In this document: positions 1 to 64,000 of the stretch, piece by piece
Layout: every line of letters starts with the position of its first letter
Position numbering within the stretch: position 1 is the first letter of the stretch
Assembly (NCBI GenBank): GCA_002269645.1
Contig: NIVC01002740.1
Location: forward strand, 80,182-144,181
Length of the DNA: 64,000 bases
Origin: Macrostomum lignano
Taxonomy: Eukaryota
Reading direction: 5' to 3'
Position numbers and translations under genes: made by a program
The notes under the pieces: model-generated
What the model saw: the letters and a program-made list of their open reading frames with translations, nothing else
What the model was told of the DNA's origin: nothing
The model's database searches: none

Positions 1-431
1 TTTTCTAGATCAGAATCGGACAGTTCAAGTTCCACAACTGCCAGTAGCATTGGAAAACTGCGACTAGCTAAAATGCATGCAACACAAAGAAGACCTGTTT
101 ATGAAGATAAAATTATCATTGATAACTCATTAGCTGAAATTATTAGGAACAATAACAGGTGCACATTTTTGAGTCCATTTATCGTAGGCTAAGAGACAAG
201 CCCAACTACATCTTAAAGCCAGCAAGAGAATGGGATGAACTTGGTCATGAGGACTATTCAATAAACCGGTGCCCTGAATCCAGCAGTGAGTTACGAAAGC
301 CTTTGCTTTTTACAAGGTGGAAACTTGGACAGTTGACTCCAGGTAGATAAAATGACTGCTCAGGTGCTCATTGGATTTTAGAGGACAATATTGAAGCCAT
401 CATAAATACACCTTCAAGAGAAGCATGTACA

Positions 432-3400
432 TTGGCAGACTCAGCATTAGCATCTGCTTCATCAGCAACAGAAAGAATCGAAATGCGACTAGCTCCTGCT
501 CCAGCTCCATGTTCTGAAAGCTCACACCGTAGTGAATTGGCCAGGTCCTATGAATTTTCAGAGCAAATAGCAGCTAATCGAGATCATGCTGTTCAAACTG
601 CTGCTGCAGAAACTTCTAATTTTTGCTCTGCTGCAAATGTACAGGAAAGAAGAGAGTTGTTGGAGAATGACCAGCAAACAAGCAAACTACAAGTGGAAAT
701 TATTAGGCAAGTAAATATTCAAAGACAATCAACGAAACGATCACTTTGCCAAAGTCCTATTGTTGATTTAGATTCGAGCGACTCAAGGGGTTCAGGTGAT
801 GTTGAAATAGTACAAGTAAATACTGCAGAAGCAGGGCCATCGCAAAGAAAAATACCATGCATAAGCACATCTGCAGACGCATGTCTAGCCACTTCAGCAT
901 CAAAGCCCTCGTCTTCCTCTATGATGGGCGAAAATATTGAAGTTTTCCCTAAAAAGGACTGGGAGGATACATCTGGTTTTCGAGAGGAGTGGTTACATTC
1001 TTTGGAGATGCACCAGTCACAGTAAGTAAATGGAAACTGACGAACTGTAAATTAATGTATAGTGTATTGTGTATTGCACTTATTAGCATATTGCTTTTAG
1101 ATACTCACAAATAGTCCAAATCCCAAAATATTCTCTAATTTGACCATTGCAGATCATTTTCAAGAAAATTTGTGTCACAAGAAATGAAGACATGGTTTCA
1201 ATATGTTCAAAACACCGAAGATCTATCAAGATCTGGAATACAATGTCGGATCTGCAGAAAATTTTTGAATGCACATAAGAAAAAGGAGACAAATCTAGAG
1301 AGCCAACGTAAGTTAACTTTTGCAACAGAACAAGGCTACATTCCCAAAGGTCATGCAAAAGATAGCGTACGAAGAAAACTACAGGAACATTCATCAAATA
1401 CACTTCACAGTGACGCCATAAAGTGGATGAAGGAAAAACATACTTCAGTTCTTGCAAAGCAACTCAAACAGATGAATGAGGCCGCTAGACTAGCTAAAAC
1501 TAAACGAGATGAAATAACAGCCCGAGTTTTGACAACAGTTTTTTCGCCGAAGTCAAATCTAATATTCCATTCAGTGCTCATCCAAATATGATTGATTTAC
1601 AAGTAAAAAATGGGTTGGATATGGGGAGCCATCATAAGCATCGCAAAAGTGCCGCAGCAATGGTGGAATCAATCAGTAATACAATGCATCGGACATTTGT
1701 GAATTACATTAAAAGTGCTGACAACCTTCCGATTTCTATTGTACTAGATACAACGTCTGATATTCATTCAAACAGCTACGTCATGATATACTTCAGAGTT
1801 CTTGAAAACAGCCAACCTTTGATGTTTTTTTATCGGTTTAAACGTCTGACTGAAGTAGAGACTGGACGAAGCATTTATGAACTTCTCATCCGTTTATTTT
1901 CGGATGACAAGCTAGAAGATGAAATCAAACGAAGGCTATGGGGGTGACAACTGATGGTGCATCCGTAATGACAGGAAGTCGAGTGGGATTAATAAGTCAA
2001 CTGAGGCCTTGGGCTAGCAAACAATTTTTTCAGCACCATTGTGCAGCGCATAAGTTAGAACTTTCAATCTATCATGCCTTTGAAATCTTCCCATTTATGC
2101 AACATCTCGATAAGAATATAAATTCTCTACACAAATTTTATATGAGCCACGCTGTTAAACGTAAGGCATCTTTGGCACAAACTTCGGAAGCACTCAACTT
2201 GGTTTTCTATGAATTAAAAAGAATATATCGTATCAGGTGGGTTGCATCGGAAGTGTCTGCTCTTGATGTGATTCGAAAGTCATACTACTTGCTTCTGACA
2301 AATTTAGAAAATATCAAATCACCTTCCTCAGGCTTTGATGACGAAAGTAAAGCAACTGCCTCTGGATTATTGAAAACATTGCAAAATGTCCGGTATTATT
2401 CATTACATCTATTTCTCATGGACATTCTAAAATTACTGGAATTTGAGTCCTTGCAGTTTCAAAGAGCCAAGGGTACATTTATTGGCTTGCAAGAACGCCA
2501 CACTAACCTTATCCATTCACTAGAAACCTTAAAAACGAACAATGGTCCTCGCATTGTGGACTTTTTGGCTTCCTGCAAGTGTCGTCGAGTTTTGGGAACT
2601 GCAGATGGATATCCGCAGCTGGAATACCATTCAGGATGTCACACAAGAGACCTATCTTATTCTAACTTTGCTTGTCCTTCCGGCCCTGGAAGCAGCGATC
2701 CAACAGAGAGGTTTGAGTTGAAGCAACCAGGTTCTGCTGCAGACAGATCTCTAAGAAATAGATTATTTGATGCTAGTGGACGTGGCAGTGTTGTTGACAT
2801 GGGAGCTTATCCAGCACTGGATGAGATTCGCAGTCGAATCATTGATAGCATAATTGATCAGCTGCGTAATTATTTTTCTGAGGATGACTACTCAATATTT
2901 AATGTGCTCAACCCAGTGTTATTGCCTAATGCTGAAACATTACATACTGTCTTTACATACAGTTCGAGAATCATACCTCTTGCTAGACGGTTTGGAATGG
3001 AAGATGACAGCTCTGAATCTGAAACAGAGGACCATCTTTCTGATTCAGACTCTAGAGATGCAGATGCTTCAGAACGCGCTACAGAAAGGACAATCTCTGG
3101 TCAGTTCGGTCTACTCCTAAAAAGTTTGATCACTTCGCATAGTGTTGACTTCTGTGCCTACAAAGGCAAAGGTCCGGTGAAATTTTGGAGTCACTTTCTA
3201 GAGACAAGAACTGTTGAATGGCTGCCCAGAATAAAGAATCTAATTATGGTTGTGTTAACTTTGCCAATATCATCAGCTGAGGCTAAAAGAGGGTTTTCTA
3301 TCTATAAGCACATTGCCTATGACAGGAGAACACGCTTGGCACCAAAAACATTGGAGCATCTACTACGGATTCGAATAAATGGGCCTCCGCTGATGAAATT

Positions 3401-3539
3401 TAAGCCGGATATTTATGTCAATGATTGGCTGAAAAAACACTGGCGTTCTGATGCTCCTGGAGGTCAACGGCAAAAAGAATCCAACGTAGACGAGGAAAAT
3501 AAAGATTCTGATTCTGATTTGCTAAGTGGACTATTTTAA
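432..3539 (+). mobile_element. hAT-family (ZNF862/THAP12-like) transposase, intron-containing, two frameshifts, probably inactive
   Basis: Motifs in order: QCRIC zinc finger, LDTTSD (D1), GVTTDGASVMTG (D2), HCAAH (CxxH), RIRW, LPISSAEAKRGFS (hATC dimerisation region). A phase-2 GT-AG intron at 1022-1152 joins ORF 432 to ORF 1172 in frame (HQSQ|SFSRKFVSQ). Frameshifts lie at a T6 run (~1539-1544) and a G5 run (~1940-1944). TIRs not found. Confidence 0.85.
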
Positions 3540-3884
3540 AAGTTTTTTATCAGTTTTAATCTGCTACAATTTTAATCAATTATTACAATGGTACATGCAT
3601 AATCATTAAGACTACAGTTCTTCTAAGTTCATATATAAGACCGTTAGAATCTTGCAGTTTTAATTTGCTAATTAAATATTATTAAAAGTATGATTTGCAA
3701 TTGTAATAGGGCTGAAAAATTACTGCTTATAAGTTATTCTATCCCTATTTCTATTCCTTAGCCATTTCTGGCTTCGTAATTCTTAATTTTTCAAATTGAT
3801 GCGTTAATGCACACGTAGCCTACACCCTAGTAAGTGATACATTAAATTCATCCTAAACTAATCCTAACCTAATAATCCTAAAGA

Positions 3885-4382
3885 TGCTCTGCGACTTAAC
3901 TCAGTCCTGCTGCGACTTACCTCGGCCCTGCTGCGACTTACTCGGTCCTGCTGCGACTTAGCTCGCCCTCGGTGCGACTTAGCTCTCGCTCGGTGCGACT
4001 TAGCTCGCCCTCGGTGCGACTTAGCTTGGTCCTGCTGCGACTTAGTGCGACTTAGCTCTCGCTCGGTGCGACTTAGTTCGCCCTCGGTGCGACTTAGCTC
4101 GGTCCTGCTGCGACTTAGCTCGCCCTCGGTGCGACTTAGCTCGGTCCTGCTGCGACTTAGCTCGCCCTCGGTGCGACTTAGCTCGGTCCTGCTGCGACTT
4201 AGTGCGACTTAGCTCTCGCTCGGTGCGACTTATTTTGCCCTCGGTGCGACTTAGCTCGCCCTTAGTGCGACTTAGCTCTCGCTCGGTGCGACTTAGTTCG
4301 CCCTCGATGCGACTTAGCTCGGTCCTGCTGCGACTTAGCTTGCCCTCGGTGCGACTTAGCTCGCCCTCGGTGCGACTTACCT
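3885..4382. repeat. ~21-bp minisatellite (GTGCGACTTAGCTCGCCCTCG / CTGCGACTTAGCTCGGTCCTG variants)
   Basis: Directly visible tandem units around the core GCGACTTA. Confidence 0.95.
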
Positions 4383-4873
4383 TGTCTTCAGTGCTGCAAC
4401 TTACAGCACTTACAACTCTTTTTGTGTTTTTCTCTTTCTCTTTGCTCCCTTTTTCTCGTTTTTTCCTTTTCCTTTCCCCTTTTTCGTCTTTTGTTTTTTC
4501 GTTTTTTTTGGCGGTTAATCAATTTTGCGACTTACTTGGTTGGCCGCCAAATCGGTCGGCCGGATCGGCCGACTCGGCCGACTGTTGCGCATGTATGTGC
4601 ACTCTAAAAGAACAAATTTTAGTGGACTTTTTAGAGACCTATCTTGTTAAGATGTAAAACTTTATTTTTGTTTTTTTATACCAAATCACTCAACTGGATG
4701 TCCTATATTTGAAAACACCAAGATCCAGCTAATTGGGTCATTAATAACTTGCCCAAGTGCCAAAAAGTACCTAAAAATGACATTTTTTGAAAACTATATT
4801 ATATTTTTAAAAAGTAGTCCCCAAAGTTAAGAAAGTGTTTTATGCTATGGTGTTAAGACTTTAGCATAATGTG

Positions 4874-5243
4874 TAGTGTTCCGCCGTAAGGAGGGTCCAT
4901 GTACCATAGCCATAGCGATAAGCAAAACTATGGCTTATTCCAATTCTCCATATTCTGTAGCCGTAGGGACCCCAATATTATCATATTCCCATAGTTCCCG
5001 TAGCCATAGCCGTAGTTTTAACAAAACGTATAGAAAACAAAATATTTTGAATCAAGAAGATAACCTAGTGCTTAAACAACTGCAAATTAAGTTAGAAAAT
5101 AAAAGAAGCACTCAATTGCCTTTGTAAGATTATATTTTGTCTTTTTTGAGAGCAACAATACTTAATCATTACTGAAAGTACTAATGCTGAACTTTTTCAC
5201 ATTAATAAATTTTCATATTAGCTACAGCTACGGCGGAACACTA
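4874..5243. mobile_element. Putative MITE with TA-flanked terminal inverted repeats
   Basis: TAGTGTTCCGCCGTA (4874-4888) is the exact reverse complement of TACGGCGGAACACTA (5229-5243). Internal CCGTAG/GCCATAG subrepeats; no coding capacity. Confidence 0.65.
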
Positions 5244-5561
5244 ATAAAGTGTCAAAGTATAGAAATTAAATTTCCTAGATTTTCTAAACATTTGGAACTA
5301 CCTATGTGGAGCAATGGCCTAGAAACCGACGAAAAAAGGCCAAGGGCTTGACCAAAAATCAGACGTTAAGGAAATTTTTAAAAAATAAGATGAATATTTT
5401 TGAGTGTGGTGTCATATTTAAAGTTAAGTAAAACTCTTGTAATTTTTAAAAGAATGTGTTTTAAAAAAGTTGGTGTTATAAACAATTTTTAGGGCACAAG
5501 TCTAAACTAAATGGATTCCAGATAAAGAAAAATTATGGGGTATCAAGATGATTGTTTCAGT

Positions 5562-5625
5562 GGGGATCAGGAATCAAACCCCTAATGTTCAAGTTGTAAA
5601 TCCAATACTCTATCTACTAGGCTAT
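5562..5625 (-). mobile_element. Degenerate tRNA-derived SINE head or tRNA pseudogene fragment
   Basis: Minus strand shows A-box-like TAGCCTAGTAGATAG and B-box-like GGTTTGATTCC at tRNA-like spacing. No intact cloverleaf seen. Confidence 0.3.
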
Positions 5626-5964
5626 AATCCCATTAAGCAAAATAAATTCATTGTAAAAAACTTGCATGAAAAGTATAATTGCTAAAAAAACTTTCTTTTT
5701 TTGAAATTTTTTTGTTGTTTAAGACCTATTAGAATTATAAAGCAAATATAAATATATATATTATAGATTTTATTGATCAATTTATGGTATATAAAGGACA
5801 TTATACAATAAAAATATAATTTGGTATGTCCAATTATAATATAACTTTCTGAATACTTATTGCATATATTTTTGCTTTTTATGAAGTCAAGTATTGTTGA
5901 CAGCAGGAAACTTTAAATTGCACAGTTTTATTTTTAAAAACTATACAACCTTCTGCTGGCATAC

Positions 5965-8900
5965 ATGAGTCACAGTAAGTAAAATTTTGTTCAGAAAAAA
6001 TATAATGATTCTAATTAGAAAATAAGTTTCATACTTTTAACCCTTTTTAAACAGCCCTTAAGTTCTTAGGGATTTCAGATTGATGAGATAGCATTTGTTA
6101 TTATTGCTGCTGCTCAACAAATTAGATAAACTTCAGACTGAGTTGTGGCTTATTAGAAAAAAAATTCATTTTCTTTTGTGTTCCAATGTAGCTATTAATA
6201 TGGTTACAGAAAATTATGGATATAGTTATAGGAATGCATATTTCCTATATCTAGTTCTTATATCTACTTTTTTGCCAGTTTCAAGTAGCAGCAGATATTT
6301 TCTACAACACGTGCACTTTGTTTAGTGGATGTGGTGGGGGAAAAAGTGAAGGTTAAAAGAATCCGAGCTGATAGTTTAGTAAATGTACTTAAAACTTTTA
6401 ATCTTATTTTTACTTATTGAAGAATCTTGTGAGTAAAGTTCATATAAATCTGTCTGTGTAACTACTGAGAGCATCGGGATTGCTTCACATATTTTCACAT
6501 TTCACATTCATACAATCTAAATTCAAAAGTGCTCAATGCAGACTTTAATAACAAATTGCTTGAGCACAAACGCAAAAAACAACAATAACAAAATCAGACA
6601 GCGGCTTTGGCTTCGCTGCTGGCGGATGTCGCAGTTCGTACGACTATCAGCTGCCACCTCCAGCTGCTGGATTCGGGCATCGTCAGCAGCAACAGCGTCT
6701 GGATCGCGACAGGTCTCCAATTCGACCTGGTGGTGGTTGTGGTGATGTGGGCGATGGCTCTAGCAGAGCTCGCGGGGGTAAGTGGAAAGCTCTTAGGAAC
6801 CGTTCGAAACACGCGACAATCTGGGGCTTGTACATGAAATATTGGTTTCTAGGGCTTTTAGTTAGAAGCAGCAAGGAGCTGTGTGGACCCTGGCGCACTT
6901 TAAGCGACATTGTCACACAACCGGCGAGAGGCATTGCTTCCCGTTCCACCGACTCCCCTGAGCAGGCACACAAGCGCGTATACATACGCAGTCATATGCA
7001 TAGACACACACTAGCTTTATTTATCGTTAAGCAAGTACACTTCACTTAACGATTCCAATTTAGCCCCAAATGATCGAATGTGACTGCACTTAGGATCGAG
7101 CCTAGACCGCTGGCACATGAGAGGGCCGCGCTTGACTCACTGACTCATGATAAGAAGTTTAAGGGATCAATGCTGCTGTACACCCTGTGTGCGTGCTCAG
7201 GAGCCTGCAGAATGAGCATAACTGCTTGCCTTCTCACTGTTTGCGGTTAGACTGTTGTTTTGATTTGGTTAAAAACCGCTCTGATCTGACCAATCTGTCT
7301 ACAATTGCACCCATAGGAGGTGGCAATTCGATTCGTTCGCGCATCACAGAGGAGCCGCGGGGCTGGGAGCAGGACGAATCCGTGCGGCTAGATCTATACA
7401 ACAGCGATCTCTGGCTAATGATTGATACTGACGGTGTCAATGCCAAACCATTTAGTCATGGCGGCTTTGCTAACATGTGGGCTGGCGCTCAGGCTACCTA
7501 TGCCGCTAGGCGGGGGCGCGTGTTTTACGAGGTGCGTAAGGCTTGCTGATTCTGGCTTCGATTATTGAGTTTTTCATTGATTAAGGGGGTTACAGCAGAT
7601 TGGTGCCAGTGGAATGAGGTGGGTGTCAGTGGAGTGAGGTTGGTGTCAGTGGAGTGAGGTTGGTGTCAGTGGAGTGAGGTGGGTGTCAGTGGAGTGAGGT
7701 GGGTGTCAGTGGAGTGAGGTTGGTGTCAGTGGAGTGAGGTTGGTGTCGGTGGAGTGAAACTACACACGCGGCATCACAGGGTCACTCACTCCTCGAATCC
7801 CAGGTGCGGATCGGGCAGAACAATCGCGACGTCTCGGCGCCGCCGGAGGAGCGGTTGATGTTCCTGCTGCGCTGCGGCTGGTCGCCATTAGGCGCCGGCA
7901 TGGTGCTGGGCGAGGAGCCGCTGTCTTACGGCTACGGCGGCTCCGGCAAAGCTAGCACTGATTCGCAGTTCAAGGACTACGGCGGTCCCTTTGACTCTGG
8001 CGATGTTGTCGGCTGTTTTCTGGTAATTTGCTTATTATAGTTTTTTTAAACGAACTTAAAAAAGCTTGGAATGTTTTTGAAGTGTGTATTTGAAATTTCA
8101 CTGCATCAACTTTGATAATTGCAGTTTATTAACAAAGATTCGCGCATTTTAAAGCAGTTTTGTTAAGAATTGCTTTTGAATTAAATTGAATCGTTTTTAA
8201 TCTGCCTTCAAAGACCATCCTTAATGCATCCTGATACTGAGAATCATCTAATATCTACCCTTAGAATCGCTCTTAATCTACCCTAAGAATCGCTCTTAAT
8301 CCACCCTAAGAATCGCTCTTAATCCACCCTAAGAATCGCTCTTAATCTACCGTGAGAATTGCCCTTTATCTACTCTGAAAATTGCCCTTAATCTACCCTG
8401 AGAATCGCCCTCAATCTATTTTGAGAATCGCCTTAAATCTACCCTGAGAATCGCTAGATTGCCCCGAGAATCGCCTTCAATCTACCCTGAGAATCGCTCA
8501 CAATCTACCGTGAGAATCGCCCTTTATCTACTCTAAAAATTGCCCTTAATATACCCTGAGAGTCGCCCTTAATCTACCGTTAGAATTGCCCTTAATCTAC
8601 CCTAAGAATCGCTCTTAATCTACCCTAAGAATCGCTCTTAATCTACCCTAAGAATCGCTCTTAATCTACCCTAAGAATCGCTCTTAATCTACCCTAAGAA
8701 AAGCTCTTAATCTACCCTAAGAATCGCTCTTAATCTACCCTGAGAATCGCCCTCAATCTACTCTGAAAATTTCCCTTAATCTACCGTTAGAATTGCCCTT
8801 AATCTACCCTGAGAATCATTCGTAATCTACCGTTAGAATTTCCCTTAATCTACCCTGAGAATCGCCCTCAATCTACCCTGAGAGTCGCCCTTAATCTACC

Positions 8901-11900
8901 CTGAAAATCGCCCTTAATCTACCGGGAGGATCGCCCTTTATCTACTCTGAGAATCGCCCTCAATCTATCTTGAGAATCGCCCTCAACCTATCCTGAGAAT
9001 CGCCCTCAATCTACCCTGAGAATCGCCCTCAATCTACCCTGAGAATCGCCCTCAATCTACCCTGAGAATCGCCCTCAATCTATCCTGAGAATCGCCCTCA
9101 ATCTATCCTGAGAATCGCCCTCAATCTATCCTGAGAATCGCCCTCAATCTATCCTGAGAATCGCCCTCAATCTATCTTGAGAATCTTCCTCAATGTATCT
9201 TGACAGTCGGTCGCTCTATGTTCATTACCAATGCTCAATTTCTCGCGCAGGAGTACCGCGATGACGGCGTGCCGATCATCTCGTACGCTCTGGACGGGCG
9301 CAGCCTCGGCGTCTGCTACATGGCCAATGAGGCCCGCAATAAGCCGCTGTTTCCGCACCTGCTAACTAAAAATGTGCAGTTCGAAGTCAACTTTGGTCAG
9401 CGCAAGTGAGTCATTCATCCCAGTCTGAAAACTTTCTAGTTCTTTAGGTTTTAATATTAATATTAACTTGCAGTTTTAAAATCTCCAAGATTTGAGTAGT
9501 TGCAGTTTCAAAATCTGCAAGATCTAAGTAGTTGCAGTTTCAAAATCTCTAAGATTTCAGTAGTTGCAGTTTCAAAATCTCCAAGATTTGAGTAGTTGCA
9601 GTTTCAAAATCTGCAAGATCTAAGTAGTTGCAGTTTCAAAATCTCTAAGATTTCAGTAGTTGCAGTTTCAAAATCTCCAAGATCTCAGTAGTTGCAGTTT
9701 CAAAATCTCCAAGATTTCAGTAGTTGCAGTTTCAAAATCTCTAAGATCTCAGTAGTTGCAGTTTCAAAATCTCCAAGATTTCAGTAGTTGCAGTTTCAAA
9801 ATCTCCAAGATTTCAGTAGTTGCAGTTTCAAAATCTCCAAGATTTGAGTAATTGCAGTTTCAAAATCTGCAAGATCTCAGTAGTTGCAGTTTCAAAATCT
9901 GTAAGATCTAAGTAGTTGCAGTTTCAAAATCTCTAAGATTTCAGTAGTTGCAGTTTCTAAATCTCTAAGATTTCAGTAGTTGCAGTTTCAAAATCTCTAA
10001 GATTTCAGTAGTTGCAGTTTCAAAATCTCTAAGATCTCAGTAGTTGCAGTTTCAAAATCTCTAAGATCTCAGTAGTTGCAGTTTCAAAATCTCCAAGATC
10101 TCAGTAGTTGCAGTTTCAAAATGTCCAAGATCTCAGTAGTTGCAGTTTCAAAATCTCCAAGATCTCAGTAGTTGCAGTTTCAAAATGTCCAAGATCTCAG
10201 TAGTTGCAGTTTCAAAATCTGCAAGATCTCAGTAGTTGCAGTTTCAAAATCTGCAAGATCTCAGTAGTTGCAGTTTTAAATTCTGCAAGATTTCAGTAGT
10301 TGCAGTTTCAAAATCTCCAAGATCTCAGTAGTTGCAGTTTCAAAATGTCCAAGATCTCAGTAGTTGCAGTTTTCAAAGTCTGCAAGATCTCAGTAGTTGC
10401 AGTTTCAAAATCTCCCTAACCCACCCTCAGGCCCTGGTTCCCGCCGTCAGAAGATGAGGCAGCAGGCGGCTGGACTCAGATCGGCCGGCTGACTGATCGC
10501 GATCGCCAAAGAAACTATTTGCCGCCTGACAAGCGCGAGGACTGCACTATGCTGATGATGTGCGGCCTGCCAGCTGCTGGCAAATCTGTGTGGGCTGAGA
10601 AGCACTGCTCAGAGAATGCCGACAAGCGCTACTGTGTACTGGGCACCAACAGCATAATTGACAGGCTGAAAGTGATGGGCCTGCCAAGGCAGAGAAACTA
10701 CCACGGCCGCTGGGAGTTGCTGATCGAACGGGCTACGAAATGTTTAAACGATCTGTTTGAAGTGGCCTGCCGGCGCAAGCGGAACTACATTCTGGACCAG
10801 ACTAACGTGTACGCCAGCGCCCAGCGCAGGAAAATGGCGCCGTTCGATGGCTACAGGCGATTGGCCGTTGTTGTGGTGCCTGAGCACGATGAGTACCAGC
10901 GCAGGCTTGATAGGCAGCGCAAAGTTGAAGGCAAGGAGGTGCCTGACCAGGCTATCGCGTCTATGAAGGGTGAGTGCTGTATGAAAAACTGAATATTATT
11001 TTCAAACATAAAAGTTTCATCATAATTCAGGTGTTGATCTCCGATTGGACAGGGGGTACTATAATTGACGCAATGGGAATGTTGCTGAGATGCCAGGGCT
11101 CTTAGGCAATTGTTGTAATGCCGTGGGTCATAGGGAATTTCTGAGATGCCAGGGCTCATAGGGAATTGTTGTAATGCCGTGAGTCATAGGGAATGTTGCT
11201 GAGATGCCAGGGCTCATAGGGAATTGTTGTAATGCCGTGGGTCATAGGGAATTTCTGAGATGCCATGGCTCATAAAGAATCGCTGAGATGCTAGGTCTCA
11301 TAGCCTGGGAATCGCTGAGATGCTTGCTAGGTCTCATAGCCTGGGAATTGCTGAGATGCTTGCTAGGTGTCATAGCCTGGGAATCGCTGAGATGCTAGGT
11401 CTCATAGCCTGGGAATCGCTGAGATGCTAGGTCTCATAGCCTAGGAATCGCTGAGATGCTAGGTCTCATAGCCTGGGAATCGCTGAGATGCTTGCTAGGT
11501 CTCATAGCCTGGGAATCGCTGAGATGCTTGCTAGGTGTCATAGCCTGGGAATCGCTGAGATGCTAGGTCTCATAGCCTGGGAATCGCTGAGATGCTAGGT
11601 CTCATAGCCTGGGAATCGCTGAGATGCTAGGTCTCATAGCCTGGGAATCGCTGAGATGCTAGGTCTCATAGCCTGGGAATCGCTGAGATGCTAGGTCTCA
11701 TAGCCTGGGAATCGCTGAGATGCTTGCTAGGTCTCATAGCCTGGGAATCGCTGAGATGCTAGGTCTCATAGCCTGGGAATCGCTGAGATGCTTGCTAGGT
11801 CTCATAGCCTGGGAATCGCTGAGATGCTTGCTAGGTGTCATAGCCTGGGAATCGCTGAGATGCTAGGTCTCATAGCCTGGGAATCGCTGAGATGCTAGGT

Positions 11901-13395
11901 CTCATAGCCTGGGAATCGCTGAGATGCTAGGTCTCATAGCCTGGGAATCGCTGAGATGCTAGGTCTCATAGCCTGGGAATCGCTGAGATGCTAGGTCTCA
12001 TAGCCTGGGAATCGCTGAGATGCTTGCTAGGTCTCATAGCCTGGGAATCGCTGAGATGCTAGGTCTCATAGCCTGGGAATCGCTGATATGCTAGGTATCA
12101 TAGCCTGGGAATCGCTGAGATGCTTGCTAGGTCTCATAGCCTGGGAATCGCTGAAATGCTAGGTCTCATAGCCTGGGAATCGCTGAGATGCTAGGTCTCA
12201 TAGCCTGGGAATCGCTGAGATGCTAGGTCTCATAGCCTGGGAATCGCTGAAATGCTAGGTCTCCTAGCCTGGGAATCGCTGAGATGCTAGGTCTTATAGC
12301 CTGGGAATCGCTGAGATGCTTGCTAGGTCTCATAGCCTGGGAATCGCTGAGATGCTAGGTCTCATAGCCTGGGAATCGCTGAAATGCTAGGTCTCATAGC
12401 CTGGGAATCGCTGAGATGCTAGGTCTTATAGCCTGGGAATCGCTGAGATGCTTGCTAGGTCTCATAGCCTGGGAATCGCTGAAATGCTAGGTCTTATAGC
12501 CTGGGAATCGCCGAGATGCTTGCTAGGTCTCATAGCCTGGGAATCGCTGAGATGCTAGGTCTCATAGCCTGGGAATCGCTGAGATGCTAGGTCTCAAAGC
12601 CTGGGAATCGCTGAGATGCTTGCTAGGTCTCATAGCCTGGGAATCGCTGAGATGCTAGGTCTCATAGCCTGGGAATCGCTGAGATGCTAGGTCTCATAGC
12701 CTGGGAATCGCTGAGATGCTAGGTCTCAAAGCCTGGGAATCGCTGAGATGCTTGCTAGGTCTCATAGCCTGGGAATCGCTGAGATGCTAGGTCTCATAGC
12801 CTGGGAATCGCTGAGATGCTAGGTCTCATAGCCTAGGAATCGCTGAGATGCTAGGTCTCATAGCCTAGGAATCGCTGAGATGCTATGGGCCATTGGAGAA
12901 TTTCTGAGATGTTCATAGGAATCTTGACTTTCTAACGATCAGGCATGTACACTCCCTGTGCCATAGGGGTTGGCTTATACATTTAGCTCTCAGCAGCCAA
13001 GTGCCTCCTTTTCAGCCAATTTCTCAATCCCAAGCGATCATGACGGACTATTTGACGAGGTGGTGTTCACCGAGTTGCCGCGTCGCGAGGCCGAACAGCT
13101 GGTCGCTCGCTACAACAGAGAAGCCGCCGGCGCCGCCGGTGGAGGCGGCCGAGGAGGTGGCCGCGGCGGCGGCTTCGCTGGCGGTTTCCATCAGCGGCAT
13201 CAAGGCACCGATCAACAGCAGCACTCGAGGCCGTATTCTAATTATTCCGACAACAGGCCGCACCACCAGCAGCAGCAGTATAAGCAGGAACGGCGAGGCG
13301 GTGGCGGTGGTGGCGGCTGGCGCGGCGGCGGCGGCGGCAGAGGAAGAGGTTCAGGATACGGTTTTGGTCATGGAGGCGGCGGTCGAGCCTACTGA
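5965..13395 (+). CDS. HNRNPUL1: hnRNP U-like protein (SPRY/B30.2 + P-loop nucleotide-binding domain + RGG tail), about 565 aa, no SAP domain
   Basis: Exons 5965-5974, 6598-6777, 7317-7531, 7804-8022, 9251-9405, 10431-10969, 13016-13395. All introns GT-AG and frame-consistent (1698 nt). Motifs: LDLYNSDL, GRVFYEV, SYGYGGSGK, LFPHLLTKNVQFEVNFGQ, MMCGLPAAGKS (Walker A), RNYILDQTNVY, MKANF..P...FDEVVFTEL, C-terminal RGG. The 10-nt first exon is the least certain part. Confidence 0.92.
7093..7144 (-). mobile_element. Degenerate tRNA-derived SINE head fragment in hnRNPUL intron 2
   Basis: Minus strand has A-box-like TCAGTGAGTCAAGCGC and B-box-like GGCTCGATCC. Confidence 0.3.
7607..7757. repeat. 20-bp minisatellite (GTGTCAGTGGAGTGAGGTTG) in hnRNPUL intron 3
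   Basis: About 7 visible tandem copies. Confidence 0.95.
8255..9185. repeat. 23-bp minisatellite (GAGAATCGCCCTCAATCTACCCT) in hnRNPUL intron 4
   Basis: Period 23 measured (9064 to 9087). Confidence 0.95.
9470..10413. repeat. 32-bp minisatellite (AAGATCTCAGTAGTTGCAGTTTCAAAATCTCC) in hnRNPUL intron 5
   Basis: Period 32 measured (10201 to 10233). Confidence 0.95.
11080..12900. repeat. 32/36-bp minisatellite (GCCTGGGAATCGCTGAGATG[CTTG]CTAGGTCTCATA) in hnRNPUL intron 6
   Basis: Period 32 measured (11881 to 11913), with a 36-bp variant carrying extra CTTG. Degenerate flanks. Confidence 0.95.
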
Positions 13396-13526
13396 AAAAA
13401 ATTAGTTAAATTTTTTTATTGAACATTTGTCGATCTTGACAAACTGAATATACTGTCACAAAGCATGTATTTACTGTTTATGATAAAGACTATATTTTAT
13501 GTTCATGCCTTAGGACTGTGTTGTCC

Positions 13527-14790
13527 TTAATCTACCCTTGTAATTGACTCTTGACCTACCATGAGAATCGCCCTTGATCTACCGTAAGAATCGCCCTTAA
13601 TATACCTTGAGAATTGCCCGTAATCTACCGTGATAATCGTCATTAATCTACCATGAGAATCGACCTTAATCTACCGTGAGAATCGCCCTTAATCTACCGT
13701 GAGAATCGCCCTTAACCTACCATGAGAATCGCCCTTAATTTACCTTGAGAATTGTCATTAATCCACCATGAGAATCGCCCTTAATCTACCTTGTGAATCG
13801 TCATTAATAAACCATGAGAATCGCCCTTAATCTACCTTGAGAATCGTCATTAAAAAACCATGAGAATCGCCCTTAATCTACCTTGAGAATCGTCATTAAT
13901 AAACCATGAGAATCGCCCTTAATCTACCTTGAGAATCGTCATTAATAAACCATGAGAATCGCCCTTAATCTACCTTGAGAATAGTCATTAATAAACCATG
14001 AGAATCGCCCTTAATCTACCTTGAGAATCGTCATTAATAAACCATGAGAATCGCCCTTAATCTACCTTGAGAATAGTCATTAATAAACCATGAGAATCGC
14101 CCTTAATCTACCTTGAGAATCGTCATTAATAAACCGTGAAAATCGCCCTTAATCTACCTTGAGAATAGTCATTAATAAACCATGAGAATCGCCCTTAATC
14201 TACCTTGAGAATAGTCGTTAATAAACCATGAGAATCGCCCTTAATCTACCTTGAGAATCGTCATTAATAAACCTTGAGAATCGTCATTAATAAACCATGA
14301 GAATCGCCCTTAATCTACCTTGAGAATAGTCATTAATAAACCATGAGAATCGCCCTTAATCTACCTTGAGAATCGTCATTAAAAAACCATGAGAATCGCC
14401 CTTAATCTACCTTGAGAATAGTCATTAATAAACAATGAGAATCGCCCTTGATCTACCTTGAGAATCGTCATTAATAAACCATGAGAATCGCCCTTAATCT
14501 ACCTTGAGAATAGTCATTAATAAACCATGAGAATCGCCCTTAATCTACCTTGAGAATAGTCAATAATAAACCATGAGAATCGCCCTTAATCTACCTTAAG
14601 AATCGTCATTAATAAACCATGAGAATCGCCCTTAATCTACCTTGAGAATCGTCATTAATAAACCGTGAGAATCGCCCTTAATCTACCTTGAGAATCGTCA
14701 TTAATAAACCATAAGAATCGCCCTTAATCTACCGTGAGAATCGCCATTAATAAACCATGAGAATCGCCCTTAATCTACCGTGAGAATCGC
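13527..14790. repeat. 23-bp minisatellite with 46-bp dimeric higher-order unit (CATGAGAATCGCCCTTAATCTACCTTGAGAATCGTCATTAATAAAC)
   Basis: Same family as 8255-9185, but with alternating A/B monomers. Confidence 0.95.
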
Positions 14791-15689
14791 CCTGGTGATA
14801 ATCGGTCTTGATACAGTTTATTAGAGTGCAACTCTAACATTCAAATGTCTCTAAAATGCGTAACCATTCGTTGCGTTTATTCTCACTTATACGGTACATG
14901 TTTTACGTGAGTATGAGTGAGCCGTACCTACTTTTTTACATGTCATATCCTTTTTTACATTTTGTTCATCAATATGCTGTTTGCATATTATAATATTTCT
15001 CTATTAGTACAACCGCTTGGTGATATGCATACGCACTCCTTTGCAAAATTTAAACTTTAAGTTTTTCTCTGACGTCTGTTTGATTCATTTTTTATTTACA
15101 AAAATAATATTGGGACTTTTTTTCATCTACTAATCGTCATTTTTAGTTTTGTTTGTTTCAAAGTGTCTTTAGTCTTGTTTCTGTTTTATTCTACTACTAG
15201 TAGCAAAAATAATAAGCGGCTTTATCAATACGAGAGATTTATCAAAACATATCTAAAGATGAACATTGAGTCTGCCTGCTTTCAAAGGCAATAGCATATT
15301 TGTGCTATAAAATAATGAAAAGTTCCTATCTCCGTAGTGTATTTTCGGCGAAAACCAGCCTCAATATACGTTTTTACTTGAGTAGTCTTTTCAGTTTTAT
15401 CGTGCTAAAATAGAATAATAAAGACAGGTTGGACCATAGACAACACAGGAATTTCCGACTTGAACATAAAAAAACTTGCTATTTATGGCCATAGAGAGAT
15501 TTGTTGTCAAATATATACTGACAGATGTCTATGGCCCAGACCAGTCTATTCTGTAGGATTTCTGCTGCTCCTCAATTAAGTTAATAATCAAGCCGAGAAT
15601 CCCCATAGACAATAAAAGCCAATCAAGCGCATAGTTAGCTCTATCTGGCAGTGGCTGTTAACTTGAATTTACCCAGCCAATTCTCATTG

Positions 15690-17023
15690 ATGGCTGCCCC
15701 ATCCGGTCATCCCAGCCCCCTACTGACGGATTTGCCGTCATTCTCGCCCGACAGTTTCGCTCGGCATGCAAAAATCAATCGAGTGAGCTTCTGATTTCAA
15801 ATTTGATGCATATATTAATGCGGAAAATTTCATCTGCATGCCAAATTATTTTCCTTTTACAGTCGTCCTGCACTCAGCAGCAGTATTCTGAAGATTTGAA
15901 ACCAGCTAGGCGTAAGTCTGGCTTGAACTTTTGTTATGTACCTTTTATTTAGCCAAATTAGCGATAATTATTAGCTACTTTTTGTTGCAAAATGCTTATT
16001 CTCTACAGCCCTTGTGAACGGCTACTCGGACAAAAATGTCGTTCTAATTGCACAGGCTAAAAAGTGGGATAAACTGGTAAGACTTGGGGATGAACCTAGT
16101 TTTATGCTGCCTGGACCACCTTGGCTCACCTTGGCTCGCCTTGAACACTGACTCAATTTGGCCCGCCATGCTCACATTGACCGACCTTGACGCATACTGA
16201 CTGACATTGACCCTCCTTGACCGACATTGACCCTCCTTGACCCTCCTTGACCGACCTTTACCCACATTGATTGACATTGACCGACCTTGACCCACACTGA
16301 CTGACATTGACCCACACTGACTGACATTGACCCACATTGATTTTCCTTGACCGACATTGATCGACATTGACCGACCTTGACACGCCTTCACCCACATTGA
16401 ACCTCCTTGACCGACATTGACCGACATTAAAACAATGTCGGTTGTTGATGTTTTCTAATAATTTCCGACCTTAACCCTTCTTGACCGACCTTGACCCACA
16501 TTGACCAACCTTGACCCTCCTTTACCAACCTTGACCCTCCTTGACCGACCTTGACCCTCTTTGACCGACCTTGGCCCAAATTGACCTACCTTGACCCACA
16601 TTGACTGACCTTGACCCACATTGACCCGCCTTGACCGACCTTGACCCACATTGACCAACCTTGAACCTCTTATTTGCACCTGGGCAGCCCCTGTTAATCG
16701 TCAACCTCCTGCATTCCCAGCTGGACTTCCAGTCCAACAGCAAGCCGTCAATCGAGGAGCTCCGTCAGCGCTGGGCCGCCACCATTAAAGAGCCGCCGCG
16801 TTCGCCCTCGGACTGCGCGGAGTCGCCGTCTGGCACCCCGGCCGACGTGGCTGCTGGCGGCCGAGAGTTGAGAAAACGGCGGGCAGCGGCGGACTCGAGC
16901 GGAGATCGAGCAGCCAGCGCGGGTAGCAACGGCACCCCATCCCAGTCCCAGCAGCAGCAGACAAATATTCGAAAGCGTCCTCGCCTAGTTCTTAGAAACA
17001 CTCGTCGCTATGGCAACAACTGA
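15690..17023 (+). CDS. DDA1: DDA1-like protein, divergent paralogue A (about 170 aa)
   Basis: Exons 15690-15782, 15863-15911, 16009-16076, 16721-17023 (513 nt; phases 0,1,0; GT-AG). LLTDLPSFSPDSFARH matches DDA1 FLKGLPVYNKSNFSRF. NVVLIAQAKKWDKL matches NILLRYLHQQWDKK in spacing. Confidence 0.65.
16155..16662. repeat. 10-bp minisatellite (TTGACCGACC/TTGACCCACA) in DDA1-A intron 3
   Basis: Visible degenerate 10-bp periodicity. Confidence 0.9.
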
Positions 17024-17211
17024 CTGCGGACTTAAGAGCGTCCAAGGGAACCATTTAGTAACAAATGTTGAAAAAACATTGTTTTCTAAAAAGTTGTACA
17101 TACATTTTCTACTTAATATTTTATTCGACCCAAAATCAAATTTAAATCGATCGATTGAAAGATTCATTTTATGTTGGAAATTGGACTGGGGCTCTGTAGG
17201 GGTCACCTTCA

Positions 17212-17631
17212 GATCATGTCGGTAATCACCCTCTAATCATGTCGGTAATCACCCTCTAATCATGTCAGTAATCACCCTCTGATCATGTCGGTAATAATCG
17301 CCCTCTAATCATGTCGGTTATCACCCTCTGACCATGTCGGTTATCACCCTCCAATCATGTCGGTAATCACCCTCTGACCATGTCGGTTATCACCCTCTGA
17401 CCATGTCGGTTATCACCCTCTGACCATGTCGGTTATCACCCTTTAATCATGTCGGTAATCGCCCTCTGACCATGTCGGTAATCACCCTCCAATCATGTCG
17501 GTAATCACCCTCTGACCATGTCGGTTATCACCCTCCAATCATGTCGGTAATCACCCTCCAATCATGTCGGTAATCACCCTCTGACCATGTCGGTAATCAC
17601 CCTCCAATCATGTCGGTAAACACCCTCCAAT
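17212..17631. repeat. 23-bp minisatellite (CATGTCGGTAATCACCCTCTAAT)
   Basis: About 18 tandem copies. Confidence 0.95.
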
Positions 17632-18016
17632 CTTATAGAGTGAAAGCGGCTTCTAACCGTCTTCTTTCAGCCGTAACTGATAAACGTTGTTGCTTGCTTT
17701 GAGTTATACGAAGTACTTTTTGTACTGTTTATTTCTTTTAAGTTTTCCATTGAATGTACCGTGCTGAAGGCACTGTTGTTGAGTCTCTATTGACTGTTTC
17801 TTTATTAGCGTGATGCAGAATTCATTCTGTATTGAAGAGATTTTACTTCTAACTAATGCCCCATTGATGGTAGCGCTTTGTTATCAAAGAAAGTAAGTAG
17901 AACCATTTTTAGGTCTTTAATTGTCGTATGTTTGTAAATAATTAGACTTACAGATAATTAGTACGTTTAAAGGTTTTTATGTGCCTAAAAAGCAACAGAT
18001 ATATGGTCTGTTGTAG

Positions 18017-18500
18017 AGAGGATGGGTCAGCATGGGTAAGAAAGGATGGGTCAGTATGGGGAGGAGAGGATGGGTCAGCATTGAGAAGAGAGGACGGGTC
18101 AGCATGGGGAGGAGAGGATGGGTCAGCATTGAGAAGAGAGGATGGGTCAGCATGGGAAAGAGAGGATGGGTCAGCATGGGGAAGAGAGGATGGGTCAGCA
18201 TGGGTAAGAGAGGATGGGTCAGCATGGGGAGGAGAGGATGGGTCAGCATGGGGAAGAGAGGATGGGTCAGCATGGGGAAGAGAGGGCGGGTCAGCATGGG
18301 GAAGAGAGGATGGGTCAGCATGGGGAAGAGAGGACGGGTCAGCATGGGGAGGAGAGGATGGGTCAGCATGGGGAAGAGAGGATGGGTCAGCATGGGGAAG
18401 AGAGGATGGGTCAGCATGGGGAAGAGAGGACGGGTCAGCATTGAGAAGAGAGGATGGGTCAGCATGGGGAAGAGAGGATGGGTCAGCATTGAGAAGAGAG
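18017..18500. repeat. 24-bp minisatellite (GAGGATGGGTCAGCATGGGGAAGA)
   Basis: About 20 copies; source of several spurious repetitive ORFs. Confidence 0.95.
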
Positions 18501-18815
18501 GCCAGCATCTGTAAAGCTCAGTACTTTAGAAAATATATGAACTAATAAAAGTTAAGGGCTGAGCATGTACTCGTAATAGCACCGCCCTTATTCAACACGC
18601 TCTCTATTCTTTCTATTCTACTTCAGTGCAAGTTTTAAGCAAATTTTTGTAGTTTATTTGACTCGACCGGGTTTATAAAAACTTGTCTCCCTATTGATAA
18701 TTTGTTTTACAGTTGGACTGATTGATGATTCCGTTTATTGACGAAATAAATTGCGTTGTATATTTCAGTCTTACTTGTCACATTTGACTTGGAGACCTTG
18801 CTTTCTTACACGATT

Positions 18816-18916
18816 GACTGCCTGACTGCCTGTCTGACTGACTGACTGACTGACTGCCTGACTGACTGACTGACTGACTGACTGACTGACTGACTTGAGT
18901 GAGTGAGTGAGTGACT

Positions 18917-18948
<32 letters not shown>

Positions 18949-19037
18949 GACTGACTGACTGACTGACTGACTGACTGACTGACTGACTGACTGACTGACT
19001 GACTGACTGACTGACTGACTGACTGACTGACTGACTG
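18816..19037. repeat. (GACT)n microsatellite
   Basis: Direct observation. Confidence 0.97.
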
Positions 19038-19138
19038 AGAAGCCTAATTTCGGTTTTCACCGCCGTGTTCACTCTTCTGCATATCTGTCATCTCAGCGGC
19101 ATTGAAGGCCTCATAAATCTGCACATCATCTGGCAGTC

Positions 19139-21255
19139 ATGAGTCAATACAGTCAGCAGCGCGGCGTCCCCGCCTGCTCAGATATGCTCAAGGACCTGCC
19201 GTCCTACTGCAGCTCCAATTTCAGCAACTATTCGCCTCAGAACCGTCTGCTGTCGGTAAGATGCTCTGTCTATCTTCTGTACTTATAAAACAACAGAAAG
19301 CGGATTGCTAAGTGCGCCCAATCCCATTCCTTTACAGACTCGAAAAGTCTCCGTGTACGTCTCCACTTCGCCTGAACGAAACGTTATTCGTAAGAATTGT
19401 TTTCATCTTTTATACCGATTGTACTCCTTATACTAAAACCGTTTTAAACTAAATTTGATGGCCTAATTGGACTTTCTATTGTTTTAACTGCAGCCATTGT
19501 GAACGATCGACAGGGGCTTCTCGTTCACTTTCTTAATGCGGAGTCGCAACGGCAGGTGAGTCATCCTTATCTTTCTTAGTCACCGTCTCTGTCTTTAAAA
19601 TTTTGCGCCAACTTCTATCCTTCCTTATCTTTCTACTCAGCCCTGTCTTTAATGTTTGCCGTCAGCTTCTATCCTCCCTTATCTTAACTACGCATCGCCT
19701 GTGTCTTTGAAGTTTTCCGCCAACTTCTATCCATCCTTATCTCATCTACTCACCGCCTCTGTCTTTAATGTTTGCCGCCAACTTCTATCCTCCCTTATTT
19801 CATCTACGCACCGCCTTTATGTCTTTGAAGTGAGGTGGGGGCGGAGAAAGTTTTTCTTGGAAATTGGTTGTTTGAAATTAGTTGCTGACACCAGTGTGGT
19901 GGGGCGGATTCCACGCTTGAATTGCCGACGGCGTTGAGTTCGCACGAATAAATCCGGAAAATCGCGCAGACGAATCACAACGAATTACTTTCTCCTGTTT
20001 TACTCCGACAGCCGGGTTCTCAAGTCCGGGGGGGTTTTTCGTAATCGTAGCGGAGCGGTCGTTCAAATGATAAAACACCGGAGATTCTGACACCGTAATT
20101 TAATGCGTTGACTTGTCGAGCTTGTTACTTTCAGTAGGGTAGTTGCTGCCACCACCGTAATTTACGTAGTACGGAACGATTAAGTCTCGGAGCTTTCTTC
20201 GAGCTGAGAACTTGGGTTATTTTACGCCCCGCGGGCAAATGACTCAAGAAATGCTATGGCTTAGGTTCACCGAATAAATATTAGATAGTTGAAGTTTTAT
20301 TGGCTCATTAATTGATAGCAGGCTGGATAAATAGAATATTATATAAATAGTCGACCTTGACGCTACGCGAGAATAAGACGGGGCGCCGAGGCGTCAAGGA
20401 AAAACGCAAGAGAAAATTTACAAAAGCTTAAAACAAGACAAGAAAAATATAAGCATGCAGAAAGGAAGGAAGAGCATGCAAAAACTAATCAAGGAGCATC
20501 GCATATATATGCAAGAGATAAATGGTGAGGAAACCGTTGGAACAACGATTGGGCATAGGCGTGGAGGCAAAATTTCACGCAATGGACATGTCGCGGGACG
20601 GCTTTGAATACCTAGATAAAACAAAAATAACAGGCTTTCGTCCAGCGCTGGTTAGGCAAAAATTCACGGAGGTGGAGCACATAATTCAATGCCGGGAGTG
20701 ACGACAATTCAAATAATGGAAAACACAAAATTTAAAACACTGGCATGCAAAAATAAAAAAATAAATAGTCCAATTATTACTCAGTGGCATCTCGCCGGCC
20801 ACAGAAGTTTGCCGCCAACTTCTATCCTCCCTTATTTCATCTACTCATCGCCTCTGTGTCTTTGAAGTTTATCGCTAGCTTCTATTCTCTCTTATATTTC
20901 TATTCACTGCCTTAGCTGTGTCTTTAAAGTTTGCCGCCAGCTTCTATCCTCCCTTATATTATAGTTTTTTTCTTTTTTGGTATTCATCCAGGCGGACTCC
21001 ACCAAACCCAAGCAGACGTCGTCCTCTTCCTCGGACTCTGCTGCCACCGCTGCGGCCGCCCCAACCGCCCCAGCTGCTTCCGCCGCGGCCGCGCCAGCTG
21101 AGCAGGCGGCCGACGGCCCCACACAGCCAAAAGTGGCTCGTCTGGATGAAAGCGCTGCTGCGACAGCTCAGCAGGAGGCCCAGCAGCAGCAACATCCAAA
21201 TGCAGACTCGGCCGCCGACATGCCATCCTCATCGTCGGGGGCTTCATCAGAGTGA
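19139..21255 (+). CDS. DDA1: DDA1 (DET1- and DDB1-associated protein 1), paralogue B (about 164 aa)
   Basis: Exons 19139-19255, 19338-19389, 19494-19555, 20992-21255 (495 nt; phases 0,1,0). DMLKDLPSYCSSNFSNY matches DFLKGLPVYNKSNFSRF; RKVSVYV matches RRPSVYL; IVNDRQGLLVHFL matches IVTEKTNILLRYL. Ala/Ser-rich tail. Confidence 0.85.
19831..20803. mobile_element. Putative solo LTR (TG...CA, 4-bp TSD GAAG) in DDA1-B intron 3
   Basis: 973 bp starting TGAGG and ending CCACA, flanked by GAAG (19827-19830 and 20804-20807). It interrupts a degenerate repeat (GTCTTTGAAG|TTTGCCGCCAACTTCTATCC) that resumes on the other side. Confidence 0.7.
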
Positions 21256-21861
21256 ACTGTTTGCCTCAGCTTCCAGCTAATATTACTACATATGAGAGCA
21301 GCTCTGGGCTAGTCAGGACAGCCTTAATTAACTACCCAAAATTAAGGCTGATGGTTGCGGTGCTAGACTTTCAATTGTGTAGAATGTATGACATATTTGT
21401 ATCTGCTGTTACTCATCACTATGTTCAGCTATATTGAGCATATTTAGTCCCGTTCCAAAATGCCCTTTTATTGGCGCTGTAATAAATTCAGCATTGGCTG
21501 TTAAGTAGGTTTTCTACATGTTATTAAGAGCTATTTAAATAGTCCAAAAATGCCTTCATCAGCGGTTTACATTGACAAATTTAAATGTCCTCAATTCAGT
21601 TCAGCTCAGTTTTGCATTCAATTTAATAAACCCCCAGCTTAAAAGTTCAATTGCGCATTATGCTCGCCTTTGCTGGTATTTTTTTCACACTGTTCCGTGT
21701 TTTTCATTATGATGACTTTATATTAATTTATGAATTTTTTGTAGGCCTATTAGGGTCTGACTTGGCTTCTTGAATCTGTCACTCCGACACTCACTCACTC
21801 ATTCAATCATTTTCACTGATTTCTCAAGATTACATCAATCACTCATTCACCCAATCCCTAG

Positions 21862-22897
21862 GTTACTCAGTCTCAATCAGTCAGTCACTCAGTCTCAATC
21901 AGTCAGTCACTCAGTCTCAATCAGTCAGTCACTCAGTCTCAATCATTCAGTCACTCAGTCTCAATCAGTCAGTCACTCAGTCTCAATCAGTCAGTCACTC
22001 AGTCTCAATCAGTCAGTCACTCAGTCTCAATCAGTCAGTCACTCAGTCTCATTCAGTCAGTCAGTCAGTGACTCAGTCTCAATCAATCAGTCAGTCAGTC
22101 ACTCAGTCTCAATCAATCTGTCAGTCAGTCACTCAGTCTCAATCAATCAGTCAGTCAATCAATCAGTCAGTCAGTCAATCAATCAGTCAGTCTCAATCAA
22201 TCAGTCAGTCAGTCACTCAGTCTCAATCAATCTGTCAGTCAGTCACTCAGTCTCAATCAATCAGTCAGTCAGTCTCAATCAATCAGTCAGTCAGTCACTC
22301 AGTCTCAATCAATCAGTCAGTCAGTCACTCAGTCTCAATCAATCTGTCAGTCACTCAGTCTCAATCAATCAGTCAGTCAGTCTCAATCAATCATTCAGTC
22401 AGTCACTCAGTCTCAATCAGTCAGTCAGTCACTCAGTCTCAATCAGTCAGTCACTCAGTCTCAATCAATCAGTCACTCAGTCTCAATCAGTCAGTCACTC
22501 AGTCTCAATCAATCAGTCACTCAGTCTCATTCAGTTAGTCACTCAGTCTTAATCAATCATTCAGTCAGTCACTCAGTCTCAATCATTCAGTCAGTCACTC
22601 AGTCTCAATCATTCAGTCAGTCACTCAGTCTCAATCAGTCAGTCAGTCAGTCTCAATCAGTCAGTCATTCAGTCTCAATCAATCAGTCACTCAGTCTCAT
22701 TCAGTCAGTGACTCAGTCTCAATCAGTCAGTCACTCAGTCTCAATCAATCTGTCAGTCACTCAGTCTCAGTCAGTCAGTCACTCGTGCAGTCTCAATCAA
22801 TCTGTCAGTCACTCAGTCTCAATCAGTCAGTCCTCAGTCTCAATCAGTCAGTCACTCAGTCTCAATCAGTCAGTCACTCAGTCTCAGTGAGTCAGTG
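21862..22897. repeat. Compound (TCAG/TCAA/TCAC)n microsatellite
   Basis: Direct observation. Confidence 0.95.
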
Positions 22898-23025
22898 ACT
22901 TGACCAATAACTTACTGTCGATAATTGTCACAACTCTGGCCGGTGCTTGACTCGAGCCTCATAGTAGTAAGTAGCGAGCTTATCCAGCTAAAATGAATAT
23001 TTGAATAAAAGTCTACACGAATCCA

Positions 23026-26000
23026 ATGCAGCAGCAGCCGCAGCAGCATCAGCAGAGGCCGCCAGTGCCGACAAGGTTCGTCCACGCCGACACGAATCTG
23101 TCGCCGGACACTGGCGTCACCTACGGCGTGCGCTACCTGGGCAACGTGCCTGTGCTGGCCAGCACCAGGTCGCTGAGTCCGGAGATCCGCAATCAGGTAA
23201 GACACTGTTAGGATATTGATTGGGCGATTTTGGATTACAGTTGCTTGAAAATGAAATTTGATCACCAAAAGCCGCCTCGCCGTTTACGTCAATCCAGGTG
23301 ACCCGCGCGGCCATCGCCATGTGCTGCGAGGCGGACGGCGCCAACGCCGCTCGGTCTCGCCGCCCAGCCGGGCCGGCCGCTGCTCACCTTGGCGAGCGGC
23401 CGGTGCTGCAGTTCAGCGGCCGGGCGGCGCGCATCTGCATCAGCACCCGGTCAATCGCCGTGCTGGCCTCGGACACCCAGGAGACCATCGCGCATCACAA
23501 TTTAATTAACGTCTCCTTCGCTAGCGGCGGCGACTCCGACACTGTTGACTGCGTAGCCTACGTTGCTAAGGACTCGTTGCTAGGCCGGGCCTGTCACGTG
23601 ATTGAATGCCCGGACGGCCTGGCGGCGGAGGTCGTTTCAACAATTGGCCAGGCGTTCGAGTTGCGTTATAGGGGCGCCTTTGGCGGGGTGGAGCAGCAGC
23701 AGCAGCAGCAGCCACCCGTTTCCACTTCGCAGTACGTCGAGCTTCGTCGCAGCGACGACCCGGCTTTGGCCGTCGCAGCCGCGGAGGTGCCAGTCGGCAA
23801 CTTGTTGAATCTAGAAGACGACACCGGCGGCAGCAGTCAGTTTAACGACAGCCAGTCGAGCGGTGCAGCAAGCAACGTAGCGTCGCCTGGCATCAATGGT
23901 TTGTTGAATTCTACTACTTGCAGTAGGATGTAGCTGATGTTTTTTCTATGCATTAGTTTGCTGGGGAGCTGTCACAGTGCCGCTAAGTCAAGCCGACAGT
24001 CGAACCGCAGCCAGCGAGGAGACAAGCATTTGGCACACATAAGACACCCGAATTGGCACACCTGCGACGCTAATTGGCACACATAAGACACCCGAATTGG
24101 CACACCTGAGACGCTAATTGACAAACCTAATACAGTTACTCGTATTGACACCTGAGACACTACCCAAGTAAAAAATCAGTTTTATTAGCGTTCAGAAAAC
24201 GTTTTCGGACTCATAACGTTGTCAAAAAGTTTTTCTCTGAGCTTTAAAAACGTTCAGAATGTCCTAAAAAACGTTAATTTGGACGAACTGGCAACGTTCT
24301 GGAACGTTTTCCTGAAAACGGTTATTAAGGAACAGTTCTTATTCAGCTTTCTAAGACAACTTTGCCTTAAGTCAAGCATTTAGTTAATAACAGTTCCTCG
24401 CGGAATGTTAAATATTGTAAGATTAGCATGAATTACTTGACTGAATTGACTGAAAGACAGCAGCAATGAATTCGAGAACTTTCATTAGATTTTTTACAAT
24501 TTAAATGACCAGTTACTGTTCATTTACAACTTACCACTTAAAAGTTGAACGTCTCGACAACCGTCTCTGCTGCAGTTGACCGCTTGCGCGTCTCAAAATC
24601 GGGCGATTCAAATGCCACCGCTGATGGCAATTGAATCTTCAAAAAAAAACAGCTCGGTCTCGTTTCCTTGACAGGTAGCAACGCACGGTTCTCTCGCGTT
24701 TTTGTCCCTGTGATCCGCATGATTTCGCTCATGCCATGACCAGCGTCATGTAGATCGGCAATCCGTGTCACCCTAATGCAGTGATTCGTGTACTGACGCA
24801 AAAGTTTGCATTGCTTGCTCAGGCGCTGCATAAAAGAATTAAACCAATTTATTCCACGGCGTAAACTATCCGTCACCTTGTCATTCGGCAGTGGCCTGCG
24901 AAACAGAAAATCTTCTTTTTAATCCATGGGAAGCAGTGCAATGTACTTCTTGACTAGGTGTGCTCTTGGCCGTGCTTACCAAAAACATGCAAAAAGGTAA
25001 ATGGACTTCTTTCTGCAGCACAAGATCGCCGTCTTCAATAGCCTCAAACTGCTTAATTGAGCCACCAGGGTTATAAAATTCTCTAACCTTATCTCTCAAC
25101 ATACGATTCGCACTTTTAAACTGCTCGGATGCAGCTCGGATGCAGATTCCAGCTCCGATGCAGATTCCAGCTCCGATGCAGATTCCAGCTCGGATGCATA
25201 CTAGACTAGCTGGAGAATAAAATAAAGGTCCGTAATGGAGGTCCGCGGCGTCTATATATACGGACCTTACTAAAAATTCGAACCTTAACGTCCAAAACTA
25301 GAGGTCCACTGCAGGTTCAAATTTATCGTCCACGTTTATACATATGGACCTTAATGTCCGAAATTTGAGGTCCCCATCCGTATTTTTGCTGTGTAGCGTA
25401 CATCAAAAGAGCACGATTAACCCACTATCAAAATATTGTATTATAGATTTTGCACAATAATTAGACATCAGGCTTTGCGCATGAAATACCCACGGCTTAT
25501 CAATAACCATATAGTAAGTTGTGTAAAGAAAGGAAGTCAGGCATCAGGTAACGACAACTGTTTTCATTATCATTATGTATTGATGGTTTTAATGCAAAAA
25601 ACAATGCCAAACTACAAAACAGTAAGCAACTAACGCAACAAAAATACTATATATTACATAATATACTTTAACTAATACTTTAAATAAAAGATTGACCATT
25701 TCCTTTGAACTACGCGTGTTACAATGAATGCACTACCATATAGTGCAAAAAGTTCAAATGTGTACTGAGCTTTGTAGTGCTAATGGTCGCTAGACGCAAC
25801 AAAAATACTATGTTGAGCAATACCAATATTAATTTAAATTAAAGATAGCCATTTCTTTTGAACAAAAGTTTAAATGAGAAGTTATAATGATAAAACCGTT
25901 TAACAGACTAAGACGCCCTTGGTAAATGTCCCAATGTACCCCAAAACAAATAGGCCCCGGTCATAGCTGCCTACCGGATTTCCTACCATATATATTTCGG

Positions 26001-29000
26001 GAGCACGAGAAATGCCCGCAGACGAATTGCCCGCCGAGATTTGCCCGCAGGAGATTTGCCCGTGGAGATTTGCCCGTGGAGATTTGCCCGTGGAGATTTG
26101 CCCGCCGAGAATTGCCCGCCGAGATTTGCCCGAAGTGCAATTTGCCCGTGGAGATTTGCCCGCCGAGAATTGCCCGCCGAGATTTGCCCGAAGTGCAATT
26201 TGCCCGCGAGCGAGTTGCCCGCCGAGTTTTTTCCCGCTGAGGTTTGCCCGCAATGCTTTTTCCTGCAGCGCATTTGGCAGCTAGATTCTGTCTGCATTGC
26301 CCCCCCCCATCAGCACATCAGCACGGCCTTTGTCAATTTGGGATGCTGACGGAAACTCGGGAAAACTCTTCTGATTCATCAGAAGTCATCGTTTCTAAGG
26401 GACCATAAATAGGATAGTGCGCGCAAACCTCAGAAAAGTTTCGACTACCAGAAAAATACGAAAACTAGGTTTTCGTGACATCTAAACTACATAAATTGTA
26501 TTTGTAATGAAAACAATAAATTATTCAAAAATAGCGATGCCCTTCCAAGAAACAAGTTAAAACAATATTATAGTGTTAGTTTAATTTAATTTTTTTAATT
26601 AACTAATACGCTCGTATTTGCTAACAAGCAGAGACAAGCAACAGCTTGAAAAAAATGTTTACTTTTGAGAAAACATACTCTTTTTGGATTTGGTAACCGA
26701 TTTTTTTTATAAATTAGGTGGTAGGTATATACTCAACAGTTTTCTCTAGGAAAAAAAACAATGCAGTACATCTGTAAATAAGTAGAATATGATTTTTTGT
26801 CCCAAAGACCACTACATTTTACAACATTCACTATTGTGCTTTTTCATGTGTAGGAATACAAGGATTCACCGTCTTTGAAATACTGACATAAAACCAAGTT
26901 TTTTACTTCCGTTCCATCCATGAAAATGTCATTGATAGAAAAAAGTTTGAGCTGTTATGTCTAAGAAGAAACAGCTTTGTAGAAATAAGCCGATCACTTG
27001 TTTAATAAAAACTATAGTTACAATGAATACCCGAAACTTAAATAAAATTCTTAAAGGCATCAGCACTGCAGGGACTTAGTGGACCAAAGCTGAAAAAATC
27101 AGCTGACAAATGATTTAAAGCATGAACATTTTGGGTGGTGAAACTATGTCTAGCGGGTGTATTATTAAAGTTAGGAAGATACGGGTTATTGTTGTTTTGT
27201 TGTTAGTTTTAAAAAAATAACAATTTGTGGAATTGTTGATGAGGATTCACTAAGCTGTAGTTCGGTGTTTGGGCATGTAAAGTTTTGGACTTAGATTTTT
27301 TCATTTAATCGTTCATGCTTGTTTTAAGACATTGTTGTTTATTATCGATTTTGACTGCTATTGAAATAACTGCCTTCAACAGTGAGTTGGCATAATTATA
27401 AAGCACGTGGTTGCTTTGGATTTTCTCATTGTGGAAAACTACTTGAAGTGCCGTATGTAGCAGAAGAAAGACTTAATCTCTGATAACCCTCGAGGCTTTC
27501 TTGAAAATTCCGGTACCATTTGGTCTGAATCCAAATTGTTTAAGTGTTCAATAAGAGTTTATAACATCAACAATCTGATGCATTACACTTTCCTTTGCCT
27601 GGTTTTCCATGGATCCAAACAAAAAGTAAGCGGCGCATACACTTAAATTTAGGCATTGCATTGGATCACTTGGAAATGATTCAATTATATCTTGTCAGAG
27701 TTCCAAAATGGGCTGCTTCGAACATGATGCTCCTTACCTAACTTTTGGCGAAATGCTTTATTTTTCTTTGGATTTCCATGATCAATAAAAACATTGATCG
27801 AGAAGTCTGACCATTGTCCAGAAATAGTACATTAGTCCAATAGTACAATAGTACAACTTGAATAACCATTGTGACCTTTAGTACATTTAATTAACATAGG
27901 ACTTCGCAGGAAGATCAGCAGTTATGAATTGGAGTGAAATTTTACAATTTGATCATAAAATTGAAATCCATTTTTTAATTTCCAAAATTCAGCAACAATA
28001 TCTTTCAAATAAATTGATAGGTCAGGTATTCCAATGCCATAAAAATTACGATCACAAAACAACAATTTTTTTTAAAGTAAAAATTGCTTGTTTTTACCTT
28101 TTAAAGAGGCTAATTCCCTCCACGATAATGAAAAGTTGCACATGGTTAATAAAAAGCTAAATTTTCGACCAAGTATATGAATACTTAGTAATGATTCAAT
28201 GCCAACGCATATACATATATATTATTATAATATATACTAGTATAAATATATACGAGATATATACGAGTTATTATATACGAGTATATTGGCATTGATTAAA
28301 AAGTTGAGGACTGCTTGGAATTAATTTATTTGAATCCAGCAGTTTCTGCAGTTTGAGGGAGTTTCTTACTCAATATATTGTTTCTTTAATAACGGGAGTA
28401 ATTATGTTATATTCTGCTTAGGTATATTTGATCAAAGATCTTCTAGAAAGCTTTGTTTTTTATAAACTCTTCATCTTCAAATTCATTATTAATATCAGAA
28501 TCCAAACAAGTGAGTACGAATACTAAAAATGAAAATATATTTTATAATAAGGTTAAAAGGATTGAATTATAATCGAATTACATTTTGAGTAATGTCTGGG
28601 TATATTTTTCGTTGCTTGTAACTATGATTAAAAGCAATTATAATTCAGTAATAGTTGCCTAAATTTAATATTTAGTAAAAGAAAGCTCAAAATGTAAATT
28701 AAAAAAACGGTTAAGCTATTAAACTTTAATTTCTTTAAAGTTAAACCATTACATAAAGTGTAAAAAAAACAGTTCGTAACTTAGTTATTAAAAGCCACAG
28801 TGGCTAAAATAAAATAAGCACAAGCAAAGCTTTAAGCCCAGGCTATATTGAAAATGAAGTTTAAATATTGAAAACTATATTGATATAGTTTTGTATTATA
28901 GAACTATACAAGCAATATATTATAAAATATATTGTAAAATATATTAGCAAAACACTAAAGAATCTGCTGAATTATGTACAGTCCTACATGTATATGTACA

Positions 29001-30767
29001 TGCCTATCCTATCGACTGAGTTGCTTGAACTTCTTGAAAACTGCAACTTAAAATAGGTATATCACCGCCAACATTGGCACTACTAACTGTACCACCACTA
29101 CTTAAGCGTCTGGTAGCAGTATCTAAATCTATGCATTCTAAATCAGGAATGAATTTTTTCAAGGAACACAATTTATGTTTACGATTGCGACTCATACACA
29201 CGACATACTATACCAGATTTTGCTTAAATAAACAATTCTAAATTCTTATCAGTAATATACGCAAGCAACTTCAGGATATCAAGTATAAACCATTGAAAAA
29301 ACAATGAGCAAGGATGATACACTGAGTAATATAGTAATAGACACATCAAGTCTGAACATAAAAACACTGAATTCGGGAGAGAGATTTTTCAAATAATTAA
29401 AGATGTATAACAAATATAAGTCAGTTAAATAAAGTGAAACATGCTTCTAAAAGCTCCTACTGTTAACGTCGCTTTCACTAACATGTTTAACTACTTTAAT
29501 GATGATGATAAAGTGATGGCACACCTGAGACACCCGAATTGGCACATCCGAATTGGCACATCCGAATTGGCACATCTGAGACACCCGAATTGGCACATCC
29601 GAATTGGCACACCTGAGACACCCGAATTGGCACATCCGAATTGGCACATCCGAATTGGCACATCTGAGACACCCGAATTGGCACATCCGAATTGGCACAC
29701 CTGAGACACCCGAATTGGCACATCCGAATTGGCACATCTGAGACACCCGAATTGGCACACCTGAGACACCCGAATTGGCACATCCGAATTGGCACATCTG
29801 AGACACCCGAATTGGGACATCCGAATTGGCGCATCTGAGACACCCGAATTGGCACATCCGAATTGGCACACCTGAGACACCCGAATTGGCACATCCGAAT
29901 TGGCACATCTGAGACATCCGAATTGGCACATCCGAATTGGCACATCCGAATTGGCACACCTGAGACACCCGAATTGGCACACCTGAGACACCCGAATTGG
30001 CACATCTGAGACACCCGAATTGGCACACCTGAGACACCCGAATTGGCACACCTGAGACACCCGAATTGGCACATCCGAATTGGCACATCTGAGACACCCG
30101 AATTGGCACATCTGAGACACCCGAATTGGCATATCTGAAACATCCGAATTGGCACATCTGAGACACCCGAATTGGCACATCTGAGACACCCGAATTGGCA
30201 CACCTGAGACACCCGAATTGGCACATCTGAAACATCCGAATTGGCACATCTGAGATACCCGGATTAGCGCAGTTAAAATCAAGTTCTAATACGAGGCCGC
30301 TACCTGCCTCGCCCCTTTTTGGATGTTTAAGGCAACGATGATGTCTAAGTTTTTTTCTACTTCCCAATCTTTCAGGCACCTCAGAGCCGCCCCCGCAGCT
30401 GCCGCCCCGACAGGCGGTGTCGCCAGCAGCATCGGCAATCAGCGGAGCCTCGGTCCCGGAGCCGGTGTCGCAGCCGTGGTACCACGGCCCCATCAGCCGG
30501 CAGCAGGCCGAACGGTTGCTGTCAGCCGCCGGCGATTTTCTTGTCCGAGCAGCCACCGGCCAGCCCGGCCAGTTTGTGCTGAGCGGCCGCCTGGCCGAGG
30601 GCCGCTGCAAGCACCTGCTATTGGTTGATCCTGACGGCCGGGTTCGAACTCGGGACCGCGCGTTCGATAGTCTTGAACAGCTAGTTGCTTTCCACGTTGA
30701 TAGCCGGTTGCCCATAGTTAGTGAGGACAGCGAGCTGGTCCTGTGCTGTCCTGTGTCCAGAGCTTAA
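23026..30767 (+). CDS. SHC1: Shc adaptor protein (PTB-CH1-SH2), about 387 aa
   Basis: Exons 23026-23196, 23298-23898, 30376-30767 (1164 nt, frame-consistent). PTB: GVTYGVRYLG, IAHHNLINVSFASGGDSDTVDCVAYVAKD, RACHVIECPDGLA.EVVSTIGQAFELRY. SH2: PWYHGPISRQQAERLL...GDFLVR...GQFVLSG...KHLLLVDPDGRVRTRDRAFDS. Confidence 0.93.
24030..24160. repeat. Left remnant of the TGGCACACCTGAGACACCCGAAT minisatellite
   Basis: Same units and orientation as 29517-30262. Confidence 0.85.
24540..25090 (-). pseudogene. Degenerate Crypton-type tyrosine recombinase fragment
   Basis: Minus strand reads KKYIALLP..*..FLFRRP...GINWFNSFMQRLSKQCKL..YTNHCIRVT (HxxR)..LHDAG..MSEIMRITG, then after a 1-nt shift QKRERTVRCY (catalytic Tyr position). 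Contains a stop codon and frameshifts. Confidence 0.75.
26020..26260. repeat. ~14-bp minisatellite (GAGATTTGCCCGTG variants)
   Basis: Visible tandem TTGCCCG cores. Confidence 0.9.
26990..27830 (-). pseudogene. Highly degenerate EnSpm/CACTA-type transposase fossil
   Basis: Minus strand, across several frames and stops: FRQKLGKEHHVRSSPF, FPSDPMQCLNL, PEFSRKPRGLSEI, YANSLL, QNVHALNHLSADFFSFGPLSPCSA. This is the motif order of animal CACTA transposases. Confidence 0.65.
29517..30262. repeat. Mixed 14/23-bp minisatellite (TGGCACATCCGAAT / TGGCACACCTGAGACACCCGAAT) at the end of Shc intron 2
   Basis: Direct observation. Confidence 0.95.
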
Positions 30768-31034
30768 CCCCCTTCCCTCCTCATCCATGGCTTAACGTCG
30801 GCTGAATGGCTTATGCCTTGCCTGTCTGTCGATCGCTCTCGATGCCTTACTGTTGCGTCTCCTTAACAAAGTTAGGCTGCCATATAGCTTAACCAGTTTG
30901 CTCTGTTTCAGAGCTGTGTAGAAAGTTTTAATTAGAAGAAACAGTTACTTTGTTTACTAAAGCATGCGCACTTTTGCCCTGTCTTTTTTATATTAATCAA
31001 CAATTTTAGCCAAAATATTATTGCAATTTTAGTA

Positions 31035-32430
31035 AGAGAGGGAGAGAACAGCCAGTGTAAAAATAGGGTCACAGGAATGTACATTGGGGCAGAGAGGGAG
31101 AGAACAGCCAGTGTAAAAATAGGGTCGCAGGAATGTATATTGGGGCAGAGAGGGAGAGAACAGTCAGTGTAAAAATAGGGTCGCAGGAATGTACATTGGG
31201 GCAGAGAGGGAGAGAACAGCCTGTGTAAGAATAGGGTCGCAGGAATGTATATTGGGGCAGAGGGAGAGAACAGCCAGTGTAAAAATAGGGTCGCAGGAAT
31301 GTACATTGGGGCAGAGAGGGAGAGAACAGCCAGTGTAAGAATAGGGTCGCAGGAATGTATATTGGGGCAGAGAGGGAGAGAACAGTCAGTGTAAAAATAG
31401 GGTCGCTGGAATGTATATTGGGGCAGAGAGGGAGAGAACAGTCAGTGTAAAAATAGGGTCGCAGGAATGTACATTGGGGCAGAGAGGGAGAGAACAGCCT
31501 GTGTAAAAATAGGGTCGCAGGAATGTACATTGGGGCAGAGAGGGAGAGAACAGCCAGTGTAAAAATAGGGTCGCAGGAATGTACATTGGGGCAGAGAGGG
31601 AGAGAACAGCCAGTGTAAAAATAGGGTCGCAGGAATGTACATTGGGGCAGAGAGGGAGAGAACAGCCAGTGTAAAAATAGGGTCGCAGGAATGTACATTG
31701 GGGCAGAGAGGGAGAGAACAGCCTGTGTAAAAATAGGGTCGCAGGAATGTACATTGGGGCAGAGAGGGAGAGAACAGCCAGTGTAAAAATAGGGTCGCAG
31801 GAATGTACATTGGGGCAGAGAGGGAGAGAACAGCCTGTGTAAAAATAGGGCCGCAGGAATGTACATTGGGGCAGAGAGGGAGAGAACAGCCAGTGTAAAA
31901 ATAGGGTCGCAGGAATGTACATTGGGGCAGAGAGGGAGAGAACAGCCAGTATAAAAATAGGGTCGCAGGAATGTACATTGGGGCAGAGAGGGAGAGAACA
32001 GCCAGTGTAAAAATAGGGTCGCAGGAATGTACATTGGGGCAGAGAGGGAGAGAACAGCCAGTGTAAAAATAGGGTCACAGAAATGTACATTGGGGCAGAG
32101 AGGGAGAGAACAGTCAGTGTAAAAATAGGGTCGCAGGAATGTACATTGGGGCAGAGAGGGAGAGAACAGTCAGTGTAAAAATAGGGTCGCGGGAATATAC
32201 ATTGGGGCAGAGAGGGAGAGAACAGCCAGTGTAAAAATAGGGTCGCAGGAATATACATTGGGGCAGAGAGGGAGAGAACAGTCAGTGTAAAAATAGGGTC
32301 GCGGGAATATACATTGGGGCAGAGAGGGAGAGAACAGCCAGTGTAAAAATAGGGTCGCAGGAATATACATTGGGGCAGAGAGGGAGAGAACAGTCAGTGT
32401 AAAAATAGGGTCGCAGGAATATACATTGAG
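31035..32430. repeat. 56-bp minisatellite (AGAGAGGGAGAGAACAGCCAGTGTAAAAATAGGGTCGCAGGAATGTACATTGGGGC)
   Basis: Period 56 measured (31501 to 31557); about 25 copies. Confidence 0.97.
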
Positions 32431-33049
32431 GCGGTGTCTTGCTAAATATTTAGCAAAAAAGTGCTGTTAAACTGTGCAATAAAATTTATCTTTATTCATT
32501 TCTTTGTTCCATTTTCAAAGTCATGTGAATAACAGTATGTGGATCCCATTTCTGTTGCCAACGCAGCTATTTATATTTTGCAACCACTGAGTCTTTAAGT
32601 CTGACATTTTCATTAAGTCGGATCGTCACAGCCTGCAGCAATACTTTCCTCCGTAGGTCCTGGTGGATTGGCTGTATAAAATTTATTGTCCGTATTTTGT
32701 CATCAAAGCGTTATTATTGTATTGTGAAAGCTTTGACCGATTTTAAGTCACATTATGCGCTGTGCAATAATTTTACCAATGCTAATAAATATTGCAGTTC
32801 GGCATGCTCTTTTCTCAAAAATTTACCGTAACTGGCTCTTTAAGCCACAAACTATTAGCCTTAGTGTGTACACACATTTCATATATAATACACTATACAC
32901 GTTTGGGTGCTTAATGTTAAAATTTATTATACAATATTTGTTAAGCACTGTAATAAACTATACATTTTGGTCTTTAGAGTTGTGTTTTAAATTGCTGATC
33001 CTTCGGCTAATTTTTTTACCCGTCAATCAAACGGAGAGACGCACTCGCA

Positions 33050-33745
33050 TCAGCCGCGTGTTGAACTGTTAAAAGACTCGGGGGAGACATCAGTCAAGCC
33101 AGGTTCTTGGTTTAACCGAAGGGTGACCTTTTCATTACCAACTTCTACTCCACCGTTGTTGGGCTCCCCATCAGCCCATAGAGCGGCGCTTATACCCGGG
33201 CCGTGGCAACCCACCGCCAGCCTTCGCGCGGCTCGCCGCTGCCTTGAGTCTGGTAGCCACCCAGCCACACGGATCCGCCATCCGAGTACACGCTGCTGAA
33301 CTGCGAGTTGATGAAGCTCATCTCTGGCCATGATTACGAGACCGAACTCACTGTCGCACCCCTGCTTCTGCTTGCTCTGCTGCCAGTTGCCAGAGTTGGA
33401 GTACAGCTTGTACTTCACTCCCCACAGCTGCTCATTGTAGCCAGACGGACACAGCCTGCTTGGCTGCAGTCCCGCCTGCCTCCTCACGAACAGCCGACCA
33501 GTGGCTGAGCAGCTGCAGTTTCCCACCCGATGGGCATCTAGCCCCGTGAACTCGCTGTTGATGCGCAGGCTGTCGTTGACCGCCTTGAACGACAAGGCGG
33601 TGACGCCGCCAGGCAAGTAGCGGCCTGGAAGCCGAGGATTAGCACAATTAATAATAGAACGCAAGTCGAATGCATACAGTTGGTGCGGCTCTCTCAAGTC
33701 GATGTAAATTTTTGTGGGCTCCTTATTTGCTGGAATAGCGCGCGC
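33050..33745 (-). CDS. CUB-like + C-type-lectin-like protein (partial or truncated; possible pseudogene)
   Basis: Open frame from an AG acceptor at 33746-33747. SFKAVNDSLRINSEF resembles a CUB C-terminal strand. Then CPSGY...KYKLYSNSGNWQQSKQKQGC...LWADGEPNN (CTLD with EPN). The final CTLD Cys and WND motif are missing, and no 5' exon was identified. Confidence 0.5.
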   Translation of the reverse strand, partial: ARAIPANKEPTKIYIDLREPHQLYAFDLRSIINCANPRLPGRYLPGGVTALSFKAVNDSLRINSEFTGLDAHRVGNCSCSATGRLFVRRQAGLQPSRLCPSGYNEQLWGVKYKLYSNSGNWQQSKQKQGCDSEFGLVIMARDELHQLAVQQRVLGWRIRVAGWLPDSRQRRAARRLAVGCHGPGISAALWADGEPNNGGVEVGNEKVTLRLNQEPGLTDVSPESFNSSTRG

Positions 33746-34396
33746 CTAAACATCAACACAGCTTGGCGAATATGTTTCAATTGTCTTGCTTTGTCGCCGC
33801 GTTGTTTGCCTTCTACTTGATATAATAGAATATAGCATTTTAAATTGTTTACTAAAAATGGCAGCCATCCTTATATCGCCAGTGCTTGTTCGTGTGCAGG
33901 GACTTCTATAGAGATCCCTGTCTCAGTGGACTGGAGGCTAGAATAATTAAGTCAAACCCCAGTAAACGAACATAAATCGTTGTCATGCCAGCGACAAAAT
34001 GAAAGGGCCGTGTTTTATTTTAGTTTCCAGTCCACCGATTCCATTTCTAAAAGTCCCTGGCTTGGCTTGTGGTTGCCATCGTGAGTGGTTGTGAGTGACA
34101 CTTTAGACAATGCCTCTCAAGTAGGCTCGGCAAACCGGTAGGCTCGCTTGTCATCGAGTTTCTCAGTCAGAAATTCACGCATTCTCTATGGTCAACCCTA
34201 TCTTCATTCTGTAGACTTTCAACTCTGATGATTCTTGGACATTTGTCTATGGTTAAAGCAAGGTGAAAGGGCAGTTTTAGACTTACTTAATTAATTAATA
34301 GTTATCTTTGAGAGTGAGAATGATAATTAAGGGACTGCTTCTTCAATAGAAATTCGCTGAGGTATTAGAGCTAACAAGCTAGCTGCGACATCGAAC

Positions 34397-34907
34397 ATGC
34401 CCCGCATTTCTCTGCCGGCTCAAGTGCTGCTGATTGTGGCTGTCATTTTCGTTGGAAACGCTTGTGCCTGCAAAAAAGTCACCAAACCAATCAAGAAACT
34501 TTTTGCCAGTAAGTACACCATGTAGTAGTCAACTGTGTCTTATTACATCATTTGATCTGACCCGAATCAGTTAACTTACTATGGGTGTTTAAATCGCAGA
34601 CCCAAAAGTTACGGAGGTCGATGGGCACACCTGCTACACTAAGGAATCCATCCGGATTGACCAAGGCATGCCTGCCTACACTAACAATGGCATGGCTAAC
34701 GACTTGTCCGCTGATGCGTGCAAGAAATTCTGCAAAGACCAGGGCTTTAAAGGCAAAATTGTCGGGGTGACACCAACGGAGTGCCACTGCAACAAGTACA
34801 TGAAGTACGACGGCGCCAGAGAAGCCGACAAGTGTTCAATCCGTTGCCGGGGCAACGATCAGCAGTTTTGCGGCGGCCTTGGCTACGTGTCCGTGTACCC
34901 AGCTTAG
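34397..34907 (+). CDS. Secreted single-WSC-domain protein 1 (139 aa)
   Basis: Exons 34397-34508 and 34600-34907, phase-1 intron. Signal peptide (VLLIVAVIFVGNACA), then CKKVTKPIKKLFA, then the 8-Cys WSC pattern CY...CKKFC...TECHC...C.I.C.GNDQQFCGG.GY.SVY. Confidence 0.88.
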
Positions 34908-35596
34908 CTGAAGCCGCTGCACTGCACTGCACTCTATCTGTAGCCCATTGCCGAGTTGCTTTTGGACAGCCAATGCACTGTAGATCATATCGCTTAAAAT
35001 GGAGTCTTACTGGCCATATTTTATTTTATTGCTTTTCTTATTGTGTTAACGAGTCTGTATAGGTCTAAATGTGTAAGAATGTTTATTTCTATATACGTTG
35101 CTAAAATACTACCTTCTAAGACTACTTAAGACTAATGCTAATACTTGCTTTCTCGAGTCACTTACACGTATTAAAATTGCACGTGTGTTTTTCAGTACGT
35201 TTTAAAGGTATTAAAGTACAGAAAGCCCCTTACAAATGCGAAAGTCAACCTGAAGAAGTTAGGAATTCTTGACTGCTATGTGTTCTACCTGTTCTCACAT
35301 ACGAGTCAGAGTGCTGGACCATGTCACAATACCACCAGCAATGAAGAGCAGAATCGAGGTAATGGGGTTGCTCTGCTAAAAAGGAAGTTGATTACGAACA
35401 TTTAGAGACAGCAGTTGGAGTTTTTTGACCCTATTATGAGCTGTTTAATTGCTTAGGCCTTAGGACAAATAACAAAGAACGAACTAACACTAGAAGCTAA
35501 ATTTAGTAACAGACAGACAGTGATGCTTAAACGGTCGTAAAAAGTTGGAAGAGGCCATGACAGCCAGATTTTTTCTAAAGTACTCTCCAGAATAGT

Positions 35597-36490
35597 CTAC
35601 GCATCGTTGCGTCCTCTCAAACCACTTATTAAAGCAGCTGGACCACTATGAACTTGGCACCTCCTCGACATGCCCGATGAAGGCCTTGACTGCAGCTTCC
35701 GGTGATGAATAACGACTGCTACGCATCTTCCGCTTGATTTGCGGAAACACGGGCAAGAAGTCGCACGGGCCAGGTCTGGGCTGTAGGATGGACAAGCTGT
35801 TGAATGCGAATTCTCCAGCCAGGAATCCAACCACTTGCCTGGACTTGAAGGCGGAGGCGCGTTGTCGTGATGAAGAAGCACACCCCGAGCTCGAATCCTT
35901 GCACGGCAACTGGAGAGACAACTCAGTACTTCTGGCAGGCAGCAGTTGGTACACCAGTTGGCAGCGACGGTGCGCTGCTGCGCAAGTGGTACGGTCGCTA
36001 GATGACCAGCTTTCGCCACAAAAACGGCTACCACCTGCTTTGCCACACTGCATGCGCTGATCGTTTCAGCTTCAATGGTGTGGCGCCTCTAACTGGCGTC
36101 CACTTGTCCGAATGCTGCTTGTTCTCTGGGTCAAAACTTTTGCTCCAGGATTCATCACCACTGACGATTTCCCAGACCGAGTTTAAGCGGGGCTACCATC
36201 GAATCTGTCAAGCATGGCATGCCACCAAGCCACCCGAGCCTCCTTTTGCTCCTCCGTCAGGTGATGAGGCACCCAGCGTGCAGAAATCTTGCAGGATCGT
36301 GCGGATGGCTCCCGATGAGATGGCCACTTCTGCCTCTATCTAGGCCACAGTTATCCTGGCATCATCCTCAATCATGGCCCGAATGGCAGCAAAATTCTCA
36401 TCGCTGCGGAGTTGAGGCGGCCGCTGCGCTCTTCATTATTCAGACTCTGTCGGCCACGTGGAAATTCGGCAAGCCACTTTAGCAAGCCAT
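35597..36490 (-). pseudogene. Degenerate mariner (D,D34D) transposase
   Basis: Minus strand: RSGR, WVPHHL, IVSGDESW, LHHDNA, YSPDL(A)PCDF..FP.IK, with stops and frameshifts. TIRs not identified. Confidence 0.88.
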
Positions 36491-36806
36491 AAAAGCATTT
36501 ATGTTTCGAACAACAGCAAGGTTACAGTTGCAGATCTCATGAACATAGGCTTTTATAGTTTTGAATCTCAATCGAGAAAAGCGATCTGAATTTAATTTCA
36601 CAACAATTAATTTATTTATTATAATCTGACAATAAAATACGTAAATAATTAAAAGTGCTAATTAAATTAGTATCGCACTAAGCAAATTATTATAGCAGGA
36701 TAAGTAAAGCAGCAAAAAAAATTGCGCAAAAATACGAGCCAATAATCACAAAAACATAAGCTGTACTTTTTTTTAATTAACACCCGTTGTTTAGCAATCA
36801 GTGTCG

Positions 36807-38119
36807 CTACTTATTGAATCCCGCATTCACCTGGCCGCTACTACCGCTAGCCGTCACTGCAGCATCGTAGCTCGGAGGCGCGGCAGTGTACTGCGGGTAC
36901 TGCGGGTACTGTGGGGCTTGTGGGTACTGCGGCTGCGTCGGGTACGGCTGAGACCCCGCTGGGTACTGCGGCGCAGCGGGGTAGCTGCCGGCAGGCGGCG
37001 GGACCGTCACTTGACCGGCGCTGACCACGACGGAACTGGCGCCCTGGACCCGTCGGCGCGCCCGACTGCGCATGCCGGAGTAAATGCCGACCACGATGAG
37101 GCCGAACAAGAACAGGCCGCCGCCGACTAACGCGTAGACCCAAATGTTACTGCTGGTTGAATAGTAAGGATTGTAGGTGTTTGGCACGGTGTAAAACGTA
37201 CTCGTGCCGCCAGGAGGTGCGGAGCAGGCGAATTTGTTTCGATCGCTGCAGTCATCCATAAAAATTGCGTAATACGAGCTTTTGTCATTGAAAGTCCCAC
37301 AGCGTTCGTACGAATAGCAGCTGGACGAAGAGCCACCTGAGTAGCAGCTGATCTCCGACGTCCTAAAGCACAGGTGGTTCTGGAGTCAAACACAAGAGAA
37401 AGAGTGTAAATGTTAGATAAAAGGAAAAACGGATCTAGAAATTACCAGAATTGTAGCGTTCTACTCAGCCAGTAGTGCGAGAATCGAGCCGAGCGGTCGG
37501 TCAGTCCGATCCAAGTGTAGTAGCGCCTCAGGCTGTTCGGCAGCAGTCGCATGAACGAGCCAATGTTGTTGTAGTACGCAACCGGAACATGTAGGAGATT
37601 CGAGCGCATGCTGTTGCAAGCTCGCTGAGCGTCAAAGTAGTTCCGGCTGCTTTCAATGCTGTCAGTACCGTAGCAGGTGCCGCTGATGTACGTCCAGCCG
37701 GGAATGCAGCCGTTGAGGTCCATCGCTCGAACTCGGACTGTGACGCCTTCGCTGTTCGACTGGTCTCCGCTCGCATCAAAGCGGACCCTCAGCGACTTCG
37801 ATGGCGTCAAGATTTTGTGCTGGTAGTCCGGGATGCTGGAGCCGCTAAACAGCACCTCATCACCGGAGCTGATGGTGAACACTGCCGAGCTGACCTTGAA
37901 CGACTTGACTTCGACGAAGAATGCTCGATTAGGCGACTCCGCATTGAACTCGCAGCTCATTCCGGAGGAGTAGCTGGCCTCGTTTTTGCGTCTCGTAGTC
38001 AGGTAGAAGTCCGTCAGTGACGCGCTGACAATGGTAGGAGAGTCCGGGCTGCAGTAGAACTGCTGCTGTGCCGTGGCCGCCGCGACGAGGCATGCCAGAA
38101 GGACCAGCAGTTTGTGCAT
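36807..38119 (-). CDS. Type I membrane receptor: signal peptide-CUB-C-type lectin-TM-Pro/Tyr/Gln tail with PPSY
   Basis: Exon 1 38119-37446: MHKLLVLLACLVAAATA; CUB YSSGMSCEF...SLRVRFDAS; CTLD CIPGWTYISGTCY...YFDAQRAC...WIGLTD. 66-bp GT-AG intron 37445-37380. Exon 2 37379-36807: Cys-rich CTLD end, TM IWVYALVGGGLFLFGLIVVGIY, tail APPSYDAAV. The junction is 1 nt out of frame as assembled. Confidence 0.75.
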
Positions 38120-39553
38120 GCCGACTCTGTGTTGCATGTTTCTGTTTCCTATGGGTTTGCGTTTTGCCTCACTATCGGATTGAGTCTCATTTGCTAGCCG
38201 TTTCGACTGGCAATATATTGCTTCGAAAGACGAGTTTGCCGAGAGAGCTCTGATAAGATATGCCAAGTTATATTTAGTGTCTGGCTATGTACATCTGCGC
38301 TGACGAATGACATCGGCTGAAATTTAATGCTTGACAATTTGCTGAGCCACTTTCGATGATAATAATCACCGCACTTGATGATAAAATCGCAGTAGATAAC
38401 TCGTACAAACAAAAGGTGGACGCACTTGCAGTAAATTTTTGTTGCAGAGACCAACGTGCGTTGTCTTATCAATCAGTTTGCATGGATAGGCTGCTGCTTG
38501 GAAACCTGCATTGCCCAGTACCGACCTAAGCTGCATGGCCATTAGTTGAAGAAAAAGAGAAATGTCTCTGCAGGTCTTTCTCACTTTTGACTTACCGACC
38601 TACCAGTCATGCAAGTTACTTGTATGAATAATAAACTGTGCTATTCAGGACAGTACAATTTATTTTGCACTTTTGATGAGTCATTTTCATCACGACAAGA
38701 AGTCTTCTGATTGTACAAGATGTTTGAATTTTGAATTTGCAATTAGTTGGTGATGAAAGCAAGCACTATTCAGTAAAAAATGGGAAACTACGTCTGAAGG
38801 AACCTCGTTTGAGGTTGCATTTGTTGTGTGCACGAGCCTTCCGTAATTATAAAATATTGGCTTCTGATCTTGCTATTGGTGAACCAAAAGCATTGGTAGA
38901 CCGGTAGTCAGGTATCTACCCTTGGAAAATTGTGCAAAAAGTTCTATATAGTTTTGATATTTCTTTCAGGGTTCTTAGATATTTGATTATTTTTCGAAAT
39001 TCTCCCTATCCGAAATCTTGCAAGATCTTTCCAAGATTATAAAAGATTTGAGTCTGACAAAATCGTACAAAGACAAAAGTATCTTATCACAAGTTAGACA
39101 TCTACCGGTATTATACGCTCGTAAGAACACTTGTGGAAATCTTGCTTAGTCATGCTGGTGGACTGCACTTGCAAAATATCACCTAGAATGATTCTGCAGA
39201 ATGATCTACGAGCGTATAATTATTAACGTATATTTTTTCTAAGATTCTCAAAAGATAGCCATTAGGGTAAAATGTAGTACTTGCACTTTGACTCTTGTCT
39301 ACTAATGGTCGAAAAGTAGGAGCCCGAATATTTGGGATTTAGGCTTCAGTTTTAATAGCAATGTGGGCTCTCTGGGTTGGCTCGGTACTCTCTGCTTTGC
39401 ACTGGAGCGCTTCGTCTATGGCTCAAAGCCAGCCAAAGTCCAGGGCTGCTGGCAATACTGCGAACTAATCGTTTGCTATACTTGATAAACGTCTTCGCAG
39501 CCCGTAGGTTTTCTCTTTCGCAGAATTAACGTCAAGAGAAACAAACATTTGCG

Positions 39554-40144
39554 ATGTGGAATACGTCACGTTTTTTGCTGTCGTCTCAATTGCTGCTGCT
39601 GATTTTGGCTGTCATATTCGTTGGGAACACCAGCGCCTGCAAGAAAGTCACTAAACCAATCAAGAAATTATTTGCCAGTAAGTGATTTTAGCTGATTTTA
39701 TTAAAGAAAACTGGCTAAAGCTATGAATATGTAGAAATATCTTTGTGCACCCTTCCCAGCAGAAACCTAAGTCGCTTTTCAATGTATATGGACTGGCAAG
39801 GCTGACTAATTGTGTCTAACCATTTCAAATTCACAGATCCGAAAGTCACGGAGGTCGACGGGCACACCTGCTACACTCAGGAGTCCATCAGGATTGACGA
39901 AGGCGTCGCAGCCTTCACTAACGACAACATGGACAAAGACCTGTCCTTGGCTGAGTGCAAGAAGTTCTGCAAGGAGTCCGGCTTTGAAGGCAAAATTATC
40001 GGACTGACTCCGACCGAGTGCCACTGCAACAAGTACATGAAATACGACGGCAAGCGCGACAAGGAAAAATGCCCAATTAGGTGCAAAGGCAACGACCAGG
40101 ACTATTGTGGCGGCATTGGCTACATCTCGGTTTACCCCAGCTAG
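39554..40144 (+). CDS. Secreted single-WSC-domain protein 2 (143 aa)
   Basis: Exons 39554-39677 and 39837-40144. Same post-signal peptide CKKVTKPIKKLFA as protein 1; 28 differences in the 102 exon-2 residues by hand count. Confidence 0.9.
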
Positions 40145-40502
40145 AGGGGGCGATGCTTCTGTGAAAGCTGAACTAGCTACTGTAAACTAAATATTGGTGG
40201 ATTTTTGTTTAGTTATTTTAGACCCTTGCAGAACCCATCTGAGCTGAATTTCTTTTGCAGTCTGGTTATTTTCTGTTTCCTTAACTATTCATTAGGTAAA
40301 ACTGCAGTGTGCGATGAAGTATAGGATCTACTCCTAAATAAAATGTATTTCAAACTGAAGTTATAAGACTTCAATTCAACTTTTAAGAATTTAAAAAATA
40401 GGTTGCAGGTTATTTGTATTTAAGTTTAGTGAGGTGAAAGTTAATCAGTCAGTGTAATGAGCAACTTTTCTCACTAGATAACGCATTTTGTAGAGAATTA
40501 CG

Positions 40503-40690
40503 AGTATTTTGCTTCAGTTCACCCAGCCGTAAAATGGGTGCCAGCATTAGCTGGGGCAATTGAGGGTGTGTGGCGGCCCCCCCGTCCTTGGACTGAACAG
40601 CCGTACGCAGCCTTCAGATGCGCCGCGCAATAGCTGCGGCTGAGCTGTCGGTTGCACATCTGGCGATTAAAGCAGGTGTACTCACTTATT
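40503..40690 (-). mobile_element. Possible SINE fragment with Meta-domain-like core
   Basis: Minus strand GCTGGCACCCATTTTACGGCTGGGTGAACTGAAGCAA resembles, from memory, the conserved core of invertebrate MetaSINEs. Bounded by an (ATT/ATC)n tract. Confidence 0.3.
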
Positions 40691-41085
40691 ATTATTACTA
40701 TTATCATCACCATCATCAATTTGAAGAAGACTGCAGCTATCTACCACGAGCCATGCTGCATGCCCCGATACATAATACTGTAGTCTAAAAGCGGACCGTT
40801 AATAAGTTAAAGTTAAGGAGCATTCTGCATGAGATCACCGTATCAGTCTGGCCCGAATCAGACACTGGGTGTAATTTTTTAAGATGTCCCACTTTCTTTA
40901 GGAATTCGAATAATTTGTCTATGGTTGAATCGGTCGGTCAGTCTGTACAGATCTTTTTCGATATTAATTTGCCTAAGCTCTGCCTTCAACGCTTGCTTGG
41001 GCATAAAAAATTATTGAGTTGTAAATTATCAAGCCGCTGAGGCATCAACGAGTTCGTAGTACAAGGAGCCTTCACCTGCGGCGCC

Positions 41086-41580
41086 ATGTTAAATTTCCAA
41101 TTCATTGCTTGCCTCGTGGTTCTTCTGACCACCGTAGCGTCAGTTCAAGCCTGCCCGAGGAGCTTTGTGGCGATCAGAAATACGTTTAGCTGTAAGTTTT
41201 GTACAGGCTCCGTCCGTTTAACATAGAGTCCGTCCGTTTAAACATGACCACACTCCCACTGTCACGCTGTTCCAGCCCGAATCAAGACGCTTAACGGACC
41301 CAGCTGCTTCACCGAGCGGTCTTTGCGCACCGCAGGCGAAACGGAGGGCACCTACGACGAACTGAAGGAGACCATGACTCCCGACGCCTGCCGCAAGCTG
41401 TGCAAAGACAAGGGCCATTCGGCTAGCAGCATCATTGCGGTGTCGCAGACGCTGTGCCACTGCGACAAGAACTTCAAAAAGGAGGGCTTATCGGACGTTG
41501 CCAAATGCACGAACAGTTGCCCGGGCAATCTGGATGAGCGTTGCGGCGGTCCGGACTATCTGTCTGCCTATCCAGTGTAG
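41086..41580 (+). CDS. Secreted single-WSC-domain protein 3 (136 aa)
   Basis: Exons 41086-41191 and 41276-41580, phase-1 intron. Signal peptide, CPRSFVAIRNTFS, then WSC CF...CRKLC...LCHC...CTNSCPGNLDERCGGPDYLSAY. Confidence 0.88.
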
Positions 41581-42554
41581 GAGCCGCGCCTCGACAGTTT
41601 GCTCAAATATAAGTTTTAGAGCATGGATGGACACCTAGCTATAGTCTGCGATACAAGTTAAGAGACAATTTTTTAGCTATCGTACTACCGAGTGAATTCT
41701 TTGTTTTAACTAACGGTAATAAATTACCACCATTCTATATATCATTTTTAAAATAAACCTGCACATTTGGCGGCCATCCAGATTTTTTTATATTTCCAAC
41801 AGGCACTACTAAACATACTGAAATATACTTGAAGTATAAGACGCTGGAGACAAATAGTATAGAGAGCTCTGCAAAGCGAGTTCACTTTTACTGCAGCTTA
41901 AAATTGCACTACTCAACTGACAAGGATGTTCTAGAAATTTCCAATCCAGAATTCAAGCATTGGCCTGCGAAACAATAAGGACTCCAAGACCAAGGATCCC
42001 ATACGAGAACATGGACTGCCCATATGGGTGGGGTATAAAGTGAAGTTCACTTCCTCAGTTCGAACTTCTAATGATGCTCTCCGTAATAAATGTGAACAGG
42101 AAATCTTGGATCATAAAGTTTCGAATTTTAAAAACCTTGCTGCAGAGAGGATAAAGTATATTTACCTAGTAACTTTAAAAGATCGAGACACAATGTAAAT
42201 TCTAGCAAAAGTGATCAGAGACATAGATTTTTACTCTCGATACGTCATTATTCACCACCTTCTTGTGATTACTTTTTGTACACTGTGAAAATCAATTGGT
42301 ACTTACGAGGCGTGTCCGGAAAGCAGTGTTAACTTTGACGAGGTTGCGCAAATGACCAAACTTGACGACGATGTAATAAGCATCCGGTTTGTATAACCAT
42401 CGCTAATCCTGCATGTACTTTAAGCTGATTTGAGTTGTCTATGACCGAGCTTTAGCCACGTGGCTTTGGCTTAAAACACGAAAAAATTATTGGGTCAAGG
42501 TTAAGCTTGACAATTCATAACAGTAGAGAAAGAGAGCCATCATAAAAAGTTGGC

Positions 42555-43063
42555 ATGGCGCATCGTTTAATCATTTTAGTATTCACCTGTGGAGTCATTC
42601 TGCTTAGCAACGTTGCCGAAGTGCATGGCTTCACCCGGGCTTTTGTAGCCTTGAAAAACATGGTCTCATGTAAGCTTGTTCAGCTGTTGTCTGATTCTGT
42701 CTTGATGACGCAAATGCAAGTCCGTCTCTGTTTGAATTCCTAGCCCGGACGCACTCCGTACTCGGTCCATCCTGCTTCACACTGAGATCCCTGAGAACTG
42801 TCGGCTCAAACGAGGGCACGTACAATAACTCCATGGTGCAGTCGTTCAAGTCCTGCCGCAACCTGTGCAAAAAGAAAGGCCACGAACAGACTGACATCAT
42901 CGCGATTGAGGTCGACTTGTGCCACTGCGGCAAGGAGTTCCGCAAAAACGGCCGGGCGGACGTCAACAAGTGCTTGCACAGCTGCCCTGGCCGGATCGAG
43001 GAGCGCTGCGGAGGGCCCGGCCACATCTCCGCTTATCCATACGATATGAAAATTGACTACTAA
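42555..43063 (+). CDS. Secreted single-WSC-domain protein 4 (144 aa)
   Basis: Exons 42555-42669 and 42744-43063, phase-1 intron. Signal peptide, FTRAFVALKNMVS, then WSC CF...CRNLC...LCHC...CLHSCPGRIEERCGGPGHISAY. Confidence 0.88.
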
Positions 43064-43586
43064 CCAGGCAGGACTGAGTACTTTAAGTAGCTGCATCAAC
43101 TAAATCGCTATATTGTCCTGGTTTAGATTTTTTGTTCTCTCATTTAAAGCACTTAGGAACGAGACGCCTTCTTTGCGTGGTACATGCGGTACCAACCAGT
43201 TTACAGATTTGTTTTGCTGTAGGCAAGCGAATTCCTCACTAAAATTAGCGCGGTAAATAAAAAAATACTGAGTTCGAAGGACAAAAGGTTACAAATAAGT
43301 TCAGCACACCTTTGACAACATGTAACGATTTACTTTAAATAACAATTGCTTCTCAAAACTTCTCTTCAAGATCTGCTATTGCCGAAGAAAGCATTTATCA
43401 GGGTATTATTTTACAACATTCTAAGATAATCTCTTAAGTGACAAAGTGAGACAGAGAGAAGGAAAGCGTCTGTTTAATGCGAATATTGGAGTCCAGCAGG
43501 AGACGGGTTCAGGAAAGTTGCAGCGGCACCGGGAAAGGGTGCCTGATGAGAAAACTTGGTGAAAAGGTGAATCGGCTAATTCGGCA

Positions 43587-46500
43587 TTAGAGAATGCCGA
43601 ACCGCTCCAGGTGTTTGTCGATTATAAAAGCGCGACAGCCTTCCAGCACTTTCTTCACATTGTCGGTGTTGACGGCGCAGGTGTAGTAATAGCAGCAGGT
43701 GTGATGGTGGTACTCGAATTTGAAATCAGCCTGGCGCTTTCGTTTCGCTATTTCCTGAAGTAGAGTTCGAGAAGTTTGAGAACAGTTTGAGAATTTCTTT
43801 AGCATTCGATTCTTAAGAAAAAAAGGAATTGATTCTATCGCCCAATATACAGACAGGCTTTTGGTCTCACTGAAAGGCACCCGAGGCTAAATTGACAGTC
43901 AAAGTCTCAATGTCCCGTTGACAGACACTACATGGTATATTGGGTTTAATTGAGTGTCACACTTCCAATGTCCCGTTGACAGAAATGTAGCATTAATTAG
44001 CTAGTAGCGAGCCCCATTTTGACCATAGACAATATTCTCAAGCTGTTTCTCGTACTGTATCTAAAATCGAGTAAAGCCGAGGCGAGAGTTTACAACCTTT
44101 CTTTCTCACTTACGCCAAAGTTAACTCCACGATTTGCGATTTGATTCATTCGCTACAAAGTGGTAGCAGAGCGTTTTTCGGACCGAAAACAACGCCACCT
44201 ATCCGTGATCACTGAATTTGTCAGCGACATCGTTCACATCGCCGGTAGGGACAACGTGGTTGCCGATGCACTATCTCGTCCCAACCTCACGTCCGAGGCG
44301 CAGCCACCATCGTCCGTAAGACTGCTAGCCGACATCCCGCCCTCGGTGGATTTGCCAGCTATCGCTCGAGCCCAGAAAGACAGTCTACCCGCCAACGACC
44401 CGCCAGTAGGACAGTTCAGCAACTTCGATATCGGGATTAAAGACTACCCATTACACTGTGAGACTTCGCAAACTAACCCGCGTCCCGTAGTCCCTGAAGT
44501 ACTACTACGTGCGGTGTTCAACTCGCTGCATTCGTTCGCACACCCCGGCAGAAAAGCTACGCAACGGCTCATTAGCTATCGCTTCTTTAGGCCGCTAATG
44601 AGTGCCGACATTCGCAAGTGGGTAGCCGAGTGCCAACAATGCCAGAAGTACAAGACTGGACGACTTGTGTAACGCCCACTGCAGCAGCTGCCTGTGCCAT
44701 CTCAGAGATTCACGACGGTACACATTAACCTGGTCGGACCGCTAACGCCTCCTGAATCTGAAGATCCTGACCCGAAGCCTCGCTACCTACTCACCATGAT
44801 CGATGCCTACTCACGCTGGTTCGAAGCAGCACTGCTTTCGAACATTGCCGCCACATCAGTCGCACGAGCCTTCCTGGAAACCTGGATTTCTCGGTTCGGC
44901 CCACCTTTGACGCTGATCAGTGACCAGGGATCCCAATTCCGAGCGGAGCTCATGAAGAACTTGAAGGGCCTACTCGGCATTCACCACATCCGCAATTCAG
45001 CCTATAATCCGAGAGAGAGCTAACGGTATCATCGAACGTGCACACCGGACGCTATAGGTCGGTTTGAAGGCGCGCGGCAAGAACTGGCTGCAGCAGCTGC
45101 CCGTCGTGCTCCTGGGCATGCGCATTTTCCCAGATGAGTCAGGTGCCTCTCCGTTCTCCGTTGTTACGGGTGAGCAACCGCTGGTCCCACCGCTCGTCAC
45201 CGACACGTCTGCGCTCAAGGAGCTCTCGACTAGTCTACACCAGCTTTTCTTCCCATACCGGCAGCCGAGAACGTGCGAGATAGCCGTGCATCTGCCAGCC
45301 GCGCTGAGGTCGTACACACACGTCTGGCTACGGTTGGACCGTCTGGCTACGGTTGGACCGTGTGCGACGACCCCTGGAGGCTCCTTACCAAGGCTCGTAC
45401 GCGGTGCTGGACAGGCACGACACCAAAATGACACTCCAGATCAACGGCAAGCCTACCGTAGTGTCGATCGATCGTGTCAAGCCCGCCACCCTGCCAACAG
45501 CCCATCAAGAGCAGCCAGCAGCCACACTGGCCCCGCCAAGCGACGCTCCCGCCTCTAACACAAGGTCGCGCAGCTCAAACCGCGCGATTCAAGAGCGAGA
45601 CCTCCGCGCAAGTCCTCCAGGAAGGACAGTCCACCTAGCAATACTTGAACAGTGCTTTAACCGATCAACCTATGACATCAGCATTGCTTGCCTACTCGTT
45701 CCCCTTCGCTGTTCAAACTTTTTGTCTCTGATTATCTAATGCATAGTGATGTACTTCATCTAGGAGGGGGAGTATCTTTTAGCATTAATTAGCTAGTAGC
45801 GAGCCCCATTTTGACCATGGACAATATTTTCAAGCTGTTTCTCGTTTACTGTATATAAAATCGAATAAAGCCGAGGCGGGCCGAGCCGAGAGTTTACAAA
45901 ATTTCTTTCTCACTTACGCCAAAGTTAATTCCACTGCGCTTTGATTCACTCGCTACAGACACTATAGTGGGTTTAATTGACAGTCACACTCCCAATGTCC
46001 CGTTGACAGACACTATATTCGGTTTAGTTGACAGTCACACTCCCAATGTCCCGTTGACAGACACTATATTCGGTTTAGTTGACAGTCACACTCCCAATGT
46101 CCCGTTGACAGACACTATATTCGGTTTAGTTGACAGTCACACTCCCAATGTCCCGTTGACAGACACTATATTCGGTTTAGTTGACAGTCACACTCCCAAT
46201 GTCCCGTTGACAGACACTATATTCGGTTTAGTTGACAGTCACACTCCCAATGTTCCGTTGACAGACACTATAATCGGTTTAGTTGACAGTCACACTCCCA
46301 ATGTCCCGTTGACAGACACTATATTCGGTTTAGTTGACAGTCACACTCCCAATGTCCCGTTGACAGACACTATATTCGGTTTGACAGTCAGGTTCTGATG
46401 GGTACGTTGGTACATGTAGCTATCTCGAACTTACCATAAAGATATTTTTCACAAAACAGGCAGTCTTGACAGTGTCAGGGTGAACTTTCGGCAGGTCCTG

Positions 46501-49500
46501 CTGCTGCTGCTGCTGCTGCTTGCCGCGTTTCTTCTTCTTGCCCGGTTCAGCCGACCCTCCGGCTGCTGCTGCAGGCTTGACTGCAGTATTGGCAGCAGCT
46601 GCAGTAGAATCAGAAGGTGCGTTCGTTAGCAAAGCCTTTTGCTGCGCCACCTGCTGCTGAGGTGACTGCTGCTGAAGGCCGTTTCCGTTCTGCGGCGTTG
46701 GGCCGTCGGCGTTTGCCGCCGCCGCAGCAGCCGCCGCGGCTGCCATTTCCTCAAGTCTGGGGAATGCGTCGAGAAATTCTCGCCGCTCCTCCTCTGCAAA
46801 GAATGATGAGAATCTGTTTTTGTTTGTTGACTGTTTTCTTCACCACCAACGCCGCCAGCGTACAAGTGACCGGTGCCCGTTCCATCCCCTGCAAAGCTAC
46901 CCTTGGTACCAGAGAAGGCACAAAAGTCATCTCATCCCAGAGTGGCCAATAACCATCCCAGAGTGGCAAACAACCATCCCAGAGTGGCCAACAACCATCC
47001 CAGAGTGGCCAACAACCATCCCAGAGTGGCCAACAACCATTCCAGAGTGGCCAACAACCATCCCAGAGTGGCCAACAACCATCCCAGAGTGGCCAACAAC
47101 CATTCCAGAGTGGCCAACAACCATTCCAGAGTGGCCAACAACCATTCCAGAGTGGCCAACAACCATTCAAGAGTGGCCAACAACCATTCCAGAGTGGCCA
47201 ACAACCATCCCAGAGTGGCCAACAACCATCCCAGAGTGGCCAACAACCATTCCAGAGTGGCCAACAACCATTCCAGAGTGGCCAACAACCATTCCAGAGT
47301 GGCCAACAACCATTCAAGAGTGGCCAACAACCATTCCAGAGTGGCCAACAACCATTCCAGAGTGACAAAAAACCATTCCCTTCTATCCCTGGGAGACATA
47401 TGAAGCATTTAAAACCAAAAGCCGACAACCAAAGCAGTAGAAAATGAATCAAAGTCTCATCATGCAAGGCGAACCAGACTGAACAGAGCCCAAGAGTGCC
47501 TAAACAAAACTGTCAAGCTATTTCGACCCTACCATTGGCCAACAGAAATACTTTCTGTTCGACTTTTTATGCAAATTTTCTACTTGTCTGCTCTGACACA
47601 AGCCAACCAGCCGGACCCAGAATAAACAGGTTTAGATGAGCTCCGACGGTTGCTTTGCTAGTGGGTTCGCTGCCTGAACTCCATGGCAACGGTAGAGATT
47701 TTATGAATCCAAACCCTGTGTTTTCTCACTAAAGCAGGGCGAGGAAAAATGCCGCTAGAACGGACTACCGACCGTACACTCAGTTTTAAGTCCGCATTTA
47801 ATCGGCATTTTTCGTTAACAAAACAGCCGATCTGAGTCTTGTCTAAGATTAAGAATCTTTCACTTGGTTTTCACTTCACAATCTCACGGTTGCTGAGCTA
47901 ATAAATTTTTGAGCTTGTGATCGCCCACCGTTCGACTGCTCTTACCGGATGGCACGAAGCGGTCAAAGTCCAGCTGGCTGATGAACCGCACGAGGTCCAA
48001 CGGTCCGATGTGCTTCTTTTTCTGCTTCTGAGACGCAGCTTCTGCTGTTGCAGTCGACGCTCTGCCAATTACAGTCGGAACTGTTGAAAGCTTGCAGCTC
48101 CGACGACGGTGCATCACTGGATGTTCGTCGCTGTCGTTCTGGTGCGAAGACCCGGCAGAATCAGCAGCAGCCACAGTTGCCGCCGTCGCTTCCATTTCGA
48201 TTGTCTGCCTGCAGTGAGTCAGCATCGTTTCCAGCGACTTGCCCGCCCTGATCTTCTCCTCCAGTTGGTCAATCTTGTTGATAAACAACAACACGGACAC
48301 GTCCTGCAGGTAGCGGTTCAGCCACACCTCCTGGAACGTGTCGAGCGACTCCAACAGCCGATTCTTTGGTCGCTCAATGCCGACATCTTCTTTCAACGTC
48401 AGGTCGAAGCTGCTTACGTCGCACAAGTAGAGAATGGCGGTGACGTTGTTGAAACACTGAATCCATTTCTTTCGCTCGCCCTTCTGTCCGCCAACGTCGT
48501 AGACTCTGGTTTTTGAAGGGTTTGAATTTGATGAAGTGCTGGAACTTGACAACATCACATCAATATGAGCGGCTCTTGACTTCCTACTCTCGGCTAGGTA
48601 TTCAGACATGTCACTCAGTAGGCCTCGAAACAACTGTGCTACTTTTCGAGTCGCGAAAAGCTCACAAAAGGGCAGTAAATTCTTGGCAACGAGAAAGCCA
48701 ATTCTGTTGTACATCTTGGAAGCAAATATTCGTGTGTTTGCCTGTTTGCTTTTGGTGAAGACAAAATTCGGGGTTGACTTGCGCACAGAAGGACGGTGCA
48801 TGTTTCAACAAGCATTGCACCAAAGTCCAGACTCTAGAGTATCCACAGCACGTATTAATTATTTCTTTCCTACGTCGTATCTGTATCCCTTTACCCTTTC
48901 TGCGGTCCCTCACTCCCCTGTTCCTAATATATGCACTAATAATTTGTCAATAAATCTTGATTCCAATATTTGTTCACCTGAACTTTGCCGTATGATTTCC
49001 ATCCTTGATCTCGAAGCGAATATCCGTGATATTGTTTGTCATGATTCGGCAACGCAGAATGTCCTGATCCGTGGGTGTGTAGGTCTTGTTTTTGAATAGG
49101 TGAATCCTGTCCAAAAAGCTGGAAAATTAACGGTTTTTGGTGTTATCAAATATCAGAACTAAACAGATTTTTGTTCAGCAATAAGAAGACTCAAAAGTAA
49201 AAAGAAGCATTAACCACTAACTATTTAGCACAATCAATGAGCTGATAGCGATTTGAGTTTCGAAAGCTCTCCTGAACACCCGGATCCTGCCACAGGCGTT
49301 CAGCTGCGCGAAAGAATCGACTCGAATAAACGAACGGGTCCAGGTCCGCTCGGGACGCGTTGTGCGCCTGGTTGTCGGTCATCTGCTGCAGCAGCCACGC
49401 GCCCATTTCGGCGGCCTCCTCGCTGCCGAATGGGATGCCCAACTTGTCCATGGCCGCCACAATGCACTGCGAGTTTTGGTTTCAGCAAACAAATATGAAT

Positions 49501-50222
49501 AACTGGCAATACGAACTGAATTGTGGTGCAAGCGGTGGGATCGTGTCCAGCTTATCAATTTGTTTGCCGAACTTACAGCTATGGAGTCTCGAATGTTTCT
49601 GCGCATGTACGCCAGCTTCTCGCGTCTCTCTCTGAAGCAATCAAAGTAACGTGTCAATGAACCGTCAATAAAGAGCTGTTTGGTCCCACTTTTCCTCTGG
49701 AGAAAACACGAGGGCCTATGGTATATTGGGAGACCGTACTGCTATAACCTGTTTAAACCTCTTCGAAATGCATTAGCGATTGCTATGGAACCTTTCCCGA
49801 TTTTTAGCAATAAATAGTTACTTTTACATGTTGAATTCCCTGTGTGGATATAAAGTTGGAATTTGTCGGACTGGAGATCAATTAACCATTTACAACCCGG
49901 TCTGGCTTATTGAAGGAGCTAGTGGTGTTCTCTTAAAACGGTTTTATCTTTTTATCTAGAACGAAATAATGCATCTAAAAGGGTCTCTCATCACAGACCA
50001 CAAGAATAACTATGTCGGGGAAAAAGCATTAGGAAAGATATATTGCATAGCTAGGGATAGCTGTAAATAAGCCCTTTCAAAATCCAAGTCTTATAACTCC
50101 ACATTGGTACGTCTTTTATAAATACCAGCGACTCTTGATAGCTGCTCACTCGTAACTGAAGCCGTTGATGTGTATGATCTGCATCTGTTTGCACACTGTG
50201 GACTTGCCAGATTCGCCAGTAC
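43587..50222 (-). CDS. Heterotrimeric G-protein alpha subunit, divergent Gs-like, with large low-complexity insertions (first exon not located)
   Basis: Exons 50222-50150, 49631-49577, 49466-49222, 49118-48978, 48505-47946, 46793-46435, 43754-43587, all GT-AG and frame-consistent. G1 GTGESGKST; G2 DILRCRIMT; G3 DVGGQ; G4 NKID; G5 TCAV; C-terminus KHLERFGIL. Gs-like segments: [29 protein letters not shown]. Confidence 0.92.
43986..45957 (+). mobile_element. Internally deleted Gypsy/Ty3 LTR retrotransposon (LTR-PBS-RNaseH end-integrase-PPT-LTR) in the last G-alpha intron
   Basis: 5' LTR 43986-44157 (TGTAGC...GCTACA); PBS TGGTAGCAGAGC 44161-44172 (initiator-Met type). Coding remnants [22 protein letters not shown]...[29 protein letters not shown], frameshifted. 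PPT AGGAGGGGGAG 45762-45772; 3' LTR ~45778-45957; TSD GAAA/GACA. Confidence 0.92.
45958..46390. repeat. 51-bp minisatellite (GACACTATATTCGGTTTAGTTGACAGTCACACTCCCAATGTCCCGTTGACA)
   Basis: About 8 copies, plus about 2 degenerate copies at 43890-43985 on the other side of the Gypsy insertion. Confidence 0.95.
46935..47365. repeat. 21-bp minisatellite (CCAGAGTGGCCAACAACCATT) in a G-alpha intron
   Basis: About 20 copies. Confidence 0.96.
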
Positions 50223-50520
50223 CTGCAAGGGGCCGCAGAAACGAATTGATCAAATTGCGTTATAGTGCGTGCATCGCCCGATCACCCCCCCCTCCAGGCA
50301 ATTCATCACACGCACGCGCAGTCTCAAGAAAATAAAACGTCAGATTTGGGACAGCTCGGATCAGGGGCGGGCGGGACAGAATAATTCAGCTGGCTTAGTG
50401 GTCTAATCAACCCTGATTAGACAGGGATGGGGCGGTGATTACTCCGGCTCCCAGTGTCAGCCTGGGAGTCTGAGACCAGCTCCTATCCGCTGGTCTCCTT
50501 CTCGGTAGAAAGAGAGGAGT

Positions 50521-50521
<1 letters not shown>

Positions 50522-50613
<92 letters not shown>
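50522..50613. repeat. (CT)n microsatellite
   Basis: Direct observation. Confidence 0.98.
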
Positions 50614-50617
<4 letters not shown>

Positions 50618-52107
50618 GTCTCCTTTCTCTGCTCTCTGCCTCAGCTATCCGCCCCGCGGGACGGCCGCAACAGCTGGTGCAAATAAGGGAAAACGAGGAA
50701 AAGGAAAAGCGATTTAATTTCCAGCGCATAGGTTCGTATCTCACGATCTCTCAGTGTCACGCAATGCTGAATGTGAAGGAGCGAGACCCAGTGAAGTGTA
50801 AGGCTTGACTGGGTCTCTAAGCCAGGGCACGGGCGCGTAGATAAACAGTGGACCTGCCACTTTTTTTTCAAAAAAAAAAGAAAAGCCGTCCCGCAACGAA
50901 AAGAAGGCAAATAAGCAGCCGCTGTCCGGAGCATTCTCGTTTCTTCTCCTGGCGCGCACTTCCTCGCAGTCAGTCAGATCGCGCCACGCCTGTTCACCGG
51001 AGCGTGAAGATCGCTCACTGAGTGACGTGAAGTTCGGCGGGCGCACCTTCACTGTCTTGCTAATCCATCTCAATCTGAGTCTATCTGTCCCCACCCTGAT
51101 GGACTGTCATCAGCTTGGGGATACTGCCTGCAGCCGAAAGGACGCACTGATCGGTTGCTATTAACTCATGCATCACTTAATTAATACATTCCCTGAGGCC
51201 CCATTTCTTAATAACCTTCTTTCTGTAAGCCCTCTGTAGTCTCGTTATCTGTCAGATTAAAATAAAGGACAAAAATCAAGTGCCAAAATTGATTCGATCT
51301 CTTTAATTGATTGGCCCATCTTAGCAACTACCCGTGCTTAAAATACACCTGCGACGTCACCAATGTCCAACAATAAGACATCGGAAATCAGAAATAGTTC
51401 TCAGATTATTCAACTTTGTAGCATGTAGGTACGCTCCTATTTGATAAAAAAACACTAATATAACATCTAAACCAACTTATGGAGGCAAACAGAAAAACCG
51501 AATTCGAAAGAGACGCCGAAAGTCACGTCTGACAGTCGAGCAATTTATGCGCACACCTTTCAAAGGTTTATTATGCAGATTTATTTCTCTCTCTGTCTGA
51601 CGCTCCCCCACCACACGCAGCAGGCGTGGGCGCTGGCGACTGAGGCTCAGGTAGAACCCGGGCAGAGAATAAACAGAAAGAAAGGAGAAAGTCAAACAAA
51701 ACCCAGTCTGCATAATTTAACTCTTTCTATTGGAAAGATGATTCTTAAGAGTTGGAGTGTAGATAGAGGTGAATTGAGATGCAGTGAGAAAGATTTACCT
51801 AGTAGCAAACATCCCCCCTCACACTTGAAACCGCATTTGGCAGCGCCGGTGAAAAGCACTGAGACTCAATGGAACTCAGACAGAAACTGTGGGGCTGAAT
51901 AAACATTCAAGACTGCTGCACCGCCTGAAGTAGCTAAAGGGTGGGCAATTGCTACTGCCGAAGCAGATTTTCTTAATTCATATTCAGTCGTCTGGGAGCG
52001 AATAATTAATCCACTCAAACCTTTGAGACAGCTTATCGCTGCTTTTGCCCCGGAATGCTCCAGATTGAATGAGCTTGTCAATTTAACTGATTGTCTAACA
52101 CGCATTA

Positions 52108-52900
<793 letters not shown>

Positions 52901-53975
52901 CTCTTACGACTGTCTGTGTGTTTAGCGGGACCTGAGTTATGTTAATGCGTTACGTGGACCACGCAATTCCGGTTAAAAAATAGAGTCTGTTTTGACAACG
53001 CGAAAGGCTAGCTAGGGTTATCTTTTTGTTAACTTGACGGAATAGCCAGTTCGGGGAAACTGTGGTGGTTCACTAACTACGCTTTGGGGACCGGGTTAGG
53101 TGGACCGCAAAAAAACAGTTGGTTTAGTTAGACCTCTTTCGTTGTAGAAAATTTATTGCTTTAAACTGTTCTTTTGAACTAATTAAAACAGAAATTCTCA
53201 AAAAGAACAGATAAAAGGGTTACGACGTCATTTAATGAAACTACCCCAAGTTCAAACCAATTTATTTAGCATTACTAATCGGGTTAATCGGGTTAAACAA
53301 ATGTACGATCGCATTAGTTAGTTGCGTCGCGTGAATACAAGAAGGTGAATGAAAATAAAGCATTTTGAAAATAAATACCGAATCATATCAAATACTAACT
53401 GTAAACTCATTAAAACTATTTTAGGTCAAAATGTATGCTTCAAATACATGTTAACAAACGTAAGATTCCATTAGTTAAAAAAGGTCATCCGAGTACGAGC
53501 CTACAAGAAGTTGAAGGGCATTTTTAAAAACGACAAAAGTTACTAAAACTGAAAATAAAATGATTTGACTACACCAGTCCTATTATACTGAATGAGTTGG
53601 TGAGCAATCATATGATAAGCCAATCATTTTACCGACTTTCATCTTTTCGTTCACGCAGATGATGGCTTAATCTTCTTATTTTTTCTACGAAATATTCTCC
53701 TGGACCTTCCCTGCCTCCGTGGTCCGGGACCGCTTCTGTTATTGATCTGTCATTGACTCTCTCACGAATTTAAGCTTACTCGGCCATCGAATCCGCTTTC
53801 GTCAGCTCAGCTCTATGATGAACCTTTCTATATTTCTCGTCAATTAGTGGTTTGAATATTCTTTTACAGTTCGTTTTAACCTTCATCTCGGTGAAACGCA
53901 GTCAGTCTCGTCGAGCTCAGGCGAACAAAATCAACCACAGGCTCCTACAAAGGTAGAAAATAAAATTAACTGACA

Positions 53976-56900
53976 ATCAAACAGACACAGAAATCTGTTC
54001 CAGTTGTGTCTGTAGGTTAGGCGGACCACCTTCCGAGAGCAAAAGCCTCAAACAGACTGAGAGAGCTGCTTCAGTTGTGTTTGTAGGTTATGTGGACCAC
54101 CTGAGAGCCAGAGCCTAAACAGACAGAGAAATCTGTTCGAGTTATGTCTGTAGGTTAGGTGGACCAGCTACTCCACAGCACTTCTAGGCGATAATCTGAG
54201 CCAGGAGTCTCCGAGAGCCTCTCGTTACACATCCAGATGTTCTGCCTTGATGCTGGACTAGCTCACTTTCTAGGAATATGTTCTGATTGCATTCTAACAA
54301 ACTGAAGCATTTTCTGCACTAAACTTTCTCGGCGGCTCTGAGAGCCAGAGCCCCAAACAGACAGAGAAATCTGTTCGAGTTGTGTCTGTAGGTTAGGTGG
54401 ACCAGCTACTCCACAGCACTTCTAGGCGATAATCTGAGCCAGGAGTCTCCGAGAGCCTCTCGTTACACATCCAGATGTTCTGCCTTGATGCTGGACTAGC
54501 TCACTTTCTAGGAATCTGTTCTGATTGCATTCTAACAAACTGAAGCATTTTCTGCACTAAACTTTCTCGGCGGCTCTGAGAGCCAGAGCCTCAAACAGAT
54601 AGAGAAATCTGTTCGAGTTGTGTCTGTAGGTTAGGTGGACCAGCTACTCCACAGCACTTCTAGGCGATAATCTGAGCCAGGAATCTCCGAGAGCCTCTCG
54701 TTACACATCCAGATGTTCTGCCTTGATGCTGGACTAGCTCACTTTCTAGGAATCTGTTCTGATTGCATTCTAACAAACTGAAGCATTTTCTGCACTAAAC
54801 TTTCTCGGCGGCTCTGAGAGCCAGAGTCTAAACAGACAGAGAAATCTGTTCGAGTTGTGTCTGTAGGTTAGGTGGACCAGGTACTCCACAGCACTTCTAG
54901 GCGATAATCTGAGCCAGGAGTCTCCGAGAGCCTCTCGTTACACATCCAGATGTTCTGCCTTGATGCTGGACTAGCTCACTTTCTAAGAATCTGTTCTGAT
55001 TGCATTCTAACAAACTGAAGCATTTTCTGCACTAAACTTTCTCGGCGGCTCTGAGAGCCAGAGCCTCAAACAGATAGAGAAATCTGTTCGAGTTGTGTCT
55101 GTAGGTTAGGTGGACCAGCTACTCCACAGCACTTCTAGGCGATAATCTGAGCCAGGAATCTCCGAGAGCCTCTCGTTACACATCCAGATGTTCTGCCTTG
55201 ATGCTGGACTAGCTCACTTTCTAGGAATCTGTTCTGATTGCATTCTAACAAACTGAAGCATTTTCTGCACTAAACTTTCTCGGCGGCTCTGAGAGCCAGA
55301 GCCTCAAACAGACAGAGAAATCTGTTCGAGTTGTGTCTGTAGATTAGGTGGACCACCCTCTGAGAGCAAAAGCCTAAAACAGACTGAGAGAGTTGCTTCA
55401 GTTGTGTTTGTAGGTTATGTGGACCACCTAAGAGCCAGAGCCTCAAACAGACAGAGAAATCTGTTCGAGTTGTGTCTGTAGGTTAGGTGGATCAGCTACT
55501 CCACAGCACTTCTAGGCGATAATCTGAGCCAGGAGTCTCCGAGAGCCTCTCGTTACACATCCAGATGTTCTGCCTTGATGCTGGACTAGCTCACTTTCTA
55601 GGAATCTGTTCTGATTGCATTCTAACAAACTGAAGCATTTTCTGCACTAAACTTTCTCGGCGGCTCTGAGAGCCAGAGCCCCAAACAGACAGAGAAATCT
55701 GTTCGAGTTGTGTCTGTAGGTTAGGTGGACCAGCTACTCCACAGCACTTCTAGGCGATAATCTGAGCCAGGAGTCTCCGAGAGCCTCTCGTTACACATCC
55801 AGATGTTCTGCCTTGATGCTGGACTAGCTCACTTTCTAGGAATCTGTTCTGATTGCATTCTAACAAACTAAAGCATTTTCTGCACTAAACTTTCTCGGCG
55901 GCTCTGAGAGCCAGAGCCTCAAACAGATAGAGAAATCTGTTCGAGTTGTGTCTGTAGGTTAGGTGGACCAGCTACTCCACAGCACTTCTAGGCGATAATC
56001 TGAGCCAGGAATCTCCGAGAGCCTCTCGTTACACATCCAGATGTTCTGCCTTGATGCTGGACTAGCTCACTTTCTAGGAATCTGTTCTGATTGCATTCTA
56101 ACAAACTGAAGCATTTTCTGCACTAAACTTTCTCGGCGGCTCTGAGAGCCAGAGCCCCAAACAGACAGAGAAATCTGTTCGAGTTGTGTCTGTAGGTTAG
56201 GTGGACCAGCTACTCCACAGAACTTCTAGGCGATAATCTGAGCCAGGAGTCTCCGAGAGCCTCTCGTTACACATCCAGATGTTCTGCCTTGATGCTGGAC
56301 TAGCTCACTTTCTAGGAATCTGTTCTGATTGCATTCTAACAAACTGAAGCATTTTCTGCACTAAACTTTCTCGGCGGCTCTGAGAGCCAGAGCCTCAAAC
56401 AGACAGAGAAATCTGTTCGAGTTGTGTCTGTAAATTAGGTGGACCACCCTCTGAGAGCAAAAGCCTAAAACAGACTGAGAGAGTTGCTTCAGTTGTGTTT
56501 GTAGGTTATGTGGACCACCTAAGAGCCAGAGCCTCAAACAGATAGAGAAATCTGTTCGAGTTGTGTCTGTAGGTTAGGTGGATCAGCTACTCCACAGCAC
56601 TTCTAGGCGATAATCTGAGCCAGGAGTCTCCGAGAGCCTCTCGTTACACATCCAGATGTTCTGCCTTGATGCTGGACTAGCTCACTTTCTAGGAATCTGT
56701 TCTGATTGCATTCTAACAAACTGAAGCATTTTCTGCACTAAACTTTCTCGGCGGCTCTGAGAGCCAGAGCCCCAAACAGACAGAGAAATCTGTTCGAGTT
56801 GTGTCTGTAGGTTAGGTGGACCAGCTACTCCACAGCACTTCTAGGCGATAATCTGAGCCAGGAGTCTCCGAGAGCCTCTCGTTACACATCCAGATGTTCT

Positions 56901-59900
56901 GCCTTGATGCTGGACTAGCTCACTTTCTAGGAATCTGTTCTGATTGCATTCTAACAAACTGAAGCATTTTCTGCACTAAACTTTCTCGGCGGCTCTGAGA
57001 GCCAGAGCCTCAAACAGATAGAGAAATCTGTTCGAGTTGTGTCTGTAGGTTAGGTGGACCAGCTACTCCACAGCACTTCTAGGCGATAATCTGAGCCAGG
57101 AATCTCCGAGAGCCTCTCGTTACACATCCAGATGTTCTGCCTTGATGCTGGACTAGCTCACTTTCTAGGAATCTGTTCTGATTGCATTCTAACAAACTGA
57201 AGCATTTTCTGCACTAAACTTTCTCGGCGGCTCTGAGAGCCAGAGTCTAAACAGACAGAGAAATCTGTTCGAGTTGTGTCTGTAGGTTAGGTGGACCAGG
57301 TACTCCACAGCACTTCTAGGCGATAATCTGAGCCAGGAGTCTCCGAGAGCCTCTCGTTACACATCCAGATGTTCTGCCTTGATGCTGGACTAGCTCACTT
57401 TCTAGGAATCTGTTCTGATTGCATTCTAACAAACTGAAGCATTTTCTGCACTAAACTTTCTCGGCGGCTCTGAGAGCCAGAGCCCCAAACAGACAGAGAA
57501 ATCTGTTCGAGTTGTGTCTGTAGGTTAGGTGGACCAGCTACTCCACAGAACTTCTAGGCGATAATCTGAGCCAGGAGTCTCCGAGAGCCTCTCGTTACAC
57601 ATCCAGATGTTCTGCCTTGATGCTGGACTAGCTCACTTTCTAGGAATCTGTTCTGATTGCATTCTAACAAACTGAAGCATTTTCTGCACTAAACTTTCTC
57701 GGCGGCTCTGAGAGCCAGAGCCTCAAACAGACAGAGAAATCTGTTCGAGTTGTGTCTGTAGGTTAGGTGGATCAGCTACTCCACAGCACTTCTAGGCGAT
57801 AATCTGAGCCAGGAGTCTCCGAGAGCCTCTCGTTACACATCCAGATGTTCTGCCTTGATGTTGGACTAGCTCACTTTCTAGGAATCTGTTCTGATTGCAT
57901 TCTAACAAACTGAAGCATTTTCTGCACTAAACTTTCTCGGCGGCTCTGAGAGCCAGAGCCTCAAACAGACAGAGAAATCTGTTCGAGTTGTGTCTGTAGG
58001 TTAGGTGGACCAGCTACTCCACAGCACTTCTAGGCGATAATCTGAGCCAGGAATCTCCGAGAGCCTCTCGTTACACATCCAGATGTTCTGCCTTGATGCT
58101 GGACTAGCTCACTTTCTAGGAATCTGTTCTGATTGCATTCTAACAAACTGAAGCATTTTCTGCACTAAACTTTCTCGGCGGCTCTGAGAGCCAGAGTCTA
58201 AACAGACAGAGAAATCTGTTCGAGTTGTGTCTGTAGGTTAGGTGGACCAGCTACTCCACAGCACTTCTAGGCGATAATCTGAGCCAGGAGTCTCCGAGAG
58301 CCTCTCGTTACACATCCAGATGTTCTGCCTTGATGCTGGACTAGCTCACTTTCTAGGAATCTGTTCTGATTGCATTCTAACAAACTGAAGCATTTTCTGC
58401 ACTAAACTTTCTCGGCGGCTCTGAGAGCCAGAGCCCAAACAGACAGAGAAATCTGTTCGAGTTGTGTCTGTAGGTTAGGTGGACCAGCTACTCCACAGAA
58501 CTTCTAGGCGATAATCTGAGCCAGGAGTCTCCGAGAGCCTCTCGTTACACATCCAGATGTTCTGCCTTGATGCTGGACTAGCTCACTTTCTAGGAATCTG
58601 TTCTGATTGCATTCTAACAAACTGAAGCATTTTCTGCACTAAACTTTCTCGGCGGCTCTGAGAGCCAGAGCCTCAAACAGACAGAGAAATCTGTTCGAGT
58701 TGTGTCTGTAGGTTAGGTGGACCAGCTACTCCACAGCACTTCTAGGCGATAATCTGAGCCAGGAGTCTCCGAGAGCCTCTCGTTACACATCCAGATGTTC
58801 TGCCTTGATGCTGGACTAGCTCACTTTCTAGGAATCTGTTCTGATTGCATTCTAACAAACTGAAGCATTTTCTGCACTAAACTTTCTCGGCGGCTCTGAG
58901 AGCCAGAGCCTCAAACAGACAGAGAAATCTGTTCGAGTTGTGTCTGTAGGTTAGGTGGACCAGCTACTCCACAGCACTTCTAGGCGATAATCTGAGCCAG
59001 GAATCTCCGAGAGCCTCTCGTTACACATCCAGATGTTCTGCCTTGATGCTGGACTAGCTCACTTTCTAGGAATCTGTTCTGATTGCATTCTAACAAACTG
59101 AAGCATTTTCTGCACTAAACTTTCTCGGCGGCTCTGAGAGCCAGAGCCCCAAACAGACAGAGAAATCTGTTCGAGTTGTGTCTGTAGGTTAGGTGGACCA
59201 GCTACTCCACAGCACTTCTAGGCGATAATCTGAGCCAGGAATCTCCGAGAGCCTCTCGTTACACATCCAGATGTTCTGCCTTGATGCTGGACTAGCTCAC
59301 TTTCTAGGAATCTGTTCTGATTGCATTCTAACAAACTGAAGCATTTTCTGCACTAAACTTTCTCGGCGGCTCTGAGAGCCAGAGCCCCAAACAGACAGAG
59401 AAATCTGTTCGAGTTGTGTCTGTAGGTTAGGTGGACCAGCTACTCCACAGCACTTCTAGGCGATAATCTGAGCCAGGAGTCTCCGAGAGCCTCTCGTTAC
59501 ACATCCAGATGTTCTGCCTTGATGCTGGACTAGCTCACTTTCTAGGAATCTGTTCTGATTGCATTCTAACAAACTGAAGCATTTTCTGCACTAAACTTTC
59601 TCGGCGGCTCTGAGAGCCAGAGCCCAAACAGACAGAGAAATCTGTTCGAGTTGTGTCTGTAGGTTAGGTGGACCAGCTACTCCACAGCACTTCTAGGCGA
59701 TAATCTGAGCCAGGAGTCTCCGAGAGCCTCTCGTTACACATCCAGATGTTCTGCCTTGATGCTGGACTAGCTCACTTTCTAGGAATCTGTTCTGATTGCA
59801 TTCTAACAAACTGAAGCATTTTCTGCACTAAACTTTCTCGGCGGCTCTGAGAGCCAGAGCCTAAACAGACAGAGAAATCTGTTCGAGTTGTGTCTGTAGG

Positions 59901-62900
59901 TTAGGTGGATCAGCTACTTCACAGCACTTCTATGCGATAATCTGAGCCAGGAGTCTCCGAGAGCCTCTCGTTACACATCCAGATGTTCTGCCTTGATGCT
60001 GGACTAGCTCACTTTCTAGGAATCTGTTCTGATTGCATTCTAACAAACTGAAGCATTTTCTGCACTAAACTTTCTCGGCGGCTCTGAGAGCCAGAGCCTC
60101 AAACAGACAGAGAAATCTGTTCGAGTTGTGTCTGTAGGTTAGGTGGACCAGCTACTCCACAGCACTTCTAGGCGATAATCTGAGCCAGGAGTCTCCGAGA
60201 GCCTCTCGTTACACATCCAGATGTTCTGCCTTGATGCTGGACTAGCTCACTTTCTAGGAATCTGTTCTGATTGCATTCTAACAAACTGAAGCATTTTCTG
60301 CACTAAACTTTCTCGGCGGCTCTGAGAGCCAGAGCCTCAAACAGACAGAGAAATCTGTTCGAGTTGTGTCTGTAGGTTAGGTGGACCAGCTACTCCACAG
60401 CACTTCTAGGCGATAATCTGAGCCAGGAGTCTCCGAGAGCCTCTCGTTACACATCCAGATGTTCTGCCTTGATGCTGGACTAGCTCACTTTCTAGGAATC
60501 TGTTCTGATTGCACTCTAACAAACTGAAGCATTTTCTGCACTAAACTTTCTCGGCGGCTCTGAGAGCCAGAGCCTCAAACAGACAGAGAAATCTGTTCGA
60601 GTTGTGTCTGTAGGTTAGGTGGACCAGGTACTCCACAGCACTTCTAGGCGATAATCTGAGCCAGGAGTCTCCGAGAGCCTCTCGTTACACATCCAGATGT
60701 TCTGCCTTGATGCTGGACTAGCTCACTTTCTAGGAATCTGTTCTGATTGCATTCTAACAAACTGAAGCATTTTCTGCACTAAACTTTCTCGGCGGCTCTG
60801 AGAGCCAGAGCCTAAACAGATAGAGAAATCTGTTCGAGTTGTGTCTGTAGGTTAGGTGGACCAGCTACTCCACAGCACTTCTAGGCGATAATCTGAGCCA
60901 GGAATCTCCGAGAGCCTCTCGTTACACATCCAGATGTTCTGCCTTGATGCTGGACTAGCTCACTTTCTAGGAATCTGTTCTGATTGCATTCTAACAAACT
61001 GAAGCATTTTCTGCACTAAACTTTCTCGGCGGCTCTGAGAGCCAGAGCCCCAAACAGACAGAGAAATCTGTTCGAGTTGTGTCTGTAGGTTAGGTGGACC
61101 AGCTACTCCACAGCACTTCTAGGCGATAATCTGAGCCAGGAGTCTCCGAGAGCCTCTCGTTACACATCCAGATGTTCTGCCTTGATGCTGGACTAGCTCA
61201 CTTTCTAGGAATCTGTTCTGATTGCATTCTAACAAACTGAAGCATTTTCTGCACTAAACTTTCTCGGCGGCTCTGAGAGCCAGAGCCCAAACAGACAGAG
61301 AAATCTGTTCGAGTTGTGTCTGTAGGTTAGGTGGACCAGCTACTCCACAGCACTTCTAGGCGATAATCTGAGCCAGGAGTCTCCGAGAGCCTCTCGTTAC
61401 ACATCCAGATGTTCTGCCTTGATGCTGGACTAGCTCACTTTCTAGGAATCTGTTCTGATTGCATTCTAACAAACTGAAGCATTTTCTGCACTAAACTTTC
61501 TCGGCGGCTCTGAGAGCCAGAGCCTAAACAGACAGAGAAATCTGTTCGAGTTGTGTCTGTAGGTTAGGTGGACCAGCTACTTCACAGCACTTCTATGCGA
61601 TAATCTGAGCCAGGAGTCTCCGAGAGCCTCTCGTTACACATCCAGATGTTCTGCCTTGATGCTGGACTAGCTCACTTTCTAGGAATCTGTTCTGATTGCA
61701 TTCTAACAAACTGAAGCATTTTCTGCACTAAACTTTCTCGGCGGCTCTGAGAGCCAGAGCCCCAAACAGACAGAGAAATCTGTTCGAGTTGTGTCTGTAG
61801 GTTAGGTGGACCAGCTACTCCACAGCACTTCTAGGCGATAATCTGAGCCAGGAGTCTCCGAGAGCCTCTCGTTACACATCCAGATGTTCTGCCTTGATGC
61901 TGGACTAGCTCACTTTCTAGGAATCTGTTCTGATTGCATTCTAACAAACTGAAGCATTTTCTGCACTAAACTTTCTCGGCGGCTCTGAGAGCCAGAGCCC
62001 CAAACAGACAGAGAAATCTGTTCGAGTTGTGTCTGTAGGTTAGGTGGACCAGCTACTCCACAGCACTTCTAGGCGATAATCTGAGCAGGAGTCTCCGAGA
62101 GCCTCTCGTTACACATCCAGATGTTCTGCCTTGATGCTGGACTAGCTCACTTTCTAGGAATCTGTTCTGATTGCATTCTAACAAACTGAAGCATTTTCTG
62201 CACTAAACTTTCTCGGCGGCTCTGAGAGCCAGAGCCTAAACAGACAGAGAAATCTGTTCGAGTTGTGTCTGTAGGTTAGGTGGATCAGCTACTTCACAGC
62301 ACTTCTATGCGATAATCTGAGCCAGGAGTCTCCGAGAGCCTCTCGTTACACATCCAGATGTTCTGCCTTGATGTTGGACTAGCTCACTTTCTAGGAATCT
62401 GTTCTGATTGCATTCTAACAAACTGAAGCATTTTCTGCACTAAACTTTCTCGGCGGCTCTGAGAGCCAGAGTCTAAACAGACAGAGAAATCTGTTCGAGT
62501 TGTGTCTGTAGGTTAGGTGGACCAGCTACTCCACAGCACTTCTAGGCGATAATCTGAGCCAGGAGTCTCCGAGAGCCTCTCGTTACACATCCAGATGTTC
62601 TGCCTTGATGCTGGACTAGCTCACTTTCTAGGAATCTGTTCTGATTGCATTCTAACAAACTGAAGCATTTTCTGCACTAAACTTTCTCGGCGGCTCTGAG
62701 AGCCAGAGTCTAAACAGACAGAGAAATCTGTTCGAGTTGTGTCTGTAGGTTAGGTGGATCAGCTACTCCACAGCACTTCTAGGCGATAATCTGAGCCAGG
62801 AGTCTCCGAGAGCCTCTCGTTACACATCCAGATGTTCTGCCTTGATGTGGACTAGCTCACTTTCTAGGAATCTGTTCTGATTGCATTCTAACAAACTGAA

Positions 62901-63715
62901 GCATTTTCTGCACTAAACTTTCTCGGCGGCTCTGAGAGCCAGAGCCTAAACAGACAGAGAAATCTGTTCGAGTTGTGTCTGTAGGTTAGGTGGATCAGCT
63001 ACTTCACAGCACTTCTATGCGATAATCTGAGCCAGGAGTCTCCGAGAGCCTCTCGTTACACATCCAGATGTTCTGCCTTGATGTTGGACTAGCTCACTTT
63101 CTAGGAATCTGTTCTGATTGCATTCTAACAAACTGAAGCATTTTCTGCACTAAACTTTCTCGGCGGCTCTGAGAGCCAGAGTCTAAACAGACAGAGAAAT
63201 CTGTTCGAGTTGTGTCTGTAGGTTAGGTGGACCAGCTACTCCACAGCACTTCTAGGCGATAATCTGAGCAGGAGTCTCCGAGAGCTCTCGTTACACATCC
63301 AGATGTTCTGCCTTGATGCTGGACTAGCTCACTTTCTAGGAATCTGTTCTGATTGCATTCTAACAAACTGAAGCATTTTCTGCACTAAACTTTCTCGGCG
63401 GCTCTGAGAGCCAGAGTCTAAACAGACAGAGAAATCTGTTCGAGTTGTGTCTGTAGGTTAGGTGGATCAGCTACTCCACAGCACTTCTAGGCGATAATCT
63501 GAGCCAGGAGTCTCCGAGAGCCTCTCGTTACACATCAGATGTTCTGCCTTGATGTTGGACTAGCTCACTTTCTAGAATCTGTTCTGATTGCATTCTAACA
63601 AACTGAAGCATTTCTGCACTAAACTTTCTCGGCGGCTCTGAGAGCCAGAGCCTAAACAGACAGAGAAATCTGTTCGAGTTGTGTCTGTAGGTTAGGTGGA
63701 CCAGCTTCTCTACAG
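53976..63715. repeat. 238-bp satellite array, about 40 copies
   Basis: Period 238 measured repeatedly (58687, 58925, 59163, 59401); 237-bp variants occur. Very homogeneous, with two interruptions by ~70-bp subunits (~55318 and ~56409). Confidence 0.98.
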
Positions 63716-64000
63716 CAATTGAGTTGCAGGCCTTGCAGCTAGCTACTTTGAGATCATCAAACGAAACTCACTTTTTTGGTCTCGGTGTCGACGGATTTGC
63801 GAGCAGACTGATGATTTTCACCAGGCGAATGCGGCTTCTTCGATTTCGCAGTAGCTTTTTGCGACGTTTTTTTTAGTTTTTATGTAGGCTTGGCGTCCTT
63901 TTTTGGCGGGTCATCATATCTGTTTATAGATTACAGTTTTAGGCACAATAAATTTATTATGGATGAAACTTGGAGTAAGGATTAACATTAGACCTAATAA

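What the first reader, a model, noticed from the sequence alone, without database searches (positions are those of the whole stretch)
34397..43063. Tandem family of four small secreted stand-alone WSC-domain genes
Seen: four co-oriented two-exon genes with the same phase-1 intron, each encoding signal peptide + short basic peptide + one complete 8-Cys WSC domain and nothing else. They form two subfamilies (1/2 about 73% identical in exon 2; 3/4 related to each other). None is captured whole by the ORF track. Established: WSC is a putative carbohydrate-binding module (fungal Wsc1 sensors and beta-glucan-binding effectors, Kremen, polycystin-1, xylosyltransferase), usually embedded in large proteins in animals. 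Inference: a lineage-specific secreted lectin-like effector family, e.g. antifungal/mucus defence or a glandular/seminal-fluid secretion.
Basis: partly seen in the sequence, partly recalled or inferred. Interest (0 to 1): 0.82.

Follow-up and report, generated by a model that had tools for sequence, protein, structure and literature searches.

The report
Four tandem secreted WSC-domain flatworm genes
The window, from the flatworm Macrostomum lignano, really holds four neighbouring two-exon genes for small secreted proteins made of one WSC (sugar-binding type) domain, but they are already annotated and belong to a protein class known to be abundant in this worm's prostate secretions, so the find is real but fairly ordinary.

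Summary
Observation confirmed. The window is the last 64 kb of Macrostomum lignano contig NIVC01002740.1. Four + strand genes (34397-34907, 39554-40144, 41086-41580, 42555-43063) each have exon 1 (signal peptide and start of a basic peptide), a GTAAGT phase-1 intron, and exon 2 (one 8-Cys WSC domain, then a stop). My spliced proteins are identical to GenBank PAA55529, PAA55531, PAA55532 and PAA55533, whose models are transcript-derived. All four pass Pfam WSC. A model of gene 3 matches only the solved WSC structures (yeast Wsc1, Kremen1).

The array is intact in two further assembly copies, with dN/dS about 0.1-0.3. A genomic contig from another sample carries a homologue with the same intron position.

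Interpretation partly supported. "Secreted, lectin-like, lineage-restricted" fits, but the function is untested. About 27 of 76 published prostate-limited (putative seminal-fluid) transcripts of this species have WSC-type hits, so a seminal-fluid role is the leading guess. However, the four genes are not among the 18 such transcripts that have published gene IDs, and their expression site remains unknown.

New details: a family-specific C-H-C motif, a conserved Cys at the likely mature N-terminus, and a shared upstream GTCTATG 7-mer.

Verdict: new members of a known kind, modest interest.

The parts
34397..34508 (+). g1 exon 1 (Mlig027865.g2, PAA55529.1): ATG, signal peptide, start of basic peptide
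34509..34599 (+). g1 intron, 91 nt, GTAAGT...CAG, phase 1
34600..34907 (+). g1 exon 2: rest of basic peptide, WSC domain, stop
   Evidence: WSC 40.5 bits
35170..35175 (+). g1 candidate poly(A) signal ATTAAA, 263 nt after the stop
39554..39677 (+). g2 exon 1 (Mlig020127.g3, PAA55531.1)
39678..39836 (+). g2 intron, 159 nt, GTAAGT...CAG, phase 1
39837..40144 (+). g2 exon 2: WSC domain, stop
   Evidence: 39.7 bits
40337..40342 (+). g2 poly(A) signal AATAAA, 193 nt after the stop
41086..41191 (+). g3 exon 1 (Mlig002939.g3, PAA55532.1)
41192..41275 (+). g3 intron, 84 nt, GTAAGT...CAG, phase 1
41276..41580 (+). g3 exon 2: WSC domain, stop. This is the sequence modelled with AlphaFold2
   Evidence: (41.7 bits)
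41718..41723 (+). g3 poly(A) signal AATAAA, 138 nt after the stop
42555..42669 (+). g4 exon 1 (Mlig022985.g3, PAA55533.1)
42670..42743 (+). g4 intron, 74 nt, GTAAGC...TAG, phase 1
42744..43063 (+). g4 exon 2: WSC domain plus 6-residue C-terminal extension, stop
   Evidence: 33.7 bits
43256..43261 (+). g4 poly(A) signal AATAAA, 193 nt after the stop
34245..34252 (+). GTCTATGG, 152 nt upstream of the g1 ATG: candidate shared cis-element (a lead only)
   Evidence: The homeologue has TTCTATGG
39414..39421 (+). GTCTATGG, 140 nt upstream of the g2 ATG
40917..40924 (+). GTCTATGG, 169 nt upstream of the g3 ATG
42437..42444 (+). GTCTATGA, 118 nt upstream of the g4 ATG

Best explanation
The locus is an old tandem array of four independently transcribed Macrostomum lignano genes.

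What each gene makes (shown): a cleavable signal peptide sends the product into the secretory pathway. The mature protein is about 12.4-13.3 kDa and basic (pI 8.1-9.1). It consists of a ~20-residue cationic N-terminal peptide followed by one WSC domain and nothing else.

Fold (inferred): the WSC domain has a PAN/apple-like fold. By homology to yeast Wsc1 it is locked by four disulfides, C1-C6, C2-C4, C3-C5 and C7-C8. In g1 these would be C49-C116, C78-C99, C82-C101 and C120-C128.

Mechanism (inferred): the proteins are released from a gland as soluble lectin-like binders. The rigid WSC module would dock on a glycan-rich target surface and the cationic tail would add affinity for anionic surfaces. 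Three of the four proteins carry a ninth, unpaired Cys at the predicted mature N-terminus. This could link two chains covalently and make the binder bivalent.

Tissue (inferred): the prostate gland and seminal fluid is the leading candidate, at roughly 40-45%. Secreted WSC proteins are the largest recognisable class among this species' prostate-limited transcripts. The targets would then be glycans of the partner's antrum, of sperm or of eggs.

Status of the steps: gene structure, secretion signal, domain identity and purifying selection are shown. Ligand, tissue and dimerisation are inferred.
For: - Gene models equal transcript-derived GenBank proteins.
- Each gene has its own stop codon and poly(A) signal.
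- Pfam WSC is above the cut-off for all four.
- The AlphaFold2 model of g3 exon 2 (pLDDT 71.5) matches only Wsc1 7PZ2 (TM 0.64-0.66) and Kremen1 5FWS-5FWV (TMq 0.57-0.63) with probability about 1. PAN/apple modules come next, with E-values above 1.
- Sequence profile hits to the same two solved WSC structures.
- There is a single N-terminal hydrophobic core and (-3,-1) cleavage candidates.
- The array order g1-g4 and intact ORFs are kept in loci L001 and L002. Window versus L001 (my pooling of the four genes): 18 synonymous and 11 non-synonymous differences over about 373 and 1310 sites, omega about 0.17. Paralogue omega is 0.24 (g1/g2) and 0.28 (g3/g4).
- The homologue in SRR31628403 has the same phase-1 intron position and an A|CPKK N-terminus.
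- WSC modules bind beta-glucan, and Kremen1 shows they can also mediate protein contacts (PMC9024836).
- About 27 of 76 prostate-limited transcripts have WSC-type best hits.
- RNA815_80.4 / Mlig-pro5 (2 x WSC) is prostate-specific by in situ hybridisation, and its knock-down abolishes staining by the prostate-specific antibody MPr-1 (PMC4490696).
- Mlig-pro46, a candidate from the seminal-fluid RNAi screens, is described as homologous to human WSCD2 (PMC6953679).
Against: - No expression data for these four genes could be reached.
- Their IDs are absent from the 18-transcript Mlig-pro to Mlig_3_7 table. The primers for Mlig-pro46, Mlig-pro63 and RNA815_80.4 do not match the window.
- The prostate gene RNA815_80.4 has a different exon structure and lacks the GTCTATG motif.
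- Omega of 0.1-0.3 is not the fast evolution often seen in seminal-fluid proteins.
- The aromatic residue between C4 and C5 is His in this family. It is Y/F/W in 77% of 781 other WSC domains. Its Wsc1 equivalent, Y70, lies in a functional surface aromatic cluster. Canonical WSC surface chemistry may therefore be altered.
- Signal-peptide cleavage was judged by simple rules only, not by SignalP.
- Only one of five AlphaFold2 models was confident, and the first attempt failed.
Confidence: 0.6

Rival explanations
1. Same proteins, but in a non-reproductive secretion. They would be soluble pattern-recognition or mucus lectins from epidermal, rhabdite, pharyngeal or gut glands. They would bind microbial or fungal cell-wall polysaccharides (beta-glucan, chitin), with the cationic N-terminal peptide aiding attachment to microbial surfaces.
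For: - Fungal WSC modules bind beta-1,3-glucan (SiWSC3; PMC9024836).
- The mature proteins are basic, with a +3 to +5 N-terminal peptide.
- They evolve under moderate purifying selection rather than rapidly.
- The array also contains a C-type-lectin transmembrane gene at 36807-38137.
- The genes are not in the mapped subset of prostate transcripts.
Against: - No expression or binding data exist.
- No precedent was found in the searched literature for non-prostate WSC proteins in Macrostomum (one search returned only the prostate paper).
- The prior from the prostate transcript list favours the reproductive reading.
Confidence: 0.3
2. The WSC module works here as a protein-binding ligand or decoy, as the Kremen1 WSC contributes to Dickkopf binding, rather than as a lectin. 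The small proteins would act as secreted signalling ligands or antagonists.
For: - Kremen1 is among the closest solved structures by sequence and by fold.
- PAN/WSC domains mediate protein-protein contacts.
- The conserved aromatic residue between C4 and C5 is replaced by His in every family member.
- The N-terminal Cys and basic peptide are conserved across species.
Against: - Similarity to Kremen1 is only at domain level (15-20% identity in the structural alignment).
- There is no Kringle or CUB context.
- Multiple diverged tandem paralogues are more typical of secreted binders or effectors than of dedicated signalling ligands.
Confidence: 0.12
3. The eight exons are pieces of one larger multi-WSC transcript, or the genes are decaying pseudogene copies.
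For: - M. lignano does have polycistronic precursor transcripts that are cut by trans-splicing.
- Most WSC proteins found in the exhaustive search are multi-domain.
Against: - There are four separate GenBank genes with different cluster names.
- Every unit starts with ATG plus a signal peptide, ends in a stop directly after the domain, and is followed by a poly(A) signal.
- All ORFs are intact in three assembly copies, with dN/dS below 1.
- The homologue in another sample has the same stand-alone two-exon layout.
Confidence: 0.02

Closest known systems
Macrostomum lignano prostate-limited WSC transcripts (putative seminal-fluid proteins), e.g. Mlig-pro5 = RNA815_80.4 (Mlig005381/Mlig024181) and Mlig-pro46 = RNA815_16008.2
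   Same: Same species. They are secreted proteins built only of WSC domain(s), and each WSC domain sits on its own exon behind a signal-peptide exon. Some are short enough to hold only one WSC domain, for example transcripts RNA815_29683.1, 38600.1 and 39357.
   Different: - They are different genes. The IDs are not shared and the primers are absent from the window.
- RNA815_80.4 has two WSC domains, at least three exons and a ~0.9-kb first intron, and its locus lacks the GTCTATG motif.
- It aligns to g1 at only 17-22% identity.
- Prostate expression is shown for those transcripts and unknown for the window genes.
Yeast Wsc1 cysteine-rich domain (PDB 7PZ2) and fungal WSC lectins such as Serendipita indica WSC3
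   Same: Best structural match (TM 0.64-0.66, probability 1.0). It shares the eight Cys and the CGG motif. The beta-glucan-binding precedent comes from fungal WSC lectins.
   Different: - Wsc1 is a membrane-anchored mechanosensor, and WSC3 has three WSC domains. The window proteins are soluble single-domain proteins.
- About 24% identity in the structural alignment.
- The Y70-equivalent aromatic residue of aromatic cluster 2 is His here.
Human Kremen1 WSC domain (PDB 5FWS-5FWW)
   Same: Best sequence-profile hit among solved structures (E about 4e-4) and second-best fold match (TMq 0.57-0.63). It is an animal WSC domain.
   Different: Kremen1 is a Kringle-WSC-CUB transmembrane receptor whose WSC domain takes part in protein binding (Dkk1/LRP6). 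The window proteins have no Kringle, CUB or transmembrane segment.
Multi-WSC secreted proteins of other invertebrates (e.g. oyster 'putative fungistatic metabolite' or 'plasminogen'-named proteins; P0011 type)
   Same: Animal, secreted and WSC-only or WSC-rich. These are the top non-family hits of the family profile, but at 45 bits or less per domain.
   Different: They carry 3-23 WSC repeats, and some also have a Kringle domain. The window proteins have one domain plus a conserved N-terminal Cys and basic peptide.

Membership tests
WSC domain (Pfam PF01822) | Profile match above the curated gathering score over the whole domain | tested here: met
   40.5, 39.7, 41.7 and 33.7 bits against a cut-off of 27.8, covering profile positions 3/4-82 of 82
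WSC domain (Pfam PF01822) | Eight conserved cysteines and the CGG motif | tested here: met
   C49, C78, C82, C99, C101, C116, C120, C128 and G129-G130 are invariant in all four genes and their homeologues. The same columns are Cys in at least 757 of 781 other WSC domains for C4 and C5
WSC domain (Pfam PF01822) | PAN/apple-like alpha/beta fold as in Wsc1 and Kremen1 | tested here: met
   AlphaFold2 model of g3 exon 2 has pLDDT 71.5. The Foldseek top six hits are all Wsc1 or Kremen1, with probability 0.99-1.0 and TM 0.57-0.66. Caveat: only one of five models was confident, and the full-length g1 run failed
WSC domain (Pfam PF01822) | Aromatic residue between C4 and C5 (part of the surface aromatic cluster in Wsc1) | tested here: not met
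   His in all family members. It is Y/F/W in 605 of 781 other domains, and His is not among the eight commonest residues. This is a typical feature rather than a defining one, so membership stands, but the surface chemistry differs
WSC domain (Pfam PF01822) | Carbohydrate binding | not testable with these tools
   Needs recombinant protein with glycan arrays or pull-downs
M. lignano putative seminal-fluid proteins (Mlig-pro1-76, Weber et al. 2018) | Listed among the Mlig-pro transcripts | tested here: inconclusive
   Absent from the 18 Mlig-pro entries that have Mlig_3_7 IDs. The other 58 are given only as RNA815 IDs without sequences. The four IDs are in no searchable main text or held supplement
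M. lignano putative seminal-fluid proteins (Mlig-pro1-76, Weber et al. 2018) | Prostate-limited in situ hybridisation signal and tail-specific, socially plastic expression | not testable with these tools
M. lignano putative seminal-fluid proteins (Mlig-pro1-76, Weber et al. 2018) | Evidence of secretion (signal peptide) | tested here: met
   Single N-terminal hydrophobic core and (-3,-1) cleavage candidates, with no other hydrophobic segment. SignalP was not run

The most novel reading that the evidence does not exclude
The cysteine at the predicted mature N-terminus, followed by basic residues (A|CKKV, A|CKKV, A|CPRS, and A|CPKK in the homologue from another sample), may be a functional handle.

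- One option is an acceptor for N-terminal lipidation, of the kind known for Hedgehog and Spitz ligands (this comparison rests on my own knowledge). That would make these proteins membrane-tethered lectin-like ligands.
- The other option is an intermolecular disulfide that builds covalent bivalent WSC dimers able to cross-link glycans on sperm, eggs or the partner's tract.

Either way the family would be a distinct functional variant of WSC proteins rather than just minimal copies.
Probability: 0.08. Interest if true: 0.6.

Novelty: new member of a known kind. Interest (0 to 1): 0.3.

Why it matters
If these four genes are prostate products, they add a compact and easily manipulated sub-family to the WSC-rich seminal fluid of a hermaphrodite model for sexual conflict. 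Each gene has one domain and two exons, and M. lignano has working RNAi and transgenesis. Single-domain WSC proteins are also convenient reagents for finding out what animal WSC modules bind, which is still poorly known. Beyond that, the locus is a routine lineage-specific tandem gene family. It does not open a long-standing question.

Tried and rejected
1. The four Mlig gene IDs were searched in all main texts and in the supplements of Brand 2020, Grudniewska 2018 and Cirulis 2023. There were no hits, so no expression data were obtained.
2. Word-indexed homologue searches returned almost nothing beyond M. lignano. The third search, with a broadened alignment, was unproductive.
3. AlphaFold2 on the full-length 8-sequence alignment failed (pLDDT 39.8) and was not used. 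Only the exon-2 run was used.
4. I tested whether the known prostate WSC gene RNA815_80.4 shares the upstream GTCTATG motif or the exon structure. It shares neither, so co-regulation could not be argued.
5. The primers of Mlig-pro46, Mlig-pro63 and RNA815_80.4 are not in the window.
6. ORF 33050-33697 (- strand) carries a 'WADGEPNN' string and looked like a second C-type lectin. It has no Pfam hit and no similarity to the neighbouring C-type-lectin gene, so this idea was rejected.
7. Significance of the GTCTATG motif: 2 of 20000 shuffles if the four promoters are independent, but a shared 7-mer is common (about 80% of shuffles) if only two independent lineages are counted. It is kept only as a lead.
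8. The bacterial promoter/terminator scan is irrelevant for a eukaryote.
Full report
[quoted passage not shown] The window is the last 64 kb of contig NIVC01002740.1 of assembly GCA_002269645.1. That annotation was made solely from RNA-seq and transcript assemblies (StringTie/TACO, experimentally defined trans-splice and poly(A) sites, TransDecoder; PMC5730564). Identity between my models and the deposited proteins therefore counts as transcript support for the junctions.

**Checking the observation.** I enumerated all GT..AG pairs that keep the frame open. In each gene a single strong donor (GTAAGT, or GTAAGC in g4) pairs with a polypyrimidine-AG acceptor, giving a phase-1 intron of 91, 159, 84 and 74 nt.
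- Exon 1 encodes the start codon, a hydrophobic core (Kyte-Doolittle 2.9-3.7 over 11 residues, with no other hydrophobic stretch) and small residues at -3/-1.
- The intron interrupts a ~20-residue peptide with net charge +3 to +5.
- Exon 2 encodes the rest of that peptide, one WSC domain and a stop.
- Pfam WSC (PF01822) is hit at 33.7-41.7 bits (cut-off 27.8) over essentially the whole profile.
- g1/g2 are 73% identical, g3/g4 52%, and cross-pairs 26-33%.
- tblastn finds no further copy in the window.
- Each stop is followed within 138-263 nt by AATAAA or ATTAAA.

**Are they real, maintained genes?** Two more copies of the locus exist in the assembly.
- L001 (NIVC01001115.1) has g1-g4 in the same order. 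A Shc-like PID/SH2 gene lies upstream and a G-alpha gene downstream, as in the window.
- L002 (NIVC01001114.1) starts inside the array and is 99.6% identical to L001.
- The window and L001 are 93-97% identical at DNA level. This fits homeologous copies in this neopolyploid species, which is an inference (PMC10733133 is listed).
- All ORFs and intron positions are intact. Pooled over the four genes there are 18 synonymous and 11 non-synonymous differences (omega about 0.17). Paralogue comparisons give omega 0.24 (g1/g2, dS 0.74) and 0.28 (g3/g4, dS saturated).

The array is therefore old and under purifying selection.

**Relatives elsewhere.** A profile of the four exon-2 peptides was scored against 1.84 billion representative proteins and found 1619 WSC proteins.
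- Per-domain scores fall from 157-168 bits within the family to 45 bits or less for the best other WSC domain among the 150 listed proteins.
- The one exception is P0073 (91 bits), from a 938-bp genomic contig of run SRR31628403.
- Reading that contig shows a complete two-exon homologue of 146 aa, 38-40% identical to g1/g2. It has the phase-1 intron at the same position, the same '...YPA stop' end, and a Cys followed by basic residues after the likely cleavage site (A|CPKK).
- I could not identify the organism of that run.

**Fold.** A first AlphaFold2 run on full-length proteins failed (pLDDT 39.8). A second run on g3 exon 2 gave pLDDT 71.5 and pTM 0.65 for the best model only.
- Foldseek against the PDB returned yeast Wsc1 (7PZ2, TM 0.64-0.66) and human Kremen1 (5FWS-5FWV, TMq 0.57-0.63) as the six top hits, with probability about 1. 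PAN/apple modules followed with E-values above 1.
- The same two proteins are the only sequence-profile hits among solved structures.
- By homology to Wsc1 (disulfides C27-C86, C49-C69, C53-C71, C90-C98; PMC9024836), the eight cysteines should pair C1-C6, C2-C4, C3-C5 and C7-C8.

**Family-specific features.**
1. The residue between C4 and C5 is His in every member. It is Y/F/W in 605 of 781 other WSC domains. In Wsc1 this position (Y70) belongs to a surface aromatic cluster needed for function.
2. g1, g2, g3 and the SRR31628403 homologue have a ninth Cys at the predicted mature N-terminus. g4 does not. The cleavage sites come from simple rules, not from SignalP.
3. The 7-mer GTCTATG lies on the sense strand 118-169 nt upstream of all four start codons. 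As GTCTATGR it occurs 9 times in the window against 3.45 expected. Any 7-mer shared by all four promoters occurs in 2 of 20000 shuffles. The test is not significant if the two paralogue pairs count as only two lineages. The g1 homeologue has TTCTATGG. This is a lead for a shared regulatory element, no more.

**What they probably do.** WSC modules are rigid PAN-like binding domains. They have documented beta-glucan binding in fungal lectins and protein binding in Kremen1.

The species-specific literature is more informative.
- The prostate-specific transcript RNA815_80.4 encodes two WSC domains, and its knock-down abolishes staining by a prostate-specific antibody (PMC4490696).
- In the screen that defined 76 prostate-limited transcripts (putative seminal-fluid proteins), I count about 27 with WSC-type best hits, 13 of them explicitly named WSC. 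These include several short enough to hold a single domain (PMC5977470 Table S1).
- One of them, Mlig-pro46, a candidate from the seminal-fluid RNAi screens, is described as homologous to human WSCD2 (PMC6953679).

A small secreted WSC-only protein in this worm therefore has a substantial prior of being a prostate product.

Against that:
- The four gene IDs are not in the only available Mlig-pro to gene-ID table, which covers 18 transcripts.
- Published primers do not match the window.
- The RNA815_80.4 locus shares neither the exon plan nor the upstream motif.

I could not reach any expression data. I therefore put the seminal-fluid reading at roughly 40-45%, a non-reproductive secretory or immune lectin role at about 30%, and a protein-ligand role at about 12%.

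**Novelty and verdict.** The genes are already in GenBank and UniProt, three of them as 'WSC domain-containing protein'. Secreted WSC proteins are a described class in this animal. This is a new, uncharacterised sub-family of a known kind, with a few features worth a bench test: the C-H-C motif, the conserved N-terminal Cys with its basic peptide, and the shared upstream motif. Interest is modest (0.3).

Noticed in passing
window 36807-38137 (- strand), between g1 and g2: A two-exon gene (83-nt intron 37363-37445) encoding a signal peptide, a C-type lectin domain (Pfam 24.3 bits, cut-off 22.6), a transmembrane helix and a Pro/Tyr/Gln-rich tail with PPSY. GenBank annotates it as 426 aa, starting at 38170 with no ATG there (likely 5'-partial), with no Pfam family on record. 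A second carbohydrate-binding-type gene therefore sits inside the WSC array.
   Followed up: partly
window ~35600-36450: A degenerate mariner/Tc1-like transposase remnant ('LHHDNAPP' motif, broken frames, no Pfam hit) between g1 and the lectin gene. The homeologous locus aligns through it, so the insertion is old.
   Followed up: partly
window 43983-46283: A 2.3-kb stretch just downstream of g4 that is absent from homeologous loci L001 and L002. It holds an Integrase_H2C2 ORF (44160-44672, 56 bits) and a 51-bp tandem repeat (45955-46382). It looks like a retroelement fragment inserted in this copy only.
   Followed up: partly
window 54101-63717: A 238/475-bp satellite array (about 98% matches) runs for about 9.6 kb almost to the contig end. 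This probably explains why the assembly stops there.
   Followed up: no
window 3889-32432 (many sites) and 52108-52900: Unusually dense minisatellites, for example 8253-9185, 9468-10415, 11277-12885, 13556-14793, 21865-22900 and 31035-32432, plus (AGAC)n at 52108-52900. Several lie inside the introns of the Shc-like gene.
   Followed up: no
window 15434-15610: Three exact GTCTATGG/CCATAGAC sites and one CCATAGAG lie within about 170 bp in non-coding DNA. The core is the same as the motif upstream of the four WSC genes. This could be a binding-site cluster or a coincidence.
   Followed up: no
window 1938-3539 (+): A 533-aa ORF with a hAT-family C-terminal dimerisation domain (27.5 bits), which looks like a hAT transposase gene.
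   Followed up: no
L005 (Logan SRR31628403 contig, 1-938): A genomic contig from an unidentified sample with a complete two-exon homologue of g1/g2 (exons 106-238 and 376-683). The automatic gene call captured only the last 85 aa.
   Followed up: partly
L004 8841-10615 (NIVC01000084.1): The GenBank model for the prostate gene RNA815_80.4 (P0158, 171 aa) starts at an internal Met. The published transcript shows an upstream signal-peptide exon about 0.9 kb away, so the deposited protein is N-terminally truncated.
   Followed up: partly
window 46933-47379: A 21-bp tandem repeat (21 copies, 96% matches) near the G-alpha gene. It is also present in the homeologous loci.
   Followed up: no

Follow-up and report, generated by a model that had tools for sequence, protein, structure and literature searches.

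Heterotrimeric G-protein alpha subunits that lie far above the usual ~350–400 aa include the mammalian XL-alpha-s and the plant XLG proteins, in which the extra sequence is low-complexity, N-terminal, and contributed by a first exon that is alternative or additional. Yeast Gpa1 carries an internal insert of ~110 residues, largely disordered and with regulatory modification sites, that is located in the helical domain. Residues of the alphaG-alpha4 region influence receptor preference in Gq-type proteins. In complexes of GPCRs with Gs, the alphaG-alpha4 loop, alpha4, and the alpha4-beta6 region form a groove for receptor TM5, and the Gs alphaG-alpha4 loop is 13 residues longer than that of Gi/o (PMC11187927). 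The XL exon is discussed in a study that also treats the fly G-alpha-f gene as a second preGNAS copy (PMC5896119).

The window analyzed here, a stretch of 64,000 nucleotides from the flatworm Macrostomum lignano, contains a G-alpha gene with an expansion of a different kind, which sits between alphaG and alpha4, inside the Ras-like domain, rather than at the N-terminus as in XL-alpha-s and XLG, and which is neither located in the helical domain nor related in sequence to the insert of Gpa1. The gene occupies the minus strand with seven exons in the window (all GT-AG), which encode 533 aa and a stop codon, exon 1 excluded. The first coding exon within the window (50222–50150) includes the P-loop and was placed by its AG/GT borders and tblastn with P0001/P0002, while tblastn and splice borders identified the exons at 49631–49577 (start of the helical domain), 49466–49222 (helical domain, ending YQLIDCAK(Y)), and 49118–48978 (FLDRIHLF... 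and switch I, in which both the Arg and the Thr are conserved). Exon 48505–47946 (560 nt) is a single uninterrupted ORF with AG/GT borders that spans switch II, alpha3, NKID, alphaG, a helix extension, a first disordered segment, and the first half of a conserved island. Exon 46793–46435 (359 nt, AG/GT borders) holds the second half of the island, a second disordered segment, and the start of alpha4, and the last exon (43754–43587; tblastn with the paralog P0002, AG acceptor, stop codon) encodes the alpha4-beta6 loop, beta6, TCAVNT, and alpha5. Skipping either insert-bearing exon would shift the frame (359 nt is not a multiple of three).

A sister copy of the gene (locus L002; model PAA72070.1, hereafter P0121) has exons 97–100% identical to those of the window with the same exon joins, including an identical join to the last exon, and reaches 99.5% identity over exon 48505–47946. 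The intron between the two insert-bearing exons (47945–46794) is collinear with L002 and contains a 21-bp tandem repeat (46937–47379, 21 copies, TRF). The last intron (46434–43755) measures 2.68 kb compared to ~290 bp in the sister copy, having grown by a 51-bp tandem repeat (45955–46382) and, on the plus strand, the broken remains of an LTR-retrotransposon integrase (44160–45558; Pfam Integrase_H2C2, 4.5e-15; rve, 3.5e-14). Exon 1 (MSLCFAP...QLLLL) was absent from the 13.8 kb upstream within the window and was found only in L002; a 238-bp satellite (54101–63717) and (AGAC)n replace the sister-locus sequence upstream of the in-window exons. The satellite, 9.6 kb in length, occupies the expected position of intron 1. 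The closest protein match is from M. lignano (98% identity), and the exact allele of the window is present in UniRef as A0A1I8J2T1, corresponding to aa 14–477 of the reconstructed protein. The gene's UniRef models lack sequence at each end, with A0A1I8J2T1 beginning at an internal Met.

The protein has a Pfam G-alpha match of 1e-84 and the complete set of P-loop, switch I (LRCRIMT), switch II (DVGGQ..RKKW), NKID, and TCAVNT motifs, and its sequence identifies it as a GTPase-competent heterotrimeric G-protein alpha subunit distinct from the canonical Gs of the worm (P0166; 400 aa, QRDERRKW, C-terminus HLRKYELI). Among solved structures, Gs/Golf (GNAS, GNAL) are the best match in both sequence (1.5e-79) and fold (TM 0.83–0.88), sharing the P-loop, the switch I Arg/Thr, the switch II Gln, the NKxD and TCAxxT motifs, an identical switch II face (KWIQCFN), and a recognisable FPxF-type motif in the loop (LDFDRF compared to YFPEFARY in Gs). 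In contrast, the window protein has QKGERKKW in switch II (QRDERRKW in Gs/Golf), NKID in place of NKQD, a different alpha3-beta5 segment (the Gs type has IWNNRWLRTISV), a longer and basic alpha4-beta6 loop, and HLERFGIL in place of HLRQYELL as the C-terminal receptor-selectivity tail. The database name ‘adenylate cyclase-stimulating’ for proteins of this type is automatic, and activation of adenylyl cyclase is putative.

The largest difference is the loop itself, which is 199 aa in the window protein and 23 aa in canonical Gs in the same alignment frame. The spacing from KIRAGKS to VHPDTV (protein aa 263–461; DNA 48234–47946 and 46793–46486) is exactly 199 aa, compared to ~21–23 in Gs/Golf, with ~198 query residues standing in for ~21 of the solved Golf/Gs structures and a net excess over the Gs-type loop that comes to ~175 residues in these alignments. 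Several elements of the original prediction were reproduced: the 199-aa count, the length of 533 aa without exon 1, the internal position of the expansion, and its placement on a class-specific surface beside receptor contacts, which is the TM5 groove of GPCR-Gs complexes (PMC11187927). The two inserts around a conserved LDFDRFVP island and their basic patches were also located in the sequence (composition of the 199 aa: A 19%, Q 11%). Their description as low-complexity applies to the disordered segments and not to ~75 of the 199 residues, which are predicted to be structured, as the structure prediction proposed as a check (AF2 on P0121) returned a confident helix (pLDDT ~93) and island (91–96) and low pLDDT for both segments; high pLDDT denotes a confident local fold and says nothing on where the island packs.

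Insert 1 starts with a predicted long helix after alphaG (48231–48151, aa 264–290; P0121 residues 345–371), and helix-compatible segments occur at the equivalent position in trematodes and brachiopods. Disordered segment 1 (48150–48007, aa 291–338; pLDDT 41–58, with P0121 381–420 in the range of 35–58) is rich in S/K/A/H/R/T and includes the basic patches HRRR (48111–48100) and KQKKKH (48027–48010). The island (48006–47946 and 46793–46708, aa 339–387), which includes LDFDRFVP and is split by intron 47945–46794, is predicted as three helices, with the highest values over P0121 421–450 and 69–74 over a poly-Ala helix, and is homologous to FPDFDKFSPS..QFLEALP of molluscs and YFPEFARY of Gs. Disordered segment 2 (46707–46492, aa 388–459; Q 22%, A 18%; pLDDT 35–47, with P0121 471–530 within 35–58) contains KKKKRGK (46539–46519) followed by (CAG)8 poly-Gln (46518–46495).

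The original prediction regarded the protein as an unusual, internally expanded G-alpha. The expansion is not an isolated case, as the alignment to flatworm and other lophotrochozoan G-alphas revealed an extension at the same site in every member of a Gs-related clade (45–238 aa). The clade occurs in molluscs, annelids, nemerteans, brachiopods, and flatworms and has the signature GGQxGERKKW in switch II and HLERFGIL at the C-terminus. A neighbor-joining tree (365 columns) places the window protein in a Gs-related branch that appears specific to protostomes, in which the lophotrochozoan clade has 96% bootstrap support, arthropod G-alpha-f 100%, the two jointly 99%, and flatworm monophyly 67%, though long-branch attraction could explain the grouping with G-alpha-f. 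G-alpha-f (Drosophila Galphaf; lepidopteran G(f)) is the sister group in this tree and a tentative ortholog, similar in being a divergent second Gs-type gene of protostomes and in its switch II (GGQRGERKKW), but different in its C-terminus, its retention of NKQD, and its loop, which at 15–19 aa is shorter than even that of Gs (20–28 aa). Loops are 45–54 aa in molluscs, 60–68 aa in annelids and the nemertean, 77–130 aa in brachiopods (130 in Lingula), from 142 (a paralog) to 199 aa (window gene) in M. lignano, and 215–238 aa in trematodes.

Alignment and AlphaFold confidence show a conserved add-on in the clade, made up of a short helix after alphaG, an FPxF-type motif that Gs also has, an EFLxAFP helix specific to the clade, and, just before alpha4, a disordered basic/Ser linker; G-alpha-f is without the EFLxAFP helix and the linker. 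In the oyster ortholog (P0007), the add-on (301–334) has pLDDT 92–95 and the basic/Ser motif ~50. In flatworms and Lingula, two sites flanking the add-on are inflated with disordered low-complexity sequence, and segment 2 of the window protein sits where the clade-wide linker lies. Insertions with unrelated filler also occur at both of these positions in two other paralogs of M. lignano, one of them with poly-Gly that differs in length between alleles, in frame. The trematode orthologs (Schistosoma haematobium P0059, 609 aa; Paragonimus P0024, 584 aa; Opisthorchis P0127) share the two expansion sites around the island (…IARLVAESPYHNFKPTAQQRTDFL…) and a HLERF/YGLL C-terminus, but have longer, Ser/Asn-rich rather than Ala/Gln-rich loops, DVSGQRGA/ERKKW in switch II, and a pre-alpha4 basic motif that is mostly lost. 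No study describing the loop in the trematode orthologs was found in the literature.

The window and sister copies have 20 exonic differences overall, with neither indels nor stops. Amino acid changes were concentrated in the insert (8/199 compared to 1/334 in the core; Fisher p = 0.002), with seven of the eight located within the 120 residues predicted to be disordered (six in segment 2 and one in segment 1). There were no substitutions in the island GPLDLV..FPRLEE, and its poly-Ala tail has one synonymous change. Near-neutral evolution of the filler is suggested by this pattern, on a basis of only 11 substitutions, for which the nonsynonymous:synonymous contrast is not significant (p = 0.11). 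Basic patches at conserved positions in the three M. lignano paralogs hint at constraint on parts of the filler.

The protein is probably a Gs-related lophotrochozoan G-alpha with a conserved loop add-on, in which two flanking sites have been inflated by low-complexity filler in flatworms (here Ala/Thr/Ser-rich, with poly-Ala and (CAG)8 poly-Gln) and, independently and to a lesser extent, in Lingula. The expansions may have arisen through slippage-type growth of repeats, within a loop that juts out of the Ras-like domain and would tolerate changes in length. The disordered expansions would then be flexible spacers at most, whereas the conserved island and the basic motifs would carry the functional information. 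Judged from the position of the loop in GPCR-Gs structures, the island and basic motifs would face the membrane and the TM5/ICL3 side of the receptor, so that they would most likely tune those contacts rather than nuclear import.

A different role for the polybasic patches, as a site that binds acidic membrane lipids or a partner beside the receptor, an electrostatic switch controlled by phosphorylation at basophilic-kinase sites, or a nuclear localization signal, is unlikely, though it is the likeliest of the alternatives. A basic/Ser motif before alpha4 (BBBxRSxSR[PT]D) is conserved across molluscs, annelids, and brachiopods, and a basic run followed by Ser/Thr (RRRGRSSSRTD, KKKGRSASRPD, KRRRKTSD) is present in nearly all non-trematode members of the clade, duplicated in some molluscs (P0129–P0131). 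All three paralogs of M. lignano (KKKH, KKKN, RKKS) and the nemertean (RRKSS) have a second basic patch ahead of the amphipathic helix, HRRRS matches an RRxS-type site in the window protein, and the proximity of the loop to the TM5 groove, and hence to the membrane, would suit a targeting module. However, the two conserved patches of the window protein have lost the Ser/Thr acceptors (KKKKRGK precedes poly-Gln and KQKKKH precedes IGP), and the pre-alpha4 motif is poorly kept in trematodes. A nuclear role further fits badly with intact receptor-facing and beta-gamma-facing elements and with an N-terminal Cys that is nearly invariant in the alignment, the usual lipid-anchor position. Compensation by the loop patches for a weakly basic N-terminus did not hold up, with an N-terminal net charge of 0 to +1 here and 0 to +3 in G-alpha-f, which has no loop patches.

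The original prediction proposed possible nuclear or lipid targeting. No evidence was found for nuclear targeting of the expanded-loop G-alpha; KKKKRGK is recognisable as a remnant of the clade-wide pre-alpha4 motif, and KQKKKH is matched in position by basic residues in both of the remaining paralogs of M. lignano (KKK, RKKS) and the nemertean (RRKSS), so the patches are not a lineage-specific nuclear signal. Proximity of the loop to lipid or membrane is plausible. In Gs the loop adjoins the groove for receptor TM5, so it may plausibly influence contacts with the receptor or the membrane.

It is quite improbable that the window gene is a decaying duplicate, 5′-truncated or silenced in a genome that is partly duplicated, with the fast change in the insert as part of a gene-wide loss of constraint. 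Such decay would account for the absence of exon 1 upstream, where the satellite and (AGAC)n stand, the uptake of the retrotransposon remnant and tandem repeat by the last intron, and the UniRef model that starts at an internal Met, but none of the seven exons is damaged, their splice sites are good and they contain neither stops nor frameshifts, exon 1 may lie past the window end, and one nonsynonymous compared to four synonymous differences outside the insert, with the island unchanged, is a pattern of purifying selection.

A gene-model artefact, with introns (unrecognised or retained) posing as the low-complexity stretches and a true loop of Gs length, has been largely refuted and is very improbable: despite the low complexity of the segments, the extra intron within insert 1 of the P0002 gene, and the incomplete UniRef models, only the coding register is open across the 597 nt (1–3 stops in each of the other five frames of both insert-coding stretches; chance of 199 random codons staying open, ~7e-5), neither a GTRAG donor nor a pyrimidine-tract acceptor occurs inside the insert DNA, the three paralogs keep unrelated filler in frame, as does the poly-Gly allelic indel, independently annotated trematode, brachiopod, and nemertean orthologs are expanded at the same sites, and removal would also delete the conserved island or need two precise cryptic introns. 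The splicing-out of the segments raised with the original prediction has no counterpart in the deposited model of the sister copy (rather than the window copy), which retains both inserts and derives from RNA-seq annotation (StringTie/TACO and TransDecoder; PMC5730564).

The 199-aa loop expansion is thus confirmed as genuine coding sequence, neither an artefact nor a one-off. The expanded-loop G-alpha is a real, unstudied variant, in part a conserved fold common to molluscs and other lophotrochozoans and in part low-complexity filler that evolves fast.

The gene with the Gα insert is a eukaryotic, multi-exon gene on the minus strand of the window. Six of its exons (minus strand; 50222–50150, 49631–49577, 49466–49222, 49118–48978, 48505–47946 of 560 nt, and 46793–46435 of 359 nt) are each bounded by an AG acceptor and a GT donor, and the last exon (43754–43587, minus strand), found by tblastn with the M. 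lignano paralog, has an AG acceptor and ends at a stop codon. A regular expression for the Gs-type TCAxDT motif returned no match for this C-terminal exon because the motif in the window gene is TCAVNT. The corrected, stop-terminated model of seven exons confirmed the original prediction of 533 aa without exon 1, and the closest protein to the spliced product was from the free-living flatworm M. lignano (98% identity; automatically named ‘adenylate cyclase-stimulating G alpha protein’). The stretch estimated at ~199 aa, against ~25 aa in Gs, measured exactly 199 aa between KIRAGKS and VHPDTV, with 23 aa for canonical Gs in the same alignment frame. In comparison with solved Golf and Gs, the extra length was located entirely between αG and α4, such that the match to Golf was split in two (query 53–346 and 545–613 versus chain 20–297 and 319–380). 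A Pfam search with the 200-aa insert alone had a best match of E = 0.88, from poly-Ala, indicating that no domain was borrowed. Few signalling proteins are as constant in length as the Gα subunits, whose textbook ‘extra-large’ forms grow N-terminally. The contrast that had been drawn with XLαs and XLG holds, as these extend at the N-terminus whereas growth in the window gene is internal, and the N-terminus of the sister copy spans only 38 aa from MSLC to LLLLG, without an extension.

The window protein matched the Gα domain (PF00503; E = 1.1e-84; 284.8 bits against a cut-off of 48.8), and the insert divides the match in two. The nucleotide-binding and catalytic motifs are intact, including the P-loop GxGESGKS, the Arg and Thr of switch I, DxxGQ of switch II, NKxD, and TCAxxT (as TCAVNT), with motif residues invariant across an alignment of 60 sequences. 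Among solved proteins, phmmer matches were strongest for Golf and Gs (1.5e-79 to 1e-72) compared to Go, Gq, and Gt (~1e-58), and the best Foldseek matches were also Gs and Golf (TM 0.83–0.88). Judged by its sequence, the window protein is nonetheless not a canonical Gs. It differs in switch II (QKGERKKW versus QRDERRKW in Gs), α3-β5 (NRYLQD versus NRWLRT), and the tail (HLERFGIL versus HLRQYELL), and lacks the canonical Gs signatures QRDERRKW, NKQD, and C-terminal (R/K)(Q/K)YEL(L/I), though it shares the switch II face KWIQCFN with Gs. The switch II face and α3-β5 segments have a role in the adenylyl cyclase contact. A separate canonical Gs of 400 aa that does possess the Gs signatures (P0166) is present in M. 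lignano.

A neighbour-joining (NJ) tree of 111 Gs-type sequences grouped the window protein with sequences from molluscs, annelids, nemerteans, brachiopods, and flatworms, including trematodes (bootstrap, 96%). This lophotrochozoan clade joined the G(f) of Lepidoptera and other arthropods (bootstrap, 99%) outside of canonical Gs, a grouping that could possibly be the result of long-branch attraction in the NJ tree. Gf and the clade were reciprocally monophyletic and both long-branched, and differ in the αG-α4 loop, NKxD, and the tail. The window protein carries the signatures of the clade, including GGQ(R/Q/K)GERKKW, NKID, a long α4-β6 loop, the tail HL(E/R)RFGI(L/I), and an αG-α4 add-on consisting of an FPxF-type motif and an (E/D)F(L/I/V)xx(F/Y/L)P helix. 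Fly GαF has been taken as a second preGNAS copy (PMC5896119), and multiple ‘G-alpha-s’ paralogs have been reported from flatworms, with four in Schmidtea (PMC10078920), three in Maritigrella, and G-alpha-s1/2 in S. mansoni (PMC6805122); planarian G-alpha-s2-4 have RNAi phenotypes (PMC10078920). Among the 8000 candidates scored per profile search, planarians, cestodes, and monogeneans yielded no members of the clade, only canonical Gs. A literature search on the gene identifiers, the clade, and its loop returned no description and no paper naming the genes; the sequences are public and automatically annotated as Gs or Gs-like, and as far as found the loop and the clade appear to be undescribed.

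Several long Gs proteins were considered as parallels and set aside. Nematode and other Gs with a long NKxD-to-TCA interval have their extra length mostly after α4, and the long Gs of Trichinella, Trichuris, and Plectus look like gene-model read-through. Among database models of clade members, three from oysters (P0003–P0005, 810–819 aa) and one from M. lignano (P0006, 765 aa) run to roughly double the usual length or include an extended block without homology; merged tandem copies or gene-model read-through seem more plausible here than true giant Gα. Oysters possess several tandem copies of the clade gene on one chromosome.

Alignment to flatworm and other lophotrochozoan Gα upheld the expansion, but not its standing as a one-off oddity. 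The αG-α4 connection was extended in every clade member aligned, with loops of 45–54 aa in molluscs, 60–68 aa in the annelid and nemertean, 77 and 130 aa in brachiopods, 142 aa in the M. lignano paralog, 199 aa in the window gene, and 215–238 aa in trematodes, compared to 15–19 aa in Gf and 20–28 aa in Gs. The window gene is not the extreme case, because the fluke orthologues are longer. A common plan was evident in the alignment: a short helix after αG; a homologue of YFPEFARY of Gs (FPDFDKFSPS in oyster, LDFDRFVPS in the window protein); a clade-specific helix (SEKLQFLEALP in oyster); and a basic/Ser linker (RKKARTTSRPD, RRRGRSSSRTD, KKKGRSASRPD) leading into α4 (VHPDTVKTA). In the AlphaFold model of the oyster orthologue, residues 301–334 had a pLDDT of 92–95 and the basic/Ser motif ~50.

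A predicted structure for the window protein was taken from the full-length sister-copy protein P0121 (98% identical; nine differences over 533 shared residues; numbering offset by +81). Its AlphaFold model has a 27-residue helix (345–371, pLDDT ~93), a first disordered stretch (pLDDT 41–58), an island of three helices (421–450, pLDDT 91–96), and a second disordered stretch (pLDDT 35–47) followed by α4. The two low-complexity inserts that had been proposed around the island are therefore retained as filler at aa 291–338 and 388–459 of the window protein, but they do not account for the whole expansion, as a fold is predicted for ~75 of the 199 residues. The second filler segment is rich in Gln (22%) and Ala (18%), contains a (CAG)8 run, and falls within the already disordered linker of the clade. 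The gene for the paralog P0002 has an extra intron in insert 1 (~aa 326/327; L001 14456–15036) that is absent from the window gene, and an intron was therefore gained or lost inside the expanded loop. Three Logan transcript contigs (P0129–P0131, ~450 aa) have a duplicated pre-α4 basic/Ser unit (…KRRGSGSGS…KKHRGSRSGSKS…), such that the linker is an expansion hotspot outside of the flatworms as well.

The polybasic patches and island of the original prediction (HRRR, KQKKKH, KKKKRGK, and LDFDRFVP) were all located in the sequence, but the suggested nuclear targeting was not sustained. KKKKRGK occupies the position of the clade-wide pre-α4 basic/Ser motif BBBxRSxSR(P/T)D, of which the window protein keeps the basic half while the Ser half is replaced by the (CAG)8 poly-Gln; P0002 keeps KRRRKTSD. 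KQKKKH directly precedes GPLDL and has counterparts in the other two M. lignano paralogs (KKKN, RKKS) and the nemertean (RRKSS). Basic motifs at the same places across paralogs, nemertean, and clade identify these patches as old family features and not a nuclear signal particular to Macrostomum. In most species the patches resemble basophilic-kinase sites, and it could be argued that they are functional, with a targeting or regulatory role such as lipid binding or a phospho-switch; two of the three patches in the window protein lack an acceptor, with HRRRS as the candidate site, and a functional role is considered rather doubtful. Compensation by the loop patches for a weakly basic N-terminal helix was rejected: Gf, although devoid of loop patches, has an N-terminal net charge as low as that of Macrostomum (0 to +1).

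In GPCR-Gs complexes, the αG-α4 loop, α4, and the α4-β6 loop form a groove for the extended receptor TM5, which bears out the proposed proximity of the loop to receptor contacts, while in Gi/o the loop is 13 residues shorter and the TM5 groove is absent (PMC11187927). In Gq-type proteins, residues of the αG-α4 loop influence receptor preference (PMC10432815). The add-on, together with the longer α4-β6 loop and the different C-terminal tail, would alter the face turned towards receptor and membrane, and the flatworm filler may have grown by slippage in a tolerant surface loop to act mainly as a spacer. As a whole, this explanation is considered likely. A stronger reading, that the island and basic/Ser linker constitute a clade-specific, receptor- and membrane-facing regulatory module, with TM5/ICL3 docking for dedicated receptors and an electrostatic switch controlled by phosphorylation, is considered unlikely. 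If true, it would define a distinct and as yet unnamed lophotrochozoan Gα subfamily, related to Gf and with its own coupling rules, in which the flatworm linkers would have grown into long tethers.

The window is collinear with the sister locus (L002) from 52509 down to 40525. The two copies differ at 20 positions across the 1602-nt coding sequence, without indels. Within the 199-aa region there were eight amino-acid and three silent changes, compared to one amino-acid and four silent changes over the other 334 residues, and the island GPLDLV…FPRLEE had none. Amino-acid change was concentrated in the insert (Fisher p = 0.002), with seven of the eight changes within the 120 residues disordered in AlphaFold; the nonsynonymous:synonymous contrast was not significant by itself (p = 0.11), given such small counts. 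The alleles P0002 and P0123 of the paralog are distinguished by a poly-Gly indel of 7 residues that keeps the frame. This pattern of substitution is that of translated, weakly constrained low-complexity sequence surrounding a constrained core. The purifying pattern across the core argues against the window copy being a decaying, 5′-truncated duplicate, which is judged improbable even with exon 1 missing from the window, a satellite upstream of the P-loop exon, and a transposon within the last intron.

The surroundings of the gene are rich in repeats. Upstream of the P-loop exon, a 238-bp satellite (54101–63717; ~40 copies, 97–98% identity) and the (AGAC)n array before it (52108–52900; ~200 units) occupy the expected place of intron 1 and exon 1; the corresponding position in L002 has unrelated sequence, and there 6.3 kb separate exon 1 from the P-loop exon downstream of it. 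The last intron (2680 bp, compared to ~290 bp in the sister copy) holds the remnant of an LTR-retrotransposon integrase in three ORFs (44160–45558, plus strand; Integrase_H2C2, 4.5e-15; rve, 3.5e-14) that is not in the sister copy. Two intronic tandem repeats, at 45955–46382 (51-bp unit, 8.4 copies, 98% matches) and 46937–47379 (21-bp unit, 21 copies, 96%), yield spurious long ORFs on either strand, and the 21-bp array is also found in the sister copy. Downstream of the gene, 40525–43983 is collinear with L002 13555–16948 (94–98% identical), where L002 has two small WSC-domain genes on the opposite strand; given this identity, the window probably has both. Elsewhere on the plus strand are a 533-aa ORF with a C-terminal dimerisation domain of the hAT transposase family (1938–3539; 2.8e-6) and two ORFs resembling exons, one with an AAA_33 kinase-type domain (10519–10992; 2e-28) and one with a PTB/PID phosphotyrosine-interaction domain (23298–23933; 3.5e-20), that are probably pieces of two further genes. 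The window has an unusually high density of minisatellites (periods of 20–60 bp, up to 48 copies), at 8253–14793, 17213–18501, 21865–22896, 29534–30261, and 31035–32428, several of which generate long multi-frame ORFs.

The insert-coding DNA (289 and 308 nt) is open in the annotated frame only, with 1–3 stops in each of the other five. A sequence scan of these stretches identified no GTRAG donor or pyrimidine-tract acceptor, and the only GTAAG of the 560-nt exon sits in the conserved core. As the insert exons are 560 and 359 nt, skipping cannot yield an in-frame short form. The UniRef entry A0A1I8J2T1 is an exact substring of the window protein (aa 14–477), i.e. the window's own allele, and no RNA-derived (Logan) contigs of the window protein were found in the collection. 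The sister locus (assembly GCA_002269645.1; exons 97–100% identical) carries the model PAA72070.1, which has the same exon joins as the window model and includes 37 codons of 5′ leader, typical of transcript-derived ORFs. The M. lignano annotation was built from RNA-seq, using STAR, StringTie, TACO, a de novo transcriptome, and TransDecoder (PMC5730564). Splicing-out of the low-complexity segments, which would have undone the original prediction, is thus contradicted for the sister copy, and with both expansions retained in its RNA-derived model it is very hard to credit that the insert is an artefact of the gene model.

The window gene is an intact Gα from a Gs-related protostome branch, with a conserved, predicted-folded add-on in the αG-α4 connection flanked by two disordered, fast-changing, repeat-rich expansions: an ordinary Gα fold, a family-specific internal add-on, and a lineage-specific inflation. 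Of more interest than the Ala/Gln filler is the add-on shared across the clade and situated next to the receptor groove. A whole protostome branch built on this connection, and the flatworms inflated it up to about tenfold. Were the filler a neutral spacer only, it would illustrate cleanly how repeats can drive the growth of a loop in a protein under constraint. If the add-on alters receptor or membrane contacts, it would demonstrate the tolerance of this surface for disorder and mark an unrecognised Gα subfamily with its own coupling logic, of consequence for deorphanising lophotrochozoan GPCRs, for which assays use mammalian Gs without the add-on. Schistosomes and other flukes have the subfamily and vertebrates lack it, and its occurrence in these parasites but not in their hosts makes its biology worth knowing.
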